Shown here: one piece after another, positions 1-64,000 of the stretch
Layout: each line of letters starts with the position of its first letter
Numbering within the stretch: position 1 is the first letter of the stretch
Source of the DNA: Acidobacteriota bacterium
Lineage (GTDB): Bacteria > Acidobacteriota > Terriglobia > Acidiferrales > UBA7541
Direction of reading: 5' to 3'
NCBI GenBank assembly: GCA_003224055.1
Contig: QHYE01000060.1
Location: 739-64,738 of the forward strand
Length of the DNA stretch: 64,000 bases
Notes under the pieces: generated by a model
What the model was told of the DNA's origin: nothing
What the model saw: only the letters and a program-made list of their open reading frames with translations
The model's database searches: none
Made by a program: the position numbers and the translations under genes

Positions 1-2358
1 CACGGTGAGCATCAGTGTCACCAGCGAGTCTTTGATTTGCTCGTTTTCAAGTTCTTCGAGATTCTGCGTGGTGATTTTGTGTTCCTTGGCGATGATCTCG
101 AAGTCCGGCTGGACGGCGTCCATGCTGACGACGTAATCGTCTTTGTCGAGGTCCATGCCATTCACCCCACCGGCGTTGCGGCCCATCGGACGCACTTCCG
201 TTTCGCGGAACAGAATCGCCTGGCCTTCGTGGCTGGCCAGGAAAATCATTTTCTTGCCGTCGGTGAGTTTCGCGCCGATGAGTTCGTCCTTGCCGTCCAA
301 GGTGATGGCGATGATGCCAGTGGACCGCGGGTTGGAGAATTCCGTCAGCGTGGACTTTTTAACCGTGCCGCTCTTCGTAGCCATGAAAACGAATTTGTCC
401 GCTTCTTCCAGGCTGCGCGCCGCGACCAGCGCGGTCAGTTTTTCGTCTTCCTGGAATTTCACGAGGCTCGAAATGGCTTTTCCGCGGGTGGCCGCCGCCG
501 CTTCCGGCAATTCATAGACCTTCAGCCAGTAGACGCGGCCCTTGGACGTGAACAGCAGGATGTAGCTATGCGCCGAGGCGATGAACAGATACTCAACGAA
601 ATCTTCTTCCTTTGTCTTCGCGCCGATGCGGCCCTTGCCCCCGCGCGATTGGTGGCGATACGTGTCCGCAGCCGTGCGCTTGATATAGCCCGCATGGCTC
701 ACGGTTATCAGCATCTCGGTGTCAGCAATCAGGTCTTCCAGCTTGATTTCGTCGACCTTGTCGACAATCTGCGTGCGGCGGTCGTCGCCGTAGGCTTTGT
801 GCACTTCGCGCAGCTCCGCGGTGATGACCTGCTTGAGTTTCTTGTCGCTCGCCAGAATCTCGCGCAACTCGGCGATCAATTCACGGATGGACTTCAATTC
901 CTTGAGGATTTCGTCGATGGAGAGCTGCGTCAGCCGGTGCAGTTGTAATTCCAGGATGGCGTCGATCTGCGCATAACTGAGGCCAAGCGCGTTTCCGCGA
1001 CCTGCCGCTTCGATTTCCGGCGCTCCCAGCGCGCGGTACTTCCGGCCGTCTAACTTGACACCCTCGAGTTTCCTCGACTTTCCGTTTTCCGTGATGGTGA
1101 CGTCCTGTTCGCTGAAGTACTTGAACAGGTTTTCCTTGGCGTCCACACGGCTGGAAGAACCGCGAATAATCCGGATTACGTTGTCGAGATGATCTAGGGC
1201 GATTTGATAGCCGAGCAAAATGTGCTCGCGCTGTTCGGCTCTCTTCAGCTCGAAAATCGTCCGGCGGCGGATCACGTCGATGCGGTGCTCGATGAAGAGC
1301 TTGATCATGGGGATCAAGCCCAGCTCGCGCGGCTGCCCGCCGACAATGGAGAGCAGAATCATGCCGAAGGATTCCTGCATCTGAGTGTGCTTGAAAAGAT
1401 TGTTGAGGATGAGCTGCGACTCTTCGCTGCGCTTCAGCTCGATGACGATGCGCATGCCCTCGCGTGAAGATTCGTCGCGCACGTCGGAAATGCCTTCGAG
1501 CTTCTTGGTTTGGACCAGCTCGGCGATGCGCTCGATCAGCCGCGCTTTATTCACCTGGTACGGAATTTCCGTGATGATGATGCTTTCGCGGTCTTTGGTG
1601 GTCTCTTCGATGGCGGCCTTGGCGCGCATGGTGAAGCTGCCGCGGCCCGTCTTGTATGCAGCTTCGATGCCTTCGCGGCCCGCGATGTACGCCCCGGTCG
1701 GGAAGTCCGGGCCTGGAACGATTTTCATTATTTCTTTCAGCGTCGCATCGGGCTTTTCGATCAGCAGAATCGCGGCGTCCACGATCTCGCGCAGATTATG
1801 CGGCGGGATGTTCGTGGCCATGCCGACAGCGATGCCGCTCGCGCCATTGATCAGCAGATTCGGGATGCGCGAGGGCAGGACGACGGGCTCTTCGCGCGTC
1901 TGATCGAAGTTCGGAATAAAATCGACCGTTTCTTTTTCCAGGTCAGCGAGAATGTCTTCCGAAATTTTTGCTAGCCGTGCTTCGGTGTACCGCATGGCCG
2001 CCGGCGGATCGCCGTCAACGGATCCGAAGTTTCCCTGCCCATCGACCAACGGGTAGCGCATGTTGAAGTCTTGCGCGAGACGTACCATCGCGGGATAAAT
2101 CACCGCTTCGCCGTGCGGGTGGTAGTTGCCAGAAGTGTCGCCGCAAATCTTGGCGCATTTGCGGTAGCCGCGGTTCGAAGCGAGGCCGAGGTCGTTCATG
2201 GCCACCAGGATGCGGCGCTGCACCGGCTTCAACCCGTCGCGCACGTCGGGCAGCGCGCGCGCGATGATCACGCTCATCGCATAGTCGAGATACGACTTGC
2301 GCATCTCCGCTTCGATATCGATCGGAAGCAGTACTGATGTATTTGTTTCGTCCGCCAT
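1..2358 (-). CDS. gyrA: DNA gyrase subunit A; N-terminus complete, C-terminal end runs off the window
   Basis: Not in the ORF track because it is open to nt 1. My reverse translation from the ATG at 2358-2356 reads [54 protein letters not shown]...[58 protein letters not shown], the canonical GyrA N-terminal/QRDR block. The frame stays open to nt 1. Confidence 0.97.
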
Positions 2359-2445
2359 TTCCCCTCGCTCCATTGCCCCTTCAGGGGCCGAAACTCTGCT
2401 TTGGCAAACCTTGCCGAGTTACCGTACTTTCGCTAGCATCTGCTT

Positions 2446-2660
2446 ATGACCTACCGCTTCTCAGCACTCATCACAAAAGAAGACGGCTGGTACGTGGCTC
2501 GATGCCCCGAGCTGAACGTGACCTCCCAGGGCAAGATGTTGAGAGCGCTCGTGCCAACCTCGGCGAAGCCATCGAGCTTTACCTCGAAACATGGGGCCTC
2601 CCTGAAGAAGGGCCAACCGAAGACCCGTCGTTCTGGACGACCGTCGAAGTCTCGCATTGA
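2446..2660 (+). pseudogene. hicB: HicB-family antitoxin interrupted by a 1-nt frameshift near 2531-2537
   Basis: The frame of ORF 2446 gives MTYRFSALITKEDGWYVARCPELNVTSQGK, a HicB/UPF0150-like N-terminus. The matching C-terminus DVESARANLGEAIELYLETWGLPEEGPTEDPSFWTTVEVSH-stop lies in the frame of ORF 2337..2660. The 215-nt span is not a multiple of 3. Confidence 0.8.
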
Positions 2661-2661
2661 C

Positions 2662-2880
2662 ATGCCCAAGCTGCCGAGCGTCTCGGGCGAGCGCGTCGTT
2701 CGCGCCTTGAAGCGCGCCGGATTCTCCGAGTTGCGGCAAAAGGGCAGTCATGTTTCCTTAGAAAAACGCACCGTGGATCAGGTCTTCAAGACCGTTGTCC
2801 CGGTGCATTCCCAACTTGCCAAAGGCACTCTCGCGGACATCCTCAAGCAATGTGGCCTCAAACTTGAAGAATTCCTCTAG
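2662..2880 (+). CDS. hicA: HicA-family mRNA interferase toxin
   Basis: The ATG at 2662 lies 1 nt after the hicB TGA. MPKLPSVSGERVVRALKRAGFSELRQKGSHVSLEKR...VPVHSQLAKGTLADILKQCGLKLEEFL matches the HicA/YcfA pattern. Confidence 0.88.
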   Translation: MPKLPSVSGERVVRALKRAGFSELRQKGSHVSLEKRTVDQVFKTVVPVHSQLAKGTLADILKQCGLKLEEFL

Positions 2881-2892
2881 TTTCTATAAGAA

Positions 2893-3141
2893 TTATCTCT
2901 TGGCGACTTGCTCCAACACGTAAGCCTTTACCGTGTCGAAGGCATCCGCTGTATTTGTAAAGCGCCGAACCGCAAAATACTCTTCGAGCTGCCGCAAGAA
3001 CGCATCGCGCTCAGCATCACTTGCAAACTCAATCGCCACGCCTCGTTCGTTGTCCGGCGCAGTTGTCGGCGTCGCGCGAAATTCGCTCACGCTCAGTCCG
3101 CGCAGCCCGGGCAACGTCGCCCATCCCAGTTGATAGATCAC
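2893..3141 (-). CDS. hypothetical 82-aa protein
   Basis: ORF with balanced composition (MIYQLGWATLPGLRGL...AERDAFLRQLEEYFAV...). Its GTG start overlaps the stop of the upstream ORF (GTGA at 3138-3141). The overlapping plus-strand ORFs are Arg-rich junk. Confidence 0.5.
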   Translation of the reverse strand: MIYQLGWATLPGLRGLSVSEFRATPTTAPDNERGVAIEFASDAERDAFLRQLEEYFAVRRFTNTADAFDTVKAYVLEQVAKR

Positions 3142-3410
3142 GGCTGGCTCTTGCCACGTGGCCGCAAAACAAAAAAAACAGCCAGGCCGATGGCCGTGAC
3201 AATCAACAAGCCGATCGATTCCACAAGCAAGAAAGTCCGCCAGCCTTCTGCGCCCGAAGAGTCACCGAGGCGCAAGGCCTCCCGCCAATTTCGAAAATAG
3301 TGGGCCAGCCTCGGCAAACGAAAACCGATGGTGGCCGTTGCCGCCAGCAGCAAGCCCCAGCGGATAGCGTTGCGAATGGAACCAGCATCCGTGTTGGCTT
3401 GCGCCGCCAC
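3138..3410 (-). CDS. hypothetical small membrane protein (two hydrophobic helices)
   Basis: A GTG start lies 3 nt after the gyrB stop. Hydrophobic stretches WGLLLAATATIGF and LLVESIGLLIVTAIGLAVFFVL. Translationally coupled to the next ORF. Confidence 0.5.
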   Translation of the reverse strand: MAAQANTDAGSIRNAIRWGLLLAATATIGFRLPRLAHYFRNWREALRLGDSSGAEGWRTFLLVESIGLLIVTAIGLAVFFVLRPRGKSQP

Positions 3411-3413
3411 GCG

Positions 3414-6113
<2,700 letters not shown>

Positions 6114-6176
6114 TCACATCTGCCTGGCGGACGTGTCGATTTGAAGGGCACCGAAACTCTAATCGACAGCCTCTAG

Positions 6177-6205
6177 AGTGTACCCGATCTCATCCTTTTT
6201 CTCAA
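6177..6205 (-). promoter_or_regulatory. candidate sigma70-type promoter for gyrB
   Basis: Minus strand reads TTGAGA (6205-6200), a 17-nt spacer, then TACACT (6182-6177). This would give a leader of roughly 345 nt to the gyrB ATG. Confidence 0.35.
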
Positions 6206-6280
6206 GACTTGGACACTCTTTTATGTCGCGATAACCGCTTCATTTACATGTGCTTAGGGAGTGGCCTACCTCGCTGGATG

Positions 6281-6318
6281 GAAAAGAAAAAAGGCGCCCA
6301 AGTGAGCACCTTTTTCAC
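6281..6318 (-). terminator. intrinsic terminator after dnaN (possibly bidirectional)
   Basis: Minus strand reads GGTGCTC-ACTT-GGGCGCC, a 7-bp stem with two G-U pairs and a tetraloop, followed by TTTTTTCTTTTC. An A-tract lies on the other side. Confidence 0.6.
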
Positions 6319-6343
6319 AGAGAAAGTAGTGCTTCGCGACCTG

Positions 6344-7456
6344 TCAGATGCGCATGGGCATGATGATGTAGCGGTAGCGGTAAGACTCGTCGGCGAGCGG
6401 ACGCATCTGGCCGGCGGATTGTTCGTCCTTCAGCTCGATGCTGATCGGCCCATCGGCGGCGGCGGCGAGAAAATCTAGCATGTAGCTGGAATTGAAGCCG
6501 ATGGCGATGGGATCACCCTTGTAATCTTTCTCGATATTTTCCTTGGCTTCGCCGTACTCCGGGCTCGAGGCGGAGATCTCGATGCCTTCTTTTGAAACAG
6601 CCAGCTTCACGGCGTGCGAACGCTGGTCGGAAAGTTGCGAGACGCGGCGCACAGCGTCGCTCAATTCGGCGCGCTCGATAACCACGCTCTTGTTGTTGTC
6701 ACGCGGCAACACCGCTTCGTAATTCGGAAATTGTCCAGTGAGAATGCGCGAAATCAACAAGCGATGGCCCACTTGGAAGAAGAGATGGCTTTCGTCTTTC
6801 GCAAACTCGATGTGCGCATCGGAACCGGCAGCGCTGGACAGCTTTTCAACTTCATCCATCGCTTTCTTGGGAATAAGCACCTTTACTTCGCCATTCAGTC
6901 CTGCGAGTTTGTGATCCGTCTCGGCAAGCGCCAGCCGATGGCCATCCGTCGCCACCATGGCTAACGTGTCTGGTTTCAGAATCAGAAGACCACCATTCAG
7001 CGTATAGCGCGACTCTTCCATGGAGATGGCAAATTTGGTTTTACCAATCAGGTTCTCAAGAATCGGAGCGGGGATTTTCACTAGTGTGTGAGGCATTGCC
7101 GGCAGCGCGGGAAAATTTTCCTTGGCCATGCCCACGAGCTTGTATTTCTTCCTGTCGCTGACGATCTCCACCCAGTGATTCTCAAGGAGCTTGACCTTAA
7201 TCTCGCCTTCGGGCAGCAAACGAACGAGCTCCAGTAGTTTCTTTGCAGGAATGGTTCCCGCGCCCTCTTTCTTGATCTTGGCCTCGCAAGACGTTCGAAT
7301 GCTTAGTTCGAGGTCCGTCGCCGTGATCGTCAGGCTACTTCCTTTAGCCTCAACCAGGAGATTCGAAAGAATGGGAATGGTCGTCTTACGCTCGACGACG
7401 CCTTGGGTTGTGCTGAGCTCATTTAGTAGCGCGGACTTTGTGACGCTGAATTCCAT
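6344..7456 (-). CDS. dnaN: DNA polymerase III beta sliding clamp
   Basis: MEFSVTKSALLNELSTTQGVVERKTTIPILSNLLVEAKGSSLTITATDLELSI...MPMRI. The ATG at 7456 fits the usual DnaN N-terminus; the track ORF begins 13 codons earlier at 7495. Confidence 0.95.
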   Translation of the reverse strand: MEFSVTKSALLNELSTTQGVVERKTTIPILSNLLVEAKGSSLTITATDLELSIRTSCEAKIKKEGAGTIPAKKLLELVRLLPEGEIKVKLLENHWVEIVSDRKKYKLVGMAKENFPALPAMPHTLVKIPAPILENLIGKTKFAISMEESRYTLNGGLLILKPDTLAMVATDGHRLALAETDHKLAGLNGEVKVLIPKKAMDEVEKLSSAAGSDAHIEFAKDESHLFFQVGHRLLISRILTGQFPNYEAVLPRDNNKSVVIERAELSDAVRRVSQLSDQRSHAVKLAVSKEGIEISASSPEYGEAKENIEKDYKGDPIAIGFNSSYMLDFLAAAADGPISIELKDEQSAGQMRPLADESYRYRYIIMPMRI

Positions 7457-8058
7457 CGCTTCATGTTCCTCGCGTGCCGTTCCAGGTGCGGTCATTGTGA
7501 CTTTGTCCTCAGTCAGGGCGGGGGCGCGCCCTATCTTGCTTGAAATCTACCGCTGCCGTACTGTACTCGCTTTTTGCCAAAGTATAAAGTCCGCTTATTG
7601 ACTATCCATTGTGGAAATCAGTGGGAAACACACTTTCACCCCCTTTCGAATTGATATGAAATTCTCTCACCCCCAAAAACCATAACTACAATCACAACAA
7701 AGAGAGTGTTTCAATTTATAAATCTATAAGGCTTGTTGTTGTGATGAGCGCTGTGAATCTGTGGAAAGCCCACTAACTTCCATCACCTCCATTCTTTCGC
7801 GCACTCCTATTCCCGCGCACGCTTTGTGGAAACCCCGGAAATCTTCGCTCTTTTACTTAGTTTTACACCAAGGCGTCTCGATCCATACACGCCCATCCAC
7901 AAAAATTCCACAACTTCCGCAGAGCTTCTCCATAAGGCAAAAACTCCGGGATTCGCTAATGAGGTGGAAGTGCACATCGAGCGGCAAGAGAAAATATTTC
8001 ATATCGTGCGATAGGCCAGTAGGGATGCAGAAGAAGGAGAGAGGGAAAAGCAGGTGAA
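7457..8058. other. candidate oriC in the dnaA-dnaN spacer
   Basis: 602-bp non-coding spacer. DnaA-box-like 9-mers (7 of 9 to TTATCCACA or its complement) are TGTGGAAAT 7610-7618, TGTGGAAAG 7760-7768 and TGTGGAAAC 7825-7833. In the opposite orientation are CCATCCACA 7893-7901 (7/9) and the weaker AATTCCACA 7904-7912 (6/9). An A/T-rich stretch lies between them. Confidence 0.7.
7645..7735. other. A/T-rich stretch, candidate DNA-unwinding element
   Basis: cgaattgatatgaaattctc ... gtgtttcaatttataaatctataag (core 7706-7730) is visibly the most A/T-rich segment of the spacer. It sits between DnaA-box copies. Confidence 0.45.
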
Positions 8059-9417
8059 CTACTGCAACGCGTCCAACAAACGAGTAATCGTCCGGTTCAA
8101 ATCCTTGTCGGACCGCCGCATCTCCTCGATCTTGTTGATCGAGTGCAGCACGGTCGTATGATGCTTGCCGCCGAACTGCCGGCCGATCTCTGGCAGCGAG
8201 GCGGTCGTGAGTTGCTTCACGATATACATCGCCACCTGCCGCGGGAAGGCGATCGCCCGCGTATTGCTACGGACCTTCAAGTCCTGTTCGCGCAGGTTAA
8301 AATGCTCGCTCACGCGCTTCTGGATGAGATCAATCGTGACGCGTTTTTCCTGTGAAGCGATGATGTTCCGCAACACCTGCTGCGCCGTCGAAAGCGAGAT
8401 CGTGGCGCCGGTTAGCGAAGCATAAGCCATCAGCCGCGTCAGTGCGCCTTCCAGCTCGCGCACGTTGGATTTGATGGCCCTCGCAATGTATTCCGCCACA
8501 TCGTCCGGCAAACCGAAGCGGTCGTTCTCCGCTTTCTTCTGTAGAATCGCGATTTTGGTCTCCAGGTCTGGCGCCTGGATATCGGCGATCAATCCCCATT
8601 CGAACCGCGAACGCAGCCGCTCCTCGATGGAGTTGATGTCCTTTGGCAGGCAGTCCGAGGAGATCACGATCTGTTTCTGCTGCTCGTAGAGCGCATTGAA
8701 CGTGTGAAAAAACTCTTCCTGCGTCCGCTCTTTTCCGGCAATGAACTGAATGTCATCCACCAGCAGGACATCCACCGTGTGGAAGCGGTCCCGGAAGCTG
8801 ATCATGCGGTCAAAGCGCAGGGAATTGATCACTTCGATCGTGAATTTCTCCGCGCTGACGTAACTGAGCCGCATCGCGGGATTGCGTTTCTTGATCGTGT
8901 GTCCGATGGCATGCATCAAATGCGTCTTGCCCATGCCCACGCCGCCGTAAAGGAAGAGCGGGTTGTAAGCTTTCGAAGGCTGCTCCGCCACAGCGCGCGC
9001 CGCAGCATGCGCGAATTCGTTGGACTTTCCGACGACAAAGGAATCGAACGTATAGCGCGTGTTCAGTTGATGGTCGCTGCTCTCAAAATCCAGCTTGGCC
9101 TGCTTCCCTCCGGAGACGACCGGCGCGGCATGCACCGGCTCTTCTTCGGTGCAGACGTACTGCACCTTTACGCTGGGGGTGCCAAGCTCGTGAAAGACGG
9201 CCTTCACGATTTCGCCGTATGTGCGCGTCAGCACCTGCCGGAATACGGCGCTGGGAATCTGTACAAAGAGGGTTTCGCCCTCGGCGCGGTTCAACCGCGT
9301 GGGCTGGAACCAGGTCGTGTAGGTATTCGTGCTGACCCGGGACTTCACCCGCTCGAGGAATTTTTCCCAGGCATTGGCTGTTTCGCGCTCCCGCCCAGTT
9401 TGAGTTGCAGTTGTCAT
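8059..9417 (-). CDS. dnaA: chromosomal replication initiator DnaA
   Basis: MTTATQTGRERETANAWEKFLERVK...LFLYGGVGMGKTHLMHAIGH (Walker A)...VDVLLVDDIQFIAGKERTQEEFFHTFN...GGKHHTTVLHSINKI. I chose the ATG at 9417 because the 81 upstream codons of the track ORF run across DnaA boxes. Confidence 0.96.
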   Translation of the reverse strand: MTTATQTGRERETANAWEKFLERVKSRVSTNTYTTWFQPTRLNRAEGETLFVQIPSAVFRQVLTRTYGEIVKAVFHELGTPSVKVQYVCTEEEPVHAAPVVSGGKQAKLDFESSDHQLNTRYTFDSFVVGKSNEFAHAAARAVAEQPSKAYNPLFLYGGVGMGKTHLMHAIGHTIKKRNPAMRLSYVSAEKFTIEVINSLRFDRMISFRDRFHTVDVLLVDDIQFIAGKERTQEEFFHTFNALYEQQKQIVISSDCLPKDINSIEERLRSRFEWGLIADIQAPDLETKIAILQKKAENDRFGLPDDVAEYIARAIKSNVRELEGALTRLMAYASLTGATISLSTAQQVLRNIIASQEKRVTIDLIQKRVSEHFNLREQDLKVRSNTRAIAFPRQVAMYIVKQLTTASLPEIGRQFGGKHHTTVLHSINKIEEMRRSDKDLNRTITRLLDALQ

Positions 9418-9442
9418 CGGAGAGAAAAGAAAACCCTCTGCT

Positions 9443-9473
9443 ATTTCCACAGATGTGAAAAAGCTGTGGAAAG
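9443..9473. promoter_or_regulatory. inverted pair of DnaA boxes upstream of dnaA
   Basis: ATTTCCACAG (9443-9452) and CTGTGGAAAG (9464-9473) form 9-bp inverted arms with an 11-nt spacer, 26 nt upstream of the dnaA ATG. This layout is classic for DnaA autoregulation. Confidence 0.6.
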
Positions 9474-9684
9474 CATTCTTATCTGCGTCTTTCTTCAGGC
9501 TTCGGGATTCTGCCCGTGCCGGAACGCTGTGCTTTGCCCCTGTCGCTCCGTGCACGGCCCGTCCGGGATTGCCGGCCCATGTACCGCCGCTATGAGACAG
9601 CGCGGGATTGTCTCTGATTGGCGCGTAGGGAGCAAGCGAAAAGTGTGCGAAGAGATGCACCGCCGTTCACACACCATGCACAGC

Positions 9685-9693
9685 TTTTCCACA
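9685..9693 (+). promoter_or_regulatory. additional DnaA-box-like site
   Basis: TTTTCCACA. Weaker relatives are TGTATCCGCA (9720-9729) and ATATTCCAC (9741-9749). Confidence 0.4.
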
Positions 9694-9817
9694 TGCGCAC
9701 TCTTTGTGCAATTCCTCACTGTATCCGCAATTTTCGCGGCATATTCCACTTAAATTTGACGCTGAGAACATTCCTTGCACAGGTTTCATGCAACTGAGCC
9801 TGAGGAAAACATATTTT

Positions 9818-10834
9818 TTATTGGGCTTTTTTGTCGGGCCGGCTGAATTCGTAAATTCCCAGCGGGTCTTCTCCGATGAGCAGCCGGTCCGGCTCGACGA
9901 GAATGGTGTTGGCTTCTAGCCGCGCACCCTGTGGGGTGTAGATCTTGTAGCTCGCGCGCCGGTTTCCTTCCTTATCAAAGCGCAGGAGCGTGTTATTCAA
10001 GGCGATCCACACTTCACCGTTCGAACGATCAACCCCCACCGCCGTGAGGATGCGTTTCAGCGAAGGGGGATCGCCGCGGCGCTCCTGCCGCTCGATTTCC
10101 TTGCGCGTAGCCTGCGCGGCGGGCCAGGCGTCAAGCGCCGTATATTGAATATCTTGCCGCGCATAGCCAAGCCGGTCGAATTGCCTCACCGTGGGCTCCG
10201 GCAAATACGCAAAGGCATAGTAGAGATGGCCCTGGCCGTCGGTGGCCATCTCCCCGATATTGAGGTAGCGATTCAGATCCGGACGTTCAGCAATCGGCTC
10301 CGGCTCGCCAAACTCCCTCACGTCTCGTCCGTTCTTGTCGAAAACGATCACCAAGTTCGGTTCGCGGAGTGTGCCCACCGCGACCTCGCCTTCCGGCAGA
10401 GCAGCCACCGCGACCGGAGCCTTCACGGGAATCGAACGAAGAAGCGTGCCCTCGGGCGAGAAAACCTGGACGAGGTTCGCGCCGCGATCTGCCACATAAA
10501 TCTTACCCTGGGCGTCCGCGTCGCAATCCTCGCCGAAAGTGATCGGCGGATGATCCCCCTTGGATGCCGTTGAACCCGGCGCAAGTTCAGCGATGCTCAG
10601 TACCTGCTTGCCCGCCGCATCAAACACCACCAATCCCGGCGAAGGCGACGCCAAAATATGTAGCCGCCCATCACCCCCACGCTTCACCGTGCGCAGCCCC
10701 GGCCCGATACCCGGAAAGACCCTGCGCTGAGCCGTCAGCTCGCCTTCCTCCTGAGCCAGGACCCTCCCGGCCAGGCACGCCAGCAGACACAGCACCGCAA
10801 CAATTTTCACGATCGGCCCCACCCTCTTTTTCAT
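9818..10834 (-). CDS. secreted NHL-repeat beta-propeller protein
   Basis: Signal peptide MKKRVGPIVKIVAVLCLLACLAGRVLAQ. NHL-like repeats, for example GKIYVADRGANLVQVFSPEGTLLRSI and NLVIVFDKNGRDVREFG. Confidence 0.8.
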   Translation of the reverse strand: MKKRVGPIVKIVAVLCLLACLAGRVLAQEEGELTAQRRVFPGIGPGLRTVKRGGDGRLHILASPSPGLVVFDAAGKQVLSIAELAPGSTASKGDHPPITFGEDCDADAQGKIYVADRGANLVQVFSPEGTLLRSIPVKAPVAVAALPEGEVAVGTLREPNLVIVFDKNGRDVREFGEPEPIAERPDLNRYLNIGEMATDGQGHLYYAFAYLPEPTVRQFDRLGYARQDIQYTALDAWPAAQATRKEIERQERRGDPPSLKRILTAVGVDRSNGEVWIALNNTLLRFDKEGNRRASYKIYTPQGARLEANTILVEPDRLLIGEDPLGIYEFSRPDKKAQ

Positions 10835-10897
10835 GAAAGCTCAGATTACTACGGACGCACGCAGGTTGCCCTGCGTTGCACGTCGGGCTCGTACAGA

Positions 10898-11701
10898 TTA
10901 GTCAACGCCGAGGCGCAATCGCTCAATGGAGCGCGCGCGGAGGCGGCCTAGGGCATTGCGCGGGCCTTCATCGTCGGTTTCGATCAGGATGCAGTTCATC
11001 TGCACGTCGCCGGTGGCGACCTCGAATCGGGCCGGCAAACCGTTCAGGAATTTCGCGATGATGCCGTTGCGGTCCATGCCGATCACGCCGCCGTGGGGCC
11101 CGGTCATGCCAACGTCCGTGATGTAGGCCGTGCCTTCCGGAAAAACGTGCTCGTCCGCCGTCGCAACATGCGTGTGCGTGCCCACCACCGCGCTGACGCG
11201 CCCATCGAGATACCAGCCCATCGCCAGTTTCTCGCTGCTGGCTTCCGCGTGCATGTCCACCAGAACGAAAGCAACGTCTTCCGGAATTTTCGCCAGCTCG
11301 CTGTCCGCCTTTCGAAACGGATCATCAATCGGCGTCATGAACACGCGTCCCTGTAAATTCAGCACAGCAAATTTCACGCCGTTCTTCGCCGTTCCAATGT
11401 AGAGCCCGCTTCCCGGATTGCCCTCCGGGAAATTCGCCGGCCTCAACAGCCGCGGTTCGTGCGGCAGGAATTCCAGGATTTCTTTGCGGTCCCAGCTGTG
11501 ATTTCCCCCGGAAATCACGGCAATCCCCAGGTTCAGCAGCTCTTCCGCGAGCCGCGGTGTGATCCCGAACCCCGACGCCGAATTTTCGCCGTTGGCGATC
11601 ACCAGGTCGACCTGCCGCTGCGCGACGATGTCCGCCAGTCGGTCGCGAACGATCTGCCGTCCCGGCGACCCTACGATGTCCCCTACAAAAAGTACGCGCA
11701 T
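10898..11701 (-). CDS. ymdB: YmdB-family metallophosphoesterase (2',3'-cyclic-nucleotide phosphodiesterase-like)
   Basis: MRVLFVGDIVGSPGR...DLVIANGENSASGFGIT...ISGGNHSWD...VLVDMHAEASSEK...VVGTHTHVATAD...TDVGMTGP. ATG at 11701; the upstream extension in the track ORF has no similarity. Confidence 0.88.
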   Translation of the reverse strand: MRVLFVGDIVGSPGRQIVRDRLADIVAQRQVDLVIANGENSASGFGITPRLAEELLNLGIAVISGGNHSWDRKEILEFLPHEPRLLRPANFPEGNPGSGLYIGTAKNGVKFAVLNLQGRVFMTPIDDPFRKADSELAKIPEDVAFVLVDMHAEASSEKLAMGWYLDGRVSAVVGTHTHVATADEHVFPEGTAYITDVGMTGPHGGVIGMDRNGIIAKFLNGLPARFEVATGDVQMNCILIETDDEGPRNALGRLRARSIERLRLGVD

Positions 11702-12115
11702 GTTCCTGGTGACTTTTGTGCCTCGGCCGAGTCGCAGAAGGAGGCCGCATAGCTCTCCTCGGCGGAACTTACCTGATAGAGAAATGGAGCGGACTGCTAG
11801 GCCGTGGGGCGCTAGGCCGTGAACCTCTGAAATAGTAGGGCGCCACGAGCCAACCGTTAGGCTTTCCTGCCCCGCTCGCGTGTCGTCCTCCTCCCTACCG
11901 GAAGAGACGCGCCAGCGGGACAGGCCGTGCACACGGGCTGTCTATCCGCAGCACCTCAGAGATTCGTCATTGGTTCAAACAGCTTTCGCACCCTCACTTG
12001 CTTCGAAGTACCGCTCCGCCTCCATTGTAGCCTCCGCGCAGATGCCGCGTCCAACCGCCGCCCAGTTCCGCAGTCAAAGGATTAGCTCCGCCAAAGACCG
12101 AAGTCGGAGTTAGAA

Positions 12116-13747
12116 TTGCGCATACCAAGAGGAGGATTTGCCGTGCTCCAGCAACGCTTGTTCGCCTGTGCGCTCTTGCTCTCTGCCCTTCTAGCCGGCC
12201 CCTCGGTCGCTCGAGCGGATAGTTCCGCCGGCGTGGCCGCCTCCGGCCAGCTTGGCAAAGTGGATTTCCCGACGAGTTGCGCCGCGGAAGTGCAGCCCTC
12301 GCTCGAAAAAGGCCTCGCCCTTCTGCACTCGTTCCAGTACACAGAATCCGAGAAGACCTTTGCTGACGCCTCGACTCGCGATCCGAAATGCGCCATCGCG
12401 CACTGGGGCAAAGCCATGGCCACGTATCTCCAGATTTGGGAGTTTCCGAATGACAAGACTCTGAAAGGCGGCCGCAAGGAGATTGAGAAGGCGCAGAAAC
12501 TCCATCCGGCTCTTCCACGCGAGCAGGATTTCATCAATGCGGCAGCCGCCTTCTTCCAGAACAAATCCAAGATGTCCCACGCCTCCCGTATCCAGGCCTA
12601 CTCCTCAGCGCTGGAGCGCCTGCACGCGCAATCTCCCGGCGATGTGGAAATCAGCGCTTTCTATGCGCTCTCGCTGATCGCGCTCGCCGAAGAAGATGTC
12701 GACAATATTGCCAACCGGAAGAAGGCTATCTCCATTCTCGATCCGTTGCTCCAGTCGCGTCCCGATCACCCCGGTGTCGCGCATTATCTGATTCACGCCG
12801 CGGACCGGCCGGAGTTCGCGCCGCAAGGTCTTGAAGCGGCTCGCCGCTACGCGGCCATCGCTCCGGATTCCGCGCACGCCTTGCACATGCCTTCCCACCT
12901 CTTTGTCCGACTCGGCCTCTGGCAGGATTCCATCGTCTCGAATATCGCCGCGAATACTTCAGGCGCTCATGCCGCGGAACTGCATCTTGCCGAATCTCAC
13001 TATCAAACCCACGCCATGGACTTCTTGAGCTACTCGTATCTTCAGAGTGGCCAGGAAGCCAAAGCTCGCGAAGTCATCGACCACACGGACCATGTCGTTG
13101 GGGCGAGCGAGGAGAATAGGGCCGAAGATCGCGCCTATCTTGCTGCCCGGACCGCCGTCGAGCTGCACCGCTGGAAGGAAGCCGCCGCATTGCCGATTAC
13201 CACCCTGCGCAAGAACTGGCAGGACACCACGTTCTGGGCCCGCGCCATCGGCGCCGCGCGCACCGGCGACGTGACCTCCGCGGAATCTGCCGTCAAGGAG
13301 CTCACGCAACTCGTTGCCGAACGCGAGAAGCGCGCGCGCAAGAGAGGCTATTCCGTTTCGAATGAAAAGGCTGCCGACCTCCGCGAAGCGGAAGCTTGGC
13401 TGGCCTTTGCCAAAGGAAAGTCCGACGAGGCTCTGCAAGAATTGCGTGCCGCCGCAGACCATCAGGACAAGAACGGCGGCGAGTCCGTCAGCATCCCCGC
13501 ACGCGAAATGCTCGCGGACATGCTCTCCGAACGCAAGCGTCCCGCCGAAGCGCTTGTTGAATACCAGACGGACATCAAGAATTCACCGAATCGCTTCGAT
13601 GCGCTCCTTGGCGCCGCGCGCGCTGCCCAGGCTGCCGGAGACGCCGCCGTGGCACAATCGTTCTACGCTCAGCTCGCTTCGATTTGTTCGCCTGGCGCTG
13701 ATCGTCCCGAGCTGGCCGAAGTGAAAACCTTTCTCGCGCGGAAATAG
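12116..13747 (+). CDS. secreted TPR-like helical-repeat protein
   Basis: Signal-like LFACALLLSALLAGPSVARA followed by repeated helical TPR-like segments. No enzyme motif recognised. Confidence 0.75.
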   Translation: MRIPRGGFAVLQQRLFACALLLSALLAGPSVARADSSAGVAASGQLGKVDFPTSCAAEVQPSLEKGLALLHSFQYTESEKTFADASTRDPKCAIAHWGKAMATYLQIWEFPNDKTLKGGRKEIEKAQKLHPALPREQDFINAAAAFFQNKSKMSHASRIQAYSSALERLHAQSPGDVEISAFYALSLIALAEEDVDNIANRKKAISILDPLLQSRPDHPGVAHYLIHAADRPEFAPQGLEAARRYAAIAPDSAHALHMPSHLFVRLGLWQDSIVSNIAANTSGAHAAELHLAESHYQTHAMDFLSYSYLQSGQEAKAREVIDHTDHVVGASEENRAEDRAYLAARTAVELHRWKEAAALPITTLRKNWQDTTFWARAIGAARTGDVTSAESAVKELTQLVAEREKRARKRGYSVSNEKAADLREAEAWLAFAKGKSDEALQELRAAADHQDKNGGESVSIPAREMLADMLSERKRPAEALVEYQTDIKNSPNRFDALLGAARAAQAAGDAAVAQSFYAQLASICSPGADRPELAEVKTFLARK

Positions 13748-13790
13748 CGAAGCATTCCTCCTCAACACTCTTTGCGCATGTTGCTGCGGA

Positions 13791-15350
13791 CTACTGGACT
13801 TTGTTGTGCTGCACGTTGCCGCCCCAGGCATACCATCCGTCGGCGTCCTTGTTCCCCGTCTTCAGACAGATGAGCCGCCCGTCGGAAGTTCCGACGTAGA
13901 GATTGCCCTTCGCCAGCGCCGGTTGAAACGCGATCGGGGCCTTCATCGCGTAGGAAAAACCAACGCCACCATCGCTTTGGTTCACGGAAAGGAGATGACC
14001 ATCCGCTCCAGCGAGATACAAATAGTCACGGCCCACCGCCGGCGGCGAGAAAATCTGCCCGCCCGGCGCGGCATGCGACCCGACAACTTCCGCCTGCCAC
14101 GACTGACCCCCATCCGAGGCACGTACGGAGTTGATGTAGTTTCCCTGCGCATTCAGAATCTGTCCCTTGCTCACAGCTGCTCGCGAACCCTGATAGGCCC
14201 ACGCGCCAACCACAGTGCTTACTCCTAAATTGTCGTTGGCTTGCGCAAGCTTCGCGGCGGGCGGAGCCGCGCTAAAGCCCACCGAAGAATCTAAGCTCGC
14301 TGTGGCTTGAGCCGAAAGAGCAACGCCTCCTCCGTTTCCCTTCTGTAGGTACTCGGCTTTGCTCTTGGCAATCAGCTCCTTGTCTTGCGCTTCGCCCTTC
14401 TTTGCGTCCACTCGCGCAAGGCCCTCGAACATTTCCTTCCCTCTTCCGCCCTTGCGTGTTTCGTAGAGCTGGCCACTGGAGATCACCGGAGCGCTCGTTG
14501 CCGCATTCGCCTTCACCCAAACCACGGAACCGTCCGTCGCATTCAGCGCATAGGAATTGCCGTCGAACGTCGTGAAGTACACTGTTCCATCGGAAATGAC
14601 TGGTGCGGTTATCACATCCCCGGAGATTTCCTGTTCCCAGATGTGCCGGCCTGTTTTCAAGTCCGCTGCCAAAAGGCGGTGACTTCCGCCCGGCCACGCT
14701 GCTTGAGGATGAAACTCCGCGCGCTTCGCGGGCCTGCCTGTTGCCGCCGGATGCGCCGTGTACAGCACGCCCTTATCGATCGCCGGCTGGCTCATCAGCG
14801 GGTCTCCCAGCCACTCCTGCCAGACCAAGCGTCCCCTCCGTTCATCCACCACAATCAGCGTGCAGCTCTCCGTGTTAAACGCCACCAATCCGTCCGCTAC
14901 CACCGCAGCCGTCGGTCCGTCCTCGCCCGTCTGGATCTGCCAAATGATTTTTCCGGTTTCCGCATCGACCGCATAAAAATCGTGCGAGCCATAGCCACCG
15001 CCCACAAAAAGCATCCCGTCCGCATAAGCAGGGGTGGCGATCGGCCGTCCGCCCGGGAGCCGCAGCACCCACCCGCTCCTTCCGTCGGACGTGCCAAACG
15101 AGGCAGCTTCCAGGTCGCGCTTCGGCCTCGGAAGATTCACGTTCACTCCGGTGCTCAAATCAATCCGCTTCACGGCCTGCTTGGCCGGACCTTCGGCAGC
15201 CTTGCTCGCAGCTGCCGTTATGGTCTTGACCTCTTGACGGGAGTCCGGCGGGAACAGGGCTGTGACACCCAGGAGCAAGCTCAAACTTGCCCCGAGAGAT
15301 AGCGCCCAACTGGACTGGGAAGACATAGAACCTCCATGGCGCAACGCCAT
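13791..15350 (-). CDS. PQQ-like (BamB-type) beta-propeller repeat protein, secreted
   Basis: Repeats such as GMLFVGGGYGSHDFYAVDAETGKIIWQ, LVAFNTESCTLIVVDERRGRLVWQ, TVYFTTFDGNSYALNATDGSVVW and NLYVGTSDGRLICL. An alternative start is at 15326. Confidence 0.85.
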   Translation of the reverse strand: MALRHGGSMSSQSSWALSLGASLSLLLGVTALFPPDSRQEVKTITAAASKAAEGPAKQAVKRIDLSTGVNVNLPRPKRDLEAASFGTSDGRSGWVLRLPGGRPIATPAYADGMLFVGGGYGSHDFYAVDAETGKIIWQIQTGEDGPTAAVVADGLVAFNTESCTLIVVDERRGRLVWQEWLGDPLMSQPAIDKGVLYTAHPAATGRPAKRAEFHPQAAWPGGSHRLLAADLKTGRHIWEQEISGDVITAPVISDGTVYFTTFDGNSYALNATDGSVVWVKANAATSAPVISSGQLYETRKGGRGKEMFEGLARVDAKKGEAQDKELIAKSKAEYLQKGNGGGVALSAQATASLDSSVGFSAAPPAAKLAQANDNLGVSTVVGAWAYQGSRAAVSKGQILNAQGNYINSVRASDGGQSWQAEVVGSHAAPGGQIFSPPAVGRDYLYLAGADGHLLSVNQSDGGVGFSYAMKAPIAFQPALAKGNLYVGTSDGRLICLKTGNKDADGWYAWGGNVQHNKVQ

Positions 15351-15427
15351 CTGGAGGACAGTTGCGCTTGAAATTAGAACGGTTGGGTCGAAGAACCTTG
15401 CAGGGTTTTTGGAAAATTTCTGGTGGC

Positions 15428-18055
15428 TCAGTCTATAAAATCGATAACCGCCCCTTCGCGCCGGTCTTGGAATCCGGCGAACTGGCCGAAGTTTGGCGCG
15501 GTCACGTTGTTGTACACGGCGTTGAAATTGCCGTGATTTGTGACGTTCAGCGAGTACACACCCAGCCTGACGTGATGCGCCTTTCCTTTGCCGTGTTCTG
15601 AGCCAAGAAATGGAATGCGGAATTCGCGATAGAGTTTCACGTCCAGCGTGAAAAACGAATTGAAGCGCTGCCCGTTCGGCGTCCCCACATAGTTTTGCAG
15701 CGTATCGATGTTGGAATAGGGATAGCCAGTGTGTATATCCGCGATTGGGCTGAACTTGAAGCCGCGCGGCAAGGAAACAATTCCCCAGGTCACAACGCGG
15801 TTGGGCACGTCATACGGCAGAATGCCGTATACATTCGGGCGAATCACCGGCTGCGCGAAAGGAATGAGCACGGCAGAAAGATTGTTCAAATCCCCGCGCG
15901 TACGGCTCCAGATGTAGGAGACATTTACCTCATCGTTGCGATGAAAGGTGAAATGTACGGTGCTTTCCAGCTCGCGATAATGCGATGAGCCCGTGTCCGT
16001 GAGAGCCAAATAGGATTGCGCACCCGGCGCAGCCGTGAAAGGATTCACCGTAAACAGATGCGTTGTGTGGCTATCGGTATAACCGACGCGCAAAGACACA
16101 TTTCTCCGCAACTGGCGTTCGACTTCGATGTTCCATGTCAGGTTGCGTGGCGTCGTGCCCGGCTGGCTCGGCAATGCGCTCGCAGTCAGTGGGTTCATCC
16201 TGCCGGCGTAGGCGTTCGTGTAGGTAACCGGGGGCCCGCTCGGCAGGCCCGCCGTATCAAATGGCGTGATCACGCGAATTGGGTTCGCTGCGAAGTCTCC
16301 CGCCAGAAGCGGCAGCAAGCTATAGAACAAGCCCACGCCCGTTCGAATGACGGTCTTGCCGTCTTTGCCGGGAGAGTAGGCCACCCCGGCGCGCGGAGCC
16401 ACCGCGCCGGACCAACCCTTGGTCTCGCTCGACAATCGTGCTCCCAGATCAACGGCCCAATTGGAATTCAGTACCCAGTGATCCTGGAGGAATTCCGCCA
16501 CGGCCGTGTCCGATGCGTTCTGCGCTGTCCCAGGCAGAAAAGTTGTCTCTTGCGCCAGCGTCCCATCCTGACGAAGGACTTGCACCGGATTCGAGCTGCT
16601 GATTCCTGCGTACGACCGATGATCGAAATCTACGCCCACGTGGACTTCGTGGCGGCCGTGCCAGTGTTTCTCGGCGAATTGGTACGCGGAGACCAGTTGA
16701 AATTCCTTGCCCTTGCGCGACCATTGATTGAAGAAATTCCCGCCCCAGCCTTCCGGCGTAACCAGCATGTCCGCCGGGCCTTGGCCATGCGCATTGCTGT
16801 CAAACCGCGTGTACTGCGCAATCGTGCTGAAGATGGCACCCGAGCCAAACTGATACCGATCCGTCAGCCCAACCGCTATGCCTTTTTGGTTCAGGTCGTT
16901 CGAGGCCGGCTGGGGAACGAGAGCATTGATATCCGCGTGCTGTTGCCGCAGCGGGAACGCATTCACCGTGAGCATCAGGATGTGTGTATTGGAGAGGATC
17001 GCCTCGACGGTCGAAAACGAGCTGAACCCTTGCTTCTTGCTGATGTCATTGGGCCAGGGCAAGCCGCGCACCGTGCGCTTTTTCATGTCGTACTGGAAAA
17101 TTTCCGAAAATAGCAGTTTGTGGGCAAGCAACGGTACGCCAAAGTCCAGCCCCGGGGTCGCCTCCTGCAGTCCGATCATGCTCCCGTTCTTGCCGAGTAC
17201 GGACGGAATGAAACTTTTCAATCGGTAGTTCCACCGGTCGTCGGGAGGTTTGGTTTCTACCACCGTCAATCCACCGGAAAAACTTCCCAGGCCCGCGTTA
17301 TACGGCGTCTTGTACACCGCGAAGGACTGCACGGCGTCAGTCGGCACCGGCACGGAGAAACTTCCCGTCACCGGATCAGTGGTCCGCGCCGAATTCACGA
17401 GCAACAAGCTCTGATTCTCGTCCGCGCCTTTGAAGTTCAGTTTTCCATCCTGTGTTTTCACTACCCCGGGAGTAACCGGCAGAACTTCACGGATCCTTTC
17501 TTGCGCCGTCGGAAGTGAAATCAGTTGGCGCTGGGTAAGGGTCACGCTCGGCGTCGACACGCTCTCGGTCGCGATGGCTTGCGTATCTTCGCTGACTTCC
17601 ACTTTTTCCGTGACGGTCTCCAGCTCCGCGCGAATATCCAGAGCAGTAGCCTGTCCCGCATTCACTGTGACCGTCTTTGTATAGGGTTTAAATCCCGGCT
17701 GGTTGATAGAAATCGTGTACGTCCCCGGCTTGAGGCCCTTGAATTCGTAGCTCCCCGCCTCGTCCGTACCCGCTGTAAGCGGGCTGCCGTCGGGCCCCGG
17801 TGTCAGCTTCAAAATAACGCCTGCCAGGCCACTCGAAGTGTTCTCCTGCAGCGTGGTCACCGTCCCGTGAATGGACCCTGAACGTGGATTCTCTCCGCGA
17901 GAGTGGGTTTCTTGCGCAAACACCGGACCAGCCGCGAGCAGCAATATAAAAACAGCCACCGCCTCCAGAAACCAACCGCAGGCGAGGCGCCATGCCCGCG
18001 CAGTCGTGGGAGGTGAAGGCACGGTTCTGCCACTGTCAGGTCGAGGGAAGCTCAT
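15428..18055 (-). CDS. TonB-dependent receptor with carboxypeptidase-regulatory-like N-terminal domain
   Basis: GSIHGTVTT...GVILKLTPG...TDEAGSYEFKGLKPGTYTISINQPGFKPYTKTVTV is CarboxypepD_reg-like. It is followed by a plug and a long beta-barrel. Confidence 0.88.
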   Translation of the reverse strand: MSFPRPDSGRTVPSPPTTARAWRLACGWFLEAVAVFILLLAAGPVFAQETHSRGENPRSGSIHGTVTTLQENTSSGLAGVILKLTPGPDGSPLTAGTDEAGSYEFKGLKPGTYTISINQPGFKPYTKTVTVNAGQATALDIRAELETVTEKVEVSEDTQAIATESVSTPSVTLTQRQLISLPTAQERIREVLPVTPGVVKTQDGKLNFKGADENQSLLLVNSARTTDPVTGSFSVPVPTDAVQSFAVYKTPYNAGLGSFSGGLTVVETKPPDDRWNYRLKSFIPSVLGKNGSMIGLQEATPGLDFGVPLLAHKLLFSEIFQYDMKKRTVRGLPWPNDISKKQGFSSFSTVEAILSNTHILMLTVNAFPLRQQHADINALVPQPASNDLNQKGIAVGLTDRYQFGSGAIFSTIAQYTRFDSNAHGQGPADMLVTPEGWGGNFFNQWSRKGKEFQLVSAYQFAEKHWHGRHEVHVGVDFDHRSYAGISSSNPVQVLRQDGTLAQETTFLPGTAQNASDTAVAEFLQDHWVLNSNWAVDLGARLSSETKGWSGAVAPRAGVAYSPGKDGKTVIRTGVGLFYSLLPLLAGDFAANPIRVITPFDTAGLPSGPPVTYTNAYAGRMNPLTASALPSQPGTTPRNLTWNIEVERQLRRNVSLRVGYTDSHTTHLFTVNPFTAAPGAQSYLALTDTGSSHYRELESTVHFTFHRNDEVNVSYIWSRTRGDLNNLSAVLIPFAQPVIRPNVYGILPYDVPNRVVTWGIVSLPRGFKFSPIADIHTGYPYSNIDTLQNYVGTPNGQRFNSFFTLDVKLYREFRIPFLGSEHGKGKAHHVRLGVYSLNVTNHGNFNAVYNNVTAPNFGQFAGFQDRREGAVIDFID

Positions 18056-18239
18056 AGTTCAATCAGCCCAAAGGCTAATTCCCAATTATCTCGCGACTAG
18101 TTCTAGTACACCGACGAATATCCGCGGCACCCTTGTCCAGCCAGTGAACAGGCTCGCTGCCCCTTTTGAAACTCCCCAGCGAGGGCCAGCCTTAAATCAG
18201 ATGCAGCCACAGGTCATCCTGTCCCAGTTCGGGGCACCA

Positions 18240-18281
18240 ATAAGAAAACCCCGCGAGGTACCGCCAATCCATCCTCGCGGG
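18240..18281 (-). terminator. intrinsic terminator after the second TonB-dependent receptor
   Basis: Minus strand reads CCCGCGAGG-(14 nt)-CCTCGCGGG followed by GTTTTCTTATT, starting 24 nt after the stop at 18305. Confidence 0.7.
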
Positions 18282-18304
18282 TCACCAGTTTGTTCAGGAC
18301 TGTC

Positions 18305-20944
18305 TTAGAAGTGAAAGCCCAGTTCGGCCGTGTACGTCCGCGGCGTCACAAAATGCGTTCCGCTGAACGTGGAGAGAAAATTGTAGAGCGCCACCTTGTT
18401 GGTTACGTTGATGGCCGTGAGGCGCAAGCTCCACTTGTAGCGATCGCCGCGGAGCAGGTTGTCGTCGCCGACGCTTAGATCAAACAGGTGCCTCGGCGCG
18501 ACGCGGGGCGGGTTGTGATCGTCGTTTGCCGTTCCCGGAGCCGGAAGGCTGATGCGCGTCGAACCATATAGTGTGGGATCGCAGGTGGTGAGCGGTGCCG
18601 TCAAAGTCGGAACCTGACTTCCGCAGAATAAGCCTGCCTGGATTTGCTGGTCCGCGGTGATGCCGGTCAAGTCCACGGGAGTCCCTGCGTCCGCCACCGG
18701 CACTGCCCCCGCAACCAGCCCGTTGTCATATCGCCAATTGAAGGCAATCCACGGCCACTCCTTCTTAGGCTGGTATTGCAGGTGCGTGGTTTGTTGGAAC
18801 TTCTGGTCGTGATCGATGCGGAACGCGCCGGCGGTCGTGAAATCCGTGCCCAACCCTCCCACTTGCGGATTGAAGAACCGCGAATTCACGCCGCTCATCA
18901 CCACGAACGCTGTCAACCCATGAAAATTCGGCACGCTTGTGCGCACCGAAAACCCGCTGATCTTCGAATTGTGCCAGGAGATAGGGAACGTAATAGGCGT
19001 GCCGAAGATGACGCCAAAGTCAAAAGCATTGTGGGTGTACTTCCACAAGTAGTCTGCGTCGACTACCACGTGTCGCCCGAAAGCCTGCTGGAACCCGCCG
19101 TGAAACTCGTTTCGCTGTCCGCCGCGAATCGATCCTGGGGCTCCCAGTACGCTGGAGAAGACACCTGCCGCATCCCCGAGACTTCCGACGATCAGGTTTT
19201 CGTTGAAGGGAGTTTCCAGAATCCGGGCGTAGGAAATCCTCAGCACGGTATTCGAAGGCTTGATGTTATAGGCGACGCCCAATCGAGGCTCTGCTTGCCA
19301 GTCGCGGCTGAGGCCGCGATAGATATCCCCGCGCACGCCCAGGTTGAACGACCAGTTTCCTGCCGTGATCGTGTCCTGAATATACAGCGCCACCTCCTTG
19401 ATGTCTGTATGCCCATGAAAGCGGAATAGGCCGCCTCCCTGCGTCAGGTCGAACGGCAGCAGAACCGCGCACGGATCGGGTGCCGGATTGCCGTTCGGGC
19501 ATCCGAGCGAGGGCAGAAAAGTCGGATCAACGATCCCAAGCCTTTCGTCCTCGGTCAGGAACGTATGCTGCAACGTCACCCCCGCCTTGATGTTGTGTCT
19601 CCCTTTCACGTACGAAACATCGGAACGAACGCCCAGGTTGCCTAGCGTACGATCTTGCGCGATGGTCGCGTTCTGCAGGAACGGGGTGAAATCGTCAAAT
19701 GGATTGCCGCTCGGGTAATAGTTGTAGTGATCTCGCCGCCCGAAGACTCCAAACGTAAAGAGAGTGGTGGAGCCAAACAGGTGCGTCCAAGTGGGGGCCA
19801 AGTTAAAAGTCTTGATCTGCGATCGCTGATCGCTGGGACCCAGGGGAGCGCCGGTCAGGGGATTCACCAGGAACGTGTCCGTGGCATCGCAATCAAACCC
19901 AAGCCCGGCAGGGCAAAGATGAAGTTGCGCGTCAAACGAATTGGGACTTTGAAACCAGGAACGCGTGTAGCCCGCGTTGAAATGGATGCTGTCCGCTTGG
20001 CTCAACTGAAAATCCACACGGTCAAACAGATTTTGCTGGTTCCCCTTGGAGTGCATCACCTGAAACTCCGGCGGATCGAGAAATCGGCTTGTTTCCAGAC
20101 CGTTTGCAGCGATGAAATTGCCCCACTTCTGTCCGCCGAAGGCCATGTCGAAGCTCGCTGTCGTGGTGCCAAAAGATCCGTACGACGCCCGCACGCTGCC
20201 AACCGGTTTCGTCTGGCCCATGCCCGAGCGCGTCGTGACTTTGATCACCAGGCTGGTCTTGTCGCCGAATTCCGCCGGCGGCGCGCCCGAAATCACTTCC
20301 AGCGATTGAATGGAATCCACGGGAATCTGGTTCGAGAAAACCTTGCTTTGCTGATCCGTGATCGGTTGTCCATCGACGGAAAACGAATTCTCCGCGTGAT
20401 CGCCCAGGCCGTGAAAGAGACCATTCGAATCGGCCACAACGCCCGGTGATGCCAGCGTCACCAGTGAACTGACCGAGGAGGATGGACTCTCGAGCGGCAG
20501 CTTTTCAAAAAGCCCGCGATCCACGTCCGTGTGAAAGGTAGAATCGTTTTCAAGGAGATCCGAACCCGTGGCCTCCACCGTGATACTCGTCGCGGCGGTT
20601 CCAATTTTCAAAATGATCGGCACCGTCGTCGGAACAGTTGAGCGCACATCCACGTCCTGCGTAAACGAGGCGAACCCGGGCGCCGTCACTACCAGGTGAT
20701 AAGGATTGAATGGCACGTTTGCGAAACGATAGCCACCATCGCTTCCCGTGGTGGTTTCCCGGTGATATCCGCTCACGGGATAGGAAATTTCCACCGTCGC
20801 ACCGGCGACCACTCCGCCGGATGCATCTTTCACTACGCCTTCTATCGAGCCGGAATTCCCTACTTGCGCCTTTGTTGGCCCAGCCGCCAAGCACAGAAAA
20901 AAGCCCAAAACCAAAATCACGTAAGTACTCAATCGCTTCAACAT
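18305..20944 (-). CDS. TonB-dependent receptor with carboxypeptidase-regulatory-like N-terminal domain
   Basis: Signal peptide, then GSIEGVVKDASGGVVAGATVEISYPVSGYHRETTTGSDGGYRFANVPFNPYHLVVTAPGF. C-terminus ...TYTAELGFHF ends in the terminal aromatic residue typical of outer-membrane barrels. Confidence 0.9.
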   Translation of the reverse strand: MLKRLSTYVILVLGFFLCLAAGPTKAQVGNSGSIEGVVKDASGGVVAGATVEISYPVSGYHRETTTGSDGGYRFANVPFNPYHLVVTAPGFASFTQDVDVRSTVPTTVPIILKIGTAATSITVEATGSDLLENDSTFHTDVDRGLFEKLPLESPSSSVSSLVTLASPGVVADSNGLFHGLGDHAENSFSVDGQPITDQQSKVFSNQIPVDSIQSLEVISGAPPAEFGDKTSLVIKVTTRSGMGQTKPVGSVRASYGSFGTTTASFDMAFGGQKWGNFIAANGLETSRFLDPPEFQVMHSKGNQQNLFDRVDFQLSQADSIHFNAGYTRSWFQSPNSFDAQLHLCPAGLGFDCDATDTFLVNPLTGAPLGPSDQRSQIKTFNLAPTWTHLFGSTTLFTFGVFGRRDHYNYYPSGNPFDDFTPFLQNATIAQDRTLGNLGVRSDVSYVKGRHNIKAGVTLQHTFLTEDERLGIVDPTFLPSLGCPNGNPAPDPCAVLLPFDLTQGGGLFRFHGHTDIKEVALYIQDTITAGNWSFNLGVRGDIYRGLSRDWQAEPRLGVAYNIKPSNTVLRISYARILETPFNENLIVGSLGDAAGVFSSVLGAPGSIRGGQRNEFHGGFQQAFGRHVVVDADYLWKYTHNAFDFGVIFGTPITFPISWHNSKISGFSVRTSVPNFHGLTAFVVMSGVNSRFFNPQVGGLGTDFTTAGAFRIDHDQKFQQTTHLQYQPKKEWPWIAFNWRYDNGLVAGAVPVADAGTPVDLTGITADQQIQAGLFCGSQVPTLTAPLTTCDPTLYGSTRISLPAPGTANDDHNPPRVAPRHLFDLSVGDDNLLRGDRYKWSLRLTAINVTNKVALYNFLSTFSGTHFVTPRTYTAELGFHF

Positions 20945-20990
20945 TTTTTCTCCATCCCCCCAAGGGTTATCGATAATGAGCGTGGATAGA

Positions 20991-21013
20991 AACCGCCTGG
21001 AACTGTGGCGGTT
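20991..21013 (-). promoter_or_regulatory. hairpin between mini-protein P1 and the TonB-dependent receptor (attenuator or terminator-like)
   Basis: Minus strand reads AACCGCC-ACAGTTCCA-GGCGGTT followed by TCTATCC. It lies 62 nt after the P1 stop and 47 nt before the receptor ATG. Confidence 0.35.
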
Positions 21014-21074
21014 GCGCGACAGCCTGGATAGGCGTCATCGCACAGGGATTGAAACTATCGAATTGGAGATTGCG

Positions 21075-21383
21075 TTACGCGGAGGGAGGGGCGCGCCCGG
21101 CGCGATGCAGGGCAAACGAATCGCTGGGGGCCGCGTGCAGCGGGAGCGAGGAATACCAGGTAACAAACTCAGGTGTGCTGACGAGATCCAGCGGTGCCGC
21201 TGCCAGAGTCGGCATGTGCAACGCCTGGCAAATATGACACGCTGGGTCCGGACCCTTCGTGTGCTGGTGAAGGAAGCTGCCGCCTGCCGCGAAATACAGC
21301 AGCGCGGCGCAAGCCAGTATCGCCAGCGCGCGCTGTGCCGTCGATCGTCTGAAAATCGTATTCTCCCAGTGCATAAGCGACAC
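21075..21383 (-). CDS. small membrane-anchored Cys/His protein ending in RAPPSA (P1)
   Basis: 102 aa. One TM helix (ALAILACAALLYFAAGGSFL), then HQH...DPACHICQALH, and the tail ALHRAGRAPPSA-stop. Paralogous to 21504..21779. Start is GTG 21383 or ATG 21374. Confidence 0.65.
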   Translation of the reverse strand: MSLMHWENTIFRRSTAQRALAILACAALLYFAAGGSFLHQHTKGPDPACHICQALHMPTLAAAPLDLVSTPEFVTWYSSLPLHAAPSDSFALHRAGRAPPSA

Positions 21384-21458
21384 TTTAGCTTAGCACCTTA
21401 GACGGGCTGCCAGGCAAGTTGGTTGCTATTGAGGTACCTGGGGGGAAGGGCGGGTAGC

Positions 21459-21487
21459 TTGACCTCGCAACCATTCTTCCCTAAGCT
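21459..21487 (+). promoter_or_regulatory. candidate promoter for P2 and the porin operon
   Basis: TTGACC (21459-21464), a 17-nt spacer, then TAAGCT (21482-21487). This would leave a very short leader before the ATG at 21504. Confidence 0.3.
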
Positions 21488-21503
21488 CCGTCTTACTAAC
21501 CAG

Positions 21504-21779
21504 ATGCGAGTCAACGCCCGGGGAACGTGCTTTCTCATTTTTCTTGTCGGCGCCTTCTTCCTGGCGACGCAGTTTCACTATTGCACTGACCTCATGGTTG
21601 ACCCGTCCGCTTCTCACATTTGTTCAGCATGTTCCACCATGGATTCCTTGGTAGCCGCGCCGGTGCCGCAGCTTGCCATCGCGCACGTCAACCACCGCTT
21701 GGAGATTGTGCCTTCGGTCCGCACAATCTTTCTGGCGGCTCCGCGCACTGCCTCTCTGCGCGCGCCTCCCTCCCTCTAG
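21504..21779 (+). CDS. small membrane-anchored Cys/His protein ending in RAPPSL (P2)
   Basis: 91 aa from the ATG at 21504 (the track ORF starts at TTG 21423). TM helix CFLIFLVGAFFLATQF, then HYC...DPSASHICSAC, and the tail ASLRAPPSL-stop. Same architecture as P1. Confidence 0.65.
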   Translation: MRVNARGTCFLIFLVGAFFLATQFHYCTDLMVDPSASHICSACSTMDSLVAAPVPQLAIAHVNHRLEIVPSVRTIFLAAPRTASLRAPPSL

Positions 21780-21849
21780 TTACTCGCGGTGCCCCGGTAA
21801 CAATCCCTAGGTGTCCAGACTATCGGTTGTATGAGTGAGGAGTAATGCC

Positions 21850-23250
21850 ATGAAGAGAATCGCAGTCCTGTCCGCCGTTATTTTCTTTTCTGCTGCTGCC
21901 TCGGCACAGCAAGCTCCCCCGGCCGAGCCGAAGAAAGACGTGCCCGCCACCCAATCTTCAGTCGCAGCGTCGGAAGAAACGCGCATGAAGACTCTCGAGG
22001 ATCAGGTGCGCACGCTGGCCGAGCAAGTAACCTTGCTCCGAGGCGAGCTGAAAGCGATGCGCGACGCGAGATCCGTTGAACCGCGCTCCGAAGAACCCAT
22101 TCTGCTTACGGCTGCACACGTCGCACCGGGCATTTTGGCTCCCTCCGCGCCCGCCGCCGTCCCAGCTTCGCCTGAGCCTGCCCTACCGCAGGCCACTCAG
22201 ACTCAGATTTTTGGAGGCGCCTCGTCCAACGCCAAACTCCTCAACCCGGACATCAGCCTGATTGGTGACTTCATCGGCGCCGCGGGACGCAACAACGTTT
22301 CTCCCTCGCCCTCGCTCGAATTGCACGAATCCGAAGTCGGCCTGCAAGCCATCATCGATCCCTACGCGCGCGCCGACGCTTTCATTTCCTTTGGCGAAAC
22401 CGGCGTAAACGTCGAAGAAGCCTATGTGACCTTCACCTCTCTTCCCGCCGGGCTTCTTCTGAAAGTCGGCAAAATGCGCGCGGAGTTTGGCAAGGTCAAC
22501 ACCATTCACAACCACGCCCTGTCATTTATCGATCGGCCGCTCGTGACCAACAATCTTGTCGGCGGCGAAGACGGTATCGATGACGCCGGCTTCTCCCTGT
22601 CGCGTTTCTTGCCCGCGCCGAAAGACTGGTTTTTCCAAGGGACGGCCCAGGTTTTCCGCGGCGATTCCGACGATCTGTTCCAGGCTAGGCGCCGCCAGGA
22701 CCTCAGCGTTGTTGGCCACCTCCGCGCTTACCGCGATCTCAGCGAATCCACCAATCTCGATCTCGGCGTTTCCTACGCTCGCGGCCACAACAATGCCGGT
22801 GTCGGCACCACTTTCGATCCTTCTAGATTTCTCACCAATCTCTACAGCGTCGACGCCACACTCCGTTGGAAACCCCTGCGTCGCGCCATTTATCACTCCT
22901 TCTTATTCCGCAATGAATTTTTCTGGAGCGCGCGCGACCAGGTTTCTCCCGCCACTGTTTTCCAGACCGAGCATGCCTTCGGCCTCTATTCCGACGCCGA
23001 ATACCGCGCCAACCGCCGCTGGACCATCGGCGGCCGCTTTGACCGCAGCGGTCACGCCGCCAACGCAAATCTGACGGATACCGGCTTTTCCGCTATCCTC
23101 ACCTACTGGCCCAGCGAGTTCAGCCAGATCCGCGGCCAGTACCGCTTCGGGCATCTCGCCGATCCGGTCACAACCAATTATTCGAACGCCAACGAATTCT
23201 TGTTTCAATTTCTCTTTGTGATGGGTGCGCATGGCGCGCATCCGTTCTAA
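21850..23250 (+). CDS. outer-membrane beta-barrel (porin-like) protein with N-terminal coiled coil
   Basis: Signal peptide MKRIAVLSAVIFFSAAASAQ and a heptad-like segment MKTLEDQVRTLAEQVTLLRGELKAMRD. Alternating beta-strand pattern, ending ...GAHGAHPF with a terminal Phe. A GAGGAG SD lies 7 nt upstream. Confidence 0.7.
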   Translation: MKRIAVLSAVIFFSAAASAQQAPPAEPKKDVPATQSSVAASEETRMKTLEDQVRTLAEQVTLLRGELKAMRDARSVEPRSEEPILLTAAHVAPGILAPSAPAAVPASPEPALPQATQTQIFGGASSNAKLLNPDISLIGDFIGAAGRNNVSPSPSLELHESEVGLQAIIDPYARADAFISFGETGVNVEEAYVTFTSLPAGLLLKVGKMRAEFGKVNTIHNHALSFIDRPLVTNNLVGGEDGIDDAGFSLSRFLPAPKDWFFQGTAQVFRGDSDDLFQARRRQDLSVVGHLRAYRDLSESTNLDLGVSYARGHNNAGVGTTFDPSRFLTNLYSVDATLRWKPLRRAIYHSFLFRNEFFWSARDQVSPATVFQTEHAFGLYSDAEYRANRRWTIGGRFDRSGHAANANLTDTGFSAILTYWPSEFSQIRGQYRFGHLADPVTTNYSNANEFLFQFLFVMGAHGAHPF

Positions 23251-23272
23251 AAGATTTTTCTGGAGACCCTCT

Positions 23273-24232
23273 ATGCAACGCACAACAACTCACACTCGTA
23301 TCAACCGTGTCAGCGCGCTTGCGGCCGCCTTCCTGCTCGTCCTCGCACTCGCCGTTCCGTCTGCGGGCCGCGCCGAAAGCAAACTGCAAATTATGACCGC
23401 CACTACGGACCTCGCCTCCCTGGCCCAAGAAGTCGGCGGCGACAAAGTGGATGTCGAATCCATCGCCCGCGGCTATCAGGACCCGCATTTCGTGGAAGCC
23501 AAGCCTAGTTTTCTGCTCAAGCTGCGCAGAGCCGATCTGCTCATCGTCGTCGGCCTCGAACTCGAGATCGGCTGGCTCCCGCCGCTCATCACGCAATCCA
23601 CTAATCCGAAAATCCAAGTCGGCGCACCCGGCTATCTTGACGCCTCGCGCTTCGCCAAGATCCTCGAAATCCCCACCGGCCAGGTGACTCGCGCCGAAGG
23701 CGACGTCCACCCCCTTGGGAATCCGCATTACTGGCTCGATCCGGAAAACGGTTTGCGCATCGCCAAGGGCATTCAGAACAAGCTCAGCGAGATGCGTCCC
23801 ATTGACTCTGCCTATTTCGCGCAGCGCTACGATTCGTTCGAACAGCGCCTGAAGCAGGCCGACCAACGGTGGCTGGCCGACATGAAGCCCTACGCCGGCC
23901 GCAAGATCGTCACCTATCACCGCTCCTGGCCGAACTTTGCGGAACACTTCGGCTTGAATGTCATTGGATACGTTGAGCCGCGGCCCGGCATTCCTCCCAG
24001 CCCCCAGCACACTGTGGAATTGATCGCGCAGATGAAGCGCGATGGCGTCAAACTCATCATCGTTGAGCCCTACTTCGATCTCAAGACGCCCAACAGTGTC
24101 GCGCGGCAAACCGGCGGTCAGGTCGTCGTTCTCACGCCCTCGGTAGGCGGCGAAAAAGAGATCACCGACTATTTCAAGCTGTTTGATTACGACATTGCTA
24201 AGCTCAAGCAAGCCTTTGATACCGTTCACTGA
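23273..24232 (+). CDS. metal (Zn/Mn-type) ABC transporter substrate-binding protein, ZnuA/TroA family
   Basis: ATTDLASLAQEVGGDKVDVESIARGYQDPHFVEAKPS...EGDVHPLGNPHYWLDPENG...VTYHRSWPNFAEHFGL...IIVEPYFD. Confidence 0.88.
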   Translation: MQRTTTHTRINRVSALAAAFLLVLALAVPSAGRAESKLQIMTATTDLASLAQEVGGDKVDVESIARGYQDPHFVEAKPSFLLKLRRADLLIVVGLELEIGWLPPLITQSTNPKIQVGAPGYLDASRFAKILEIPTGQVTRAEGDVHPLGNPHYWLDPENGLRIAKGIQNKLSEMRPIDSAYFAQRYDSFEQRLKQADQRWLADMKPYAGRKIVTYHRSWPNFAEHFGLNVIGYVEPRPGIPPSPQHTVELIAQMKRDGVKLIIVEPYFDLKTPNSVARQTGGQVVVLTPSVGGEKEITDYFKLFDYDIAKLKQAFDTVH

Positions 24233-24296
24233 TTCGAACGTTCCGCTGAACGCGCAAAAAACAGTTTGACGCTCGTTCGAAGGAGATGAAATCGCG

Positions 24297-25157
24297 ATGC
24301 TGGAATTCTTGCTGCCCGCTTTTGTAGCGAGCCTTATTCTTACAGGGATTCATGCCTATCTCGGCGTTCACGTGGTCGAACGGGGCGTCATCTTCGTGGA
24401 CCTAGCGCTCGCGCAGATCGCCGCGCTCGGCGCCACCGTCGCCATCGTTGCCGGCATGGACCCCCACGGCCGAGGCGCCTACTGGATCAGCCTGGGGTTT
24501 ACGTTCCTCGGGGCCGCGATCTTCGCGCTCGCGCGCAGCCGCCGCGGCCACATTCCCCAGGAAGCCTTTATCGGCATCGCTTACGCTGTTGCTTCCGCCG
24601 GCGCAATTCTTCTGATGAGCAAGGCGACCGGCGAAACCGAGCACCTGAAAGACATGCTCGTCGGCAATATCCTCGCCGTCTCCTGGGCCGAAGTGAAAAA
24701 AACCGCCATTCTCTATGGTGCCGTCGGCATCTTCCACTATATCTTCCGCAAAAAATTCCTGGCCATCTCCATGAATCACGCAAAAGCTGAGCAAGCGGGC
24801 CTCAACGTGCGCTTCTGGGATTTTCTCTTTTACGCTTCGTTTGGTTTTGTCGTGACGTCTTCCGTCGCCATCGCCGGCGTCTTGCTGGTTTTCTGCTATC
24901 TTATCGTCCCCAGCGTCGGCGCTATGCTCTTTGCGGACCGCATCGGCGCGCGCCTGGCTATCGGCTGGACCATGGGCACGCTAGTTTCCGCTCTCGGCGT
25001 CTATCTCTCCGCCCAAATCGACTTGCCCACGGGCGCCACCATCGTTGTCACGTTTGGCGGCGTCCTCATCATAATGTTCCTGGTCCACCTGCTTCTGCAT
25101 CACGGCCGCGAAGCTCGCCAGCTCGAAGGCGCAGCGGCTGCCCAGCGCGAAATCTAG
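24297..25157 (+). CDS. metal ABC transporter permease (ABC-3 / ZnuB-type)
   Basis: Multi-pass membrane protein, [45 protein letters not shown]..., the typical ABC-3 permease N-terminus. Confidence 0.88.
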
Positions 25158-25200
25158 GATTCGCGCGCTCGATCAAACTCTTCGTCGTATTTTTTCGCTG

Positions 25201-25776
25201 CTATTTCGCGGGCTGCGCCGTCGGCGGCAAAATCCCGTTCAACCGCAAATAAATCGCCTGCGTCGCATAGTGGTCGGTCCAACTGCCACCCAGCGCCACC
25301 AGCGCCCCTCCCCGCGAAATCGGCCGGTTGCCGAACAACACGAATTGCTCCCCCAGTTTCGAATCGTCCACCTTCGCCAGCGCCGCCGTGCAAAACGCAA
25401 AGGAGTCCTTCACCGCCGCCACCAGCTTGTCCTTCGCATCCGTCTCCGCAATCTTCACGTCCGGCGCCGTCTGCCCGGAAATCTTCGCACAGAACGTATT
25501 GTTCGATTGCGCGATGTGCATCACCAGGTGCCCGAACGAATTCATCTCTGGCGAAGGCTTGAAGCCATACTTCTCCGCCGGCATCGCTTCGGCTGCCGCC
25601 ACCATGTTCTTCTCATATCGCCCCACTCCCGCTTTCACAAAGCCACTCACCGGATTCGACACCGGCGACAGGTCTGGCGGCGGACTCGCCGCTGGTGCCG
25701 CCTGCTGCGCAAACGCACTGCCCGCCGCCATAAACACCGCCATCACCGCAACCAGCAAACTCACGCGTGTTGTCAT
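25201..25776 (-). CDS. DinB-family (four-helix-bundle) protein with signal peptide
   Basis: [24 protein letters not shown]...[16 protein letters not shown]...[17 protein letters not shown]. Confidence 0.7.
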
Positions 25777-25923
25777 TTTTTCCTCCCGGCAAAATCCGCT
25801 CGAAAAGCATACGCCCTCCACAACTCTCCAACAAGCGTCACCTGCGCCCAGCCATTTTTCGGTTCACGGTGCCACTCCTATTTCCATTTCTTTGGAAACA
25901 TTTTCGCTCACGCCGCGTCTCTA

Positions 25924-25941
25924 CCTATAGCTATCTATAGG
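25924..25941. promoter_or_regulatory. inverted repeat overlapping the padR SD, candidate PadR operator
   Basis: CCTATAG-CTAT-CTATAGG has perfect 7-bp arms and ends 7 nt before the padR ATG. A second inverted repeat, TTTCCA-TTTCTT-TGGAAA, lies at 25881-25898. Confidence 0.45.
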
Positions 25942-25947
25942 AGCTCT

Positions 25948-26280
25948 ATGCTCAAGCCCAAAAACGACCTTCTCCAGGGCACCCTCGCCCTCCTGGTCCT
26001 CAAGACCCTCGCTCGCGGGCCCATGCACGGCTACGGCATCACTCTTCACATCCAGCAGGTTTCCGAAGACATCCTCCGCGTCGAAGAAGGTTCCCTCTAC
26101 CCCGCCCTCCACCGCATGGAACAGGACGGCTGGGTCAGCGCCGAGTGGGGCATGTCGGAAAACAATCGCCGCGCTCGCTACTATCGCCTCACTGCCGCGG
26201 GCCGTAAGCAGCTCGCCGCGGAAGAACTCGACTGGCAACGCCTCACGCAAGCCGTCGCCCACGTTCTCAAGTTCGCTTGA
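25948..26280 (+). CDS. PadR-family transcriptional regulator
   Basis: [85 protein letters not shown]. Confidence 0.93.
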
Positions 26281-26303
26281 GCGGCACGAAAGGAAGGTGC
26301 ACC

Positions 26304-28970
26304 GTGTCCTGGATCACTCGCCTGCGAGGCATGTTACGAAGGGAACGCTTGGATCACGACCTCGACGAAGAGCTGCGTTCGCACATCGAGATGCGCGCCG
26401 CCGATAACCTCGCCGCCGGCATGTCCCCTGAAGCGGCGCGCTACGAAGCGCAAAAGCGCTTCGGCAACACCGCGCTCCTCAAGGAAGACACTCGCAACAC
26501 CGACATCGTCGGCTGGGTGGACGTGGCCGCTCGCGATTTTCGTTACGCGCTGCGCATGCTGCAGCGCAGCCCCGGCTTCACCGCCGTCGCCGTTCTCACT
26601 CTCGCCCTCGGCATCGGCGCGAACACCGCGATTTTCTCCGCCATCAACTCCGTTCTTCTTCGCCCGCTTCCGTATCACGATCCGGGCAGCCTGGTGATGG
26701 TCTGGGAAACCAATTCGCAGCACCCCAAGCCCCACAACACCGTCTCTCCGCCGAATTTCCTCGATTGGCAAACCCGCAACACAGCTTTCTCAGACATGGC
26801 TTACATCGCCGACGTGCGCAACAATCTCACCGGAAATGGCGACCCCGAGGAGGTCGTCGTCCAGGCCGTCTCCGCCAATTTCTTTTCCGTGCTCGGAGTC
26901 AATCCACTCCTCGGCACCGGGTTCACCCCGGAAAATGGCCAAGCCGGTCACGACAACGTCGTCATTCTAAGTTACGGCCTTTGGAAGGATCGCTTCGCCG
27001 GCGATTCCGCCATTGTTGGCAAATCCATTCTTCTCAATGGAAAACCCCGGGCCGTCGTCGGCGTCGCGCCCCAAAATTTCAATTGGTTCATCAAGGACGG
27101 CTCGCTCACCGGCGCAAAGCCTCGCCTGTGGTCGCCCTTCGTGTTTAAGCAGTCGTTTCACGATCACAAACAAATCGGCCGCTTCCTGACCGTGGCTGCG
27201 CGCTTAAAGCCCGGCGTCACCCATGCGCAGGCGCAGGCCGAAATGACCGCCATCGCCGCCCAGCTCGAACACGAGTATCCCGATTTTGACGGGCATTGGG
27301 GAGTCAACGTCGTGCCGCTGCGCCAGCAGATTTCCGGCGAACTCCGTCCTGTTCTGCTGATCTTGTTCGGCGCCGTAGCTTTCGTCCTCCTGATCGCCTG
27401 CGCGAATGTTTCCAGCCTGCTTCTCGCCCGCGCGGCCAGCCGCGAACGTGAGATGGCCATTCGAACGGCCATCGGCGCAAGCCGCTGGCGCATCGCGCGT
27501 CAACTCCTAATGGAAAGTTTACTGCTCGCCGTGATCGGCGGAGGAATCGGCGTCGCGCTCACCGTGCTTGGCACGAATGCACTCCTCGCCGCGAGCCCGC
27601 ATAATCTTCTCGACCTCCCGTCCGTCTCGATCGATCTGCGACTCTTGACGTTTGCCGCTGCCGCCACCTTGTTGGCGGGCTTGCTCTTCGGCTTTCTTCC
27701 CTCCTATGTATCCGCGCATTCGCAGATCTCCCAAACGCTAAGAGAAGGTGGCCGCGGTTCGTCCACCGGCGAACGCCGCCGCTTCGCAAGGAGCGCCTTC
27801 GTCGTCGCGCAATTGAGCCTCGCGCTCGTCCTTCTCGCCGGCTCCGGTTTGCTGATTCGCAGCTTTGTGCGCCTCGTCGGCGTCCATCCGGGCTTTGATA
27901 CCGCTCACCTCTTGACCTTCAAGGTCTCCCTTCCGCAGTCCAAGTACGCCACGGACAAATTGTGCATGGCATTTTTCCAGCAGTTGCTTGCACGCATCGG
28001 CGCCGTTCCCGGAGTCCGCTCCGTCACCATGGAAAACTATCCGCCACTGACCGGTTTGGGTGCCGCCACCGGCGTCCACCTTCTCAACCAGCCGCAGGTA
28101 GCGCTGATGGATCTTCCCGTGGCGAACGTCCGCGTCGTCGGCCCTGAATATTTCTCCACGATGAGCATCCCTTTGCGTGTCGGCCGTCTTTTCAGTGAAC
28201 AGGAAATGGCGGAGGAAAAGCATGTCGCCCTCATCAACCAGGCTTTCGCGGACAAATATTTGAACGGCGTCAATCCCCTCGGCCAGAAAGCCGTCATCTA
28301 TATGAAGAGCCTGGCGGAGTCCGGCAATCAGCCGTCGGAAATCATCGGCGTGGTCGGCGATGTTCGCCAGATGGGGCTCGACGTCGCCGCGGAGCCCACC
28401 GTTTACTGGCCCATGCCCGAGCTCGTCTATTCGGGAATGACGATTCTGGTGCGCACTTCCAGCGATCCTTTGTCCGTGGTTTCCGCCATCCACAACGAGC
28501 TTCAGCAATTGGACCGCGAACAGCCCATGGCCTCCATCGCCACCATGGACCAGCTTCTCGCCGATTCGCTTTCCCGTGCGCGCTTTACCATGCTGCTTCT
28601 GGGAATTTTTGCCGCCGTCGCTCTGCTGCTTGCCGCCGTGGGCATCTACGGCCTGATCGCCTACAGCGTCACGCAGCGCACCCAGGAACTCGGCATCCGC
28701 ATCGCCCTCGGCGCGCAGCGCCGCGATGTCCTCCGCCTCGTCCTGCGTCACGGAACCCGTTTGACGCTGCTCGGCCTCGCACTGGGAATTGCCGCCGCCC
28801 TGGCGATCACGCGCCTCTTGGCCAGCCTGCTTTTCGGCATCAGCGCCACGGACCCGCTCACTTTCGCCGGTGTCGCCGCCTTGCTCGCGTTCGTCGCCCT
28901 GCTGGCCTGCTTCATCCCCGCCCGCCGCGCCACCCGCGTCGACCCCATCGTAGCCCTCCGCTACGAATAG
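26304..28970 (+). CDS. ADOP-type duplicated FtsX/MacB-like permease
   Basis: VSWITRLRGMLRRERLDHDLDEELRSHIEM...RSPGFTAVAVLTLALGIGANTAIFS, with two MacB_PCD/FtsX halves. I chose the GTG at 26304, preceded by a GGAAGG SD. The track ORF begins at TTG 26277, overlapping the padR stop. Confidence 0.9.
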   Translation: MSWITRLRGMLRRERLDHDLDEELRSHIEMRAADNLAAGMSPEAARYEAQKRFGNTALLKEDTRNTDIVGWVDVAARDFRYALRMLQRSPGFTAVAVLTLALGIGANTAIFSAINSVLLRPLPYHDPGSLVMVWETNSQHPKPHNTVSPPNFLDWQTRNTAFSDMAYIADVRNNLTGNGDPEEVVVQAVSANFFSVLGVNPLLGTGFTPENGQAGHDNVVILSYGLWKDRFAGDSAIVGKSILLNGKPRAVVGVAPQNFNWFIKDGSLTGAKPRLWSPFVFKQSFHDHKQIGRFLTVAARLKPGVTHAQAQAEMTAIAAQLEHEYPDFDGHWGVNVVPLRQQISGELRPVLLILFGAVAFVLLIACANVSSLLLARAASREREMAIRTAIGASRWRIARQLLMESLLLAVIGGGIGVALTVLGTNALLAASPHNLLDLPSVSIDLRLLTFAAAATLLAGLLFGFLPSYVSAHSQISQTLREGGRGSSTGERRRFARSAFVVAQLSLALVLLAGSGLLIRSFVRLVGVHPGFDTAHLLTFKVSLPQSKYATDKLCMAFFQQLLARIGAVPGVRSVTMENYPPLTGLGAATGVHLLNQPQVALMDLPVANVRVVGPEYFSTMSIPLRVGRLFSEQEMAEEKHVALINQAFADKYLNGVNPLGQKAVIYMKSLAESGNQPSEIIGVVGDVRQMGLDVAAEPTVYWPMPELVYSGMTILVRTSSDPLSVVSAIHNELQQLDREQPMASIATMDQLLADSLSRARFTMLLLGIFAAVALLLAAVGIYGLIAYSVTQRTQELGIRIALGAQRRDVLRLVLRHGTRLTLLGLALGIAAALAITRLLASLLFGISATDPLTFAGVAALLAFVALLACFIPARRATRVDPIVALRYE

Positions 28971-28987
28971 TGTAGGAAGGTTCTCAC

Positions 28988-29011
28988 GTAGCGCCGGGCT
29001 TTCCCCCGGTG
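28988..29011 (+). repeat. REP-like element (GTAG + hairpin)
   Basis: GTAG-CGCCGGG-CTTTCC-CCCGGTG, 18 nt after the permease stop. Confidence 0.6.
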
Positions 29012-29020
29012 AGTGGGGGG

Positions 29021-29041
29021 TCCCGACGATTTGTGTCGGGA
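29021..29041. repeat. GC hairpin within REP cluster A
   Basis: TCCCGAC-GATTTGT-GTCGGGA, a 7-bp stem preceded by GTGG. Confidence 0.4.
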
Positions 29042-29067
29042 AGCCCGGCATCTTGCTTCTCGCAGGT

Positions 29068-29099
29068 GTAGTGGCCGGTCTTCAGACCGGTGCTTCTCT
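29068..29099 (+). repeat. REP-like element, CCGGTCTTCAGACCGG type
   Basis: GTAGTGGCCGGTCTTCAGACCGGTGCTTCTCT differs at 2 of 32 positions from the copy at 32575-32606. Confidence 0.8.
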
Positions 29100-29119
29100 C
29101 TTTGTCGTACTTGTGCTGC

Positions 29120-30193
29120 TCACCCCAAATTCTTCAGCGTTTTCTCAATCAACCCAGCCGTCCCCGCATACGGATCCCCCGGGCTGTCCCACTCCATAGA
29201 AAAATAACCCTTGTACTCATGCTTTTTCGCAATCCCAAACGTTCGCGCCAAATCCACATGCGCGATTTTGTCCTTCCCGTCGCCCACTTCCATTTCCTTC
29301 ACATGGGAAATGTTGTACGCGTGACCGAACATCGCATCGATTCCCCGGTACGCATACTCCTCTTCATACGCCGCCAGCGTATTCGCAAAGTCCGGCAGCG
29401 CATGCAGCCATGGGCTGTTCACCTTCTCAATCACCTTCACCAGGAAGAACGGATCTTCGCTGACGGGATTGTCGTTCTCCAGGTTAACCACCACGTTCTT
29501 CGCCGCCCCGTATTCCGCCACGCGCTTTACGCTCTCGACCGTTCTTTCCAGGTCCGGCTTCGAATCCTTCGCACGTGGAATGTTCGTCCGCACGCTCGGC
29601 GAACCGATCGCCACCGCCGCATCAATCCACTGTTTGCTGAACGCCACCGCACGTTCCCGTTCCGCCCCGTCCGCTGCATACGGGCTGTTCTCGCCGTCCA
29701 CCGCCATGTTCACAATCGCCCCGCCCGCTTTCGCCACCGCCGCGCGCAGCTCCTCGAGGTACGCCTTATCGAGCGAACGGAAATGCTCGCTCCACGGTTC
29801 AATCTTCTTGATATTGAATTTGGCGCTGACGTGCGCCGCGAAATCCTTCAACTCCATCTTCCCGCTGCCACCCCTCCGCGAAGCGGAGGCCCCGTTAACA
29901 ATGTCTCCTCCCGCCCCGCCGGTATTTTGCTGTTGACCGTCGTTTTTTTCTCCCCGCCCGAGAATAAAATCCCGAAACGGATAAGACGCAATCGCAATCC
30001 GCTCCCGCGCCGCCGTAGGAAACTGCATCGCCGGGGAGGCTGCGTGGAACTGCAACGCCGTCCCCAACCCCGAATCCACCGCAAAAATATCCTTCAGCCC
30101 CGGCCACACTCCCGCGCAAGCCAGAACCCCCGCTGCCCTGCCGCTGGCCTCCGCCAAAAACCGCCTTCGTGTTGTGCGTGGATTGTTCGCCAA
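29120..30193 (-). CDS. xylose-isomerase-like TIM-barrel (sugar phosphate isomerase/epimerase family) protein with Tat-type signal
   Basis: MANNPRTTRRRFLAEASGRAAGVLA is a twin-arginine signal. ...VNLENDNP...HALPDFAN...GYFSMEWD is typical of AP_endonuc_2 / XI-like barrels. A Gly/Gln-rich insert GEKNDGQQQNTGGAGGDIVNGASASRRGGSG is present. Confidence 0.75.
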   Translation of the reverse strand: MANNPRTTRRRFLAEASGRAAGVLACAGVWPGLKDIFAVDSGLGTALQFHAASPAMQFPTAARERIAIASYPFRDFILGRGEKNDGQQQNTGGAGGDIVNGASASRRGGSGKMELKDFAAHVSAKFNIKKIEPWSEHFRSLDKAYLEELRAAVAKAGGAIVNMAVDGENSPYAADGAERERAVAFSKQWIDAAVAIGSPSVRTNIPRAKDSKPDLERTVESVKRVAEYGAAKNVVVNLENDNPVSEDPFFLVKVIEKVNSPWLHALPDFANTLAAYEEEYAYRGIDAMFGHAYNISHVKEMEVGDGKDKIAHVDLARTFGIAKKHEYKGYFSMEWDSPGDPYAGTAGLIEKTLKNLG

Positions 30194-30481
30194 AACCGCG
30201 CCAGTCTAGCAGACTCACCCATCACCCGCCATCCACGCAGTCGTTTGCTCGCCAATTTACCCGCTTCCGGTCATACGCACGGCCGTGGTAGCCTGAACAC
30301 ACCCACCCACAGTTTCCAGCCCAATCTCCCGGCGTCGTATCTTGTAAATTGTTCATTTTCTGTCGTCTAGTGGCTGTGCCACTTCCGGAAGTCCAGATGC
30401 ATCGTACATCGAGGAGGTCAAAGCGTGGGGCCATACGGCAGAAATAACACCCGTCGTCCAGGAAGAAAGGAGACTCGAGCG

Positions 30482-31795
30482 ATGTCCGCCAGAAGGTTCT
30501 TGCGGAAGCTCGTTATCGGCTTTCTCCGCCTCACCGCTGTGGTGCTGGTGAGCGCGGCCTGCGGATATGTTGGCGGTCGCCTCTGGCCTTTGGACTTGAA
30601 TGCACCCCGCTACCCAGCCTTTCCCGCGCCCAGGATCCAGGGGAATCGGTTAGTCGTGCCGTTTTCGCCCGGCGTAGCCTCGGCGGAAGTCGCCGCCTTC
30701 AATGACCAGCTCGAGGCCTTCCTGCATTTTGAGTATTTGCGCGGCCGGGAAGCCCGCAGTGGCAACGACACTTCGCACATTCTGTTGACGGCTTTCGATA
30801 CCCCGAAGGGACCCTCTTACAAGATCTTCATCGTCGGCGACAACGATCTGCTCACCGCCGTCCCGCGCCTCGCGGAACTCGAAGGCCGCAACCTGATCGC
30901 CCACTACGAGCTGAATACCTGGACGGAGAAGGATTTTGCCTACTACCGGCAGCAAAGCCACATGTTCGACGTTGCGTATGGCGTTCCCACGGAGCAGAAG
31001 CTGGAATCCCTCAGTTCCTTTCAACTTCTCCCCGCCCTGGCAAGGTTTCTCGTCTTCAAATCGCAAACCGACAACCGCGTGCTCGACCGAAGCGATGCCG
31101 CTCCCCGCCCTCTAACAAGGGAACAGGCCACACAGCTCGCCTCCGACATTCTTGCCGTCGCGGATTTCTACGCGCTCCCGCTCGACTATTTCCTCGGTGT
31201 CGGCGCCATGGAGAACGATTACATGGATGTTGACGGCGACCTCACTCATGCCGTCTGGAAGAAGCGCGCCCAGCGCGACGACATTATTCTCCGCCGTGGC
31301 CGTAAGCGCGTCATGGTCAGCAACTACGCCATCGGCACTTGGCAAATCACGCGCGAAACGCTCCGTGCCGCCCACCAGCTTTATCTGAAGGACAAGCGGG
31401 ACTATACCAGGCTGCCCGCTCGTCTGCGGCCTCCGCGCGAGCTAAACCTGAATTCCGTGGATGATGCTGTGCTCACCACCTACGCCGGCCTGCTGCTCCG
31501 CGGCCTTCTCGATCATTTCGGCGGCGACGTCGAAAGAGCCACCGGCGCTTACAATGGTGGCGTCAAGGCTCCCAATCCTGCCTACGCCTCCGGCGTGAAA
31601 GGCGTCGCTCAATACGCACGCCGCGTTCTCGAGCATGCCACCGCTCTGGATGACCCATCGGGCAGTACGAAGAATCCTGCGATCGCTCCCTCCCCCGCGC
31701 CCAGTGCCGATAGCAATCCCACACTTGGCACGCCTGCTCCATCTGCGGCGACTGCCCCGCAGGAAAAGCCTCCCTATCGCCGCGCCGACGACTAA
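30482..31795 (+). CDS. membrane-anchored lytic-transglycosylase-like (SLT-domain) protein
   Basis: N-terminal TM helix (LVIGFLRLTAVVLVSAACGYV). GVGAMENDY ... GTWQIT ... GAYNGG resemble the SLT catalytic Glu / GxxQ / AYNxG motifs. The tail is Pro/Ala/Ser-rich. Confidence 0.6.
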   Translation: MSARRFLRKLVIGFLRLTAVVLVSAACGYVGGRLWPLDLNAPRYPAFPAPRIQGNRLVVPFSPGVASAEVAAFNDQLEAFLHFEYLRGREARSGNDTSHILLTAFDTPKGPSYKIFIVGDNDLLTAVPRLAELEGRNLIAHYELNTWTEKDFAYYRQQSHMFDVAYGVPTEQKLESLSSFQLLPALARFLVFKSQTDNRVLDRSDAAPRPLTREQATQLASDILAVADFYALPLDYFLGVGAMENDYMDVDGDLTHAVWKKRAQRDDIILRRGRKRVMVSNYAIGTWQITRETLRAAHQLYLKDKRDYTRLPARLRPPRELNLNSVDDAVLTTYAGLLLRGLLDHFGGDVERATGAYNGGVKAPNPAYASGVKGVAQYARRVLEHATALDDPSGSTKNPAIAPSPAPSADSNPTLGTPAPSAATAPQEKPPYRRADD

Positions 31796-31818
31796 ATCCT
31801 TCCCTTCGCGTCGGCCCG

Positions 31819-32226
31819 TTACACTGCCCAGTTCTGCACCTTCAATCCGCGCACGCGCCGGAACTCTCTCTCATTGTTCGTTACCAGTGTCAGGCCTGCC
31901 GCCTTGGCATGCGCCGCAATCCACAAATCGTTGTTCCCGATCATTTCTCCCTTGCGTTCCAGCTCCGCGCGTATCGTTCCATACGATTCCGCAGCCGTCT
32001 CAGGCAAGCTCTGCACGGGAAGCACTTGTGCCAGCTCCCGCAGCAGCCCCAGCGCCGCCCCGCGCTGCGCACTCTTCTCCGCCCCGTATACCAATTCGCC
32101 GAACGTAATCACGGATAGAACCGCCTCTCCGGGCCGGAGCGTTCGGAACCGCTGCAACACTTCGTCCGGTTTTTTTCGCCGGATGTAAATGCAGATGTTC
32201 GTGTCCAGCAGGTAGCGCGCCTCCAT
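31819..32226 (-). CDS. vapC: PIN-domain toxin VapC
   Basis: MEARYLLDTNICIYIRRKKP...VITFGELVYGAEKS...GNNDLWIAAHAKAAGLTLVTNNEREF. The ATG at 32226 overlaps the vapB TGA (TGATG); an alternative GTG is at 32229. Confidence 0.9.
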   Translation of the reverse strand: MEARYLLDTNICIYIRRKKPDEVLQRFRTLRPGEAVLSVITFGELVYGAEKSAQRGAALGLLRELAQVLPVQSLPETAAESYGTIRAELERKGEMIGNNDLWIAAHAKAAGLTLVTNNEREFRRVRGLKVQNWAV

Positions 32227-32456
32227 CACAGCCCCTTGCGTTTCTGCGGTTTATCCTTCTCCCGTCCAGGAAGCTTCAAGTCCTCGGGCAGCGCCGCCAG
32301 CAGGTCAAACGCCCGCGCCATGGTGCCGCGGCGCTCCCGCAGAACGATTTCATCGCCCCGCCGAGAGATCTCCACTTCCTTGCTTTTCAGCCGGAACTGC
32401 TTGGGCAGCCGCACCGCCTGGCTGTTCCCCGATTTGAATACCTTGGCCGTCGCCAT
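32226..32456 (-). CDS. vapB: AbrB/SpoVT-type antitoxin VapB
   Basis: MATAKVFKSGNSQAVRLPKQFRLKSKEVEISRRGDEIVLRE... with a GGAGG SD. The longer track ORF extension runs into REP DNA. Confidence 0.88.
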   Translation of the reverse strand: MATAKVFKSGNSQAVRLPKQFRLKSKEVEISRRGDEIVLRERRGTMARAFDLLAALPEDLKLPGREKDKPQKRKGL

Positions 32457-32475
32457 CGTCAACCCTCCACCTAAT

Positions 32476-32494
32476 GTATATACGTCAAGTATAC
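32476..32494. promoter_or_regulatory. palindromic sites upstream of vapB, candidate operator
   Basis: GTATATAC (32476-32483) and GTATAC (32489-32494) flank TTGACG on the minus strand. Confidence 0.35.
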
Positions 32495-32545
32495 ACATAC
32501 TTGCCCCGCTGAGTATCCCTCCTGGATTCCGTTGTTTCCGTCCAT

Positions 32546-32570
32546 GTAGCGCCGGCATCCTTGCCGGCTG
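32546..32570 (+). repeat. REP-like element, GGCATCCTTGCC type
   Basis: GTAG-CGCCGGCA-TCCT-TGCCGGCTG. Same core as 39811-39833 (minus strand) and related to the arms at 57862-57938. Confidence 0.75.
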
Positions 32571-32574
32571 CCGT

Positions 32575-32606
32575 GTAGTGACCGGTCTTCAGACCGGTGT
32601 TTCTCT
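32575..32606 (+). repeat. REP-like element, CCGGTCTTCAGACCGG type
   Basis: GTAGTGACCGGTCTTCAGACCGGTGTTTCTCT, near-identical to 29068-29099. Confidence 0.8.
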
Positions 32607-32615
32607 GTTTCCTCT

Positions 32616-32640
32616 GTGGCACAGCCACTCCTGGCTGTGC
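32616..32640 (+). repeat. REP-like hairpin (GTGG variant)
   Basis: GTGG then GCACAGCC-ACTCCT-GGCTGTGC, an 8-bp stem. Confidence 0.5.
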
Positions 32641-32710
32641 GCTTAAGACAGGTCTCCGCACAATCGCCTACGCACAAACGCTTGTACCGTCCTGCATCTT
32701 TTTCGGTTTT

Positions 32711-32738
32711 GTAGCGGCGGCCTTCTCAGGCCGGCGCC
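32711..32738 (+). repeat. REP-like element, GCGGCCGCC-TTCT type
   Basis: GTAGCGGCGGCCTTCTCAGGCCGGCGCC resembles the minus-strand copies at 39773-39799 and 40345-40371. Confidence 0.7.
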
Positions 32739-32748
32739 TTTTGGACTC

Positions 32749-33366
32749 TCACTTCTTCGCAAACAAAACGCAGTAACTATCCCCCGGCCAGTCGTTCACA
32801 ATCTTTTCCACCTGCAACCCCGCCGCACTCAATTCCTCAATCACAATCTTTTGCGGGATGCCGTGCCCTCCCCGGTTGCTCGGCACTCCTTCCACCGGAT
32901 CCAGTCCCGCTCGTGGCGCAAAGTCAATAATTGCCAGCCGTCCTCCGGGCTTTAAGGACCGCACTAGGTTGGCATCGAACTCCACCGGCTTGGTCAGGTG
33001 ATGGTACACGCGCCTCAGAAAAATCGCGTCGCAACAGCCTGTTGGCAGGCTCGTATCCGCTTCCTTGCTCTCTACCACAATGACGTTCCCCAGCTTGCGT
33101 TTAGCAACCTCGCCCCGCAGCTCCGCAAGCTTTTTTGCATCGATCTCCGTCGCGTACACTTTTCCCGCTGCGCCTACGCGTTCCACCGCCGCAAACGTGT
33201 ACTCCCCTTCGCCTGCGCCAATATCCGCCGCTACCGTCCCCGGCTTCCATTCCATCAAAGCCGCCAGCCGCTTGATCTCGTCCACCGCGTTTCCGTGAGC
33301 CTGCCCGGCGAACACAGCCGCCGCGCACGCGACGCCCAGCAGCGATAAGTTTTTTCTTTTCATCAC
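32749..33366 (-). CDS. class I SAM-dependent methyltransferase with an N-terminal signal peptide
   Basis: MMKRKNLSLLGVACAAAVFAGQAHG, then VAADIGAGEGEYT (motif I) ...YATEID...CDAIFLRRVYHH...LKPGGRLAIIDF. Confidence 0.8.
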   Translation of the reverse strand: MMKRKNLSLLGVACAAAVFAGQAHGNAVDEIKRLAALMEWKPGTVAADIGAGEGEYTFAAVERVGAAGKVYATEIDAKKLAELRGEVAKRKLGNVIVVESKEADTSLPTGCCDAIFLRRVYHHLTKPVEFDANLVRSLKPGGRLAIIDFAPRAGLDPVEGVPSNRGGHGIPQKIVIEELSAAGLQVEKIVNDWPGDSYCVLFAKK

Positions 33367-33422
33367 AGTAGTGGCCCCCTACTTGGTGTCCCGAGCTACA
33401 AATTCGTTGAATAAGTGAAACG

Positions 33423-33447
33423 GTCATTCCGAGCGAAGCGAGGAATC
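33423..33447. repeat. copy of the GTCATTCCGAGCGAAGCGAGGAATC hairpin repeat
   Basis: ATTCC...GGAAT arms. From memory, this motif gives the recurrent pseudo-peptides of the SLGMT / SEARNL kind seen in spurious ORFs such as track ORF 33101..33532. Confidence 0.5.
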
Positions 33448-33818
33448 TGCTTTTCGCTCGTGTGTTGAAAACAAACAAGATTTCTCGGTCCTCCTCTATG
33501 CAGGGCCGTCGGAAGCACAAGAAGGATCGCAATATCTATCAAGAAATTCTGACTCAGCCCACTCGTGCCATTGGACGGCTCAACCGTCAATAAGTTGCCT
33601 CCACCGAAACCGTTAACCCCGCCTCCGTAACCGTCCGACTTCCAATTCTCTCAATTCCCTGCAAATAACTTAACCAATCCGCAATCTCTTGCTATCCTTC
33701 CGCGTGTTTGTTCTCACGGAGCCTCGAAGTGCCATTCACCAACCCAATCGATCAGCTTCGCTGATCGTCGTTCGCGCGCGCCCTTTCGACTTCCTTCATC
33801 GTGAAAATCTCGTTGCTG

Positions 33819-33941
33819 TAAGTCCTTTGTTTGCCACTCATATGGATCGCTCGCAAATTACTGAAAACCCAGCTACTTTAAGTCCTTTCCTTGCCACTCA
33901 TACAGACTTGTCGCCTGTAAATCTTGTATTTGCCACTCATA
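33819..33941 (+). repeat. three direct copies of a 24-nt unit with core TTGCCACTCATA
   Basis: TAAGTCCTTTGTTTGCCACTCATA (33819-33842), TAAGTCCTTTCCTTGCCACTCATA (33879-33902) and TAAATCTTGTATTTGCCACTCATA (33918-33941). Spacing is 60 nt, then 39 nt. Confidence 0.75.
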
Positions 33942-33999
33942 CGAAAACAACCGGGGTGTATACCAACAATTCCCATACTCCTACTTCGCCTCTTCCACC

Positions 34000-34027
34000 A
34001 GTCACGAGTCACAAGTCACCAGTCACG
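34000..34027 (+). repeat. tandem heptamer (AGTCACN) x4
   Basis: AGTCACG AGTCACA AGTCACC AGTCACG. The last unit overlaps the -35 position of the TATAAT promoter below. Confidence 0.85.
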
Positions 34028-34044
34028 CCCCTCAGACTCCCACG

Positions 34045-34050
34045 TATAAT
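34045..34050 (+). promoter_or_regulatory. -10 hexamer TATAAT upstream of the aldo/keto reductase
   Basis: Perfect TATAAT 31 nt before the ATG at 34081. An AGGAG SD lies at 34066-34070. Confidence 0.5.
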
Positions 34051-34080
34051 GTCGGCTCCCAATCAAGGAGACAACTCGCG

Positions 34081-35076
34081 ATGAACTATCGTCGCTTCGG
34101 CCGCACTGGATGGAACGTCAGCGAAATTGGCTACGGCATGTGGGGCATGGCCGGATGGACCGGCTCGGACGACGGCGAATCGCTCGCGGCCCTACAGCGC
34201 GCCGTCGATCTCGGCTGCAATTTTTTCGACACCGCCTGGGCCTACGGTGGAGGCCACAGCGAGCAGCTTCTCGGAAAAATCCTGCGCGCCAACAAAAATA
34301 ATTCCGCCGCCGGCGGACCCGACAAGAAACTTTACGTCGCCACAAAAGTTCCGCCCAAAAATCTCCGCTGGCCCGCGCGCCCGGAATATTCTCTCGACGA
34401 TTCCTATCCGCCGGACCATATCTTCGAGTACGTGGACAAAAGCCTCAAAAATATCGGCGTCGAAACGCTCGATCTCCTCCAGCTTCACACCTGGGATGAC
34501 AGTTGGCTCAAAGATGATCGAGTGGCGCACGCCGTCGAGAAACTTCGCAGCAGCAGAAAAATTCGCGCCTTCGGCCTCAGCCTCAACCGCTGGGAGCCCG
34601 CCAATGGCATTCGCGCCGTGCGCGCCGGCTTCGTCGACGCCATCCAGGTCATCTACAATATTTTCGACCAGAATCCCGAGGACGAACTTTTCCCCGCCTG
34701 CCACGAAAAAAACGCCGCCGTCATCGCTCGCGTTCCCTTCGACGAAGGCTCCCTCACCGGCACGCTCACGCTCGAAAGCAAGTGGCCCGCGAACGATTGG
34801 CGCAGCACTTATTTCGTTCCGGAAAATCTCAAAGCCAGCGTCGCTCGCGCCGACGCCCTCAAGCCTCTCGTCCCCGCCGGAATGACCATGCCGGAAATGG
34901 CTTTGCGCTTCATCCTCAACAACCCCGACGTCAGCACTATCATTCCCGGCATGCGTAAACTGCGCAACGTCGAATCCAATCTCGCGGCCAGCGACAAAGG
35001 TCCCCTGCCCGCGCCACTCCACGCGCAATTGCGCAAACACCGCTGGGACCGCACTCCCACGAAGTGGAGCCAATAG
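34081..35076 (+). CDS. aldo/keto reductase family oxidoreductase
   Basis: MNYRRFGRTGWNVSEIGYGMWGMAGW...AVDLGCNFFDTAWAYGGGHSEQLLG...LDLLQLHTWD...IPGMRKLRNVESN. Confidence 0.93.
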   Translation: MNYRRFGRTGWNVSEIGYGMWGMAGWTGSDDGESLAALQRAVDLGCNFFDTAWAYGGGHSEQLLGKILRANKNNSAAGGPDKKLYVATKVPPKNLRWPARPEYSLDDSYPPDHIFEYVDKSLKNIGVETLDLLQLHTWDDSWLKDDRVAHAVEKLRSSRKIRAFGLSLNRWEPANGIRAVRAGFVDAIQVIYNIFDQNPEDELFPACHEKNAAVIARVPFDEGSLTGTLTLESKWPANDWRSTYFVPENLKASVARADALKPLVPAGMTMPEMALRFILNNPDVSTIIPGMRKLRNVESNLAASDKGPLPAPLHAQLRKHRWDRTPTKWSQ

Positions 35077-35099
35077 GATGGATATGTCTCGGGGAGAAA

Positions 35100-35390
35100 C
35101 TACGCGGTTTGTTTCAAGGCGCGTTCGACGAGCGTCAGACAACGCTCGGCTTGCTCGCTCAGCAATTCTTCGCGATCGTTGCGCTCGCGTTGCATGCTGT
35201 GAAGTTCATCCGCAATCGCCAGGGCCGTCAGCACCGCAACTTTTTGCGTGTCTACAGTTTTCGTCGCGTCCGCGATTGCCTGCATTTTTTCGTCGACGTA
35301 TTTCGCAAGTCTCTGCACGTACTTCGCATCCAGCTCTCCTTGGATGGAGTACACTTGCCCGAAAATCTCAACTTTTATCGGCCCGCTCAT
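35100..35390 (-). CDS. zapA: cell division protein ZapA
   Basis: MSGPIKVEIFGQVYSIQGELDAKYVQRLAKYVDEKMQAIADATKTVDTQKVAVLTALAIADELH. I used the ATG at 35390; the long track ORF extension is Arg/Cys-rich junk. Confidence 0.85.
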   Translation of the reverse strand: MSGPIKVEIFGQVYSIQGELDAKYVQRLAKYVDEKMQAIADATKTVDTQKVAVLTALAIADELHSMQRERNDREELLSEQAERCLTLVERALKQTA

Positions 35391-35580
35391 GGAGTCTCCG
35401 CGCGTCCTTATCGGCACAATACCACATTCGCTCCCGGAATAAATCCCGCCCGTCCGCGTGCGCCTCTTGTGCGAAGTCCCATTTACATTTCTCGAGCTGT
35501 CCGCTACCGTGTGAAATCCAGCCTGTTGGTTTCCCCAGCCCGCGCAATGCGAATTCATCTGCTCGCACAAGGAGCGCCTC

Positions 35581-36357
35581 ATGGCCACCAAGCCTCGTTC
35601 CAAGAAATCCGCCGCTGCGCTGCAACACCCTATCCGGATCGTGCCACTCCATCGGCCGGAGGCGCAACGGATTGCCGCGGCAGCAACGCCCCAGCTCACG
35701 TACCGCGGTGGGCCGCTGCTCACTGCCGTCGAAGTCTTCACCGTTTTTTGGGGTACGGAATGGAAACAAGCAGAGCAAAGCGCGATTGCCACGAACATGA
35801 ATTTGTTTTTCGACTATATTCTTACGAGCGCGCTGATGAGCCAGCTCGGAGAATACAGCGTCCCCGGAAAAAATATCGGCCATGGCAAACGCACCGGCAC
35901 CGCGACGCTCGCTTCACCCGCTCCAAATTCCTCCGTGCAGGACAGTGCGATTCGACAGTTATTGCAGCAGGAAATCGCCGCCAAGAATCTTCCGGTGCCT
36001 TCTCCCAATTCACTCTATTTTTTCTTCCTTCCGCCCAGCGTGCAGGTTGTGCTGGGCGGCAGCGCCTCCTGCCGGGAATTCTGCGGTTATCACGACTCCA
36101 CCAGCGACAACATTTTCTATGCAGTGATGCCTTACCCCGGATGTTCCGGGTGCACCGGCGGCCTTAGCGTCGTTGACGCGCTCACTTCCACCACTTCGCA
36201 CGAACTTTGCGAAGCCATCACCGATCCCGTGCCCGGCCAGGGATGGTACGACGATAGCAACGGTGAGATCGGCGACATTTGCGCGTGGAAAACACGGACG
36301 CTTGGCGGTCACACGATTCAACTGGAATGGTCGAACAAGGCAGGGTCGTGCGTGTGA
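35581..36357 (+). CDS. conserved-looking Cys-rich hypothetical protein, possibly PHI-1/EXORDIUM-like
   Basis: LTYRGGPLLTAVEVFTVFWGTEW..., YFFFLPPSVQVVLGGSASCREFCGYHDS...IFYAVMPYPGCSGC, HELCEAITDP. The motif order recalls the Phi_1 (EXORDIUM) family; this is from memory and has not been searched. Confidence 0.7.
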   Translation: MATKPRSKKSAAALQHPIRIVPLHRPEAQRIAAAATPQLTYRGGPLLTAVEVFTVFWGTEWKQAEQSAIATNMNLFFDYILTSALMSQLGEYSVPGKNIGHGKRTGTATLASPAPNSSVQDSAIRQLLQQEIAAKNLPVPSPNSLYFFFLPPSVQVVLGGSASCREFCGYHDSTSDNIFYAVMPYPGCSGCTGGLSVVDALTSTTSHELCEAITDPVPGQGWYDDSNGEIGDICAWKTRTLGGHTIQLEWSNKAGSCV

Positions 36358-36372
36358 GTTGCGAATGGTCTT

Positions 36373-38487
36373 TTATTGCGCGCGGAGTTGTGCGCCGAGC
36401 TGCTTTTCAAGCACGGCAATGATTTTGCCACTGTAATCGCCGATCTGCGTATCGGTCAGCGTCGCTTCGCGGCTCTGAAACGTCACGCGCACCAGCAGCG
36501 AATATTTCCCGGCGGGAACGTTCTTCCCGCGGAAAAGATCGGCTGCTTCGATGTTGGAAATTTCGGAAATGTTGAGCGATCGGATTGCTTTCACAACATC
36601 GGAAAAATGCGTGCCATCCGGTAAGAGCAGCGAGAAATCCCGCTCGACCGCCGGAAATCGCGGCAACGGCTCATAGCGCCGCGCTTCCTTCGCCGCAAGG
36701 TACGCCGTGCACAGCGGATCGAGCTCCAATTCCGCAAGGAAAACATCCTGGCGGAATTTGAATTTCTCGGCGACGCGGCGCGCAAGCTGGCCCGCTGAGC
36801 CAAGTTCGTTCGCGCCAAGCACCACGCTTCCGCGCCGCGCCGCGTGCAGCCATTCCGCCCCGCCGTCGCGCCAGGCGAAGCCGCCCGCGAGTTCACCGAT
36901 CGAATCGAGATCGCCTTTGAGGTCGGCAAAGGAAAATTCGCGCGCGGGATCGTAGAGATTTTTTTCCCGCGCTTCGCCGGTCGCGCCGATCGTGAGGATC
37001 GGCGGCTCGGGTTCGTCATTTTTGCGGCTAGTGAGGTCGTAGTGGCGGCCGATTTCAAAGAGGCGAACGTTGCGCTGGCCGTGATTCACATTCCATTCGA
37101 GCGCCGCGGCCATGGTCACGAGTCCGGTGGAGCGCAGAACGTTTGCTTCTTCGGAAAGCGGATTCGAAAGTCGCGCGGGAGAAATTCCGCCGGGCCGGAA
37201 CAGCGCGTCGCGCTCTTCGGCGACGTGAGGAATCGTCAGGATTTCCCGGTAGCCCAGACCGATGAGCCGATCGCGCAAACGCGTTTCCGCTTCGTAATGC
37301 GGGAGGCGCGCAGCGCCCTGGCGCGCGGCAGGCAGTCGCGGCGGAAATTTATCGAGGCCGTAAATGCGCGCGATTTCTTCGATGAGATCAATTTCGCGTT
37401 CGACTTCCGCGCGCCAGGAAGGCTGCGTGCATTCCCACGCGGCAAGCAGCGAACCTTCCGCGCCGCGATTCTGATCGATTCGAACGGGCGCGAATCCGAG
37501 GGCGCTGAGGCTGGCTTCCACTTCTTTGTCCGGAACGTCGGCGCCCATGACGCGGAGAATTTCCGCGCGCGTCACGCGGAGTTTTTTCGGCGCACGTTTT
37601 CCGGGATAGATATCAACTACGCCCGCCAGCAATTCGCCGCCGGCAAGCTGCAAAATCAGCTCCGCAGCGCGACGCGAAGCCAACTCGGCCATTTCCGGAT
37701 CGGCGCCGCGGCCGAAGCGCGTGGAAGCTTCGGTATGCAATTTCAGAAAACGCGCGGCACGGCGAATGGAGATCGGTTCGAACCAGGCACATTCGATCAA
37801 AACATTTTTCGTGGAAAAGGAAATTTCCGTTTCCGCGCCGCCCATGATTCCGCCGATGCCCACGGCGCGAGAACCGTCGCCATCGGAAATCATGCAGATG
37901 CCAGAATCGAGCTGGCGATCTTTGTCAGGCGCGAGCTGCCGCTCAACTCCATCGAGCGTTTTCATTTTTTCGCTGGGCTTGGCGCGGCGGACGATGATTT
38001 TGTGGTCCCGCACTTTGTCGTAGTCAAACGTGTGCAGCGGGTGCCCCAACTCCAGCATGACGTAATTCGAAACGTCGACGACATTGCTGATGCTGGCGAC
38101 GCCGGAAGCTTCGAGCCGATCTTTCAGCCATTTCAACGAAGGCTGGATTTTCACGTTTCGAATGACGCGCGCGGTGAAGCGGCCGCAGAGTTCCGGCGAC
38201 TGAATTTCGACGTTGACGGCGTCGCTGGTCTTCGCGGCGCTTTCCGCCGGTTTCGGCGAAACCGACTTCAGCGGGAGCTTGTAAATCGCGCCGACTTCGC
38301 GCGCAATTCCCAGATGGCCGAGGCAGTCAGGGCGATTGGAACTGACTTCCGCGTCAATCACCGCACCGTGCGGGCCGTTTTCGATTCCGGCGATGTTCGT
38401 GCCGGAAAGGGCGAGGCGCGAGGCCAGCTCCTGCGGCGGCGCCGTCACGTCGACGAAATCTTTCAGCCAGTTGTAAACGACCTTCAT
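36373..38487 (-). CDS. pheT: phenylalanine--tRNA ligase beta subunit (short form lacking the N-terminal OB-fold insert)
   Basis: MKVVYNWLKDFVDVTAPPQELASRLALSGTNIAGIE, then directly ...VIDAEVSSNRPDCLGHLGIAREV. B3/4, B5 and the C-terminal FDX-ACB-like domain are present. ATG at 38487. Confidence 0.93.
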   Translation of the reverse strand: MKVVYNWLKDFVDVTAPPQELASRLALSGTNIAGIENGPHGAVIDAEVSSNRPDCLGHLGIAREVGAIYKLPLKSVSPKPAESAAKTSDAVNVEIQSPELCGRFTARVIRNVKIQPSLKWLKDRLEASGVASISNVVDVSNYVMLELGHPLHTFDYDKVRDHKIIVRRAKPSEKMKTLDGVERQLAPDKDRQLDSGICMISDGDGSRAVGIGGIMGGAETEISFSTKNVLIECAWFEPISIRRAARFLKLHTEASTRFGRGADPEMAELASRRAAELILQLAGGELLAGVVDIYPGKRAPKKLRVTRAEILRVMGADVPDKEVEASLSALGFAPVRIDQNRGAEGSLLAAWECTQPSWRAEVEREIDLIEEIARIYGLDKFPPRLPAARQGAARLPHYEAETRLRDRLIGLGYREILTIPHVAEERDALFRPGGISPARLSNPLSEEANVLRSTGLVTMAAALEWNVNHGQRNVRLFEIGRHYDLTSRKNDEPEPPILTIGATGEAREKNLYDPAREFSFADLKGDLDSIGELAGGFAWRDGGAEWLHAARRGSVVLGANELGSAGQLARRVAEKFKFRQDVFLAELELDPLCTAYLAAKEARRYEPLPRFPAVERDFSLLLPDGTHFSDVVKAIRSLNISEISNIEAADLFRGKNVPAGKYSLLVRVTFQSREATLTDTQIGDYSGKIIAVLEKQLGAQLRAQ

Positions 38488-38575
38488 GATCCTGTTCCCA
38501 CGTACGGCTCTCGGAACCAAACACGAGTCTCGAATTTGGCGGGCCGGGCTAAGCCCCGGCGCCTACACATGCTTC

Positions 38576-39727
38576 CTATGGGAATTGCCGGAGGAAGCGC
38601 ACGTCGTTCTGGAAAAAGATTTGAATATCGTCGATGCCGTACTTCAGCATCGCGAGGCGATCGATGCCTATGCCGAAGGCAAAGCCGCTGACTTTTTTCG
38701 CGTCGTAATTCACGAAGCCGTAGACGGCGGGATCGACCATGCCCGCGCCGAAGAGTTCAATCCACGCGGCGCCCTTGCATTTCGAGCACGTTCCGCCGCC
38801 GGCGGCCGTACCTGTTCCGCCGCAAAATGGGCAGGAGACGTCGAACTCGACGGAAGGCTCGGTGAACGGGAAATAGCTGGGCCGGAAACGTGTTTTCACA
38901 CCGGGGCCGAAAAACTGCTGCACGAAATACTCGATGGTGCCGGTGAAATCACAAAACGTGATGTCCGTGTCCACGGCGAGGCCTTCGATTTGGTGAAAGG
39001 CGAAGGAATGCGTGGCGTCCGGATTATCGCGGCGATAGACCTTTCCGGGAACGATGACGCGCACCGGCGGTTTCTGCTTCTCCATGGTGCGAATCTGCAT
39101 GGGCGAAGTGTGCGTGCGGAGAAGGAGCGGCGTCGGAGCACCTTTCGGCAATTCCAGATAAAACGTGTCCATGTCGTCACGCACGGGATGGAATTCGGGG
39201 ATGTTCAGCGCTTCGAAATTGTAATAGGGCGTTTCGATTTCGGGGCCTTCAACGACGGAGAAACCGATGGAAAAGAAAATGTCTTCGATTTCCTGAAAGA
39301 CCTGGCGGATCAGGTGATGCGAACCGACGGGGCGGAGGACGCCGGGGAGAGAGAGGTCGACGCGGTCGCGGTTCGACGCAACCTCTTCAGAACCCTTTTC
39401 AGCAGCGACCCGAAATGTTTCGAGGGATTCTTCGATGTGGCGCTTGAGCTGGTTCAGAGACTGACCGACAATGGGTTTCAAAGCAGGCGGAGCGGACTTA
39501 AGCCAATTTTCCGTGATGAGGGTGAGCACACCAGCCTTTCTTCCTAGCCATGCGTTTTTCATCAAGGTGTAATTAACTTCGTCAGGATGCTTTGCCGCGA
39601 GCTGTTTGTCGAAGCGTACCTTTTCGCTCGTGAACAACTCTTCGATCGCCATCGGATCGTTGATTGCCAGCCCGGCGAGTGTTCTCTCAGTTGGATTTTC
39701 TACATTAGGCATGATCGCCCGATACAT
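38576..39727 (-). CDS. pheS: phenylalanine--tRNA ligase alpha subunit
   Basis: ...HHLIRQVFQEIEDIFFSIGFSVVEGPEIETPYYNFEALNIPEFHPVRDDMDTFYL...FPFTEPSVEFDVSCPFCGG...AWIELFGAGMVDP...GFAFGIGIDRLAML. An alternative ATG is at 39712. Confidence 0.95.
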   Translation of the reverse strand: MYRAIMPNVENPTERTLAGLAINDPMAIEELFTSEKVRFDKQLAAKHPDEVNYTLMKNAWLGRKAGVLTLITENWLKSAPPALKPIVGQSLNQLKRHIEESLETFRVAAEKGSEEVASNRDRVDLSLPGVLRPVGSHHLIRQVFQEIEDIFFSIGFSVVEGPEIETPYYNFEALNIPEFHPVRDDMDTFYLELPKGAPTPLLLRTHTSPMQIRTMEKQKPPVRVIVPGKVYRRDNPDATHSFAFHQIEGLAVDTDITFCDFTGTIEYFVQQFFGPGVKTRFRPSYFPFTEPSVEFDVSCPFCGGTGTAAGGGTCSKCKGAAWIELFGAGMVDPAVYGFVNYDAKKVSGFAFGIGIDRLAMLKYGIDDIQIFFQNDVRFLRQFP

Positions 39728-39737
39728 TACACCGTTA

Positions 39738-39762
39738 GGGGCACGATATATCGTGCCCCTAC
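39738..39762 (-). repeat. REP-like element (GTAG + perfect 22-nt palindrome)
   Basis: Minus strand reads GTAG overlapping GGGGCACGATATATCGTGCCCC. Confidence 0.7.
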
Positions 39763-39772
39763 GAAAGAAACT

Positions 39773-39799
39773 GCGCCCGCTTCGGAAAGCGGCCGCTAC
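39773..39799 (-). repeat. REP-like element, GCGGCCGC-TTTC type
   Basis: Minus strand reads GTAGCGGCCGCTTTCCGAAGCGGGCGC. Confidence 0.7.
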
Positions 39800-39810
39800 A
39801 GTTACGCAAG

Positions 39811-39833
39811 GCCGGCAAGGATGCCAACGCTAC
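39811..39833 (-). repeat. REP-like element, GGCATCCTTGCC type, overlapping the rplT stop codon
   Basis: Minus strand reads GTAGCGTTGGCATCCTTGCCGGC. The TAG within GTAG (39832-39830) is the rplT stop. Confidence 0.75.
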
Positions 39834-40210
39834 GCCCTTTTCGCTTTGGCTGGAGGCGGGGCGGCGGCTTTGGCGGTGGCCACGAGCGAAGTGAATGCGG
39901 CGGCGTCTTTGACCGCGATGTCCGCGAGGACTTTGCGGTCGAGCGTGACGCCGGCGACTTTCAATCCGTGGATCAACTGGCCGTAGGTCAGGCCGTTATT
40001 CCGAGCAGCCGCTCCGAGGCGCTGAATCCAGAGCTTGCGATACTCGCGCTTTTTGACGCGGCGGTCGCGCTTGGCGTAGCGATCGGCGCGATTGGCCGCT
40101 TCCTGCGCGGACTGGTAGAGCTTGCTCTTGGTGAGAAAAAAGCCTTTCGTCCGCTTGAGGTACTTCTTGCGCCGTGCGCGGCGCTTGGTGCCGCGTTTTA
40201 CGCGAGCCAT
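39830..40210 (-). CDS. rplT: 50S ribosomal protein L20
   Basis: [83 protein letters not shown]. An AAGGAG SD is present. Confidence 0.97.
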
Positions 40211-40230
40211 GGGGTTTCTCCTTTTTTGTG

Positions 40231-40290
40231 GGAAACAAAACAGGTTGCGCGGACGCGAAAGTACACGCGTTGCGCAACGGGTTTGTTTCC
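40231..40290 (-). promoter_or_regulatory. 60-nt three-tier stem-loop immediately upstream of the rplT SD
   Basis: GGAAACAAA (40231-40239) pairs with TTTGTTTCC (40282-40290), GTTGCGC (40244-40250) with GCGCAAC (40272-40278), and ACGCG (40253-40257) with CGCGT (40266-40270). Confidence 0.5.
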
Positions 40291-40553
40291 GGGGTAGTGC
40301 AATGTAGTCCGCCTCCGGCGAGAACCATAACCGGTTCCGCGAAGGCGCCCGCCTCAGAAGGCGGCCGCTACAAGTGCCCCGACAATATCGGGGCGGATCG
40401 GCCGGCAGGCACCCGTGAAGCGCTGCCTGGCACGATGCGCAGGGATTGCGCCCTGCGACTCAAACGGAAGGGCACCCACCGCGTCGGGTACCCCTACGAA
40501 GAAAGTCGGATGGCGTGCAATTTCAGGGCACGCACAGAAAAATCCTTACGGCC
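40291..40553 (-). repeat. hairpin-packed rpmI-rplT spacer (cluster of REP-like elements)
   Basis: Minus-strand GTAG elements lie at 40345-40371 (GTAGCGGCCGCCTTCTGAGGCGGGCGC) and 40470-40497 (GTAGGGGTACCCGACGCGGTGGGTGCCC). Further hairpins are at 40376-40394 (GCCCCGA/TCGGGGC), 40438-40457 (CGCAGGG/CCCTGCG) and 40513-40533 (GCGTGC/GCACGC). Confidence 0.7.
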
Positions 40554-40775
40554 TTAGCCGTAGGGAAGCATCTGCCGGACGCTGGCCACATCGGCCTTGT
40601 TTACGAGCGTCAACTTCTTGAGCTTGCGCATGCGGCCCGGGGCCTTGGTGCCCATCAAGTGGCGCTTGCCGGAATGCCCGCGCTTGATTTTGCCGTTGGC
40701 GGTGATCTTGAAGCGCTTCCTGGCTCCGCGATGCGTCTTCAGTTTCAATTTTGGTTTCGATCGGTTTCTTGGCAT
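40554..40775 (-). CDS. rpmI: 50S ribosomal protein L35
   Basis: MPRNRSKPKLKLKTHRGARKRFKITANGKIKRGHSGKRHLMGTKAPGRMRKLKKLTLVNKADVASVRQMLPYG. Confidence 0.95.
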   Translation of the reverse strand: MPRNRSKPKLKLKTHRGARKRFKITANGKIKRGHSGKRHLMGTKAPGRMRKLKKLTLVNKADVASVRQMLPYG

Positions 40776-40817
40776 TGCCTAATTCCTTTTTCTGAGATTC
40801 GGCCGTGACACCGAAGA

Positions 40818-40841
40818 GGACGCCCGCCGCGGCGGGCGTCC
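40818..40841. repeat. perfect 24-nt GC-rich palindrome between infC and rpmI
   Basis: GGACGCCCGCCGCGGCGGGCGTCC equals its own reverse complement. Confidence 0.85.
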
Positions 40842-40863
40842 CTATAAAACCCTCTCGCGCTGA

Positions 40864-41454
40864 TTACTGCTGCTGCTGGGCGCTGGATGCCGACTGACCT
40901 GCCGGCTTGGCGACGCTGACGCCTTTTTTCGGAGCGAGCAAAGCCACGAGGACGTTGCCTTCCATGCGCGGCATCGTCTCAATCTGCCCCTGGTCGCCAA
41001 TCTCCATGAGCAAGCGGTTCATCTTGGCGCGGCCGACTTCCTGGTGCGCCATTTCGCGCCCGCGATGGAAAATCATCGCGCGCACCTTGTGGCCTTCGCC
41101 GAGAAACCGGATGATCTGGTTCTTGCGAACCTGATAGTCGTGTTCCGCGGTAGCGGGCCGAAACTTGACCTCCTTCAACTGCGAGCCGCGGCTGCTCTTG
41201 CGCTGCTCGTGGGCCTTCTTATTGGCTTGATAGAGATACTTGCCGTAGTCGGTGATCTTGCAGACCGGCGGATCGGCCGTCGGCGAAATTTCCACCAAGT
41301 CGAGCCCCTTTTCCTTCGCCAGCTTGATGGCCTCAAACGGCTGCATGACGCCGAGCTGGCCGCCCTCTTCATCAATCACCCGGATCTCGCGAGCCCGAAT
41401 CCGCTCGTTGACGCGGACACGATCAGCCTGCTGCCGGAAATTCCGTTCTGCGAT
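40864..41454 (-). CDS. infC: translation initiation factor IF-3, probable non-canonical ATC start
   Basis: The track ORF starts at GTG 41379 (VIDEEGGQLG...). The frame stays open upstream and encodes I-AERNFRQQADRVRVNERIRAREIR, the conserved IF-3 N-terminal segment, with no ATG/GTG/TTG. An in-frame ATC at 41454-41452 is preceded by GGGGGA. Confidence 0.85.
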   Translation of the reverse strand: MAERNFRQQADRVRVNERIRAREIRVIDEEGGQLGVMQPFEAIKLAKEKGLDLVEISPTADPPVCKITDYGKYLYQANKKAHEQRKSSRGSQLKEVKFRPATAEHDYQVRKNQIIRFLGEGHKVRAMIFHRGREMAHQEVGRAKMNRLLMEIGDQGQIETMPRMEGNVLVALLAPKKGVSVAKPAGQSASSAQQQQ

Positions 41455-41719
41455 ATATCCCCCTAGTTCAAGAAAGGCGCCTGCAAGCTCCGGTTCGCCG
41501 GAGACGGGCCCTCGAGTTCACCCACCCAAGCCCACACAGCGCAAAAGCGCCAGGGGACGGGCTTCAGAGTATAGCACGCGTCGGTGGGAAGCCAGCAAGC
41601 GGCAAAAGAGTGCGAAGCAGGGCAGTTTCAGATTGTCCGACTAACTTAGCCTGTGAAAGGCACGCCGCATGGTTGATTTTGAGCGGGGTTGCCGAAAGAG
41701 TTCCAAAACTGCCAGGCGC

Positions 41720-42112
41720 CTAATCCGCAATGCTGAATTGTAAGTACGGCCTTGAGATCTTGACGATGATGTCCCGGCTGTCTTCGTCTAGTGTCGTCCG
41801 CCCTTCCTCGTCGCGGTTTGGTCGACCGACCGCCTCGAACTCGACGTCCACTTTAAAATAATGACAGTCCCGACTAACGAATGTGCGATGTAGTCCCGTA
41901 GACAGACCACCTTCCGTCGTGAAAACGCTAAGGAGGTCCTCCCGCGTCATGCCCGGTTTAATGGTCTCGATTTTTTCCAAAGCATAGGTCACCCAAGCTT
42001 CGTGGGCTTGCGAGCACGACTCCTGGCTCATGGACTTCGTAGGTCGAACAGATGTCGAACCGCTGATAGCGATGATTGAAAGCAATGTGAGCAAGAGAAG
42101 TGGTCGAATCAT
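41720..42112 (-). CDS. small secreted hypothetical protein
   Basis: Signal peptide MIRPLLLLTLLSIIAISGS and a GGAGA SD. The segment is visibly more A/T-rich than its neighbours. Confidence 0.6.
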   Translation of the reverse strand: MIRPLLLLTLLSIIAISGSTSVRPTKSMSQESCSQAHEAWVTYALEKIETIKPGMTREDLLSVFTTEGGLSTGLHRTFVSRDCHYFKVDVEFEAVGRPNRDEEGRTTLDEDSRDIIVKISRPYLQFSIAD

Positions 42113-42181
42113 GGATTGCTCTCCTTTTGCAAATAACGCAAAGACTCCGGATTGGTGGCCCCTCTGAATTGAGTCAAGGGC

Positions 42182-42907
42182 TCAGGAGCTCAAACCAAGT
42201 TCGCCTTTCGGACCGGTGATGTGGGCGCGAAGGCGGTCTCTGTCGCTGCGTTCGACGGCGGCATCGACTCCGATGCGCTGGAAGACCCGGGACAATTCGG
42301 CGGGGTCCAGGCCCATCACCGTGAAATAGTCAAGGTCGCACTTTTTGGGAGCATCCTTCGAGGGATGGACGGAGTCCGCGCTCCATTCGATGAAGAAGGG
42401 GAGGATGCCGTGGCGGTCGTCGGCGAGATTAATGGTTTTCCAATTGAGGACGCGGCCATCGGGACGTTTTCTTGAGCCGCCATCCGGGCCCTGAAAGGCG
42501 ATTTGATTGTCCCGCAGGAGTTTCGCGGTGGCGGCGATATCGGGTGGATGAACGGCCCAACCGATGAGGCGCGGTTCTTTCATTTGGCGGATTTGCGGGA
42601 AGTGGACGATTTTCTGCTGCGCGGGATCCGGGGCGATGACTTCCAGGTAACGGCGCTCGCCGAGAGAAAGCAGGGCGTTGCGCGTGCCGCGGCCGGGATG
42701 GACTCCGCCGATCGCGGGGCGCACGCCAGTGTTTTGCTCGACGAGATCCATGCCGAGATCGAGGTCGTTGCAGCCGAGAATGATGTGATCGAGCAAAGCG
42801 GGCACATCGTCTTCTTCCGCGTCGTCCGCGGCCCAGGATAGGGACGGGGCTGCGAGCGCGGCACCGGTGAGCGCGAGAAAAATACGGCGTGAGTGCGGCT
42901 GCGACAT
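42182..42907 (-). CDS. VOC (glyoxalase-like) family protein with Tat-type signal
   Basis: MSQPHSRRIFLALTGAALAAPSLSWA...LDHIILGCNDLDLGMD...GTRNALLSLGERRYLEVIAPDP...GILPFFIEW. ATG at 42907; the track ORF extension overlaps the upstream gene. Confidence 0.8.
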   Translation of the reverse strand: MSQPHSRRIFLALTGAALAAPSLSWAADDAEEDDVPALLDHIILGCNDLDLGMDLVEQNTGVRPAIGGVHPGRGTRNALLSLGERRYLEVIAPDPAQQKIVHFPQIRQMKEPRLIGWAVHPPDIAATAKLLRDNQIAFQGPDGGSRKRPDGRVLNWKTINLADDRHGILPFFIEWSADSVHPSKDAPKKCDLDYFTVMGLDPAELSRVFQRIGVDAAVERSDRDRLRAHITGPKGELGLSS

Positions 42908-42942
42908 TCGTGACCTCCCGGGAGTGGTGCGCGCTCGTCTGG

Positions 42943-43599
42943 CTAGAGCGAAATTTCCGAAGTGCGCTGGCCGCGCTTGCTTAAATAATGATGCCAGAAA
43001 AGCCGAGCGGCGACGGCGCGGTACGGACGCCAGGGCTCGCTGAGTTTTTCCAGACGGTCCGGCGAAGGGCGCTTGCGGAGTTGCTTCACTTCTTGCACCG
43101 CCGTGGCCAGAGCCAAATCGCCGACCGGCCAGATATCGGGCCGCCGAAGCGCGCTCAGTAGATAGATGTCCGCGGTCCAATTTCCGATGCCTTTGAAGGC
43201 GATGAGCATTTTGCGGGCGGCATCGTCGTGCAGTTCGTGGAGGTAACGGAGATCGAAGTGGCGGCGGGAGAGCGATTCGGCGAGGAGGCGGGTGTAAAGA
43301 GTTTCTTGGCGGCTGAAGCCGATGCGTAGCAACTCCGCGTCGGTAAGTTTCAAAAAGCCACGCGGAGTGAGTGGACGAACGGCGGAGTTGAGCCGATCGA
43401 ATGCAGCTTTTGCGGAAGCGAGAGAAACCTGCTGCTCGAGAATGATGTAGACGAGGGTGAGGAAGCCGGGCTCGCGGACCCAGAGAGGAGGCTGGCCGTA
43501 TTTTCTCACGACCGCAGCGAGATGGGAATCGCGATCCGTAAGAAAACGCACACTTTGCGCGAAGAAATCTTCGCTCGTGATGGTTTGCGGGAGTTGCAA
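42943..43599 (-). CDS. HhH-GPD DNA glycosylase (3-methyladenine DNA glycosylase II-like)
   Basis: ...ILEQQVSLASAKAAF...LRIGFSRQ...LIAFKGIGNWTADIYLLSALRRPDIWPVGDLAL. TTG start in the track. Confidence 0.8.
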   Translation of the reverse strand: MQLPQTITSEDFFAQSVRFLTDRDSHLAAVVRKYGQPPLWVREPGFLTLVYIILEQQVSLASAKAAFDRLNSAVRPLTPRGFLKLTDAELLRIGFSRQETLYTRLLAESLSRRHFDLRYLHELHDDAARKMLIAFKGIGNWTADIYLLSALRRPDIWPVGDLALATAVQEVKQLRKRPSPDRLEKLSEPWRPYRAVAARLFWHHYLSKRGQRTSEISL

Positions 43600-43629
43600 G
43601 GCGAGATTCCGTGTGGCCCTTGAAAGCGC

Positions 43630-45585
43630 TTAGCTCGTCGCGCGGGATTCGACTTCGCGCTGGAGCGATTCGATGACTTCGGTGAGAGGCTTGGGGCCGA
43701 GGTCGCCTTTGGTGCGATGGCGGACGGAGACGGTGCCGGCTTCAGCCTCCTTGGCGCCAACCACGAGCATGTAGGGAATTTTTTGCATCTGCGCGTCGCG
43801 GATTTTTGCGGGCAATTTTTCGTTGCGGTCGTCGAGATGAACGCGCAGGTTGTGGCGCTTCAATGTTTCGGTGACGTGCTTGGCGTAATCGGCGACTTTT
43901 TCGCTGACGGGGCAAACTTCGACCTGCACGGGCGCGAGCCACAGCGGGAACGCGCCGGCATAGTGCTCGATCAAAATGCCGAAGAAGCGCTCGACGGAGC
44001 CGAGCAGCGCGCGGTGGACCATGAGCGGCTGATGCTTCGCGCCGTCTTCGGCGACATACTGCAGGCCGAAGCGGGCGGGCAAATTAAAATCAAACTGCAC
44101 GGTGGTGAGCTGCCAGGGGCGGCCGATGGCGTCAATTAATTTGATGTCGATCTTGGGGCCGTAGAACGCGGCTTCGCCGGTGATGGTCTTGTAGGGAATG
44201 TTCATGCGCTTCATGGTTTCCGCGAGAGCGGCAGTGGCGCGGCGCCAATCCTCAGGCTTACCGGCGTAGTTTTCCAGATGAGAAGAATCCCAATCGGAGA
44301 GCTCGACTTCGAACTTGTCGAAGCCGAAGTTTTTCATGACGGCGAAGGCGAAATCCACGCAGGCTTCTACTTCGGATTCGATTTGATCGGGCGTGCAGAA
44401 GATATGCGCGTCATCCTGCGTGAAGCCGCGGACTCGGAGCAAGCCGTGGAGGACGCCGCTGCGTTCGTAGCGATAGACGGTACCGAGCTCGGCGAGCCGC
44501 ACGGGAAGGTCGCGGTAGCTGTGGAGCTTTGCTTTGTATATCAAAATGTGGCCGGGGCAATTCATGGGCTTGAGCTGATAGTCGGCCTTTTCGACCTCAA
44601 CGGGACCGAACATGCTGTCCTTGTAAAAGCCGGTGTGGCCGCTGGTCTTCCAAAGATCGAGGCGCATGATATGCGGTGTGTAGACGAGGTCGTAGCCGCG
44701 CTTCAGCAATTCGTCGCGCAGCCAGTCTTCGACAATCTTTCGAATGAGGCCGCCTTTGGGGTGCCAGAAGATGAGGCCGGGGCCGGCTTCTTCCTGGATG
44801 CTGAAGAGGTCGAGTTCTGTGCCAAGCTTGCGGTGATCGCGGCGCTTGGCCTCTTCCAGGCGGTGGAGGTGTTCGTCGAGTTCTTTCTGCGTGAAGAACG
44901 CGATGGCGTAAATGCGCTGAAGCTGCGGATTGCCTTCCTGACCTTTCCAGTACGCGCCGGCCACGCTCATCAATTTGAACGCTTGAATACGTTTCGTGGA
45001 AGGAATGTGCGGACCGCGGCAGAAATCGATGAATTTTCCGGTGGTGTAAAAAGAAACCATCGGCTCGCTGACTTTCTCTTCGACGAGCTCGCACTTAAAA
45101 ATTTGATTTGTTTTTTTGTAAAGAGCGAGCGCTTCCGGCTTGGGCATGAGTTTGCGCTCGTTCGGCAGATCCTGGGCGGCAAGCTCGTGCATTTTCTTTT
45201 CGATTTTCGCGAGGTCCTCCGGCGTGAATGGTTCGTCGTGCAAGAATTCGTAGAAAAAACCGGTGTCGATGGGCGGACCGATGCCGAGTTTCACGTTGGG
45301 ATAAAGCTCCATCACCGCGGCGGCGAGGAGATGCGCTGCGGAATGCCGGAAAACAAAAAGCGAGTCGGGGTCTTTTTCGGTGAGGATGCGCAGCTTGACG
45401 TCTTGCTCGAGGGGACGGCGCAGATCGATCAGCTCGCCTTCACCGTCGTTGGGAGCGGCCACGCGCGCGACCAGAGCGGCGTCGGCGAGGCGCGGCGAAA
45501 TGCTCCGCGCAATCTCGGCGGGCGTGGTGCCCTTGGGGACATCCTTAACACTGCCATCCGGCAGTGTGACGTGAATCTGCTCCAT
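43630..45585 (-). CDS. thrS: threonine--tRNA ligase
   Basis: MEQIHVTLPDGSVKDVPKGTTPAEIARSISPRLA (TGS domain)...HSAAHLLA...GPHIPST...RGFTQDDAHIF...FYGPKID...HRALLGSVERFFGILIEH. An alternative GTG is at 45597. Confidence 0.96.
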   Translation of the reverse strand: MEQIHVTLPDGSVKDVPKGTTPAEIARSISPRLADAALVARVAAPNDGEGELIDLRRPLEQDVKLRILTEKDPDSLFVFRHSAAHLLAAAVMELYPNVKLGIGPPIDTGFFYEFLHDEPFTPEDLAKIEKKMHELAAQDLPNERKLMPKPEALALYKKTNQIFKCELVEEKVSEPMVSFYTTGKFIDFCRGPHIPSTKRIQAFKLMSVAGAYWKGQEGNPQLQRIYAIAFFTQKELDEHLHRLEEAKRRDHRKLGTELDLFSIQEEAGPGLIFWHPKGGLIRKIVEDWLRDELLKRGYDLVYTPHIMRLDLWKTSGHTGFYKDSMFGPVEVEKADYQLKPMNCPGHILIYKAKLHSYRDLPVRLAELGTVYRYERSGVLHGLLRVRGFTQDDAHIFCTPDQIESEVEACVDFAFAVMKNFGFDKFEVELSDWDSSHLENYAGKPEDWRRATAALAETMKRMNIPYKTITGEAAFYGPKIDIKLIDAIGRPWQLTTVQFDFNLPARFGLQYVAEDGAKHQPLMVHRALLGSVERFFGILIEHYAGAFPLWLAPVQVEVCPVSEKVADYAKHVTETLKRHNLRVHLDDRNEKLPAKIRDAQMQKIPYMLVVGAKEAEAGTVSVRHRTKGDLGPKPLTEVIESLQREVESRATS

Positions 45586-45695
45586 GGACGCGGCCACCTG
45601 AAAAGAGAAACATCAAGCTTATCGGCGGCTCACAGTCCGGTCAAGGCGGAGCCCATGGCAGAGAGATGCTAAGTAGGAGCGAGAACTTTGCAGAA

Positions 45696-46100
45696 CTAGA
45701 GAACGATTACGCCAGGCAAATCCGTGAAGTGCGCGTCCGACGTGATCAGCACCGCTTGATGGGCTTGCGCGGTGGCGTAGATGATCGCGTCCGCCATCGG
45801 CAAGCTCGAAGCCAAGCTCTTCCTCGTTGCCAATGCGGCCAGGGAGACGTCCAGAGCGATCTCACGTTCCTGAAAGCCGAAGGCGGTCGACAGAAACCAT
45901 TCCGCCAGCACCAGCCTTTGCTCGCGCAGCATCTTCTTGTAGACCTCATAAACGATGATTGTGGGAAGCAGGAGGGTTTCCGGGACTTCTAGATACTTTG
46001 CGAAAGCGTCGGCTTTGGAACCGTTGCCCAGGTACTCGACCCAACCGGAGGAGTCCACCACATACTTCTCAGAATCGCTCAGTGTGGTCACGGTCCTCAT
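45696..46100 (-). CDS. vapC: PIN-domain toxin (VapC-like)
   Basis: ...KYVVDSSGWVEYL...TIIVYEVYKK...MADAIIYATAQAHQAVLITSDAHF. The start is uncertain: the track start overlaps the antitoxin by 32 nt, and internal starts are possible. Confidence 0.8.
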   Translation of the reverse strand: MRTVTTLSDSEKYVVDSSGWVEYLGNGSKADAFAKYLEVPETLLLPTIIVYEVYKKMLREQRLVLAEWFLSTAFGFQEREIALDVSLAALATRKSLASSLPMADAIIYATAQAHQAVLITSDAHFTDLPGVIVL

Positions 46101-46281
46101 CCTTCCACTGCATGCCCTTGGCGATGCCGCGGAGGTCTTTGATGGATCGGGGCTTACTGAAGCGAATACTGCCGTCGAATACGTAAACGATAAGCTCTTG
46201 GCCAGGCTTTAGCTGAAGCTGCTCGCGGACGCGCTTGGGGATGACGACCTGGAACTTGGGAGATACTTTTACGGTTTCCAT
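46069..46281 (-). CDS. AbrB/MazE/SpoVT-family antitoxin
   Basis: METVKVSPKFQVVIPKRVREQLQLKPGQELIVYVFDGSIRF. Confidence 0.85.
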   Translation of the reverse strand: METVKVSPKFQVVIPKRVREQLQLKPGQELIVYVFDGSIRFSKPRSIKDLRGIAKGMQWKDEDRDHTERF

Positions 46282-46303
46282 AGAGTTGCTCTACGCCTAT
46301 TCT

Positions 46304-46340
46304 ATCGATCTAAGATGTGTATGTCAAATACAGTATCGAT
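46304..46340. promoter_or_regulatory. two ATCGAT palindromes upstream of the antitoxin, candidate operator
   Basis: ATCGAT at 46304-46309 and 46335-46340, 31 bp apart, in an A/T-rich promoter region. TGTAT...ATACA lies between them. Confidence 0.3.
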
Positions 46341-46433
46341 TGGCTAGCAAGTCATACCAAATTTGGGTCGATGATCAATCGTATGACGTCATTCCTGCCC
46401 CTTTGTACCCAGTGCTGGGAGCCAAGGCGAGGA

Positions 46434-47894
46434 CTAGCGTTGGGTGGATGTTCCGAGGATGGCGCTGAATTCTGGAGTGCCGCGGAGTTTCGCAAAGGCG
46501 GGCTCTTCGTTCAGCCATTCCGCGAAGCGGCCAGGGTTTTTCGTTTTCGACTTGGCACGGCGGAGCGCGTTTATCGTGCCTTTACGGTCTCCGTCCAGCG
46601 CTCTGGCCACTGCCAGATTGCCGAGGGCCCACATGGAATCGGGGTCGGCAATGCTGGCCAACTCAAAATAGTCTTTCGCGTGACTCGCATCTTTCTGATC
46701 TAGACGCGCATTTCCCATTTCCATGGCCTGAACCAGCAAGCCCGCAACAGCCCGTTTTATAACGCGCAATTTTTCCTCGCGCTTCTCGTTTTCGGCACGG
46801 CCGCGGAGGGCGGCGAGCTGTTTTTCCACCGTGTCATGAATGACCGGACGGTTGGGCGGGTTTTGCTGCAATTCGAAAAGCCCGGCAGAAATTTCCCGAC
46901 TCAAATCTTCTTGCTCCGTGAATTCCTGTTTCTCCCGCTTCGCGCCGTCGCGAACAGCCTTGTCCTTTTCCAACGCATCGGCTCGCGCACGAAGGGCAGC
47001 GTTATCGGCGAGTCCCGCAAGCATCTGCGCGGCTTGACGATATTCTTTCCAGGTGGCGTAGAGATCGCCGGATTGCTCGAGCGCACGTGCGCGATCGGTT
47101 TCCTTGGCGGCCTGCAAAACAATGAACGAATCGTCTCGGCCTTCCCGGCCGTTCTTCATGGCCTGCAATCGAAACCACGCAAGCCCTTCCTCCATGGTGG
47201 CGGCAGGTGCCCATTGATGCGGTCCTTCGAACGGCCGTAAGAAATGCTGGTAGCCCAGCTTTTCCAATTCTTCGTCCGTGCGCACATCCTCGGGATAGTT
47301 GAAATCGTAGGTACCCACGGCGGCGAAGACTACGAAGGGGGCGTCTTTCGAATCGAACGCAATGGGATGAAATCCTGCACCATTGAGGAGCACGCCAGCC
47401 GCGTATTTGCAGACTTGCGCGATCTGTGCGGCTACGCGCGCACCGCCAGAAAATCCAGCGAGATAGACGCGGCGGTCGTCAATGGATAACCGCGCGTGCG
47501 TATCCTGGACGATGGCTTCGGCTGCCTCGGCCTCAATCTTCCACGAGCCGTTCCGGGAATTGTTCGAACCCACGAGAATATAGCCATGCCGTTCGGCAGC
47601 TTCCTTCATCAACTCAAGAGGCGCGCTGCCGCGCGCACCCGGATCAAATGCGTAAACGATGGGCCAGCGCTTGTCCGGTACATATTGAGAGGGAAGATAA
47701 AGGGCGTAGCTCTGTTCCGGCTGCTTCGTGGCAGCGACGCGAGGAAGGATCACGCCGGTTTGCAAAGGCGGGGGCCTCTCACCGGGTACCCGGCCCTGTT
47801 GGGGCAGAAGCGGGCTGGCGATAAAAGAGAGTGCCGCGAGAAGTAGTCTGAAATTTGGCAAACCGTTTCTTCCTCCCTTAGACGCACGGGACAA
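46434..47894 (-). CDS. alpha/beta hydrolase (esterase-like) fused to C-terminal TPR-like repeats
   Basis: ...YALYLPSQYVPDKRWPIVYAFDPGARG...RVYLAGFSGGARVA (nucleophile elbow), then helical repeats. Confidence 0.75.
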   Translation of the reverse strand: MSRASKGGRNGLPNFRLLLAALSFIASPLLPQQGRVPGERPPPLQTGVILPRVAATKQPEQSYALYLPSQYVPDKRWPIVYAFDPGARGSAPLELMKEAAERHGYILVGSNNSRNGSWKIEAEAAEAIVQDTHARLSIDDRRVYLAGFSGGARVAAQIAQVCKYAAGVLLNGAGFHPIAFDSKDAPFVVFAAVGTYDFNYPEDVRTDEELEKLGYQHFLRPFEGPHQWAPAATMEEGLAWFRLQAMKNGREGRDDSFIVLQAAKETDRARALEQSGDLYATWKEYRQAAQMLAGLADNAALRARADALEKDKAVRDGAKREKQEFTEQEDLSREISAGLFELQQNPPNRPVIHDTVEKQLAALRGRAENEKREEKLRVIKRAVAGLLVQAMEMGNARLDQKDASHAKDYFELASIADPDSMWALGNLAVARALDGDRKGTINALRRAKSKTKNPGRFAEWLNEEPAFAKLRGTPEFSAILGTSTQR

Positions 47895-48018
47895 AACCGG
47901 GAGAGCACGGAATCACCGCTCTGCGGGTCGGGCGCCATTTATGCACGTTTCGTTCCCCCTCCTCTACAGGGTAAACTCTTCGTTTCTTCGGTGGCATTGA
48001 AATTACAGAGGCCTGCGA

Positions 48019-49413
48019 ATGAAACGATTCACGACGCAATCATTGTCTGCACTCTTGATGCTCGTACCGATGCTGGCGAGCGGAGCGCAGCAGACCAAAA
48101 CGCTGCCGCAGCCGGACGAGCGGTTCAAGGTGGACATTTTGCTTGTGGTGGCGCATCCCGACGACGAGGGTGCGGCTACTCCTTATCTGGCGCGGGCGCT
48201 GGACGAGCATAGGCGAATCGCTGTCGCGTTTGGCACGCGTGGCAGCAGCGGCGCGAATGAAGCGGGCGCGGAGCAAGCTGCGGCGCTCGGCGACATCCGC
48301 GAGATTGAAGCGCGGAACGCCCTCGCAACACTTGGGATTACAAACGTTTGGTTTCTTGGCGGTAAGGATACCGCTTCGCAGAATGTTCTGCAGTCGCTTG
48401 CAAACTGGGGGCACGGCCCTTGGCTCGAGCAACTGGTCCGTCTCGTTCGCTTGACTCGCCCCGAAGTGATTCTGACTTTCTTGCCCGGCACGTTCATTGG
48501 CGAGGATCACGGCGACCACCAAGCTTCCGGCGTGCTCGCAACGGAAGCGTTCGATCTTGCCGGGGATCCCGCGGTGTTCCCGGAGCAAGTTGCGGGACCG
48601 ACCAAGCGCCTCGAACCGTTTTTCGAAAATCTACGGCCGTGGCAGGTGAAGAAAATCTATTACTTTCCCGATGCAGAGCGGGAAGACATTTTTCGCGGCA
48701 AAGGCCCGGAATATTCCGTCAAGGACATTTCCAAGTCGTCGAAGCAGCCTTATTGGCGCATGGCGCTGGATTCGTTCCGCTCCCACCAGACCCAGGCGAA
48801 ATCCTTTCTCGACACGCTCTCCCAGATGGACGAAGCGCAAATCGAAAAAATAGCCACGTCCGATGGCGGGTGGACGGACGCACAGCATTTCGTGCTCGGC
48901 AAGTCGCTGGTTGGAGGCAGCGCAAGCGGGGATATTTTCGAGGGCGTCACGCCAGCCGCAATTCCCTTTGCCCGGCCGGAATTCTTGCCCGAGCCTTCGC
49001 GGCCGGACTTGTCCGTCGAGCTGGACGGCCCGTGGAGCTATTACGCCGAGTTCCGGCGCGCGCATGGACTCACGCATCTGCCGCATCCGGAACCGCCGGA
49101 GATTGCGCTTCAAGCTCCCGGCATGCTCGTGATTCCCTTGTGGCTCCGCAATCGAACGGCGAAAACACAGGAAATCACGCTCACGGCAACTCTGCCTGCA
49201 GGATGGACGGCGCAAAGCGGCACAGGGAAATTCTCAGTGGCGGCGAAACAGACGGCAGCGGCGCGATTGGAAGTAAATTTGCCGGGGCTGGCGGAGAATG
49301 TGCCGAAGAAATTAGAAGCGCAGGAAGTCATCGTTCACGCCGAGTCGAATGGGCAAAGCATCGGCGACGTCAAACTGCGCGTCGAACTCCGCAAGCGGGC
49401 GTTGCCGCAATAG
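48019..49413 (+). CDS. PIG-L/LmbE-family deacetylase with extra C-terminal domain, secreted
   Basis: Signal peptide, then ILLVVAHPDDEGAATPYLA...IREIEARNALATLG...GDHGDHQASG. Confidence 0.85.
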   Translation: MKRFTTQSLSALLMLVPMLASGAQQTKTLPQPDERFKVDILLVVAHPDDEGAATPYLARALDEHRRIAVAFGTRGSSGANEAGAEQAAALGDIREIEARNALATLGITNVWFLGGKDTASQNVLQSLANWGHGPWLEQLVRLVRLTRPEVILTFLPGTFIGEDHGDHQASGVLATEAFDLAGDPAVFPEQVAGPTKRLEPFFENLRPWQVKKIYYFPDAEREDIFRGKGPEYSVKDISKSSKQPYWRMALDSFRSHQTQAKSFLDTLSQMDEAQIEKIATSDGGWTDAQHFVLGKSLVGGSASGDIFEGVTPAAIPFARPEFLPEPSRPDLSVELDGPWSYYAEFRRAHGLTHLPHPEPPEIALQAPGMLVIPLWLRNRTAKTQEITLTATLPAGWTAQSGTGKFSVAAKQTAAARLEVNLPGLAENVPKKLEAQEVIVHAESNGQSIGDVKLRVELRKRALPQ

Positions 49414-49419
49414 CCAGCT

Positions 49420-50274
49420 TCAGGATTTTTTCGCCCGGGCGGCTTCCATGGCCTCCCAGGCAGCTTCGGGCAGCATGAGAAGATCATTGAACTCGCCGGC
49501 GCCGCGCAGCCATTGCCCGCCGTCGATGACCACGCATTCTCCGTTGATGAATTCCGCCATGTCGCTCAGCAGAAACGCCGCCAGATTTGCCAGCTCCTCG
49601 TGCTTTCCGAAGCGCTTCATCGGGTGCTTATCCTTGGTGTGTTCCTCGAACGGCTTTGACGGCATCAAGCGCGACCAGGCGCCTTCCGTCGGAAAGGGTC
49701 CCGGCGCGATGGCGTTCAGCCGGATGTGAAATTTGGCCCATTCTACCGCCAGCGAGGTCGTCATTGCGAGTACACCAGCCTTGGCGCAAGCCGACGGCAC
49801 GACGAATCCCGAGCCGCAATTTGCCGCCGCATAGGTGGTCACGATATTGAGCACGTTTCCGCCCAGCTTCCGAGAAATCCAGCGCTTGCCAAAGACCTGC
49901 GTGCAGTGAAAAGTTCCGTTGAGCACGATTCCAACTACGGCATTGAAGGCGTTGGGCGTGAGCTTTTCCGTCCGGGCCATGAAATTGCCTGCGGCGTTGT
50001 TGACGAGCGCGTTGATTTCGCCGAATTGTTCCTCGGCTTTTGCTGCCGCGGCCTCGACGGCTCCATAATCTCGCACGTCGCAAGTGGTGAAAGCCGCCGC
50101 GCCGCCCGCACGGTGGATCTCTTCGCACGTTTCGCGCAGCGGCTCTTCCCGCCGGCCGACAAGAAACATCCGCGCGCCGAGTTCGGCAAACCGCAAAGCC
50201 ATGGACCGGCCGAGCCCTGTCCCGCCACCGGTAAGAAAAATGGCCCGGCCCTTCAACAGATTTTCCTGGAACAA
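49420..50274 (-). CDS. SDR-family oxidoreductase (2,4-dienoyl-CoA-reductase-like)
   Basis: GRAIFLTGGGTGLGRSMALRFAELGA...LVNNAAGNF...AAKAGVLAMTTSLAVEW. Confidence 0.88.
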   Translation of the reverse strand: MFQENLLKGRAIFLTGGGTGLGRSMALRFAELGARMFLVGRREEPLRETCEEIHRAGGAAAFTTCDVRDYGAVEAAAAKAEEQFGEINALVNNAAGNFMARTEKLTPNAFNAVVGIVLNGTFHCTQVFGKRWISRKLGGNVLNIVTTYAAANCGSGFVVPSACAKAGVLAMTTSLAVEWAKFHIRLNAIAPGPFPTEGAWSRLMPSKPFEEHTKDKHPMKRFGKHEELANLAAFLLSDMAEFINGECVVIDGGQWLRGAGEFNDLLMLPEAAWEAMEAARAKKS

Positions 50275-50389
50275 GTTTCACCGCCTCGCCCGAATGACCG
50301 GTGGTGCGTCTCCCGGCAGCAGCGCGATTCTAGTCCATCGAGAGGAAACTTGATGTCTTTTTCGAAGTGTACTTTGCTGGCGGACAATC

Positions 50390-51271
50390 TTAGGGGTGCA
50401 TCTGCGCAGGGATGATCCGCCCCATCGCTTTTGCATACTCCGCGGCGTAGAGCGAGTTTCCCGGATACTCTTCGCTTAGTTCGCGCAGAAGTTTTTGCGC
50501 CACCACATCTTTTTTTTCTCTTCGCGCAGCTAATGCCAGCAAGATTTTCGCAAAGGGCTGCAAGTACCGCCCTCCGTCGATAGTTTTTTCCAGTTGCGCC
50601 ATGCCGAGCTGCTTGTCGCCGTGGATGCCGCCGAACCAGAGCATGAAGCGCTTGCCGCCCGAAAGACTCCCGATAATGTAGTTGGCCGAGCCCAGCGCCA
50701 CGTACGCGTCGTTCGCGTCCGGCTGTTCTCTCAGCAAGGACTTGGCATATTCGTTGGCTTCCTTCAGCCGCTTCAAGCTCTCGATATGCTGCTTCTTGAG
50801 CATCATGTCCGCGTTCGATTCCATGCCGGCAGCAAGAGTCAGTGCAAATAGTGCCTCAGGGTCGCGGTTGTTTCTTGCCAGGCGGTTCTTGGCGAGTTTT
50901 CGCGCCTGGTCCAGCGCGTCCTGAAAACTCTTCATCCGCGCCGGATCGGGTTTCCCTTCAATTCCGTGCAGGAATCTCTTCTCATTGAGGAAGAAATCGC
51001 TGGAGAGCACGCCCTGGCGGAAAAGCTCCTCGAAGAGATAACTCGCCGCGACCGCTACTTCGCCGAAAGGCTCCTCCGGATGCTGCGATTCCCAATTGTC
51101 GAATTTCTCGCGGGCGCTCGAAAAATCCTGAGCGTAAAGCAGGTGGAATCCCGAGGCGAGTTCCGGAACTGTTTTGAACGCCGGGCTGTCGCCGTCTTGG
51201 TTCGAACTCGCGGGGCAGGCAGCCGCCGCGAAGAACAAAACGCAGAGCGCGCTGTGCATTCGTAAACGCAT
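50390..51271 (-). CDS. secreted or lipoprotein helical (TPR-like) hypothetical protein
   Basis: MRLRMHSALCVLFFAAAAC (lipobox-like), then an all-helical repeat pattern. It begins 14 nt downstream of the methyltransferase. Confidence 0.65.
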   Translation of the reverse strand: MRLRMHSALCVLFFAAAACPASSNQDGDSPAFKTVPELASGFHLLYAQDFSSAREKFDNWESQHPEEPFGEVAVAASYLFEELFRQGVLSSDFFLNEKRFLHGIEGKPDPARMKSFQDALDQARKLAKNRLARNNRDPEALFALTLAAGMESNADMMLKKQHIESLKRLKEANEYAKSLLREQPDANDAYVALGSANYIIGSLSGGKRFMLWFGGIHGDKQLGMAQLEKTIDGGRYLQPFAKILLALAARREKKDVVAQKLLRELSEEYPGNSLYAAEYAKAMGRIIPAQMHP

Positions 51272-51285
51272 TCGAAACCTTCGCT

Positions 51286-51858
51286 TCAGAAGAGGCCCGG
51301 CAAAAAGCGCGGCTTGCCCATCATTGCAGCGCGATAGTCGGGATTCGCAAGGAGCACGCGCTCTTCCGTGGAGAGACGCTGAGCCAGGACTCCCATGTGC
51401 ACAATCGCTCCGGCCACGGCGGTGATCCAGGCCGTGTGAATCAGCGGAAGCGCCAGCATCTCGGCGAAGACCGCGGCATAGTTAGGATGCCGGACGTAGC
51501 GAAATGGTCCGGAGGTCACGACGCCGAGGCGCGTCGAATCCATCACTTGGACGTTCCAGTGTTCCCCGAGAGTCCGAATCACCCACCAGCGGACGGCGTT
51601 TGCAGCGAGAAACACGGCAAACATCGCTGCCGCGAGCTGCGGAATAAAAGGGCGCCGCAAGAAGACGACTTCGAAAGCGGCACCCGCCAGCACCGCAGTG
51701 TGCAGCAAAACCATCCAGCGGAATTGCGGTTCGTCGACCTTCGCCGCTCCGCGCGCAACCATCTCCCGCTGGTGGCGCCTGGAAATGTGCAACTCCACGA
51801 GCCGCAGCAGAGCCACGGCGAGGAGCAACGCGAGAAACGCGATCACACTCAGGTCCAT
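51286..51858 (-). CDS. isoprenylcysteine carboxyl methyltransferase (ICMT)-family membrane methyltransferase
   Basis: Multi-pass protein; GPFRYVRHPNYAAVFAEMLALPLI is the ICMT/PEMT-type SAM motif. The start overlaps the PKS stop by 10 nt. Confidence 0.85.
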   Translation of the reverse strand: MDLSVIAFLALLLAVALLRLVELHISRRHQREMVARGAAKVDEPQFRWMVLLHTAVLAGAAFEVVFLRRPFIPQLAAAMFAVFLAANAVRWWVIRTLGEHWNVQVMDSTRLGVVTSGPFRYVRHPNYAAVFAEMLALPLIHTAWITAVAGAIVHMGVLAQRLSTEERVLLANPDYRAAMMGKPRFLPGLF

Positions 51859-52943
51859 TGCAGTAGCAGAAACTCCGCGCTGAAGCCCGGACCGAACGCC
51901 GCTGCCACCGCGTATTCACCTGGTTTGAGCGGCCTTTTTTCCAGCCACTCCTGCAGAATAAAAAGGATGGTGGCGCTCGAAAGGTTCCCCACGTTGCCGA
52001 GAATATCCCAGGAGGGCTGCGTGTCACACTTCGTCAGACCCAACTGCGTTTCCACATTGCCGAGCAGACGCGCTCCGCCGGGGTGCAGGATCCATCCTTT
52101 GATCTCTTCCCGCTTCCGGCCGTTTCGCTCCAGGAAGCCGGAGACCAGTCCGCCGATCTTCGCACCGATCATTTCCGGGACGTCCTTGGCCAGCATAATG
52201 TGGAAACCGGAATCTTTCAGATCAAATCCCATGGCGCCCAGAGAATCCGGGAACGTGTAGGTTTCCGAGACGAGGATCTTTGGCCCGCGCGCCCCGTTTC
52301 CGCTGACCACCACTGCGGCCGCGCCGTCTCCAAACAGAATTGACGAAATCAGGTTCGCCTGCGAAATATCCTTTCGCTGAAACGTCAGCGAGGGCAGCTC
52401 CACGGCGATGATCAGCACGTTTCCGCCAGGTCTTGCCTTCAGAAACTCAGCCGCGCGTCCCAGCGCCATCGCGCCCGCAGCGCAGCCCAGCTCCGTGAAC
52501 GGCATGCGCCTCACGTTCGAACGAAAACCCATCAGATTGATCAGGTGCGCATCCAGCGACGGAATCATGAAGCCCGTGCAGGATACGGTGATGATTAAAT
52601 CGATGTCTTCCGGCTTCAGGTGGGCGCGCTCCAGGCACTTTTCCGCGGCTTCTCGCCCGAGTTTCACTGCATGCTCGATGTATTCGTCGTTGGTTTTCGA
52701 AAGCGGCCGCGGCTCCACGGTGTAGTCAATCGGGAAAATTGCGTGGCGTTTGTGAACCTGGGCATTGTCCACGATGCTCATCATCGCTTCGAGCTTCCGC
52801 TCGGGGATGTCGAACACGCGCCCCATGTAGTACTTCACGTCGTCGCGCGTGATCGTATGAGGAGGCAGCGCCGTCGCGGTAGCCGCGATGGTGGGATGCG
52901 AAGCTACGGCAGTCTCTGCGGATCGATTACTCGCGGAATCCAT
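51849..52943 (-). CDS. type III polyketide synthase (chalcone/stilbene-synthase family)
   Basis: ...IITVSCTGFMIPSLDAHLINLMGF (active-site Cys context)...VELPSLTFQ...ILFGDGAAAVVVS...WILHPGGARLL...GNLSSATILFIL. A GGAGA SD is present. Confidence 0.9.
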   Translation of the reverse strand: MDSASNRSAETAVASHPTIAATATALPPHTITRDDVKYYMGRVFDIPERKLEAMMSIVDNAQVHKRHAIFPIDYTVEPRPLSKTNDEYIEHAVKLGREAAEKCLERAHLKPEDIDLIITVSCTGFMIPSLDAHLINLMGFRSNVRRMPFTELGCAAGAMALGRAAEFLKARPGGNVLIIAVELPSLTFQRKDISQANLISSILFGDGAAAVVVSGNGARGPKILVSETYTFPDSLGAMGFDLKDSGFHIMLAKDVPEMIGAKIGGLVSGFLERNGRKREEIKGWILHPGGARLLGNVETQLGLTKCDTQPSWDILGNVGNLSSATILFILQEWLEKRPLKPGEYAVAAAFGPGFSAEFLLLQWT

Positions 52944-53205
52944 CAGTCTCCTTGGAGAATAACGCGGGCAGCGGCGGTTTCGCCGCCCTGTAAGCCTTTT
53001 GGATGCAGCGTTTCCGGCGCCCCTGCGTTCGAGTCACTGACTTTACATCATTCTTTGCAGGGTGTGCACTAGTTTGCGGTTGTGCTGTACGCTTTTATAC
53101 TCCGGCCTTCCTCACAGAATTTTGCTGTTCTCATGTCTTTGTGAGATTCGCGGCAAGCTCTTGCGGTATCGCCGTTGCCTTCGGCGGATAGGAAAACTTG
53201 CTTCC

Positions 53206-54687
53206 CTAACGCAATCCAACTAAACCGCGCACGGACTCAATCAGCTTGGCCGAATCGTAGCCGATGCCGTCCTTGAAAACGATCTCCACTTTTTCGATGT
53301 CGCTGATATTGGCCGATGGGTTGCCGCGAATCACAACCAGATCCGCGATTTTCCCAGGCGCGAGCGTTCCCACCTTGTCGAGCTGGCCGAGAAATTCCGC
53401 ACCATTCGACGTGGCGATGTGGATAGCCTCGAGCGGCGTGAAACCTGCTTCCACGAGCAGCTCCACTTCGCGCTGGTCGCCAAATCCGGCGATGACGCCG
53501 CCGTAGCCGGTTGGGTCGAGTCCCGCGAGAAGCAGTCCGCCCGCCTTAACGAAAGAGCGCTCGAAGTCCAACTCCTTCTTAAACAGAATGGGCCAACGGG
53601 AAGCCGCTGCCCCATCGGAGATTCTTGCGCGACGCGTGAGGTAGGCGATGCGTGCTTCGGGCGTCATCGCGTCCAGAACACGCTTCGAGAGCGGCGCGCG
53701 ATTGGGAACAAAGGTTTCGAACACCGGCAAAGTCGAGGTAACGGCGACGCGATGAGCCACCAGATCGCGAATCATTTCCTGCGCGGCCGTGCTATTCACA
53801 TCCAGCTTTTCCAGAGAATCGTTCTGCTCGGGACATTCGGCCGATTTTTTCCCGGGGAAAAATTCGGTGTCTACCACGAGCCCGTGTTCCAAATCGTCGA
53901 TACCGATGGCGGCCGCTTCATGAAATCCAATGGAACACAAATGCCCGGTCACTTTGATTCCATGCGCGTGAGCGGCTTTCACGGCGGCCGCCAGCTCGTC
54001 GGGCGTAATGTGCATATATGCCTTGAAAGAGGTCACTCCCTGCGCGATCCAGAACTCGACCGTGCGCCGCGCATCTTCAGCATCCTTCAATTCGTGCATC
54101 TGCGGTGTGAAAGAGCCCTGGCCTTCGAGATAGGGCCCCGTGACATTCATTTTTGGTCCGGCCAGCTTTCCGCCGTCAATCAGGCGCTTCAACTCGAGGT
54201 CGGTGTATGTTTCAACGCTTCCGGTTGTGCGGATGGTGGTGACGCCGCCCGCCAGATACAGCGCCGGAAAGCTCGACGCGTGCTCCGGATACATCGGCAG
54301 CGAACCCAGAGGTGCGGGGTAATACATGTGGTCATGCATCCCGATGAGGCCGGGAATGACCGAATAGCCTGTCAGGTCGAGCACCTTCGCGCCTTCGGGA
54401 ATTTTTGCGGTCGCGGCGTCGCCGATGGTGCTTATTTTTCCGGCGCGAATCACCAAGGTTTGGTCCGCGCGCGCGGCTGCTCCCGTGCCGTCGATGACGC
54501 GCACATGCGTCAACGCGAGCACCGGCGCGTCTTCCTTCACGAATGCGCGCACCTCCGGTGCCAGTGCGCTGGGTTCCTGCGCATGGGCAAAGCCGACCGC
54601 GCAAGAGACTGCCAAAACCAATAAACGGAACTGCCTCACCGTCCACCTCCGGCAATAGTCAAATCCAATATGCGCGAAAACTAACAC
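53206..54687 (-). CDS. amidohydrolase-family metallo-hydrolase, secreted
   Basis: ...THVRVIDGTG...VIPGLIGMHDHMYYP...VTGHLCS...DDLEHG...AGLDPTG.... Confidence 0.85.
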   Translation of the reverse strand: MLVFAHIGFDYCRRWTVRQFRLLVLAVSCAVGFAHAQEPSALAPEVRAFVKEDAPVLALTHVRVIDGTGAAARADQTLVIRAGKISTIGDAATAKIPEGAKVLDLTGYSVIPGLIGMHDHMYYPAPLGSLPMYPEHASSFPALYLAGGVTTIRTTGSVETYTDLELKRLIDGGKLAGPKMNVTGPYLEGQGSFTPQMHELKDAEDARRTVEFWIAQGVTSFKAYMHITPDELAAAVKAAHAHGIKVTGHLCSIGFHEAAAIGIDDLEHGLVVDTEFFPGKKSAECPEQNDSLEKLDVNSTAAQEMIRDLVAHRVAVTSTLPVFETFVPNRAPLSKRVLDAMTPEARIAYLTRRARISDGAAASRWPILFKKELDFERSFVKAGGLLLAGLDPTGYGGVIAGFGDQREVELLVEAGFTPLEAIHIATSNGAEFLGQLDKVGTLAPGKIADLVVIRGNPSANISDIEKVEIVFKDGIGYDSAKLIESVRGLVGLR

Positions 54688-54760
54688 CGGCCGTCGCCTG
54701 GCGCAAGGTGCGGAGCGTCATGCAACGAGTGTGGTAAATTCGGAGCCTTGCGAGGTTCCT

Positions 54761-55852
54761 ATGGCCAAAAAGCTGCGTCTCTTCGTGATCCCTGTCCTCG
54801 GCGTGATGTTCTCTGGCCTGAATTGTTTTGCCCAAGTACCCACGCCGCCTAAGACCGCGGAAGGCAATTTCGTCGTCAAGAATTTCAAATTTCGTTCGGG
54901 AGAGACGCTTCCGGAATTGCGGCTCCATTACACCACGCTCGGCAAACCTGTGCGCAACGCGGAGGGACGCGTCACAAACGCCGTCTTGATACTTCACGGA
55001 ACCGGCGGCTCGGGCCAGCAATTTCTCCAGCCGCAATTCGCGGGCGAGTTGTTTGGGCCTGGGCAACTCCTCGATGCCACGCGCTACTTCAGCGTGCTTC
55101 CCGATGGCATCGGCCACGGGAAATCTTCGAAGCCCAGCGACGGCTTGCACGCCCATTTTCCCCAGTACGACTACGACGACATGGTCGCCGCGCATCACCA
55201 GCTTCTCAGCGAAGGCCTCGGCGTGAACCACTTGCGCCTCATTCTCGGCACATCGATGGGCTGCATGCATTCCTTCGTTTGGGGAGAAACGTATCCCGAT
55301 TTCATGGATGCGCTGATGCCGCTGGCTTGCCAGCCCGTGCAGATTGCCGGGCGCAACCGCATCTGGCGCAAGATGGTGATGGACGCGATTCGTACCGATC
55401 CCGAATGGAAGGGCGGGGAATACTCGGCGGAGCCGCAGCAGGCGTTGCGCACCGTGCTGGACTTTCTTCTGATTGCAGGAAGCGCGCCGCTCTATATGCA
55501 GAAAACGCTGCCCACGCGGGACGCCGCGGACAAATATCTGGATGATTATTTCAAGGCGCGCCTTGCGGGGCTGGACGCCAACGATTTCCTGTACCAGGTG
55601 AATGCTTCCCGCAATTACGATCCGTTGCCGCAGCTCGAGAAAATCACCGCGCAAGTCATGTACATCAATTCCGCGGACGACTTCATTAACCCGCCAGAGT
55701 TGGGCATCGCCGACCGAGAAATCAAAAGAGTGAAAAACGGGCGTTTCGTACTCATCCCCATTAGTGACGAGACACGCGGCCACGGCACGCATACAAAGGC
55801 CGTCGTGTGGAAGCAATACCTGGCGGAGTTATTGGGAAAATCAGCGCAGTAA
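54761..55852 (+). CDS. alpha/beta-fold hydrolase (homoserine-O-acetyltransferase-like fold) with signal peptide
   Basis: MAKKLRLFVIPVLGVMFSGLNCFAQ...LPELRLHYTTLG...AVLILHGTGGSG...LILGTSMGCMHSF. Confidence 0.8.
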   Translation: MAKKLRLFVIPVLGVMFSGLNCFAQVPTPPKTAEGNFVVKNFKFRSGETLPELRLHYTTLGKPVRNAEGRVTNAVLILHGTGGSGQQFLQPQFAGELFGPGQLLDATRYFSVLPDGIGHGKSSKPSDGLHAHFPQYDYDDMVAAHHQLLSEGLGVNHLRLILGTSMGCMHSFVWGETYPDFMDALMPLACQPVQIAGRNRIWRKMVMDAIRTDPEWKGGEYSAEPQQALRTVLDFLLIAGSAPLYMQKTLPTRDAADKYLDDYFKARLAGLDANDFLYQVNASRNYDPLPQLEKITAQVMYINSADDFINPPELGIADREIKRVKNGRFVLIPISDETRGHGTHTKAVVWKQYLAELLGKSAQ

Positions 55853-55874
55853 GCAGTTCGAGGCGGCGCGTGGG

Positions 55875-57707
55875 CTAGGTCGTCGCTTGGCTGGCGCGGA
55901 TTTCCTGCCAGCGACGCGGGCGCTTGTTGGCTTGCAAGACTTTTTTGCGCAGACGAATCGATTTCGGTGTGATCTCCACGAATTCGTCGTCCGCAATAAA
56001 CTCGATAGCCTGCTCCAGGCTCAGCTCGCGGTGCGGAATCAGGCGGATGGCTTCGTCCGCGCTGGATGAACGCATGTTGGTCTGCTTTTTTTCCTTGGTG
56101 ACGTTGACATCCATATCCTGCTCGCGCGAATTTTCGCCCACGATCATGCCTTCGTAGACCTCGATCGTCGGCCCGATGAACAGCTCGCCGCGCTCCTGGA
56201 TGTTCCACAGCGCAAATGCCGTCGATGGCCCGCTGCGGTCCGCCACCAAGGCGCCGGTAGGGCGCAGCGCCATCTCTCCGCCGTATTCCATCCAGCCTTC
56301 GAAAATCGAATGAATCAGCGCCGTACCGCGCGTGTCCGTCAGCAACTGGCTGCGCAGCCCGATCAATCCGCGCGAAGGGATTTTGAAGTCCAATCGCACG
56401 CGCCCCGAGCCATGATTGCTCATCTTGAGCATCTCGCCTCGCCGGCTGCCGATCGTTTCCATGATGATGCCTATAAAATTCTCAGGCACATCGATCACTA
56501 GCCGCTCCAACGGCTCCAGTTTCTTGCCGTTTTCCGTGCGTGTGACGATTTCCGGCTTGCCCACCATCAGTTCGAATCCTTCGCGCCGCATCGTTTCAAT
56601 CAGGATCGCCAGCTGCAGTTCGCCGCGCCCCAGCACGCGAAACGATTCCGGCGTGTCCGTGTCTTCCACGCGGATGGATACGTTGGTCAGAAGTTCTTTC
56701 TGGAGGCGGTCGCGCAAGTCGCGCGAGGTGAGGTAACTTCCTTCCTTGCCGGAAAGGGGGCTGCTGTTCACCGTGAAAATCATTGCCAGAGTCGGCTCGT
56801 CAATCAGCAGCGGCTCCAGCGGCATCGGGTTAGCCAGATCGGTGATGCTTTCCCCGATGTTGATGCCCTCGACGCCGGCAATCGCCACGAGATCGCCCGC
56901 GGGCACGGCTTCCGCTTCATCGCGCTCCAGGCCGCGAAACGTGTACAACTTCGTGATGCGTGTCGGCGTCAGCCTGCCGTCGAGCTTGACGATGCCCACG
57001 TCGGCGCCGCGCTTCAGCGTGCCGTTGAAAACGCGGCCGATCGCGATGCGCCCCAGGAATTCGCTATAGTCCAGATTCATCACCTGAATCTGCAGCACCC
57101 CTTCGGGATCGCCCGGCGGCTCAGGAATGTGTTTCACGATCGCCTCAAAGAGCGGCAGCAAGTCTTTGGAATTGCCGTCCGGCGAATTCATAGCGTAACC
57201 ATCGCGCGCGTTGGTGTAAATCACCGGGAAATCGAGTTGGTCTTCCGTCGCGTCAAGATCGATAAAGAGGTCGTAAATCTCATCGAGGACTTCCTTCGGC
57301 CGCGCATCCGTTCGGTCGATCTTGTTCAGCACGATCACCGGAGGCAGCTTCGCCGCCAGCGCCTTCTGCAGCACGTAGCGCGTTTGCGGCAGCGGCCCTT
57401 CGCTGGCGTCCACCAGCACCACGACGCCGTCCACCATGCGCAGCGCGCGTTCCACTTCCCCGCCGAAGTCGCTGTGGCCCGGCGTATCTACGATGTTGAT
57501 CTTGGTATTGTGGAAAAAAAGCGCTGTATTCTTCGCAAGAATGGTAATGCCGCGCTCGCGTTCCAGGTCGTTCGAATCCATCACACGCTCGACGAGCGCC
57601 TCGTTGGCGCGGAAAATCCCGCTTTGCCGCAGCATTGCGTCGACCAGCGTGGTCTTGCCGTGGTCCACGTGCGCGATGATGGCGATGTTGCGAATCTCTT
57701 GACTCAT
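55875..57707 (-). CDS. typA: translational GTPase TypA/BipA
   Basis: [30 protein letters not shown]...[17 protein letters not shown]...LNKIDR.... Confidence 0.96.
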
Positions 57708-57861
57708 AGTTTCTGCTTCTTATGACCCCAATCCGGGTCAAGTCCTCTAAAGACAAAAATAGCTGCTGAAACAACCAGCAGCCCGGATCAGTCTCCCCCA
57801 GTTCTCAGGTGCGGTCGAGCAACCTTTAGTTTATCAGACTCGCACCCATGCGACCAGAAAA

Positions 57862-57938
57862 GTAGAACAGGCATTCCTGCCCGTCCTCTTAGCTTTTAGC
57901 TTTTCATCGAAAAGGACAGACAGGAATGTCTGTCCTAC
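57862..57938. repeat. REPIN-like inverted doublet of GTAG-hairpin elements
   Basis: GTAGAACAGGCATTCCTGCCCGTCC (57862-57886, plus strand) and GTAGGACAGACATTCCTGTCTGTCC (57938-57914, minus strand) are separated by 27 nt. On the minus-strand transcript the arms pair over 20 bp with three G-U pairs. Confidence 0.8.
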
Positions 57939-57941
57939 CCG

Positions 57942-60584
57942 CTATTCCACGCGCAGCGCGATGATCGGATCGACGCGCGACGCGCGCCGCGCCGGCACGT
58001 AGCACGCCACGAGCGTAGCCACGCCAAGCACCACGGCCACACCCACAAACGTGAGCGGATCCGTCGGCCCCACTTCAAAGAGCAGCCTTTGCAGCAGCCG
58101 AGTGAGCGCCAACGCCCCGACGAGTCCGAGCGCAACTCCAAAGAGCGCCAGCGCCATGCCCTGACCGAGCACCATGCGCAGGATTTCTCCCGGCCGCGCG
58201 CCGATAGCCATGCGTACGCCGATCTCATGCCTTCGCTGACCCACGGCCAGTGCCATCACCCCGCCGATTCCCGTCGCCGCAATCGTCAACGCCAATAACG
58301 CGAAAAGACTCAGCAAATTCGCCGTCAACCGCGGCGCCGCTACCGACTCGGCGCGCACTTGCTCGAGCGATTGCACGCGCGCCGCAGGCTGGTTGGGGTC
58401 CACCGCGTACAGCAATTCGATAATCCCACGCGCAACGCTCATCGGTTCGGCTTCGGTCTTGACCACGAGCACCGCGTCCATCAATGGGTTCTGCGCCATC
58501 GACACGTAGATTTCGTCTGCCGCATCTTTATCCAATCCGTACTGCTTGATGTCTCCCACAACGCCGACGATCTGCGTCCAAGTCTGCCCGTTGTCCGCCG
58601 AGAATCGTTTCCCGACGGGATCCTGCATGCCCCAGAAGTGCCGTGCCGCCGTGCGATTCACAACCGCCACATCGGGAACGCCGGGACGGTCGGCGCGCGT
58701 AAATCTGCGTCCCTGCAAGACTGGGATATGAAGGGTGTCGAAGTAGCTTTCGCTAACCACCCGGAAGTCCGCGACGGGAAGCTTTTGCCCGGGCACGGGG
58801 GTCTGCCCCTCTAGTTGGAAATCGCCCGTCATGCGCATGGTGCCGTTCAAAGGGATCATCATCGAAGCGGCAGCGGACTTCACTCCGCTCTGCGTCTGGA
58901 TTTTGTCGAGGAACGATTCAAAGAAAGCGCGCTGCTTGTCGCCCGTATTGTACTTGGTGAAATCCAGGCCAATCTGCATGGTCAACACGTTTTCCGGCTG
59001 GAATCCCGGATCTACGTGCTGGAGTTTCTGGAAACTTCGCAGCATCAATCCCGCGCCAATGAGAAGCAGAAACGAGACCGCTACCTGGGCAACGATCAGC
59101 AGGCTGCGCAGCCTCCGCCGGCCTACTCCGATCGTCGATTGCACGCCGCCTTCTTTCAGCCCGTCCACGACCGTATCGCGTGCCGCCAGCGCTGGCGCCG
59201 TTCCGGAAAGAACGCTCGTCAGCACCGCTACCGCCAACGTGAAGAGCAGCACGGTGCCGTCCATGTAAATTTCCCGCGCCCGCGGCGTGAACCGCGCGGC
59301 AAAACTAATCAGCAGGTTCAATCCACCCCAGGAAACCAGCAGGCCCAGCCCGCCGCCAATCAACGCCAGCAAGAAACTCTCCGTCAGCAATTGGCGGAAC
59401 ATCCGCACGCGTCCCGCGCCCAGGGCCGCGCGGACCGCCAGCTCCCTCTCCCGGCGTACCATGCGCGCGAGGTTCAGGTTCGCCACGTTGGCGCACGCAA
59501 TCAACAGCACGAATCCCGCCGCGCCTAGCAGCACCAGCATCGTCGGGCGCGCGTTGTGTGTGAGCTCCTCTTCCAGAGCCGACGTCCGGATCGAATAGTC
59601 CAAGGTTGGCAGGTAAACATTGGGGTAGGCTTTCTGCAAATTGGACGCGACGCCGTTCAAATCCGCCCGCGCCTGGCTCACGGTAATTCCCGGCTTCATG
59701 CGGCCGAACACCCGCATCATGCGCGATTGCCGGTTGGCGATGAACGCGGGACGCGAACGGAACGGACACGCCGTCGTCGGCATGTACACATCGTTCTCGT
59801 CGGGATACTGGGGCACCGGCGGCAGAATGCCGATGACCGTATGCAACTTATCGTTCATCGTGAACGTCTTGTTCACCACCGTGTGGTCGCCGCCAAAGCT
59901 GCGGATCCAGTATTCGTAACTGAGCATCAGCACTGCAGGGGCGCCCCGTTGTTCATCGTCCGGACGGAAACTCCGGCCGAACAGCGGTTTCAATCCAAAA
60001 ATATCGAAATAATTCCAGGAAACCACGCCGGTTTCCACGCGCTCCGGTTCGCCTCGCCCCAGCAATATGAAATTCATGTTGTGGTATTCGACCAGGCCGT
60101 CGAGGGAATGACTTTGCGCTCTGTAGTCGTTGGTTTCTGCCACGGAGAAGGGTTGACCCAGCATTCCCGCCCGCGGCGCTTGCTGTTGCAGCGTGACCAG
60201 GCGGTCACCATGTGCGTAGGGCAACGGTTTCAGCAGGACCGCATTGACAACGCTGAAAATCGCCGAATTGGCGCCGATTCCCAGGCCCAGCGTGAGGACA
60301 GCCGCCAGCGTGAACCCCGGATTCTTGCGCATCATACGCAACGCGAAACTCGCATCCTGCGCAAACATCGCAACATGCTCGCCGGGAGCGGTCTTGAAAA
60401 TCCCTACAATGGTTTCCCACCACAGCCGCAAGACGCCGGCAATTCCGCCACGGCGTCCTGCTTCCTGATGTTGTTCCTGGAAAACCGTTTCCATCTCCGG
60501 CCCGAAATCGCCGCGAAAATCAAAGGGGAGTACTCGCAACAGTGCTCGATAAAAGCGCAATGCTCTTGAATCCGCTGATGTCAT
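57942..60584 (-). CDS. ADOP-type duplicated FtsX/MacB-like permease (second copy)
   Basis: MTSADSRALRFYRALLRVLPFDFRGDFGPEMETVF...KNPGFTLAAVLTLGLGIGANSAIFS... with two FtsX halves. A GGAGG SD precedes the ATG at 60584. Confidence 0.9.
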   Translation of the reverse strand: MTSADSRALRFYRALLRVLPFDFRGDFGPEMETVFQEQHQEAGRRGGIAGVLRLWWETIVGIFKTAPGEHVAMFAQDASFALRMMRKNPGFTLAAVLTLGLGIGANSAIFSVVNAVLLKPLPYAHGDRLVTLQQQAPRAGMLGQPFSVAETNDYRAQSHSLDGLVEYHNMNFILLGRGEPERVETGVVSWNYFDIFGLKPLFGRSFRPDDEQRGAPAVLMLSYEYWIRSFGGDHTVVNKTFTMNDKLHTVIGILPPVPQYPDENDVYMPTTACPFRSRPAFIANRQSRMMRVFGRMKPGITVSQARADLNGVASNLQKAYPNVYLPTLDYSIRTSALEEELTHNARPTMLVLLGAAGFVLLIACANVANLNLARMVRRERELAVRAALGAGRVRMFRQLLTESFLLALIGGGLGLLVSWGGLNLLISFAARFTPRAREIYMDGTVLLFTLAVAVLTSVLSGTAPALAARDTVVDGLKEGGVQSTIGVGRRRLRSLLIVAQVAVSFLLLIGAGLMLRSFQKLQHVDPGFQPENVLTMQIGLDFTKYNTGDKQRAFFESFLDKIQTQSGVKSAAASMMIPLNGTMRMTGDFQLEGQTPVPGQKLPVADFRVVSESYFDTLHIPVLQGRRFTRADRPGVPDVAVVNRTAARHFWGMQDPVGKRFSADNGQTWTQIVGVVGDIKQYGLDKDAADEIYVSMAQNPLMDAVLVVKTEAEPMSVARGIIELLYAVDPNQPAARVQSLEQVRAESVAAPRLTANLLSLFALLALTIAATGIGGVMALAVGQRRHEIGVRMAIGARPGEILRMVLGQGMALALFGVALGLVGALALTRLLQRLLFEVGPTDPLTFVGVAVVLGVATLVACYVPARRASRVDPIIALRVE

Positions 60585-60670
60585 GATGTCCTCCCGCGGC
60601 GCCACCACAACGCCACGCTTCGGACCTCTCGTTGTATCCGATGCCGGTGTGCCCGGCTTCGGGAATCTCG

Positions 60671-61039
60671 TTATGCCGTACGCGTTTTCTTCAGCAAATT
60701 CCTCGCGCGAGCGATGGAAAGCACTTCGTCCATGCGCTCGGCCTCCGCCGCGGCCACTTCCCGGCCCTTTTCTGTCATCCGGTAATAGCGCCGGCGCTCG
60801 TCATCATCCACTTCCGCGGGCCGGGAGCGACGCTCCACGATCAGTCCGTCGGCAAGCAGCCGTTTGATAATTCCATAGAGCGTTCCCGTGCTCAGCTTCA
60901 CTTTCCCGCTGGTGCGCAACTCCACTTCCTTCAATATCGCGTAGCCGTGCAGATCGTCTCCGGCCAATGCCAGCAGCACGTGAAACATCGCCGGCGTCAG
61001 CGGCCCGATCGGTTCGTCATGGTGTTGTGCAGGACTCAA
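60671..61039 (-). CDS. PadR-family transcriptional regulator (second copy)
   Basis: MFHVLLALAGDDLHGYAILKEVELRTSGKVKLSTGTLYGIIKRLLADGLIVE...RRRYYRMTEKG. The track start is TTG 61039; ATG 60988 is an alternative. Confidence 0.88.
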   Translation of the reverse strand: MSPAQHHDEPIGPLTPAMFHVLLALAGDDLHGYAILKEVELRTSGKVKLSTGTLYGIIKRLLADGLIVERRSRPAEVDDDERRRYYRMTEKGREVAAAEAERMDEVLSIARARNLLKKTRTA

Positions 61040-61140
61040 GTGTCGGCTCCCAAGCAGCAGTATTCTGTCGCCATACGCTATATCGTGTCACGCCATAGTG
61101 TCAAGAGAAAAATGCGTCGGCTTCCCGCGGCCCTCGATTG

Positions 61141-62080
61141 CTACTTCTTTCGGTTGTAGGTGAAGTCGTACTCCACGAACCACGTCTTTCCGTCGTCGTT
61201 CGAACCGCGGCTGAATTGACGGACCGTGTCGGGACTCAACTTGATGAACTGGAGGCGCCGCTTCAGCTTTTTTCCGTCGGGTTGCGGGATTTCATCGGTC
61301 CAGTAATCCATCACGCCGTCCTTCAATCCGCCGTAGAAGAAAATATTCCCTCCGGCGTTGTCCACCCAGTATTGTTCCCACCGCTTAAGCGCCGCGTTGT
61401 AGATGTTGTAGCTCTTGCCGGAGTATCCGACATTTCCTCCGCTGGTCCAGTTCTCCTGAATCACGCAATCCCCGAGAATCAGCTCGATTTTGCTGTCTCC
61501 CGCCGGGGTCTCTCCCTGCGTGGTGACCACACGCCATTCGCCCAGCCAAAAATCAAACTGGCGATTCTCAGTCGTATTGGCACAAGGTTTTTGGTTGCGC
61601 GTCACCTCTTCGAGAATCTTTGCGAAGCGCGCATCAGACTTCAAATCCGCCAGATCGGGGTCGGCCGACAATTGATCCGGCTGGCTGAGTCCATTTTGTG
61701 CTGCCTTTTCCAGGTGCTCGAAGGCCTTATCCTTGATCTTTCTTCGACACGAAGACGACCGCAATTCCGTACTCCGCAAATTGCGGGGGCAATCCCAGCG
61801 CCCGGCCTTTTTCAAACGCCTCGATGGCTTTGTCGTTTTCTCCAATCTTGTTCAACGAAACCCCCAGCCGGCACCATGCTCGCGGATTCGGCGCCGCCTG
61901 CACGATCTGCGCGTATAGCTTTGCGGACTTCGCCCAGTCCTTCCCGTCATAAGCTGTTGCTGCGTTGCTCGCTGTTTGAGAAACTGCTGAAGTTGGTTGC
62001 TGTTGCCGAGCCCCCGCGCTCGCGCGCGCCCCAAGAAACAACAGCGCGATTCCGATCCGCCATGCGCTGGAACGATTCAT
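61141..62080 (-). pseudogene. secreted TPR + beta-rich-domain protein split by a +1 frameshift near 61735-61738
   Basis: ORF 61727..62194 (from ATG 62080: signal peptide plus TPR, ending ...VVFVSKKDQG-stop) continues in sense in ORF 61141..61845 as ...KDKAFEHLEKAAQNGLSQPDQLSADPDLADLKSDARFAKILEE. This is a typical final TPR followed by FDFWLGEWRV.... Confidence 0.7.
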
Positions 62081-62368
62081 CTTCCACCCCTTTTTGAACT
62101 GGACTCCCCCCGGGCTGTCGGACTTAGACGTTCGGCTCCATAGCAATGCTTCCGGGATCCATCGAAACCTTCCAATAATCCATATAAAGTTCATCTAAAT
62201 TTAGACGATTTGACTACACAGCGACACACATCTGCCCGCTGCCCGAGCTATGCCTCGCATTGTCAGGAACTTATTCCATTCTCTGGTGGAACTATCGTCG
62301 ATATTCTTCGTAACTACGGAAAACAGTTGCGCAGTTTTCGCGTCTATATAGGGCAAGGGTGGGCGTCT

Positions 62369-63013
62369 ATGTCGCCGGAAGTGATCTCCATGCAAGAGCC
62401 GGCTGAGCCAGCGGCTTCGGACCGGTTAGCCCTTTCGTCCGGTCGTTATATCCATTTCGGGCCGTTCCAGATTGATCAGCAGCGGCAGGAAGTGACGCGG
62501 AATGGCTCCCGGTTGAAGCTGCAGGGCAAGGTCTATCAGGTCCTTCTCACCCTGCTCGAGAAACCCGGTGAAGTCGTCACCCGTGAAGAATTGCGCGTCC
62601 GGCTGTGGCCTGCGGACACGCACGTCAATTACGACGCCAACGTCAACACCACCGTCAATAAATTGCGCCAAGCTCTCGGCGACTCCTCCGATAAGCCGCT
62701 CTATATTGAGACCATCCCGCGCAAAGGATATTGCCTGCTCGTCCTTCCGGAGGTCTCCGACAAGTCCACTACATCTCTTTTCTTGCACACGGATGCATCC
62801 GTCGACACGGCAAGAAGTGCGCCACGAACAGCGAACACCATTGAGTTTTCGAAGTCGGACTTCTGGATTATCGCCGGAGTGATTGGCTTGATCCTCGCTG
62901 GGATGCTGCTCGGCGCGGGAATCACGCGGCTCTGGATCAATCACGCAGCTCCGATCGCCCCTTATCGTCTGTCCATTCTCCTGTCGTTCTTAGCCGCCAG
63001 ATTCTTCCTTTAA
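62369..63013 (+). CDS. membrane-anchored OmpR/PhoB-type winged-helix regulator (ToxR/CadC-like)
   Basis: IHFGPFQIDQQRQEVTRNGSRLKLQGKVYQVLLTLLEKPGEVVTREELRVRLWPADTHVNYDANVNTTVNKLRQALGD...ETIPRKGYCL, then a TM helix FWIIAGVIGLILAGMLLGAGI and about 35 more residues. Confidence 0.8.
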   Translation: MSPEVISMQEPAEPAASDRLALSSGRYIHFGPFQIDQQRQEVTRNGSRLKLQGKVYQVLLTLLEKPGEVVTREELRVRLWPADTHVNYDANVNTTVNKLRQALGDSSDKPLYIETIPRKGYCLLVLPEVSDKSTTSLFLHTDASVDTARSAPRTANTIEFSKSDFWIIAGVIGLILAGMLLGAGITRLWINHAAPIAPYRLSILLSFLAARFFL

Positions 63014-64000
63014 TACTTGCCGGGTAGTGTCCGCACGAAAATCAGTCCGCGCGTCCGCCCCACATCCAGCATGAAACCTGTCACGCGATGTTCTGCGTTG
63101 CGCTGGAAATGAATTGCAATCCCTGTGTCGCCGAATTGGAATGCGTCCGTCCCTGTTGCGCGGAGATAATCCTGCGGGCTGTTTCCAAGACTGCCGAATG
63201 CCCCGGATGGCAGCCCTATCGCCAGTTTCAACTTGCCTTCGGCTGTTTCGAGCCGATAGGACACCCGCAGCTCATCGCTAGAATAATCACCCCGGTACTC
63301 GCGAACTTGCTCCTCTGCGAGTCGAATTTCTACTTTTTGCCGTTCGTCCTCCTCGGATTCTTTTTTCTTTTCTTCCTTCGGCCTCATCACGCCGGCCAAA
63401 TAAATGTCCGCAACCCGTTGCGCGCGATTCGACGGGCGCGCGTTTCCCAGGTTGCACAGGCACGCCACCGAAAAGTGCTGCTCCGGAAAACGCAGCAATT
63501 CCGCCCGGTATCCGCCCCACGACCCGCCATGGCTCACGGTCCGCAATCCACGGTAGTCCGCGATGCGCAAACCCTTGGCGTAATCCAGCACCTTGCCGTC
63601 GTTCAGCTTGCCTTGTTCTTGGATCTCCGAGAGAAACTCTTTCCCCCCAATTTGCCCGCTGTAGAAATTCTCATCCCACTTGAGCAAATCTTCGACCGAC
63701 GTATGCACCGCGCCATCGCCAGTCTGCTCGAAGTAGGAAACATTCAGGCGGTAACCTCCGCCTTTCTCCTTTGCATCGTAGGCCATCGCGCGGTTCGCAA
63801 TCAGCGAAGTATGGTCGTCGCGATACTGCGTGTGAGTCATCTCCAGCGGCACAAAGATATTCTCCGCCGCAAATTCCCGCAGCGTTTTCCCGCTCACGCG
63901 CTTCACGATCACCGACAGCAGAAAAAAGCCCGTGTTGCTGTAGAGCCAGTCGCTTCCCGGCGCAAAATTCAGCGCCTTCTGGCGGAAGACCATTTGCAAC
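63010..64000 (-). CDS. serine hydrolase / beta-lactamase-family protein; C-terminal part only, 5' end outside the window
   Basis: ...WLYSNTGFFLLS (YxN motif)...VSHGGSWGG (KTG-equivalent box). No SxxK motif is present, so the N-terminus lies beyond nt 64000. Confidence 0.8.
   Translation of the reverse strand, partial: LQMVFRQKALNFAPGSDWLYSNTGFFLLSVIVKRVSGKTLREFAAENIFVPLEMTHTQYRDDHTSLIANRAMAYDAKEKGGGYRLNVSYFEQTGDGAVHTSVEDLLKWDENFYSGQIGGKEFLSEIQEQGKLNDGKVLDYAKGLRIADYRGLRTVSHGGSWGGYRAELLRFPEQHFSVACLCNLGNARPSNRAQRVADIYLAGVMRPKEEKKKESEEDERQKVEIRLAEEQVREYRGDYSSDELRVSYRLETAEGKLKLAIGLPSGAFGSLGNSPQDYLRATGTDAFQFGDTGIAIHFQRNAEHRVTGFMLDVGRTRGLIFVRTLPGKY

Follow-up and report, generated by a model that had tools for sequence, protein, structure and literature searches.

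A divergent pair of acidobacterial small ORFs as probable CruR/CutF-class arrest-peptide leaders of metal-transport operons

Introduction

Two short ORFs, here named P1 and P2, are transcribed back to back between a gene for a TonB-type outer-membrane receptor and an operon for a ZnuA-type ABC importer, each pointing into one of these neighbours. What do they do for the operons that they head? A preliminary description of this DNA presented them as paralogous membrane-anchored mini-proteins rich in Cys and His. The tail common to both contains RAPP, an established ribosome-arrest motif (PMC10951233, PMC7897499), and P1 and P2 are therefore most likely regulatory leader peptides, not stable membrane-anchored proteins; of the earlier reading the N-terminal hydrophobic helix stands, while the RAPP tail points away from mini-proteins that persist in the membrane.

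The best-studied leader of this kind is CruR (Bp2923) from Bordetella pertussis, a member of the DUF2946 family (PF11162) whose ORF leads an operon for a TonB transporter (Roy et al. 2022, PMC9426467). CruR contains a CXXC motif followed by 45 residues and a RAPP motif three residues from its end; mutations in RAPP abolish downstream expression, mutations in CXXC abolish copper control, and the signal is transmitted by Rho-dependent termination in a 162-nt intergenic region (PMC9426467). An export signal is found in >95% of DUF2946 members (PMC9426467). In the PURE system, translation of CruR stalls when the third RAPP codon occupies the P site and the fourth the A site; no arrest motif is stronger than RAPP and RGPP, and leader ORFs for small secretory RAPP proteins ahead of TonB receptors are a general feature of Gram-negative bacteria (Fujiwara et al. 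2025, PMC12992588). In the related CutF system of Rhodobacter capsulatus, the arrest is brought on by copper and unwinds a stem-loop that covers the ribosome-binding site, giving a regulatory sign opposite to that of CruR (PMC9973294; bioRxiv 10.1101/2025.02.05.636593).

P1 and P2 are conserved genes

The coordinates and strands of the divergent pair were confirmed from the ORF list of the window, by which we mean the whole 64-kb stretch of DNA that was analysed. The two genes and their surroundings are as follows.

21075..21374, minus strand: P1 leader ORF, 99 aa (ORF list, homologue lengths, dN/dS)
21504..21779, plus strand: P2 leader ORF, 91 aa (ORF list, homologues, dN/dS)
21375..21503, no strand: divergent P1/P2 spacer (conserved promoter-like blocks; alignment of 23 distinct spacers)
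18305..20944, minus strand: TonB-type outer-membrane receptor with CarboxypepD_reg and Plug domains, 3' of P1 (Pfam)
21850..25157, plus strand: operon downstream of P2, OMP-ZnuA-ZnuB (Pfam, NCBIfam)
21850-23250, plus strand: 466-aa outer-membrane protein (Pfam/NCBIfam)
23225-24232, plus strand: ZnuA-type binding protein (Pfam/NCBIfam)
24297-25157, plus strand: ABC-3 permease (Pfam/NCBIfam)

P1 had been described as a protein of 102 aa, a length that requires the alternative GTG start at 21383 (21075-21383, minus strand). Its homologues are almost all 99 aa long, so the ATG at 21374 is the likely start. The gap between the two genes is then 129 bp from ATG to ATG; the 120 bp reported earlier holds when it is counted from the P1 GTG. 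The best database hits (Candidatus Acidiferrum/Acidoferrum) and PadR/MacB pairs of acidobacterial type assign the window to Acidobacteriota.

Conservation in relatives, on which the earlier reading hung, is extensive. Homologues of P1 fall into 528 clusters and those of P2, collected by a P2 profile search, into 778, none of which carries a name or a Pfam domain; a search of 1.84 billion proteins with the P1 profile yields 85 representatives at 50% identity. The coding sequences from species-representative genomes (49 of P1 and 37 of P2) give dN/dS values of 0.23 for P1 and 0.28 for P2 at a dS of about 1.4, on which a spurious-ORF reading is rejected. At no invariant His, Cys, Arg or Pro of P1 or P2 is the codon fixed, several synonymous ones occurring at each, indicating that selection acts on the peptide and not on the DNA. 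P1 and P2 are real, conserved genes under purifying selection.

A candidate arrest motif lies at a fixed distance from a His/Cys cluster

Among all ORFs of at least 40 aa in the six frames of the 64-kb window, P1 and P2 are the only two with R[AG]PP within the last 14 residues. The features of the two peptides are listed below.

21270..21326, minus strand: P1 hydrophobic signal-anchor, residues 17-35 (hydropathy, AlphaFold2)
21216..21269, minus strand: P1 His/Cys cluster, H36-x-H38...C46-H-x-C49...H53 (conservation, synonymous codons)
21228-21239, minus strand: P1 CxxC, within the His/Cys cluster
21084..21095, minus strand: P1 RAPP, putative arrest motif R94-A95-P96-P97, two codons before the stop
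21576-21584, plus strand: P2 H25-x-C27, invariant residues
21621-21632, plus strand: P2 CxxC, within H38-x-C40-x-x-C43, invariant residues
21759-21770, plus strand: P2 RAPP, putative arrest motif with R86, P88 and P89 invariant

Each peptide begins with a single hydrophobic segment behind a positively charged N-flank, in agreement with the one transmembrane helix originally assigned to each. The segment of P1 reaches a Kyte-Doolittle maximum of 2.08, its N-flank has a net charge of +2, and an AlphaFold2 prediction based on a 47-sequence alignment places a helix at residues 7-31 with a pLDDT of about 90; in P2 the segment covers residues ~3-21 by hydropathy. Both His/Cys clusters noted earlier (HQH..DPACHICQALH in P1 and HYC..DPSASHICSAC in P2) are present, reading H36-Q-H38...C46-H-I-C49-Q-A-L-H53 in P1 and H25-Y-C27...H38-I-C40-S-A-C43 in P2. 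The tails, which had been called identical, share RAPPS but differ in the last residue before the stop, P1 ending in RAPPSA and P2 in RAPPSL.

An alignment of 47 P1 relatives, reaching down to about 25% identity, singles out very few positions. Only C46, C49, R94, P96 and P97 are invariant, and H36, H53 and A95 are conserved in at least 90%. The arrest motif is RAPP in 43 relatives and RGPP in the other four, with nothing else at this place, and it is followed by one or two residues in 36 of the 47; among the copies of P1 the motif is spelled with CGC, CGA, CGG or CGT for Arg, GCN for Ala and CCN for Pro. The stretch from CxxC to R[AG]PP is 44 aa long in 43/47 divergent relatives and in 49/49 genomic copies of P1 at related loci, and hardly any of its positions has a majority residue among the 47 relatives. 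AlphaFold2 predicts a short helix at CxxC and coil for residues 54-99 (pLDDT 63-73, pTM 0.34). A spacer of fixed length, free sequence and no predicted structure suggests a ruler-like element and not a folded domain. P2 follows the same pattern: H25, C27, H38, C40, C43, R86, P88 and P89 are invariant (C40 and C43 across 27 relatives), and the CxxC-to-RAPP stretch is 42 aa in all 37 copies. At loci L019, L028, L034 and L037, too, the motif is either RAPP or RGPP. Against the published CxxC-to-RAPP spacing of 45 ± 1-2 residues, P1 (44) falls inside and P2 (42) one residue outside.

This pattern bears on the main rival reading, in which P1 and P2 would be stable small membrane metalloproteins facing the periplasm, either chaperones or CzcI/CopL-like regulators acting in trans, with RAPP as an incidental or docking feature. 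One hydrophobic helix, with LLYFAAGG kept among close relatives, and a conserved hydrophobic N-terminus fit such proteins too, and the invariant His/Cys set could form a four- or five-ligand site; CzcI, encoded upstream of czcCBA and grouped with the CutF-like proteins, has no proline motif and is thought to be a regulator (PMC9973294). We nevertheless regard this reading as unlikely. It does not account for a region between cluster and RAPP that is fixed in length, free in sequence and predicted to be coil, nor for RGPP, the other strong arrest motif, as the sole replacement for a motif that is otherwise avoided in proteomes (PMC12992588). Moreover, the ORF always lies directly 5' of a transporter operon and is followed by a long conserved intergenic region, and the CruR and CutF proteins themselves are undetectable in vivo (PMC9426467, PMC9973294).

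P1 and P2 as a probable branch of the DUF2946 class

The proposed paralogy of P1 and P2 is weak in pairwise comparison (BLASTP E 0.011), and an alignment of narrow profiles is insignificant (E 0.086); it finds support in broad profiles, which hhalign aligns over 84 columns with a probability of 91.5% and an E-value of 8.5e-7. The two had also been likened to DUF2946-type small Cys proteins. In searches of Pfam and NCBIfam with a cut-off as loose as E<=10, neither P1 nor P2 gives a hit to PF11162 or to any other model, and the resemblance holds through intermediates. Weak matches to PF11162 (E<=10) are given by 27/47 divergent P1 relatives and 13/27 P2 relatives; those sampled score 9.6-19.5 bits, under the gathering score of 23.7 bits, and their matches run from profile positions 49-60 to the very end at 117 of 117, which is the CxxC-to-RAPP part. 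One protein, P0201, is reached by the P1 profile at an E-value of 3.9e-4 and scores 31.0 bits on PF11162, above the gathering threshold. It is encoded 124 nt upstream of a CarboxypepD_reg receptor, and among the distant P1 relatives its genomic context was the readable one, the remaining contigs being too short. P1 and P2 most likely represent a sub-threshold acidobacterial branch of the DUF2946 class, a known and recently characterised kind of regulator.

Judged from its sequence, P1 reproduces the anatomy of CruR almost exactly, and P2 appears as a shorter variant. P1 has the export signal, the CxxC, about 45 residues and then RAPP two or three residues from the C-terminus, and it is the first gene before a TonB-dependent transporter, separated from it by a long intergenic region. 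The differences are several. P1 and P2 lie below the Pfam threshold, are 91-99 aa long compared with 145 aa for CruR, and belong to Acidobacteriota, from which the DUF2946 family has not been reported; they add invariant His ligands to the Cys pair (HxH...CxxC...H in P1, HxC...HxCxxC in P2) and lack a PepSY_TM partner gene, and the receptor behind P1 is of the CarboxypepD_reg type. With CutF they would share the status of a DUF2946-class leader ORF, and they have in common with it the signal peptide, a motif of Cys residues and, at the C-terminus, an arrest motif with prolines; CutF likewise acts on a downstream metal-homeostasis gene through intergenic RNA; its motifs are CxxxC and PPP, whereas P1 and P2 have CxxC and RAPP. 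ApdA, ApdP and the Streptomyces set, small proteins of the secretory pathway or the membrane that are encoded upstream of a regulated gene, have the same four residues close to their C-terminus, the arrest motif of SecM being RAGP (PMC10951233, PMC7897499, PMC12992588). RAPP and RGPP are interchangeable in the ApdA/ApdP/Streptomyces set, as they are in the P1 and P2 families. All these peptides monitor the protein-localisation machinery, whereas P1 and P2 have a cluster of metal ligands and stand at the head of operons for metal transport.

One P2 type heads importer and exporter operons

Fifty related loci were compared. The receptor gene comes after P1 in about 46 of them, with an intergenic region of 125-140 nt, in line with the orientation of P1 into the TonB-type receptor that was first read from a single stretch and is identified here by Pfam (CarboxypepD_reg and Plug). 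The P2 ORF was found at 37 distinct loci and is divergent from P1 at 24 of these, with a spacer of 126-178 bp. P2 had been said to point into a porin-ZnuA-ZnuB operon; Pfam and NCBIfam bear this out in the window, and an outer-membrane protein-ZnuA-ZnuB operon is headed by P2 at 16 loci, the window included, with an intergenic region of 63-83 nt.

At the other 21 loci P2 heads an OEP-CzcB-RND operon, whose RND component belongs to the CusA/CzcA heavy-metal exporters (TIGR00914, 870 bits, over the cut-off). The sequences of P2 are not sorted by operon type: mean identity is 0.53 within and 0.50 between types, the nearest neighbour of a P2 belongs to the other operon type in 8/37, and a single sequence type stands before importer and exporter operons alike. 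One unvarying regulatory sign does not account for this. Six RND loci were checked for a P2-like leader and none was found. The PDB relatives of the ZnuA homologue bind Zn or Mn and are equally close, so the metal is not assignable from this protein; PDB sequence searches with the receptor and the 466-aa outer-membrane protein returned no match.

CutF-like proteins have OEP/RND and TonB-like genes as their most frequent neighbours (PMC9973294), and P2 has RND/OEP neighbours at its 21 exporter loci. There it also resembles CzcI of Cupriavidus and CC2720, a Caulobacter DUF2946 gene upstream of czrCBA (PMC4176598), each a small exported Cys/His protein heading a heavy-metal RND operon; it differs from CzcI, which is without a C-terminal proline motif, and from both in that the P2 of the window heads an importer-type operon. 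These papers leave the ZnuA-type ABC importer unmentioned as a partner, and P2 would add such importers to the operon types headed by the CruR/CutF class.

The identity of the downstream genes also bears on whether P1 and P2 could be Sec/YidC monitoring substrates of the SecM, MifM or ApdA/P type, in which the force of insertion frees the arrest and thereby reports secretion capacity; an N-terminal signal-anchor with a C-terminal RAPP is indeed a known architecture of such proteins (PMC7897499, PMC10987492). We consider this very unlikely, since metal transporters and not sec/yidC genes lie downstream (directly behind the ORFs there is a receptor, OMP-ZnuA-ZnuB or an RND pump instead), and, RAPP apart, the invariant residues are His and Cys whose distance to the arrest site is fixed. 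In addition, the hydrophobic segment ends 61-67 residues ahead of the arrest point, which is past the usual pulling range of helix insertion in force-profile studies. A last reading takes P1 and P2 for precursors of metal-chelating peptides of ribosomal origin, which would leave the cell and return through the receptor; it is scarcely credible and is rejected on context: small Cys/His-rich ORFs do adjoin a TonB-type receptor and at some loci an efflux pump, but MbnB/C-like, radical SAM and cyclodehydratase maturation enzymes are missing from the conserved neighbourhood, and what is conserved is a transmembrane helix plus RAPP at the C-terminus, unlike the leader/core layout of such precursors.

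Proposed function of P1 and P2

We propose that P1 and P2 are CruR/CutF-class (DUF2946) metal-sensing arrest-peptide leaders of metal-transport operons, which we consider probable. P1 has the DUF2946 hallmarks: an export signal, CxxC and, about 45 aa further on, RAPP at the C-terminus, together with the first place in the operon and a long intergenic region. These hallmarks, together with the invariant His/Cys set including CxxC and the metal-transport operons downstream, support the metal binding or sensing suggested at the outset, as far as sequence can speak to it. What the sequences show is that both ORFs are conserved at the level of translation, with their motifs, fixed spacing, place in the operon, link to DUF2946 and a conserved, structured intergenic region; the arrest, its dependence on a metal, the sign of the response and its transmission by Rho or by masking of the ribosome-binding site are inferred.

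In the proposed mechanism, P1 and P2 would each be translated from a short leader as the first cistron of a metal-transport operon, and the N-terminal signal-anchor would bring the nascent chain to the membrane. The ribosome would then arrest on R-A-P-P, its P site holding Pro96 (P1) or Pro88 (P2) and its A site the codon of the final Pro. During the arrest the His/Cys cluster would stand 45-47 residues behind the peptidyl-transferase centre, just out of the exit tunnel, where its occupancy by metal may alter the duration of the arrest. This duration would set downstream expression by way of the intergenic RNA, which is conserved, structured and rich in C. The logic of CruR is favoured for P1 and its receptor, in which arrest would keep the operon on and metal would relieve the arrest to turn it off.

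The extra invariant His ligands and the proximity of ZnuA and CzcA hint at a divalent metal such as zinc rather than at copper. Going further, the pair might act as a nascent-chain sensor with two channels that responds to such a metal, with a Cys2His2 site in P1 and a Cys3His2 site in P2, the latter wired to opposite outputs (a ZnuA-type importer or a CzcA-type exporter) with an exchangeable intergenic RNA setting the sign. Both regulatory signs exist within DUF2946, and the intergenic region may accordingly decide the sign of P2. We put this extension forward tentatively and hold it to be doubtful as a whole; if it is true, P2 would be a peptide analogue of a riboswitch aptamer with swappable expression platforms.

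On the proposed reading as CruR/CutF-class leaders, two large acidobacterial families of at least 528 and at least 778 clusters, which are currently "hypothetical", without a Pfam domain and sometimes not called as genes, become readable as leader ORFs, and the arrest-leader class would reach a major soil phylum. One leader placed before an importer or an exporter constitutes a natural experiment that could reveal how arrest-based regulation gets its sign, and the two families could show whether nascent chains sense metals besides copper.

Intergenic RNA and divergent spacer

The RNA through which an arrest would act has the following elements.

20945..21074, minus strand: P1-to-receptor intergenic leader, 130 nt (alignment of 45 loci, per-sequence folds)
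21013-21044, minus strand: hairpin A (per-sequence folds)
20992-21012, minus strand: hairpin B, CCGCC/GGCGG (RNAalifold, per-sequence folds, shuffles)
20956-20966, minus strand: hairpin C, abutting the ribosome-binding site (RNAalifold)
20950-20953, minus strand: Shine-Dalgarno GGAG of the receptor gene on the P1 side (sequence)
21780..21849, plus strand: P2-to-operon intergenic leader, 70 nt, C/U-rich after the stop (sequence, family comparison)

From the P1 stop onwards the order is a C/U-rich, G-poor tract, hairpin A, hairpin B, the conserved element CUCUAUCCAC, hairpin C and the ribosome-binding site. On the P2 side the ribosome-binding site is GAGGAG, ahead of the ATG at 21850. Hairpin B is 96% paired with nine compensatory cells, a result matched by 0/500 shuffles. 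RNAalifold on a MAFFT alignment recovers hairpins B and C and not A, whose stems vary by clade yet remain paired in per-sequence folds (mean z -1.2). Neither the intergenic region of P1 nor that of P2 contains an intrinsic terminator, the U-run of hairpin B lying inside its loop and not 3' of the stem. Over the first 40 nt after the stop the C/G ratio is 1.63 for P1 and 1.99 for P2, and by analogy with CruR such unstructured C-rich tracts would suit the loading of Rho.

A thermodynamic model has the ribosome-binding site mostly paired in the free RNA, with P(unpaired) of 0.21-0.26. The footprint of a RAPP-stalled ribosome opens it little in this model (0.23-0.34; for P1 from 0.21 to 0.23), a difference from CutF, where arrest opens the site; a modelled terminating ribosome alters the pairing somewhat more than the stalled one does. 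For a possible pairing of the C/U-rich post-stop tract with the ribosome-binding site, the native duplex (-12.7 kcal/mol) is no better than partner-swapped controls (-12.2 kcal/mol; shuffles -10.4 ± 3.0). For the divergent spacer between P1 and P2, a strict sigma-70 scan gave no match; the promoter-like blocks on its P2 side consist of TTGACC-N17-TAAGCT and an inverted repeat, CTAAG-N6-CTTAG.

Operons headed by the P2 leader

A closely similar P2 leader, the small plus-strand Cys/His ORF, heads an importer-type ZnuA-ZnuB operon in the window and in the related locus L001, or a CusA/CzcA heavy-metal exporter in L002, L005, L007 and other related loci. In two more of the loci compared, L029 and L023, pieces of the importer-type and exporter operons are joined on one strand.

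The ZnuA-ZnuB operon, from which a ZnuC ATPase gene is absent, keeps the gene of a 466-aa protein as its leading structural gene (16 loci). In the window this gene (21850-23250, plus strand) extends 26 nt past the start of ZnuA, and its product has a signal peptide and the C-terminus ...GAHGAHPF. Pfam, NCBIfam and PDB sequence searches gave no significant match to it, the top match being Porin_O_P with a sub-threshold 14.2 bits; the "porin" label of the preliminary description is plausible.

In a subclade of six related loci (L033, L034, L036, L039, L043 and L049), whose P1, the divergent partner leader, has HEHKDGRGDTPCHVC, the RND efflux operon is divergent to P1 and gaps of 660-1140 nt lie upstream of P1. 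Since a search of these gaps for an ORF ending in RAPP or PP found none, the RND operon of this subclade lacks a P2 leader.

Divergent spacer

On its P2 side, the spacer between P1 and P2 (21375-21503) carries the block TTGACC-N17-TAAGCT, which is strongly conserved; about 14 nt, with no ribosome-binding site, separate TAAGCT from the P2 ATG. An inverted repeat, CTAAG-N6-CTTAG, overlaps the -10-like hexamer on this side, and CTAAGGT elements are repeated on the P1 side. Together these elements could form a transcription-factor operator acting in addition to the leader peptides.

Neighboring genes and related contigs

Two genes on the strand of the P1-controlled receptor come after it and may belong to one transcription unit with it, and three others lie further along the window:

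15428-18055, minus strand, second CarboxypepD_reg outer-membrane barrel protein
13791-15350, minus strand, PQQ-like beta-propeller protein
25270-26280, plus strand, over-extended 336-aa ORF, whose PadR match (acidobacterial type, TIGR03433) is confined to its last ~110 residues
~25204-25674, strand opposite to the PadR ORF, DinB_2 gene
26277-28970, plus strand, MacB/FtsX permease, next after the PadR ORF

Small leader ORFs of the P1/P2 type are under-annotated: in L001 (NCBI MAG contig DATEHF010000032.1) the P2 homologue at 7596-7871 (minus strand) is intact as an ORF and uncalled as a gene in the deposited assembly. The acidobacterial synteny (P2, P1, receptor, TPR protein, DinB, PadR) is common to contigs L015, L016/L019, L020, L021, L030/L033/L043 and L052, which carry the MAG labels Saccharimonadales, Udaeobacter, Limnocylindria, Eisenbacteria, Dormiibacterota or Betaproteobacteria; these non-acidobacterial labels are likely due to mis-binning.

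Follow-up and report, generated by a model that had tools for sequence, protein, structure and literature searches.

Two small divergent open reading frames (ORFs), P1 and P2, lie in the 64,000-nt stretch of acidobacterial DNA analyzed here (the window), and their endings in R-A-P-P-S-x-stop raise the question of whether they encode ribosome-arrest peptides controlling the uptake genes behind them, as a first-pass annotation had proposed. Our analysis indicates that P1 and P2 are probably leader peptides that regulate in cis and belong to the CruR/CutF ('CutF-like', DUF2946-related) kind. The proposed identity of these ORFs as putative metal-responsive arrest leaders is well supported by their sequence hallmarks, by conservation in more than 100 species and by the precedent of CruR and CutF (PMC9426467, PMC9973294, PMC12992588). 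The accompanying statement that arrest peptides had not been described for metal or outer-membrane uptake genes was, however, wrong, given CruR (2022), CutF (2021–2025) and a survey of RAPP uORFs by Fujiwara (2025), which report this architecture ahead of TonB receptors and RND pumps. Across all six frames of the window, four RAP[PG] motifs lie within 4 residues of a stop, including those of P1 and P2. The remaining two are out of frame within long genes, and a third RAP[PG]-terminal ORF, at ~47.6 kb, was discarded as spurious.

Table 1. Features of the P1/P2 locus, with positions numbered along the window.
Feature	Position	Strand	Remarks
TonB-dependent-receptor-like outer-membrane protein, behind P1	18305..20944	minus	Pfam CarboxypepD_reg and Plug
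P1-to-receptor intergenic leader RNA	20945..21074	minus	130 nt
Shine-Dalgarno (SD) GGGGGGAUGGAG of receptor gene	20950-20961	minus	
Conserved UCUAUCCAC box, P1-receptor leader	20982-20990	minus	
Hairpin B, P1-receptor leader	20993-21011	minus	CCGCC...GGCGG
Hairpin A, P1-receptor leader	21014-21043	minus	
C-rich, G-poor tract with CUCC, P1-receptor leader	21063-21070	minus	
P1 leader ORF	21075..21374	minus	99 aa; ATG at 21374, in-frame GTG also at 21383; N to C: hydrophobic helix, H-x-H, C-H-I-C, 44-residue spacer, R-A-P-P-S-A-stop
P1 R-A-P-P codons	21084..21095	minus	CGC GCC CCT CCC; predicted arrest site
P1 CxxC codons (Cys-His-Ile-Cys)	21228..21239	minus	Putative metal-binding motif; CH[IVM]C in 116/120 close relatives
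Region between the divergent leaders, promoter	21375..21503	none	Block 21457-21499 inside
P2 leader ORF	21504..21779	plus	91 aa; N to C: hydrophobic helix, F-H-Y-C, S-H-I-C-S-A-C, 42-residue spacer, R-A-P-P-S-L-stop
P2 CxxC codons (Cys-Ser-Ala-Cys)	21621..21632	plus	
P2 R-A-P-P codons	21759..21770	plus	CGC GCG CCT CCC; predicted arrest site
P2-to-porin intergenic region	21780..21849	plus	70 nt; pyrimidine-rich, G-poor; SD GAGUGAGGAG 21833-21842
P2 cargo operon	21850..25157	plus	Pfam; same gene order behind P2-type leaders in 14 species
Porin-like outer-membrane protein	21850-23250	plus	First P2 cargo gene
ZnuA/AztC-like metal-binding protein	23225-24232	plus	P2 cargo
ZnuB-like permease	24297-25157	plus	P2 cargo

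The architecture first read from the sequence was borne out at both ORFs. P1 ends in H-R-A-G-R-A-P-P-S-A with its stop codon at 21075-21077 (minus strand) and P2 in L-R-A-P-P-S-L with its stop codon at 21777-21779, and the Cys of the H-I-C motif precedes the RAPP arginine by 45 residues in P1 and by 46 in P2. Comparison with relatives established the ATG codons at 21374 and 21504 as the P1 and P2 starts. The single N-terminal helix claimed for each protein corresponds to a strongly hydrophobic segment preceded by Arg residues, with Kyte-Doolittle maxima (15-residue window) of 2.42 at residues 16-30 of P1 (ALAILACAALLYFAA) and 2.39 at residues 7-21 of P2 (GTCFLIFLVGAFFLA). Defined as in the CruR literature, that is, as the residues between CxxC and RAPP, the spacer measures 44 residues in P1 (from CHIC) and 42 in P2 (from CSAC). 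Homologs of P1 (n=528) are 99 aa long in most cases, and its close relatives retain RAPP-x-x-stop (119/120), CxxC (120/120) and the 44-residue spacer (118/120); RAPP-x-x-stop is likewise present in 5/5 close relatives of P2. The 15 nt encoding RAPPS match between P1 and P2 at 14 positions (CGCGCCCCTCCCTCC vs CGCGCGCCTCCCTCC), as originally reported, and this identity requires no special explanation, since the codon at each position is among the commonest of its own leader family, with the sole exception of TCC (Ser) in the P2-type. Gene conversion was rejected as its source, codon preferences across each leader family being sufficient.

Conservation was assessed in 80 species-level acidobacterial loci, found with P1-type sequences, among which we identified 61 divergent P2-type ORFs. 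All 141 leaders keep RAPP-x-x-stop, and spacer length is invariant within each type (44 residues in 80/80 P1-type and 42 in 61/61 P2-type leaders). The H36, C46 and C49 columns are invariant in a 73-sequence family alignment, and an exhaustive profile search defined a coherent family of 110 clusters at 50% identity, with R[AG]PP no more than 6 residues from the end in 85/110 cluster representatives and spacers solely of 42-45 residues. The combined features of P1 and P2 recur in more than 100 species, a pattern beyond chance. The final ~17 residues of P1-type leaders are also conserved (AP...FSLHRA.RAPP), which would fit an arrest segment interacting with the exit tunnel.

The divergent leader pair, conserved in more than 100 species, is missed by current Pfam and NCBIfam models; P1 and P2 both lack a match to Pfam DUF2946 (PF11162) and to all NCBIfam models at a threshold as loose as E <= 1. 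Collinear sub-threshold DUF2946 matches are present in 47/73 family members, covering profile positions ~55-117 (the CxxC-to-RAPP half) with a best E of 2.8e-4; members checked one by one score 10-18 bits against the PF11162 gathering score of 23.7 bits, and the 73 members have no competing Pfam family. A relative, P0291, presents a weak precomputed PF11162 hit and matches the P1/P2 family profile at E = 1.4e-6. The leaders further display the DUF2946/CruR traits of a CXXC motif, a C-terminal RAPP, an N-terminal hydrophobic segment and a first position in the operon followed by a long gap. Because the PF11162 matches stay below threshold, common descent with CruR/CutF is likely but short of proof, and convergence on CxxC plus RAPP is a possible alternative. 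A tblastn search of plasmid records with family members returned nothing or noise.

The closest architectural match is CruR (Bp2923) of Bordetella pertussis, which carries CXXC and, 45 residues on, RAPP three residues before its end, and which lies upstream of a TonB-dependent transporter subject to Rho-dependent regulation (Roy 2022, PMC9426467). Arrest of CruR has been observed in vitro and by toeprinting in the E. coli PURE system, in a study that also catalogued RAPP uORFs ahead of TonB-dependent receptors across Gram-negative phyla (Fujiwara et al. 2025, PMC12992588). Like CruR, P1 and P2 are small exported or membrane-targeted proteins, first in their operons, with CXXC, a family-conserved spacer (45 residues in CruR, 44 in P1, 42 in P2) and RAPP near the stop, and P1 is directly followed, across a comparably long gap (162 nt in CruR, 130 nt in P1), by a TonB-dependent transporter. 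Against the CruR-family spacing of 45 +/- 1-2, the P1-type is in range and the P2-type 3 residues short. CruR differs in having three residues after RAPP instead of two, in encoding RAPP with frequent codons whereas P1 and P2 use the rare CCU for the first Pro, and in responding to copper, while the metal for P1 and P2 may be zinc. The acidobacterial leaders, for their part, fall below the DUF2946 threshold, possess additional conserved His residues (H-x-H, C-H-x-C-Q-x-L-H) and, in the case of P1, precede a CarboxypepD_reg-type receptor.

Similarity extends to CutF of Rhodobacter capsulatus (Öztürk et al. 2021, 2023 PMC9973294), a small protein that is directed to Sec and carries a Cys metal motif and, at its C-terminus, a Pro-rich motif for stalling. 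It controls the following gene in cis by means of an RNA structure that shields the SD, and its stall unmasks the SD (PMC9973294; bioRxiv 10.1101/2025.02.05.636593). The commonest neighbors of CutF-like proteins, OEP/RND efflux followed by TonB-like genes, are the P2-type and P1-type cargo, respectively, of related genomes; the main text of PMC9973294 makes no mention of ZnuA/ZnuB/porin cargo. CutF, however, has CxxxC, a PPP-type motif, a multicopper oxidase operon (cutO) and EF-P dependence, whereas P1 and P2 have CxxC and a RAPP end with no multicopper oxidase next to them, and SD shielding is supported for P1 only, P2 having no demonstrable stem-loop of this kind. CzcI of Cupriavidus metallidurans (CutF-like cluster 20), considered here as described in PMC9973294, is a small ORF directly ahead of the divalent-metal RND efflux operon czcCBA, a position paralleled by P2-type leaders in 46/61 related genomes. 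It lacks a C-terminal proline motif, in contrast to the RAPP-x-x of all P2-type leaders, and the P2 cargo in the window is an import-like operon rather than czcCBA; at one proteobacterial czcCBA locus that we examined, a MerR regulator was present but a small leader was not. SecM, ApdA, ApdP and ApcA also combine RAPP or RAGP near the C-terminus, a few codons before the stop, with an N-terminal localization signal and cis-regulation of the next gene (Sakiyama 2021; Fujiwara 2024, PMC10987492), but they are export-machinery monitors ahead of secA, secDF or yidC without a Cys/His metal motif. P1 and P2 share RAPP and the N-terminal hydrophobic segment with such Sec/YidC monitors, yet precede metal-transport genes, and secA, secDF and yidC are not downstream of either.

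P1 and P2 are probably acidobacterial versions of the already described CruR/CutF copper-sensing leaders and, the arrest-leader principle having been published, they represent an extension rather than the discovery of a new mechanism. Their clade is a new one, Acidobacteriota being absent from the list of >2000 CruR homologs published by Roy et al. The probable zinc-related (divalent-metal) cargo, the strong CCU bias creating CCUCC and the structured receptor leader RNA with its sequestered SD, described below, are also new. Annotation pipelines label such leaders hypothetical or leave them uncalled. Members of the Acidobacteriota are abundant in soil, and their gene regulation has hardly been studied by experiment.

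By analogy with these systems, we infer a stall, its dependence on metal, the direction of that dependence and its coupling to the next gene. P1 and P2 would be translated at the head of their operons, and the N-terminal hydrophobic segment would target the nascent chain to the membrane. At Arg-Ala-Pro-Pro, peptide-bond formation would stall while the P and A sites are occupied by the two Pro codons, a position taken for P1 from the CruR toeprint (PMC12992588). The Cys/His motif, exactly 44 (P1) or 42 (P2) residues upstream, would then be just out of the exit tunnel, where its metal-bound or metal-free state might alter the duration of the stall, and for as long as a ribosome sat on the final leader codons, the downstream gene would stay on. 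P1 would in this manner control the TonB-dependent receptor and P2 the porin-like/ZnuA/ZnuB operon. The leaders provide sequence-defined test cases for the effect of metal on stall length, for the exact spacer length and for the coupling between stall and gene.

The positions of P1 and P2 relative to these genes agree with the initial reading of the locus. The receptor gene starts 130 nt past the P1 stop, with SD GGGGGGATGGAG at 20961-20950, and the porin-like gene 70 nt past the P2 stop, with SD GAGTGAGGAG at 21833-21842. Across Acidobacteriota, cargo synteny accompanies the terminal RAPP and the fixed Cys-RAPP distance: P1-type ORFs head a TonB-dependent receptor in 77/80 loci, and the cargo of the 61 P2-type ORFs is a CusA/CzcA-family RND efflux system (CzcCBA-type) in 46 and the porin-like/ZnuA/ZnuB operon in 14. 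Median gaps between leader stop and cargo are 127 nt for receptors, 91 nt for RND efflux and 75 nt for porin-like/ZnuA/ZnuB. The CzcA-type DFG-DGT-VEN motif is present in 44/44 RND pumps downstream of P2-type leaders, and the binding protein of the P2 operon has three His ligand positions and zinc-uptake ZnuA structures as its closest solved relatives; for neither the receptor nor the porin-like protein did searches of solved structures turn up an informative relative, and no ATPase gene is present in the P2 cargo operon (21850..25157). The P2 operon is a probable zinc-uptake (divalent-metal) cargo. The nature of the cargo points, at least for P2-type leaders, to sensing of zinc or some other divalent cation and not of copper. 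Behind P2-type leaders stands an efflux pump in the majority of species but an import-like operon in the window, two arrangements that are hard to reconcile with one simple regulatory logic.

To explore how a stall might be coupled to these genes, we analyzed the leader RNAs. Past all three classes of leader stop, the first 20-40 nt are rich in C and poor in G (over the initial 20 nt, C is 0.33-0.38 and G 0.11-0.17). In coupling of the CruR type, a stalled ribosome would block Rho loading on this rut-like, pyrimidine-rich tract, and release of the stall would bring about premature termination before the cargo. We tentatively regard this option as possible: besides the tract and the precedent of CruR at the head of a TonB-dependent transporter (PMC9426467), a scan of 20800-21950 found no intrinsic terminators, and the long intergenic gaps rule out translational coupling. 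The unstructured C-rich tract is, however, short (20-40 nt), and the rest of the P1 leader is highly structured.

This structure is relevant to the coupling originally put forward, of the SecM/CutF type, in which the stalled ribosome would cover the Pro-Pro CCUCC (in our version together with a nearby CUCC), hiding this anti-SD and freeing the downstream ribosome-binding site without involvement of Rho. When 72 receptor leaders were aligned with MAFFT, RNAalifold detected hairpin B alone, because indels scramble hairpin A in the alignment, and hairpin A was evaluated sequence by sequence; no covariance model of Rfam 15 matched either strand of 20800-21950 at E <= 1. The receptor SD has a predicted probability of being unpaired of 0.061 versus 0.183 in shuffles and is less accessible in 66/72 leaders (p = 7e-11, although p-values overstate independence because the leaders compared are phylogenetically related). 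Of its pairing partners, 76% lie in the final 33 nt of the ORF or within 40 nt past its stop, and 34% of partner probability lies within the RAPP-codon region. The receptor leader RNA is predicted to be structured, with the SD sequestered in part by the RAPP-codon region. Downstream of P2, folding does not exceed that of shuffles (z = +1.0). The RAPP-codon region accounts for 67% of SD partner probability in P2-to-porin leaders, but SD pairing equals that of composition-matched shuffles (p = 0.76) and no conserved structure was found.

The first RAPP Pro codon is CCU in 63/80 P1-type and 50/61 P2-type leaders; in adjacent genes, CCU accounts for 12% of Pro codons. The adjoining Ala codon drifts. 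The CCU preference creates CCUCC in ~80% of leaders of both types. The bias is consistent with an embedded anti-SD and with SD unmasking by the CCUCCCUCC codons, for which CutF provides a precedent (PMC9973294), but it could also stem from tRNA or decoding effects on arrest. Moreover, masking the 45 nt covered by the ribosome on P1 raises SD accessibility only modestly, from 0.06 to 0.19, because a second CUCC (10-16 nt past the stop) and a local CUAUCC box can still pair. Coupling through SD unmasking is thus a possibility that we view with some doubt. If CCUCC does double as an anti-SD, a stalled ribosome would physically cover the very sequence that keeps the next gene silent. A broader proposal, that P2-type leaders sense zinc (divalent metal) and not copper, that one leader type has been rewired for both CzcCBA efflux and ZnuA/ZnuB/porin import, and that CCU-CCN (CCUCC) is under synonymous selection as an anti-SD, appears unlikely as a whole. 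Were the rewiring true, the effect of metal on stalling would flip sign within the clade, or a toxic metal would induce zinc import. The divalent-metal cargo, the presence of import-like and efflux operons under one leader type and the CCU/CCUCC bias are all open to reporter mutagenesis.

A different function, as stable membrane or periplasmic metal-binding proteins (metallochaperones or transporter accessory subunits) in which RAPP would have a structural role or signal sorting or degradation, is improbable for P1 and P2. The conserved His and Cys could make a real metal site, and P1-type spacers, with a mean identity of 62%, have several positions conserved outside the motifs; their length is nonetheless fixed while identity drifts down to 0.27 in P1-type and 0.19 in P2-type leaders. 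RAPP is always 1-2 residues from the stop, and RAPP/RGPP are strongly avoided in bacterial proteomes and stall robustly in many sequence contexts (PMC12992588), even if CzcI, without a Pro motif, has been discussed as a metal-sensing regulator (PMC9973294). The leader gene is, in addition, always first in the operon with a long gap after it, and in cells the CruR and CutF proteins either escape detection or are short-lived (PMC9426467, PMC9973294).

That the ORFs arose by chance, or are a conserved non-coding RNA or promoter element taken for coding, is effectively refuted, despite the abundance of spurious ORFs in high-GC genomes, the lack of a recognizable SD ahead of either ORF and the nearly invariant nucleotide block adjoining the P2 start, by reading frames uninterrupted in 80/80 and 61/61 species without indels in the 44- and 42-residue spacers, by RAPP Arg and Ala codons that change synonymously while the amino acids stay constant, by hundreds of independent 99-aa and 91-aa gene calls in public data, and by the coherent family of 110 clusters from the profile search.

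The promoter region between the leaders contains no inverted repeat >=8 nt (a 7-nt repeat at most) that could represent a metalloregulator box, and scanning 20800-21950 for sigma-70 consensus promoters yielded none. The ~43-nt promoter-like block within this region is nearly invariant in 48 species and holds TTGACC-N17-TAAGCT.

The two leader mini-proteins, P1 (99 aa) and P2 (91 aa), form a divergent pair and share a layout in spite of only ~24% identity: a strongly hydrophobic 15-residue N-terminal segment, a CxxC motif (C-H-I-C in P1, C-S-A-C in P2), a spacer of 44 or 42 residues, respectively, and a C-terminal Arg-Ala-Pro-Pro (RAPP) followed by two residues. The R-A-P-P-S codons are the same at 14 of 15 nucleotides in both, and neither start is preceded by a Shine-Dalgarno (SD) sequence. 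Both ORFs, their RAPP ends, the 14/15 match and the coordinates of the purine-rich downstream SDs reported in the first-pass annotation were all present in the sequence. Across all six frames of the 64-kb window, RAP[PG] falls within four residues of a stop just four times: in P1, in P2 and at two sites out of frame within long genes. An ORF ending in R-A-P-G-S-N-A was discarded as spurious, as it sits out of frame within a 486-aa gene of the other strand (46434-47894).

Features of the divergent leader locus and its surroundings in the window
Feature	Coordinates	Strand	Remarks
P1 ORF	start GTG 21383 or, likelier, ATG 21374; stop 21075-21077	minus	ends H-R-A-G-R-A-P-P-S-A-stop
P1 first RAPP Pro codon	21087-21089	minus	
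P2 ORF	start ATG 21504; stop 21777-21779	plus	ends L-R-A-P-P-S-L-stop
P2 first RAPP Pro codon	21765-21767	plus	
Receptor gene	18305-20944	minus	start 130 nt past P1 stop
Second receptor gene (CarboxypepD_reg/OMP_b-brl_4)	15428-18055	minus	directly downstream of first receptor gene
Porin-like gene	start ATG 21850	plus	start 70 nt past P2 stop
Porin-like/ZnuA/ZnuB operon	21850-25157	plus	
DinB_2-family gene	25201-25821	minus	next gene after ZnuA/ZnuB operon, opposite strand
PadR-family regulator gene, then MacB/FtsX-type permease gene	25900-28970	plus	permease 897 aa
Conserved block upstream of P2	21457-21499	plus	TTGACC 21459-21464; TAAGCT 21482-21487
Inverted repeat TGGTTGC/GCAACCA	21420-21426 / 21467-21473		7 nt
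Spurious ORF	47581-47634	plus	

Relatives of P1 numbered 528 in a collection of 5.8 billion proteins and were mostly 99 aa long; among the 120 listed, 119 end in RAPP-x-x-stop, all carry C-H-x-C and 118 have a spacer of 44 residues. All five relatives of P2 have C-x-A-C and, after 42 further residues, RAPP-x-x-stop. An exhaustive search of 1.84 billion cluster representatives with a joint profile of both types yielded 110 clusters at 50% identity, with spacers of 42-45 residues and no others; R[AG]PP lies within six residues of the end in 85, and the other 25 are mostly fragments or frameshifted calls. A genome scan with one genome per species revealed a P1-type gene in 107 genomes, from which 80 loci were retained; nearly all are from Acidobacteriota ('Candidatus Acidoferrum/Acidiferrum', gp2), with identity reaching 94% in the nearest. 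The spacer is invariant in length in these loci (44 residues in 80/80 P1-type ORFs, 42 in 61/61 P2-type ORFs lying divergent to them), whereas its pairwise identity drops to 0.27 and 0.19, respectively. Such retention of length but not of sequence has the look of a molecular ruler reaching from the sensor to the peptidyl-transferase centre, and the conservation of the last ~17 residues of P1-type proteins (AP...FSLHRA.RAPP) is expected of an exit-tunnel segment. Judged from these sequence comparisons, P1 and P2 belong to a conserved protein family and are not a product of chance.

The architecture of P1 and P2 matches that published for the CruR and CutF leader peptides. The CruR ORF precedes a TonB-dependent transporter gene by 162 nt, and copper sensed at the CXXC motif of the peptide relieves the RAPP stall, permitting Rho-dependent termination (PMC9426467); arrest of CruR was demonstrated in vitro, with a toeprint, by Fujiwara et al., who also showed that, across Gram-negative phyla, RAPP/RGPP small ORFs are enriched 5' of TonB-dependent receptors (PMC12992588). 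Stalling of CutF from Rhodobacter capsulatus, a DUF2946 protein, follows copper binding and opens a stem-loop that hides the SD of the next gene; the 5,334 CutF-like proteins surveyed, which include CzcI upstream of czcCBA, most often neighbour OEP/RND efflux genes and then TonB-like genes (PMC9973294; bioRxiv 10.1101/2025.02.05.636593). This literature contradicts the earlier statement that no arrest peptide tied to metal or outer-membrane uptake had been described. Acidobacteria are absent from the list of homologues of Roy et al.

With the threshold relaxed to E <= 1, P1 and P2 still matched nothing in Pfam or NCBIfam, and they lie outside formal Pfam membership of DUF2946 (PF11162), the family of CruR; one relative is named 'hypothetical protein' in its source record. 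Sub-threshold PF11162 matches were obtained for 47 of 73 family members (best E 2.8e-4); those individually examined score 10-18 bits, where the cut-off is 23.7. These matches always span profile positions ~55-117, the half running from CxxC to RAPP, and no rival Pfam family came near PF11162 among the members' matches. P0291, a P1-like protein with a precomputed weak PF11162 match, also matches the P1/P2 family profile (E = 1.4e-6), and its gene too lies upstream of a CarboxypepD_reg receptor. These similarities argue for P1 and P2 as a remote, as yet unrecognised branch of the DUF2946/CutF-like group, with convergence the less likely account. The first-pass reading of the pair as metal-responsive arrest leaders, working like CruR and CutF, appears essentially right given the strong comparative evidence and the experimental precedent. 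P1 and P2 are not new in kind, representing an unannotated acidobacterial example of a published regulator type; what is new, and testable, is the probable zinc-related (divalent-metal) cargo, the paired divergent layout, the CCU/CCUCC bias and the structured receptor leader.

The P1-type ORF is followed by a CarboxypepD_reg/Plug outer-membrane receptor gene in 77 of the 80 loci (median gap 127 nt), with no downstream match in the remaining three. P2-type ORFs precede an OEP/CzcB/RND operon in 46/61 loci (median gap 91 nt) and a porin-like/ZnuA/ZnuB operon, as in the window, in 14/61 (median gap 75 nt). By its TIGR00914 match (858 bits, cut-off 701), the RND protein belongs to the CusA/CzcA family of heavy-metal pumps. 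DFG-DGT-VEN is present in TM4 of all 44 pumps recovered, and we take this motif to denote the divalent Zn/Co/Cd type, as opposed to the Cu/Ag type of CusA, in the HME-RND classification (Nies 2003). The binding protein of the window matches Pfam ZnuA (best NCBIfam match AztC, below cut-off), its closest solved structures are those of the Synechocystis zinc-uptake ZnuA, and it has His at three ligand positions (QDPH88, GNPH168, TYH232), as is typical of zinc-type cluster A-I proteins. Taken together, the pump motif and the ligands and relatives of the ZnuA-like protein suggest that the P2-type cargo probably handles zinc or another divalent metal and, judged by its gene content, the locus is a metal-homeostasis island. 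The window operon lacks an ABC ATPase (ZnuC) gene, and its porin-like protein (466 aa) matched only Pfam Porin_O_P, below threshold, and had neither an NCBIfam match nor a relative of solved structure.

In most species the P2-type leader stands before divalent-metal efflux genes, in the window before an import-like operon, and the leaders of the two operon types cannot be told apart cleanly (identity 0.58-0.59 within types, 0.50 between them). Within the clade, metal may have come to act on stalling in the opposite sense, for which CruR and CutF provide a precedent. Alternatively, the metal sensed might be other than the metal transported, or the RNA logic might be unlike between the two operon types.

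The leader RNA between P1 and the receptor gene, which matched no Rfam family, is conserved and predicted to be structured. Directly past the P1-type stop lies a tract rich in C and poor in G that contains CUCC. Hairpin A, whose pair types vary, forms in 72/72 receptor leaders; hairpin B (CCGCC...GGCGG) is near-invariant, and 3' of it stand a UCUAUCCAC box and then the SD, GGAUGGAG. Predicted folds have the receptor GGAG paired (mean P(unpaired) 0.061 versus 0.183 with the upstream sequence dinucleotide-shuffled), with values below the shuffle in 66/72 leaders (p = 7e-11, although these sequences are not independent, being related). The final 33 nt of the leader ORF account for 34% of its partner probability and the 40 nt past the stop for 42%, and deleting the 45 nt under a stalled ribosome lifts SD accessibility to 0.19 only. 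SD pairing in P2-type leaders is no different from composition-matched shuffles (p = 0.76), the region downstream of P2 itself shows no more folding than shuffled sequence (z = +1.0), and conserved structure was not seen before the porin gene in P2-to-porin leaders. Efflux-type P2 leaders (loci L007-L084) have a conserved GUCCC...GGGAC hairpin a few nucleotides before the OEP-operon SD, which was rejected as an intrinsic terminator because it has no U-tract; the porin version of the leader lacks this hairpin.

The first RAPP proline codon is CCU in 63/80 P1-type and 50/61 P2-type leaders, compared to a CCU share of 12% among proline codons of the adjacent receptor genes, and the neighbouring alanine codon drifts. 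As CCU-CCN reads CCUCC, the anti-SD sequence, this bias fits the earlier proposal that the RAPP codons mask the downstream SD until stalling exposes it; the bias could alternatively arise from an influence of tRNA or decoding on arrest. The CGA arginine codon is likewise enriched in P1-type leaders (35/80 versus 11% background). The masking proposal is upheld in part, through the CCU bias and the pairing of the receptor SD beyond shuffles, and fails for the P2 region at the coordinates first given, which behaves like its shuffles. The 20-40 nt past the stop are C-rich and G-poor in all three leader kinds, which would suit Rho loading of the CruR kind. In light of these pairing, masking, codon-bias and composition results, Rho blockade and SD unmasking are about equally likely, and both may operate together.

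The tandem receptor arrangement of the window recurs in 30/80 related loci, so the second receptor gene may share a transcription unit with the first. Between the window and its nearest relative, L005, the porin-like, ZnuA and second receptor proteins share 92-96% identity and the leader RNAs are near-identical, yet the receptor behind P1 (L005 5431-8091) shows only 67% protein identity and seems to evolve, or to be exchanged, faster than its surroundings. L005 also carries a 2.47-kb insertion between the two leaders (cf. window 21405-21457) encoding a 661-aa P-type ATPase (2889-4874, +) with TGES, DKTGT and GDGVNDAP, a His-rich N-terminus and no CPC motif, probably a heavy-metal pump. The PadR and MacB/FtsX-type genes of the window, a common pairing in acidobacteria, also lie beside the locus in L001 and L002 and are probably unconnected to the leaders. 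Eight loci (L011, L031, L032, L036, L039, L040, L069 and L078) come from records labelled Verrucomicrobiia, Saccharimonadales, Udaeobacter, Limnocylindria, Eisenbacteria or Dormiibacterota; on a typically acidobacterial locus, these labels probably reflect MAG binning or labelling errors.

Directly upstream of the P2 start, a ~43-nt block is near-invariant across 48 species and more conserved than the adjoining coding sequence. Its TTGACC and TAAGCT elements, separated by a 17-nt spacer and ending 16 nt before the ATG, point to a promoter that would leave only a very short leader, and an operator may overlap it. This promoter-like block is flanked by an inverted repeat of 7 nt.
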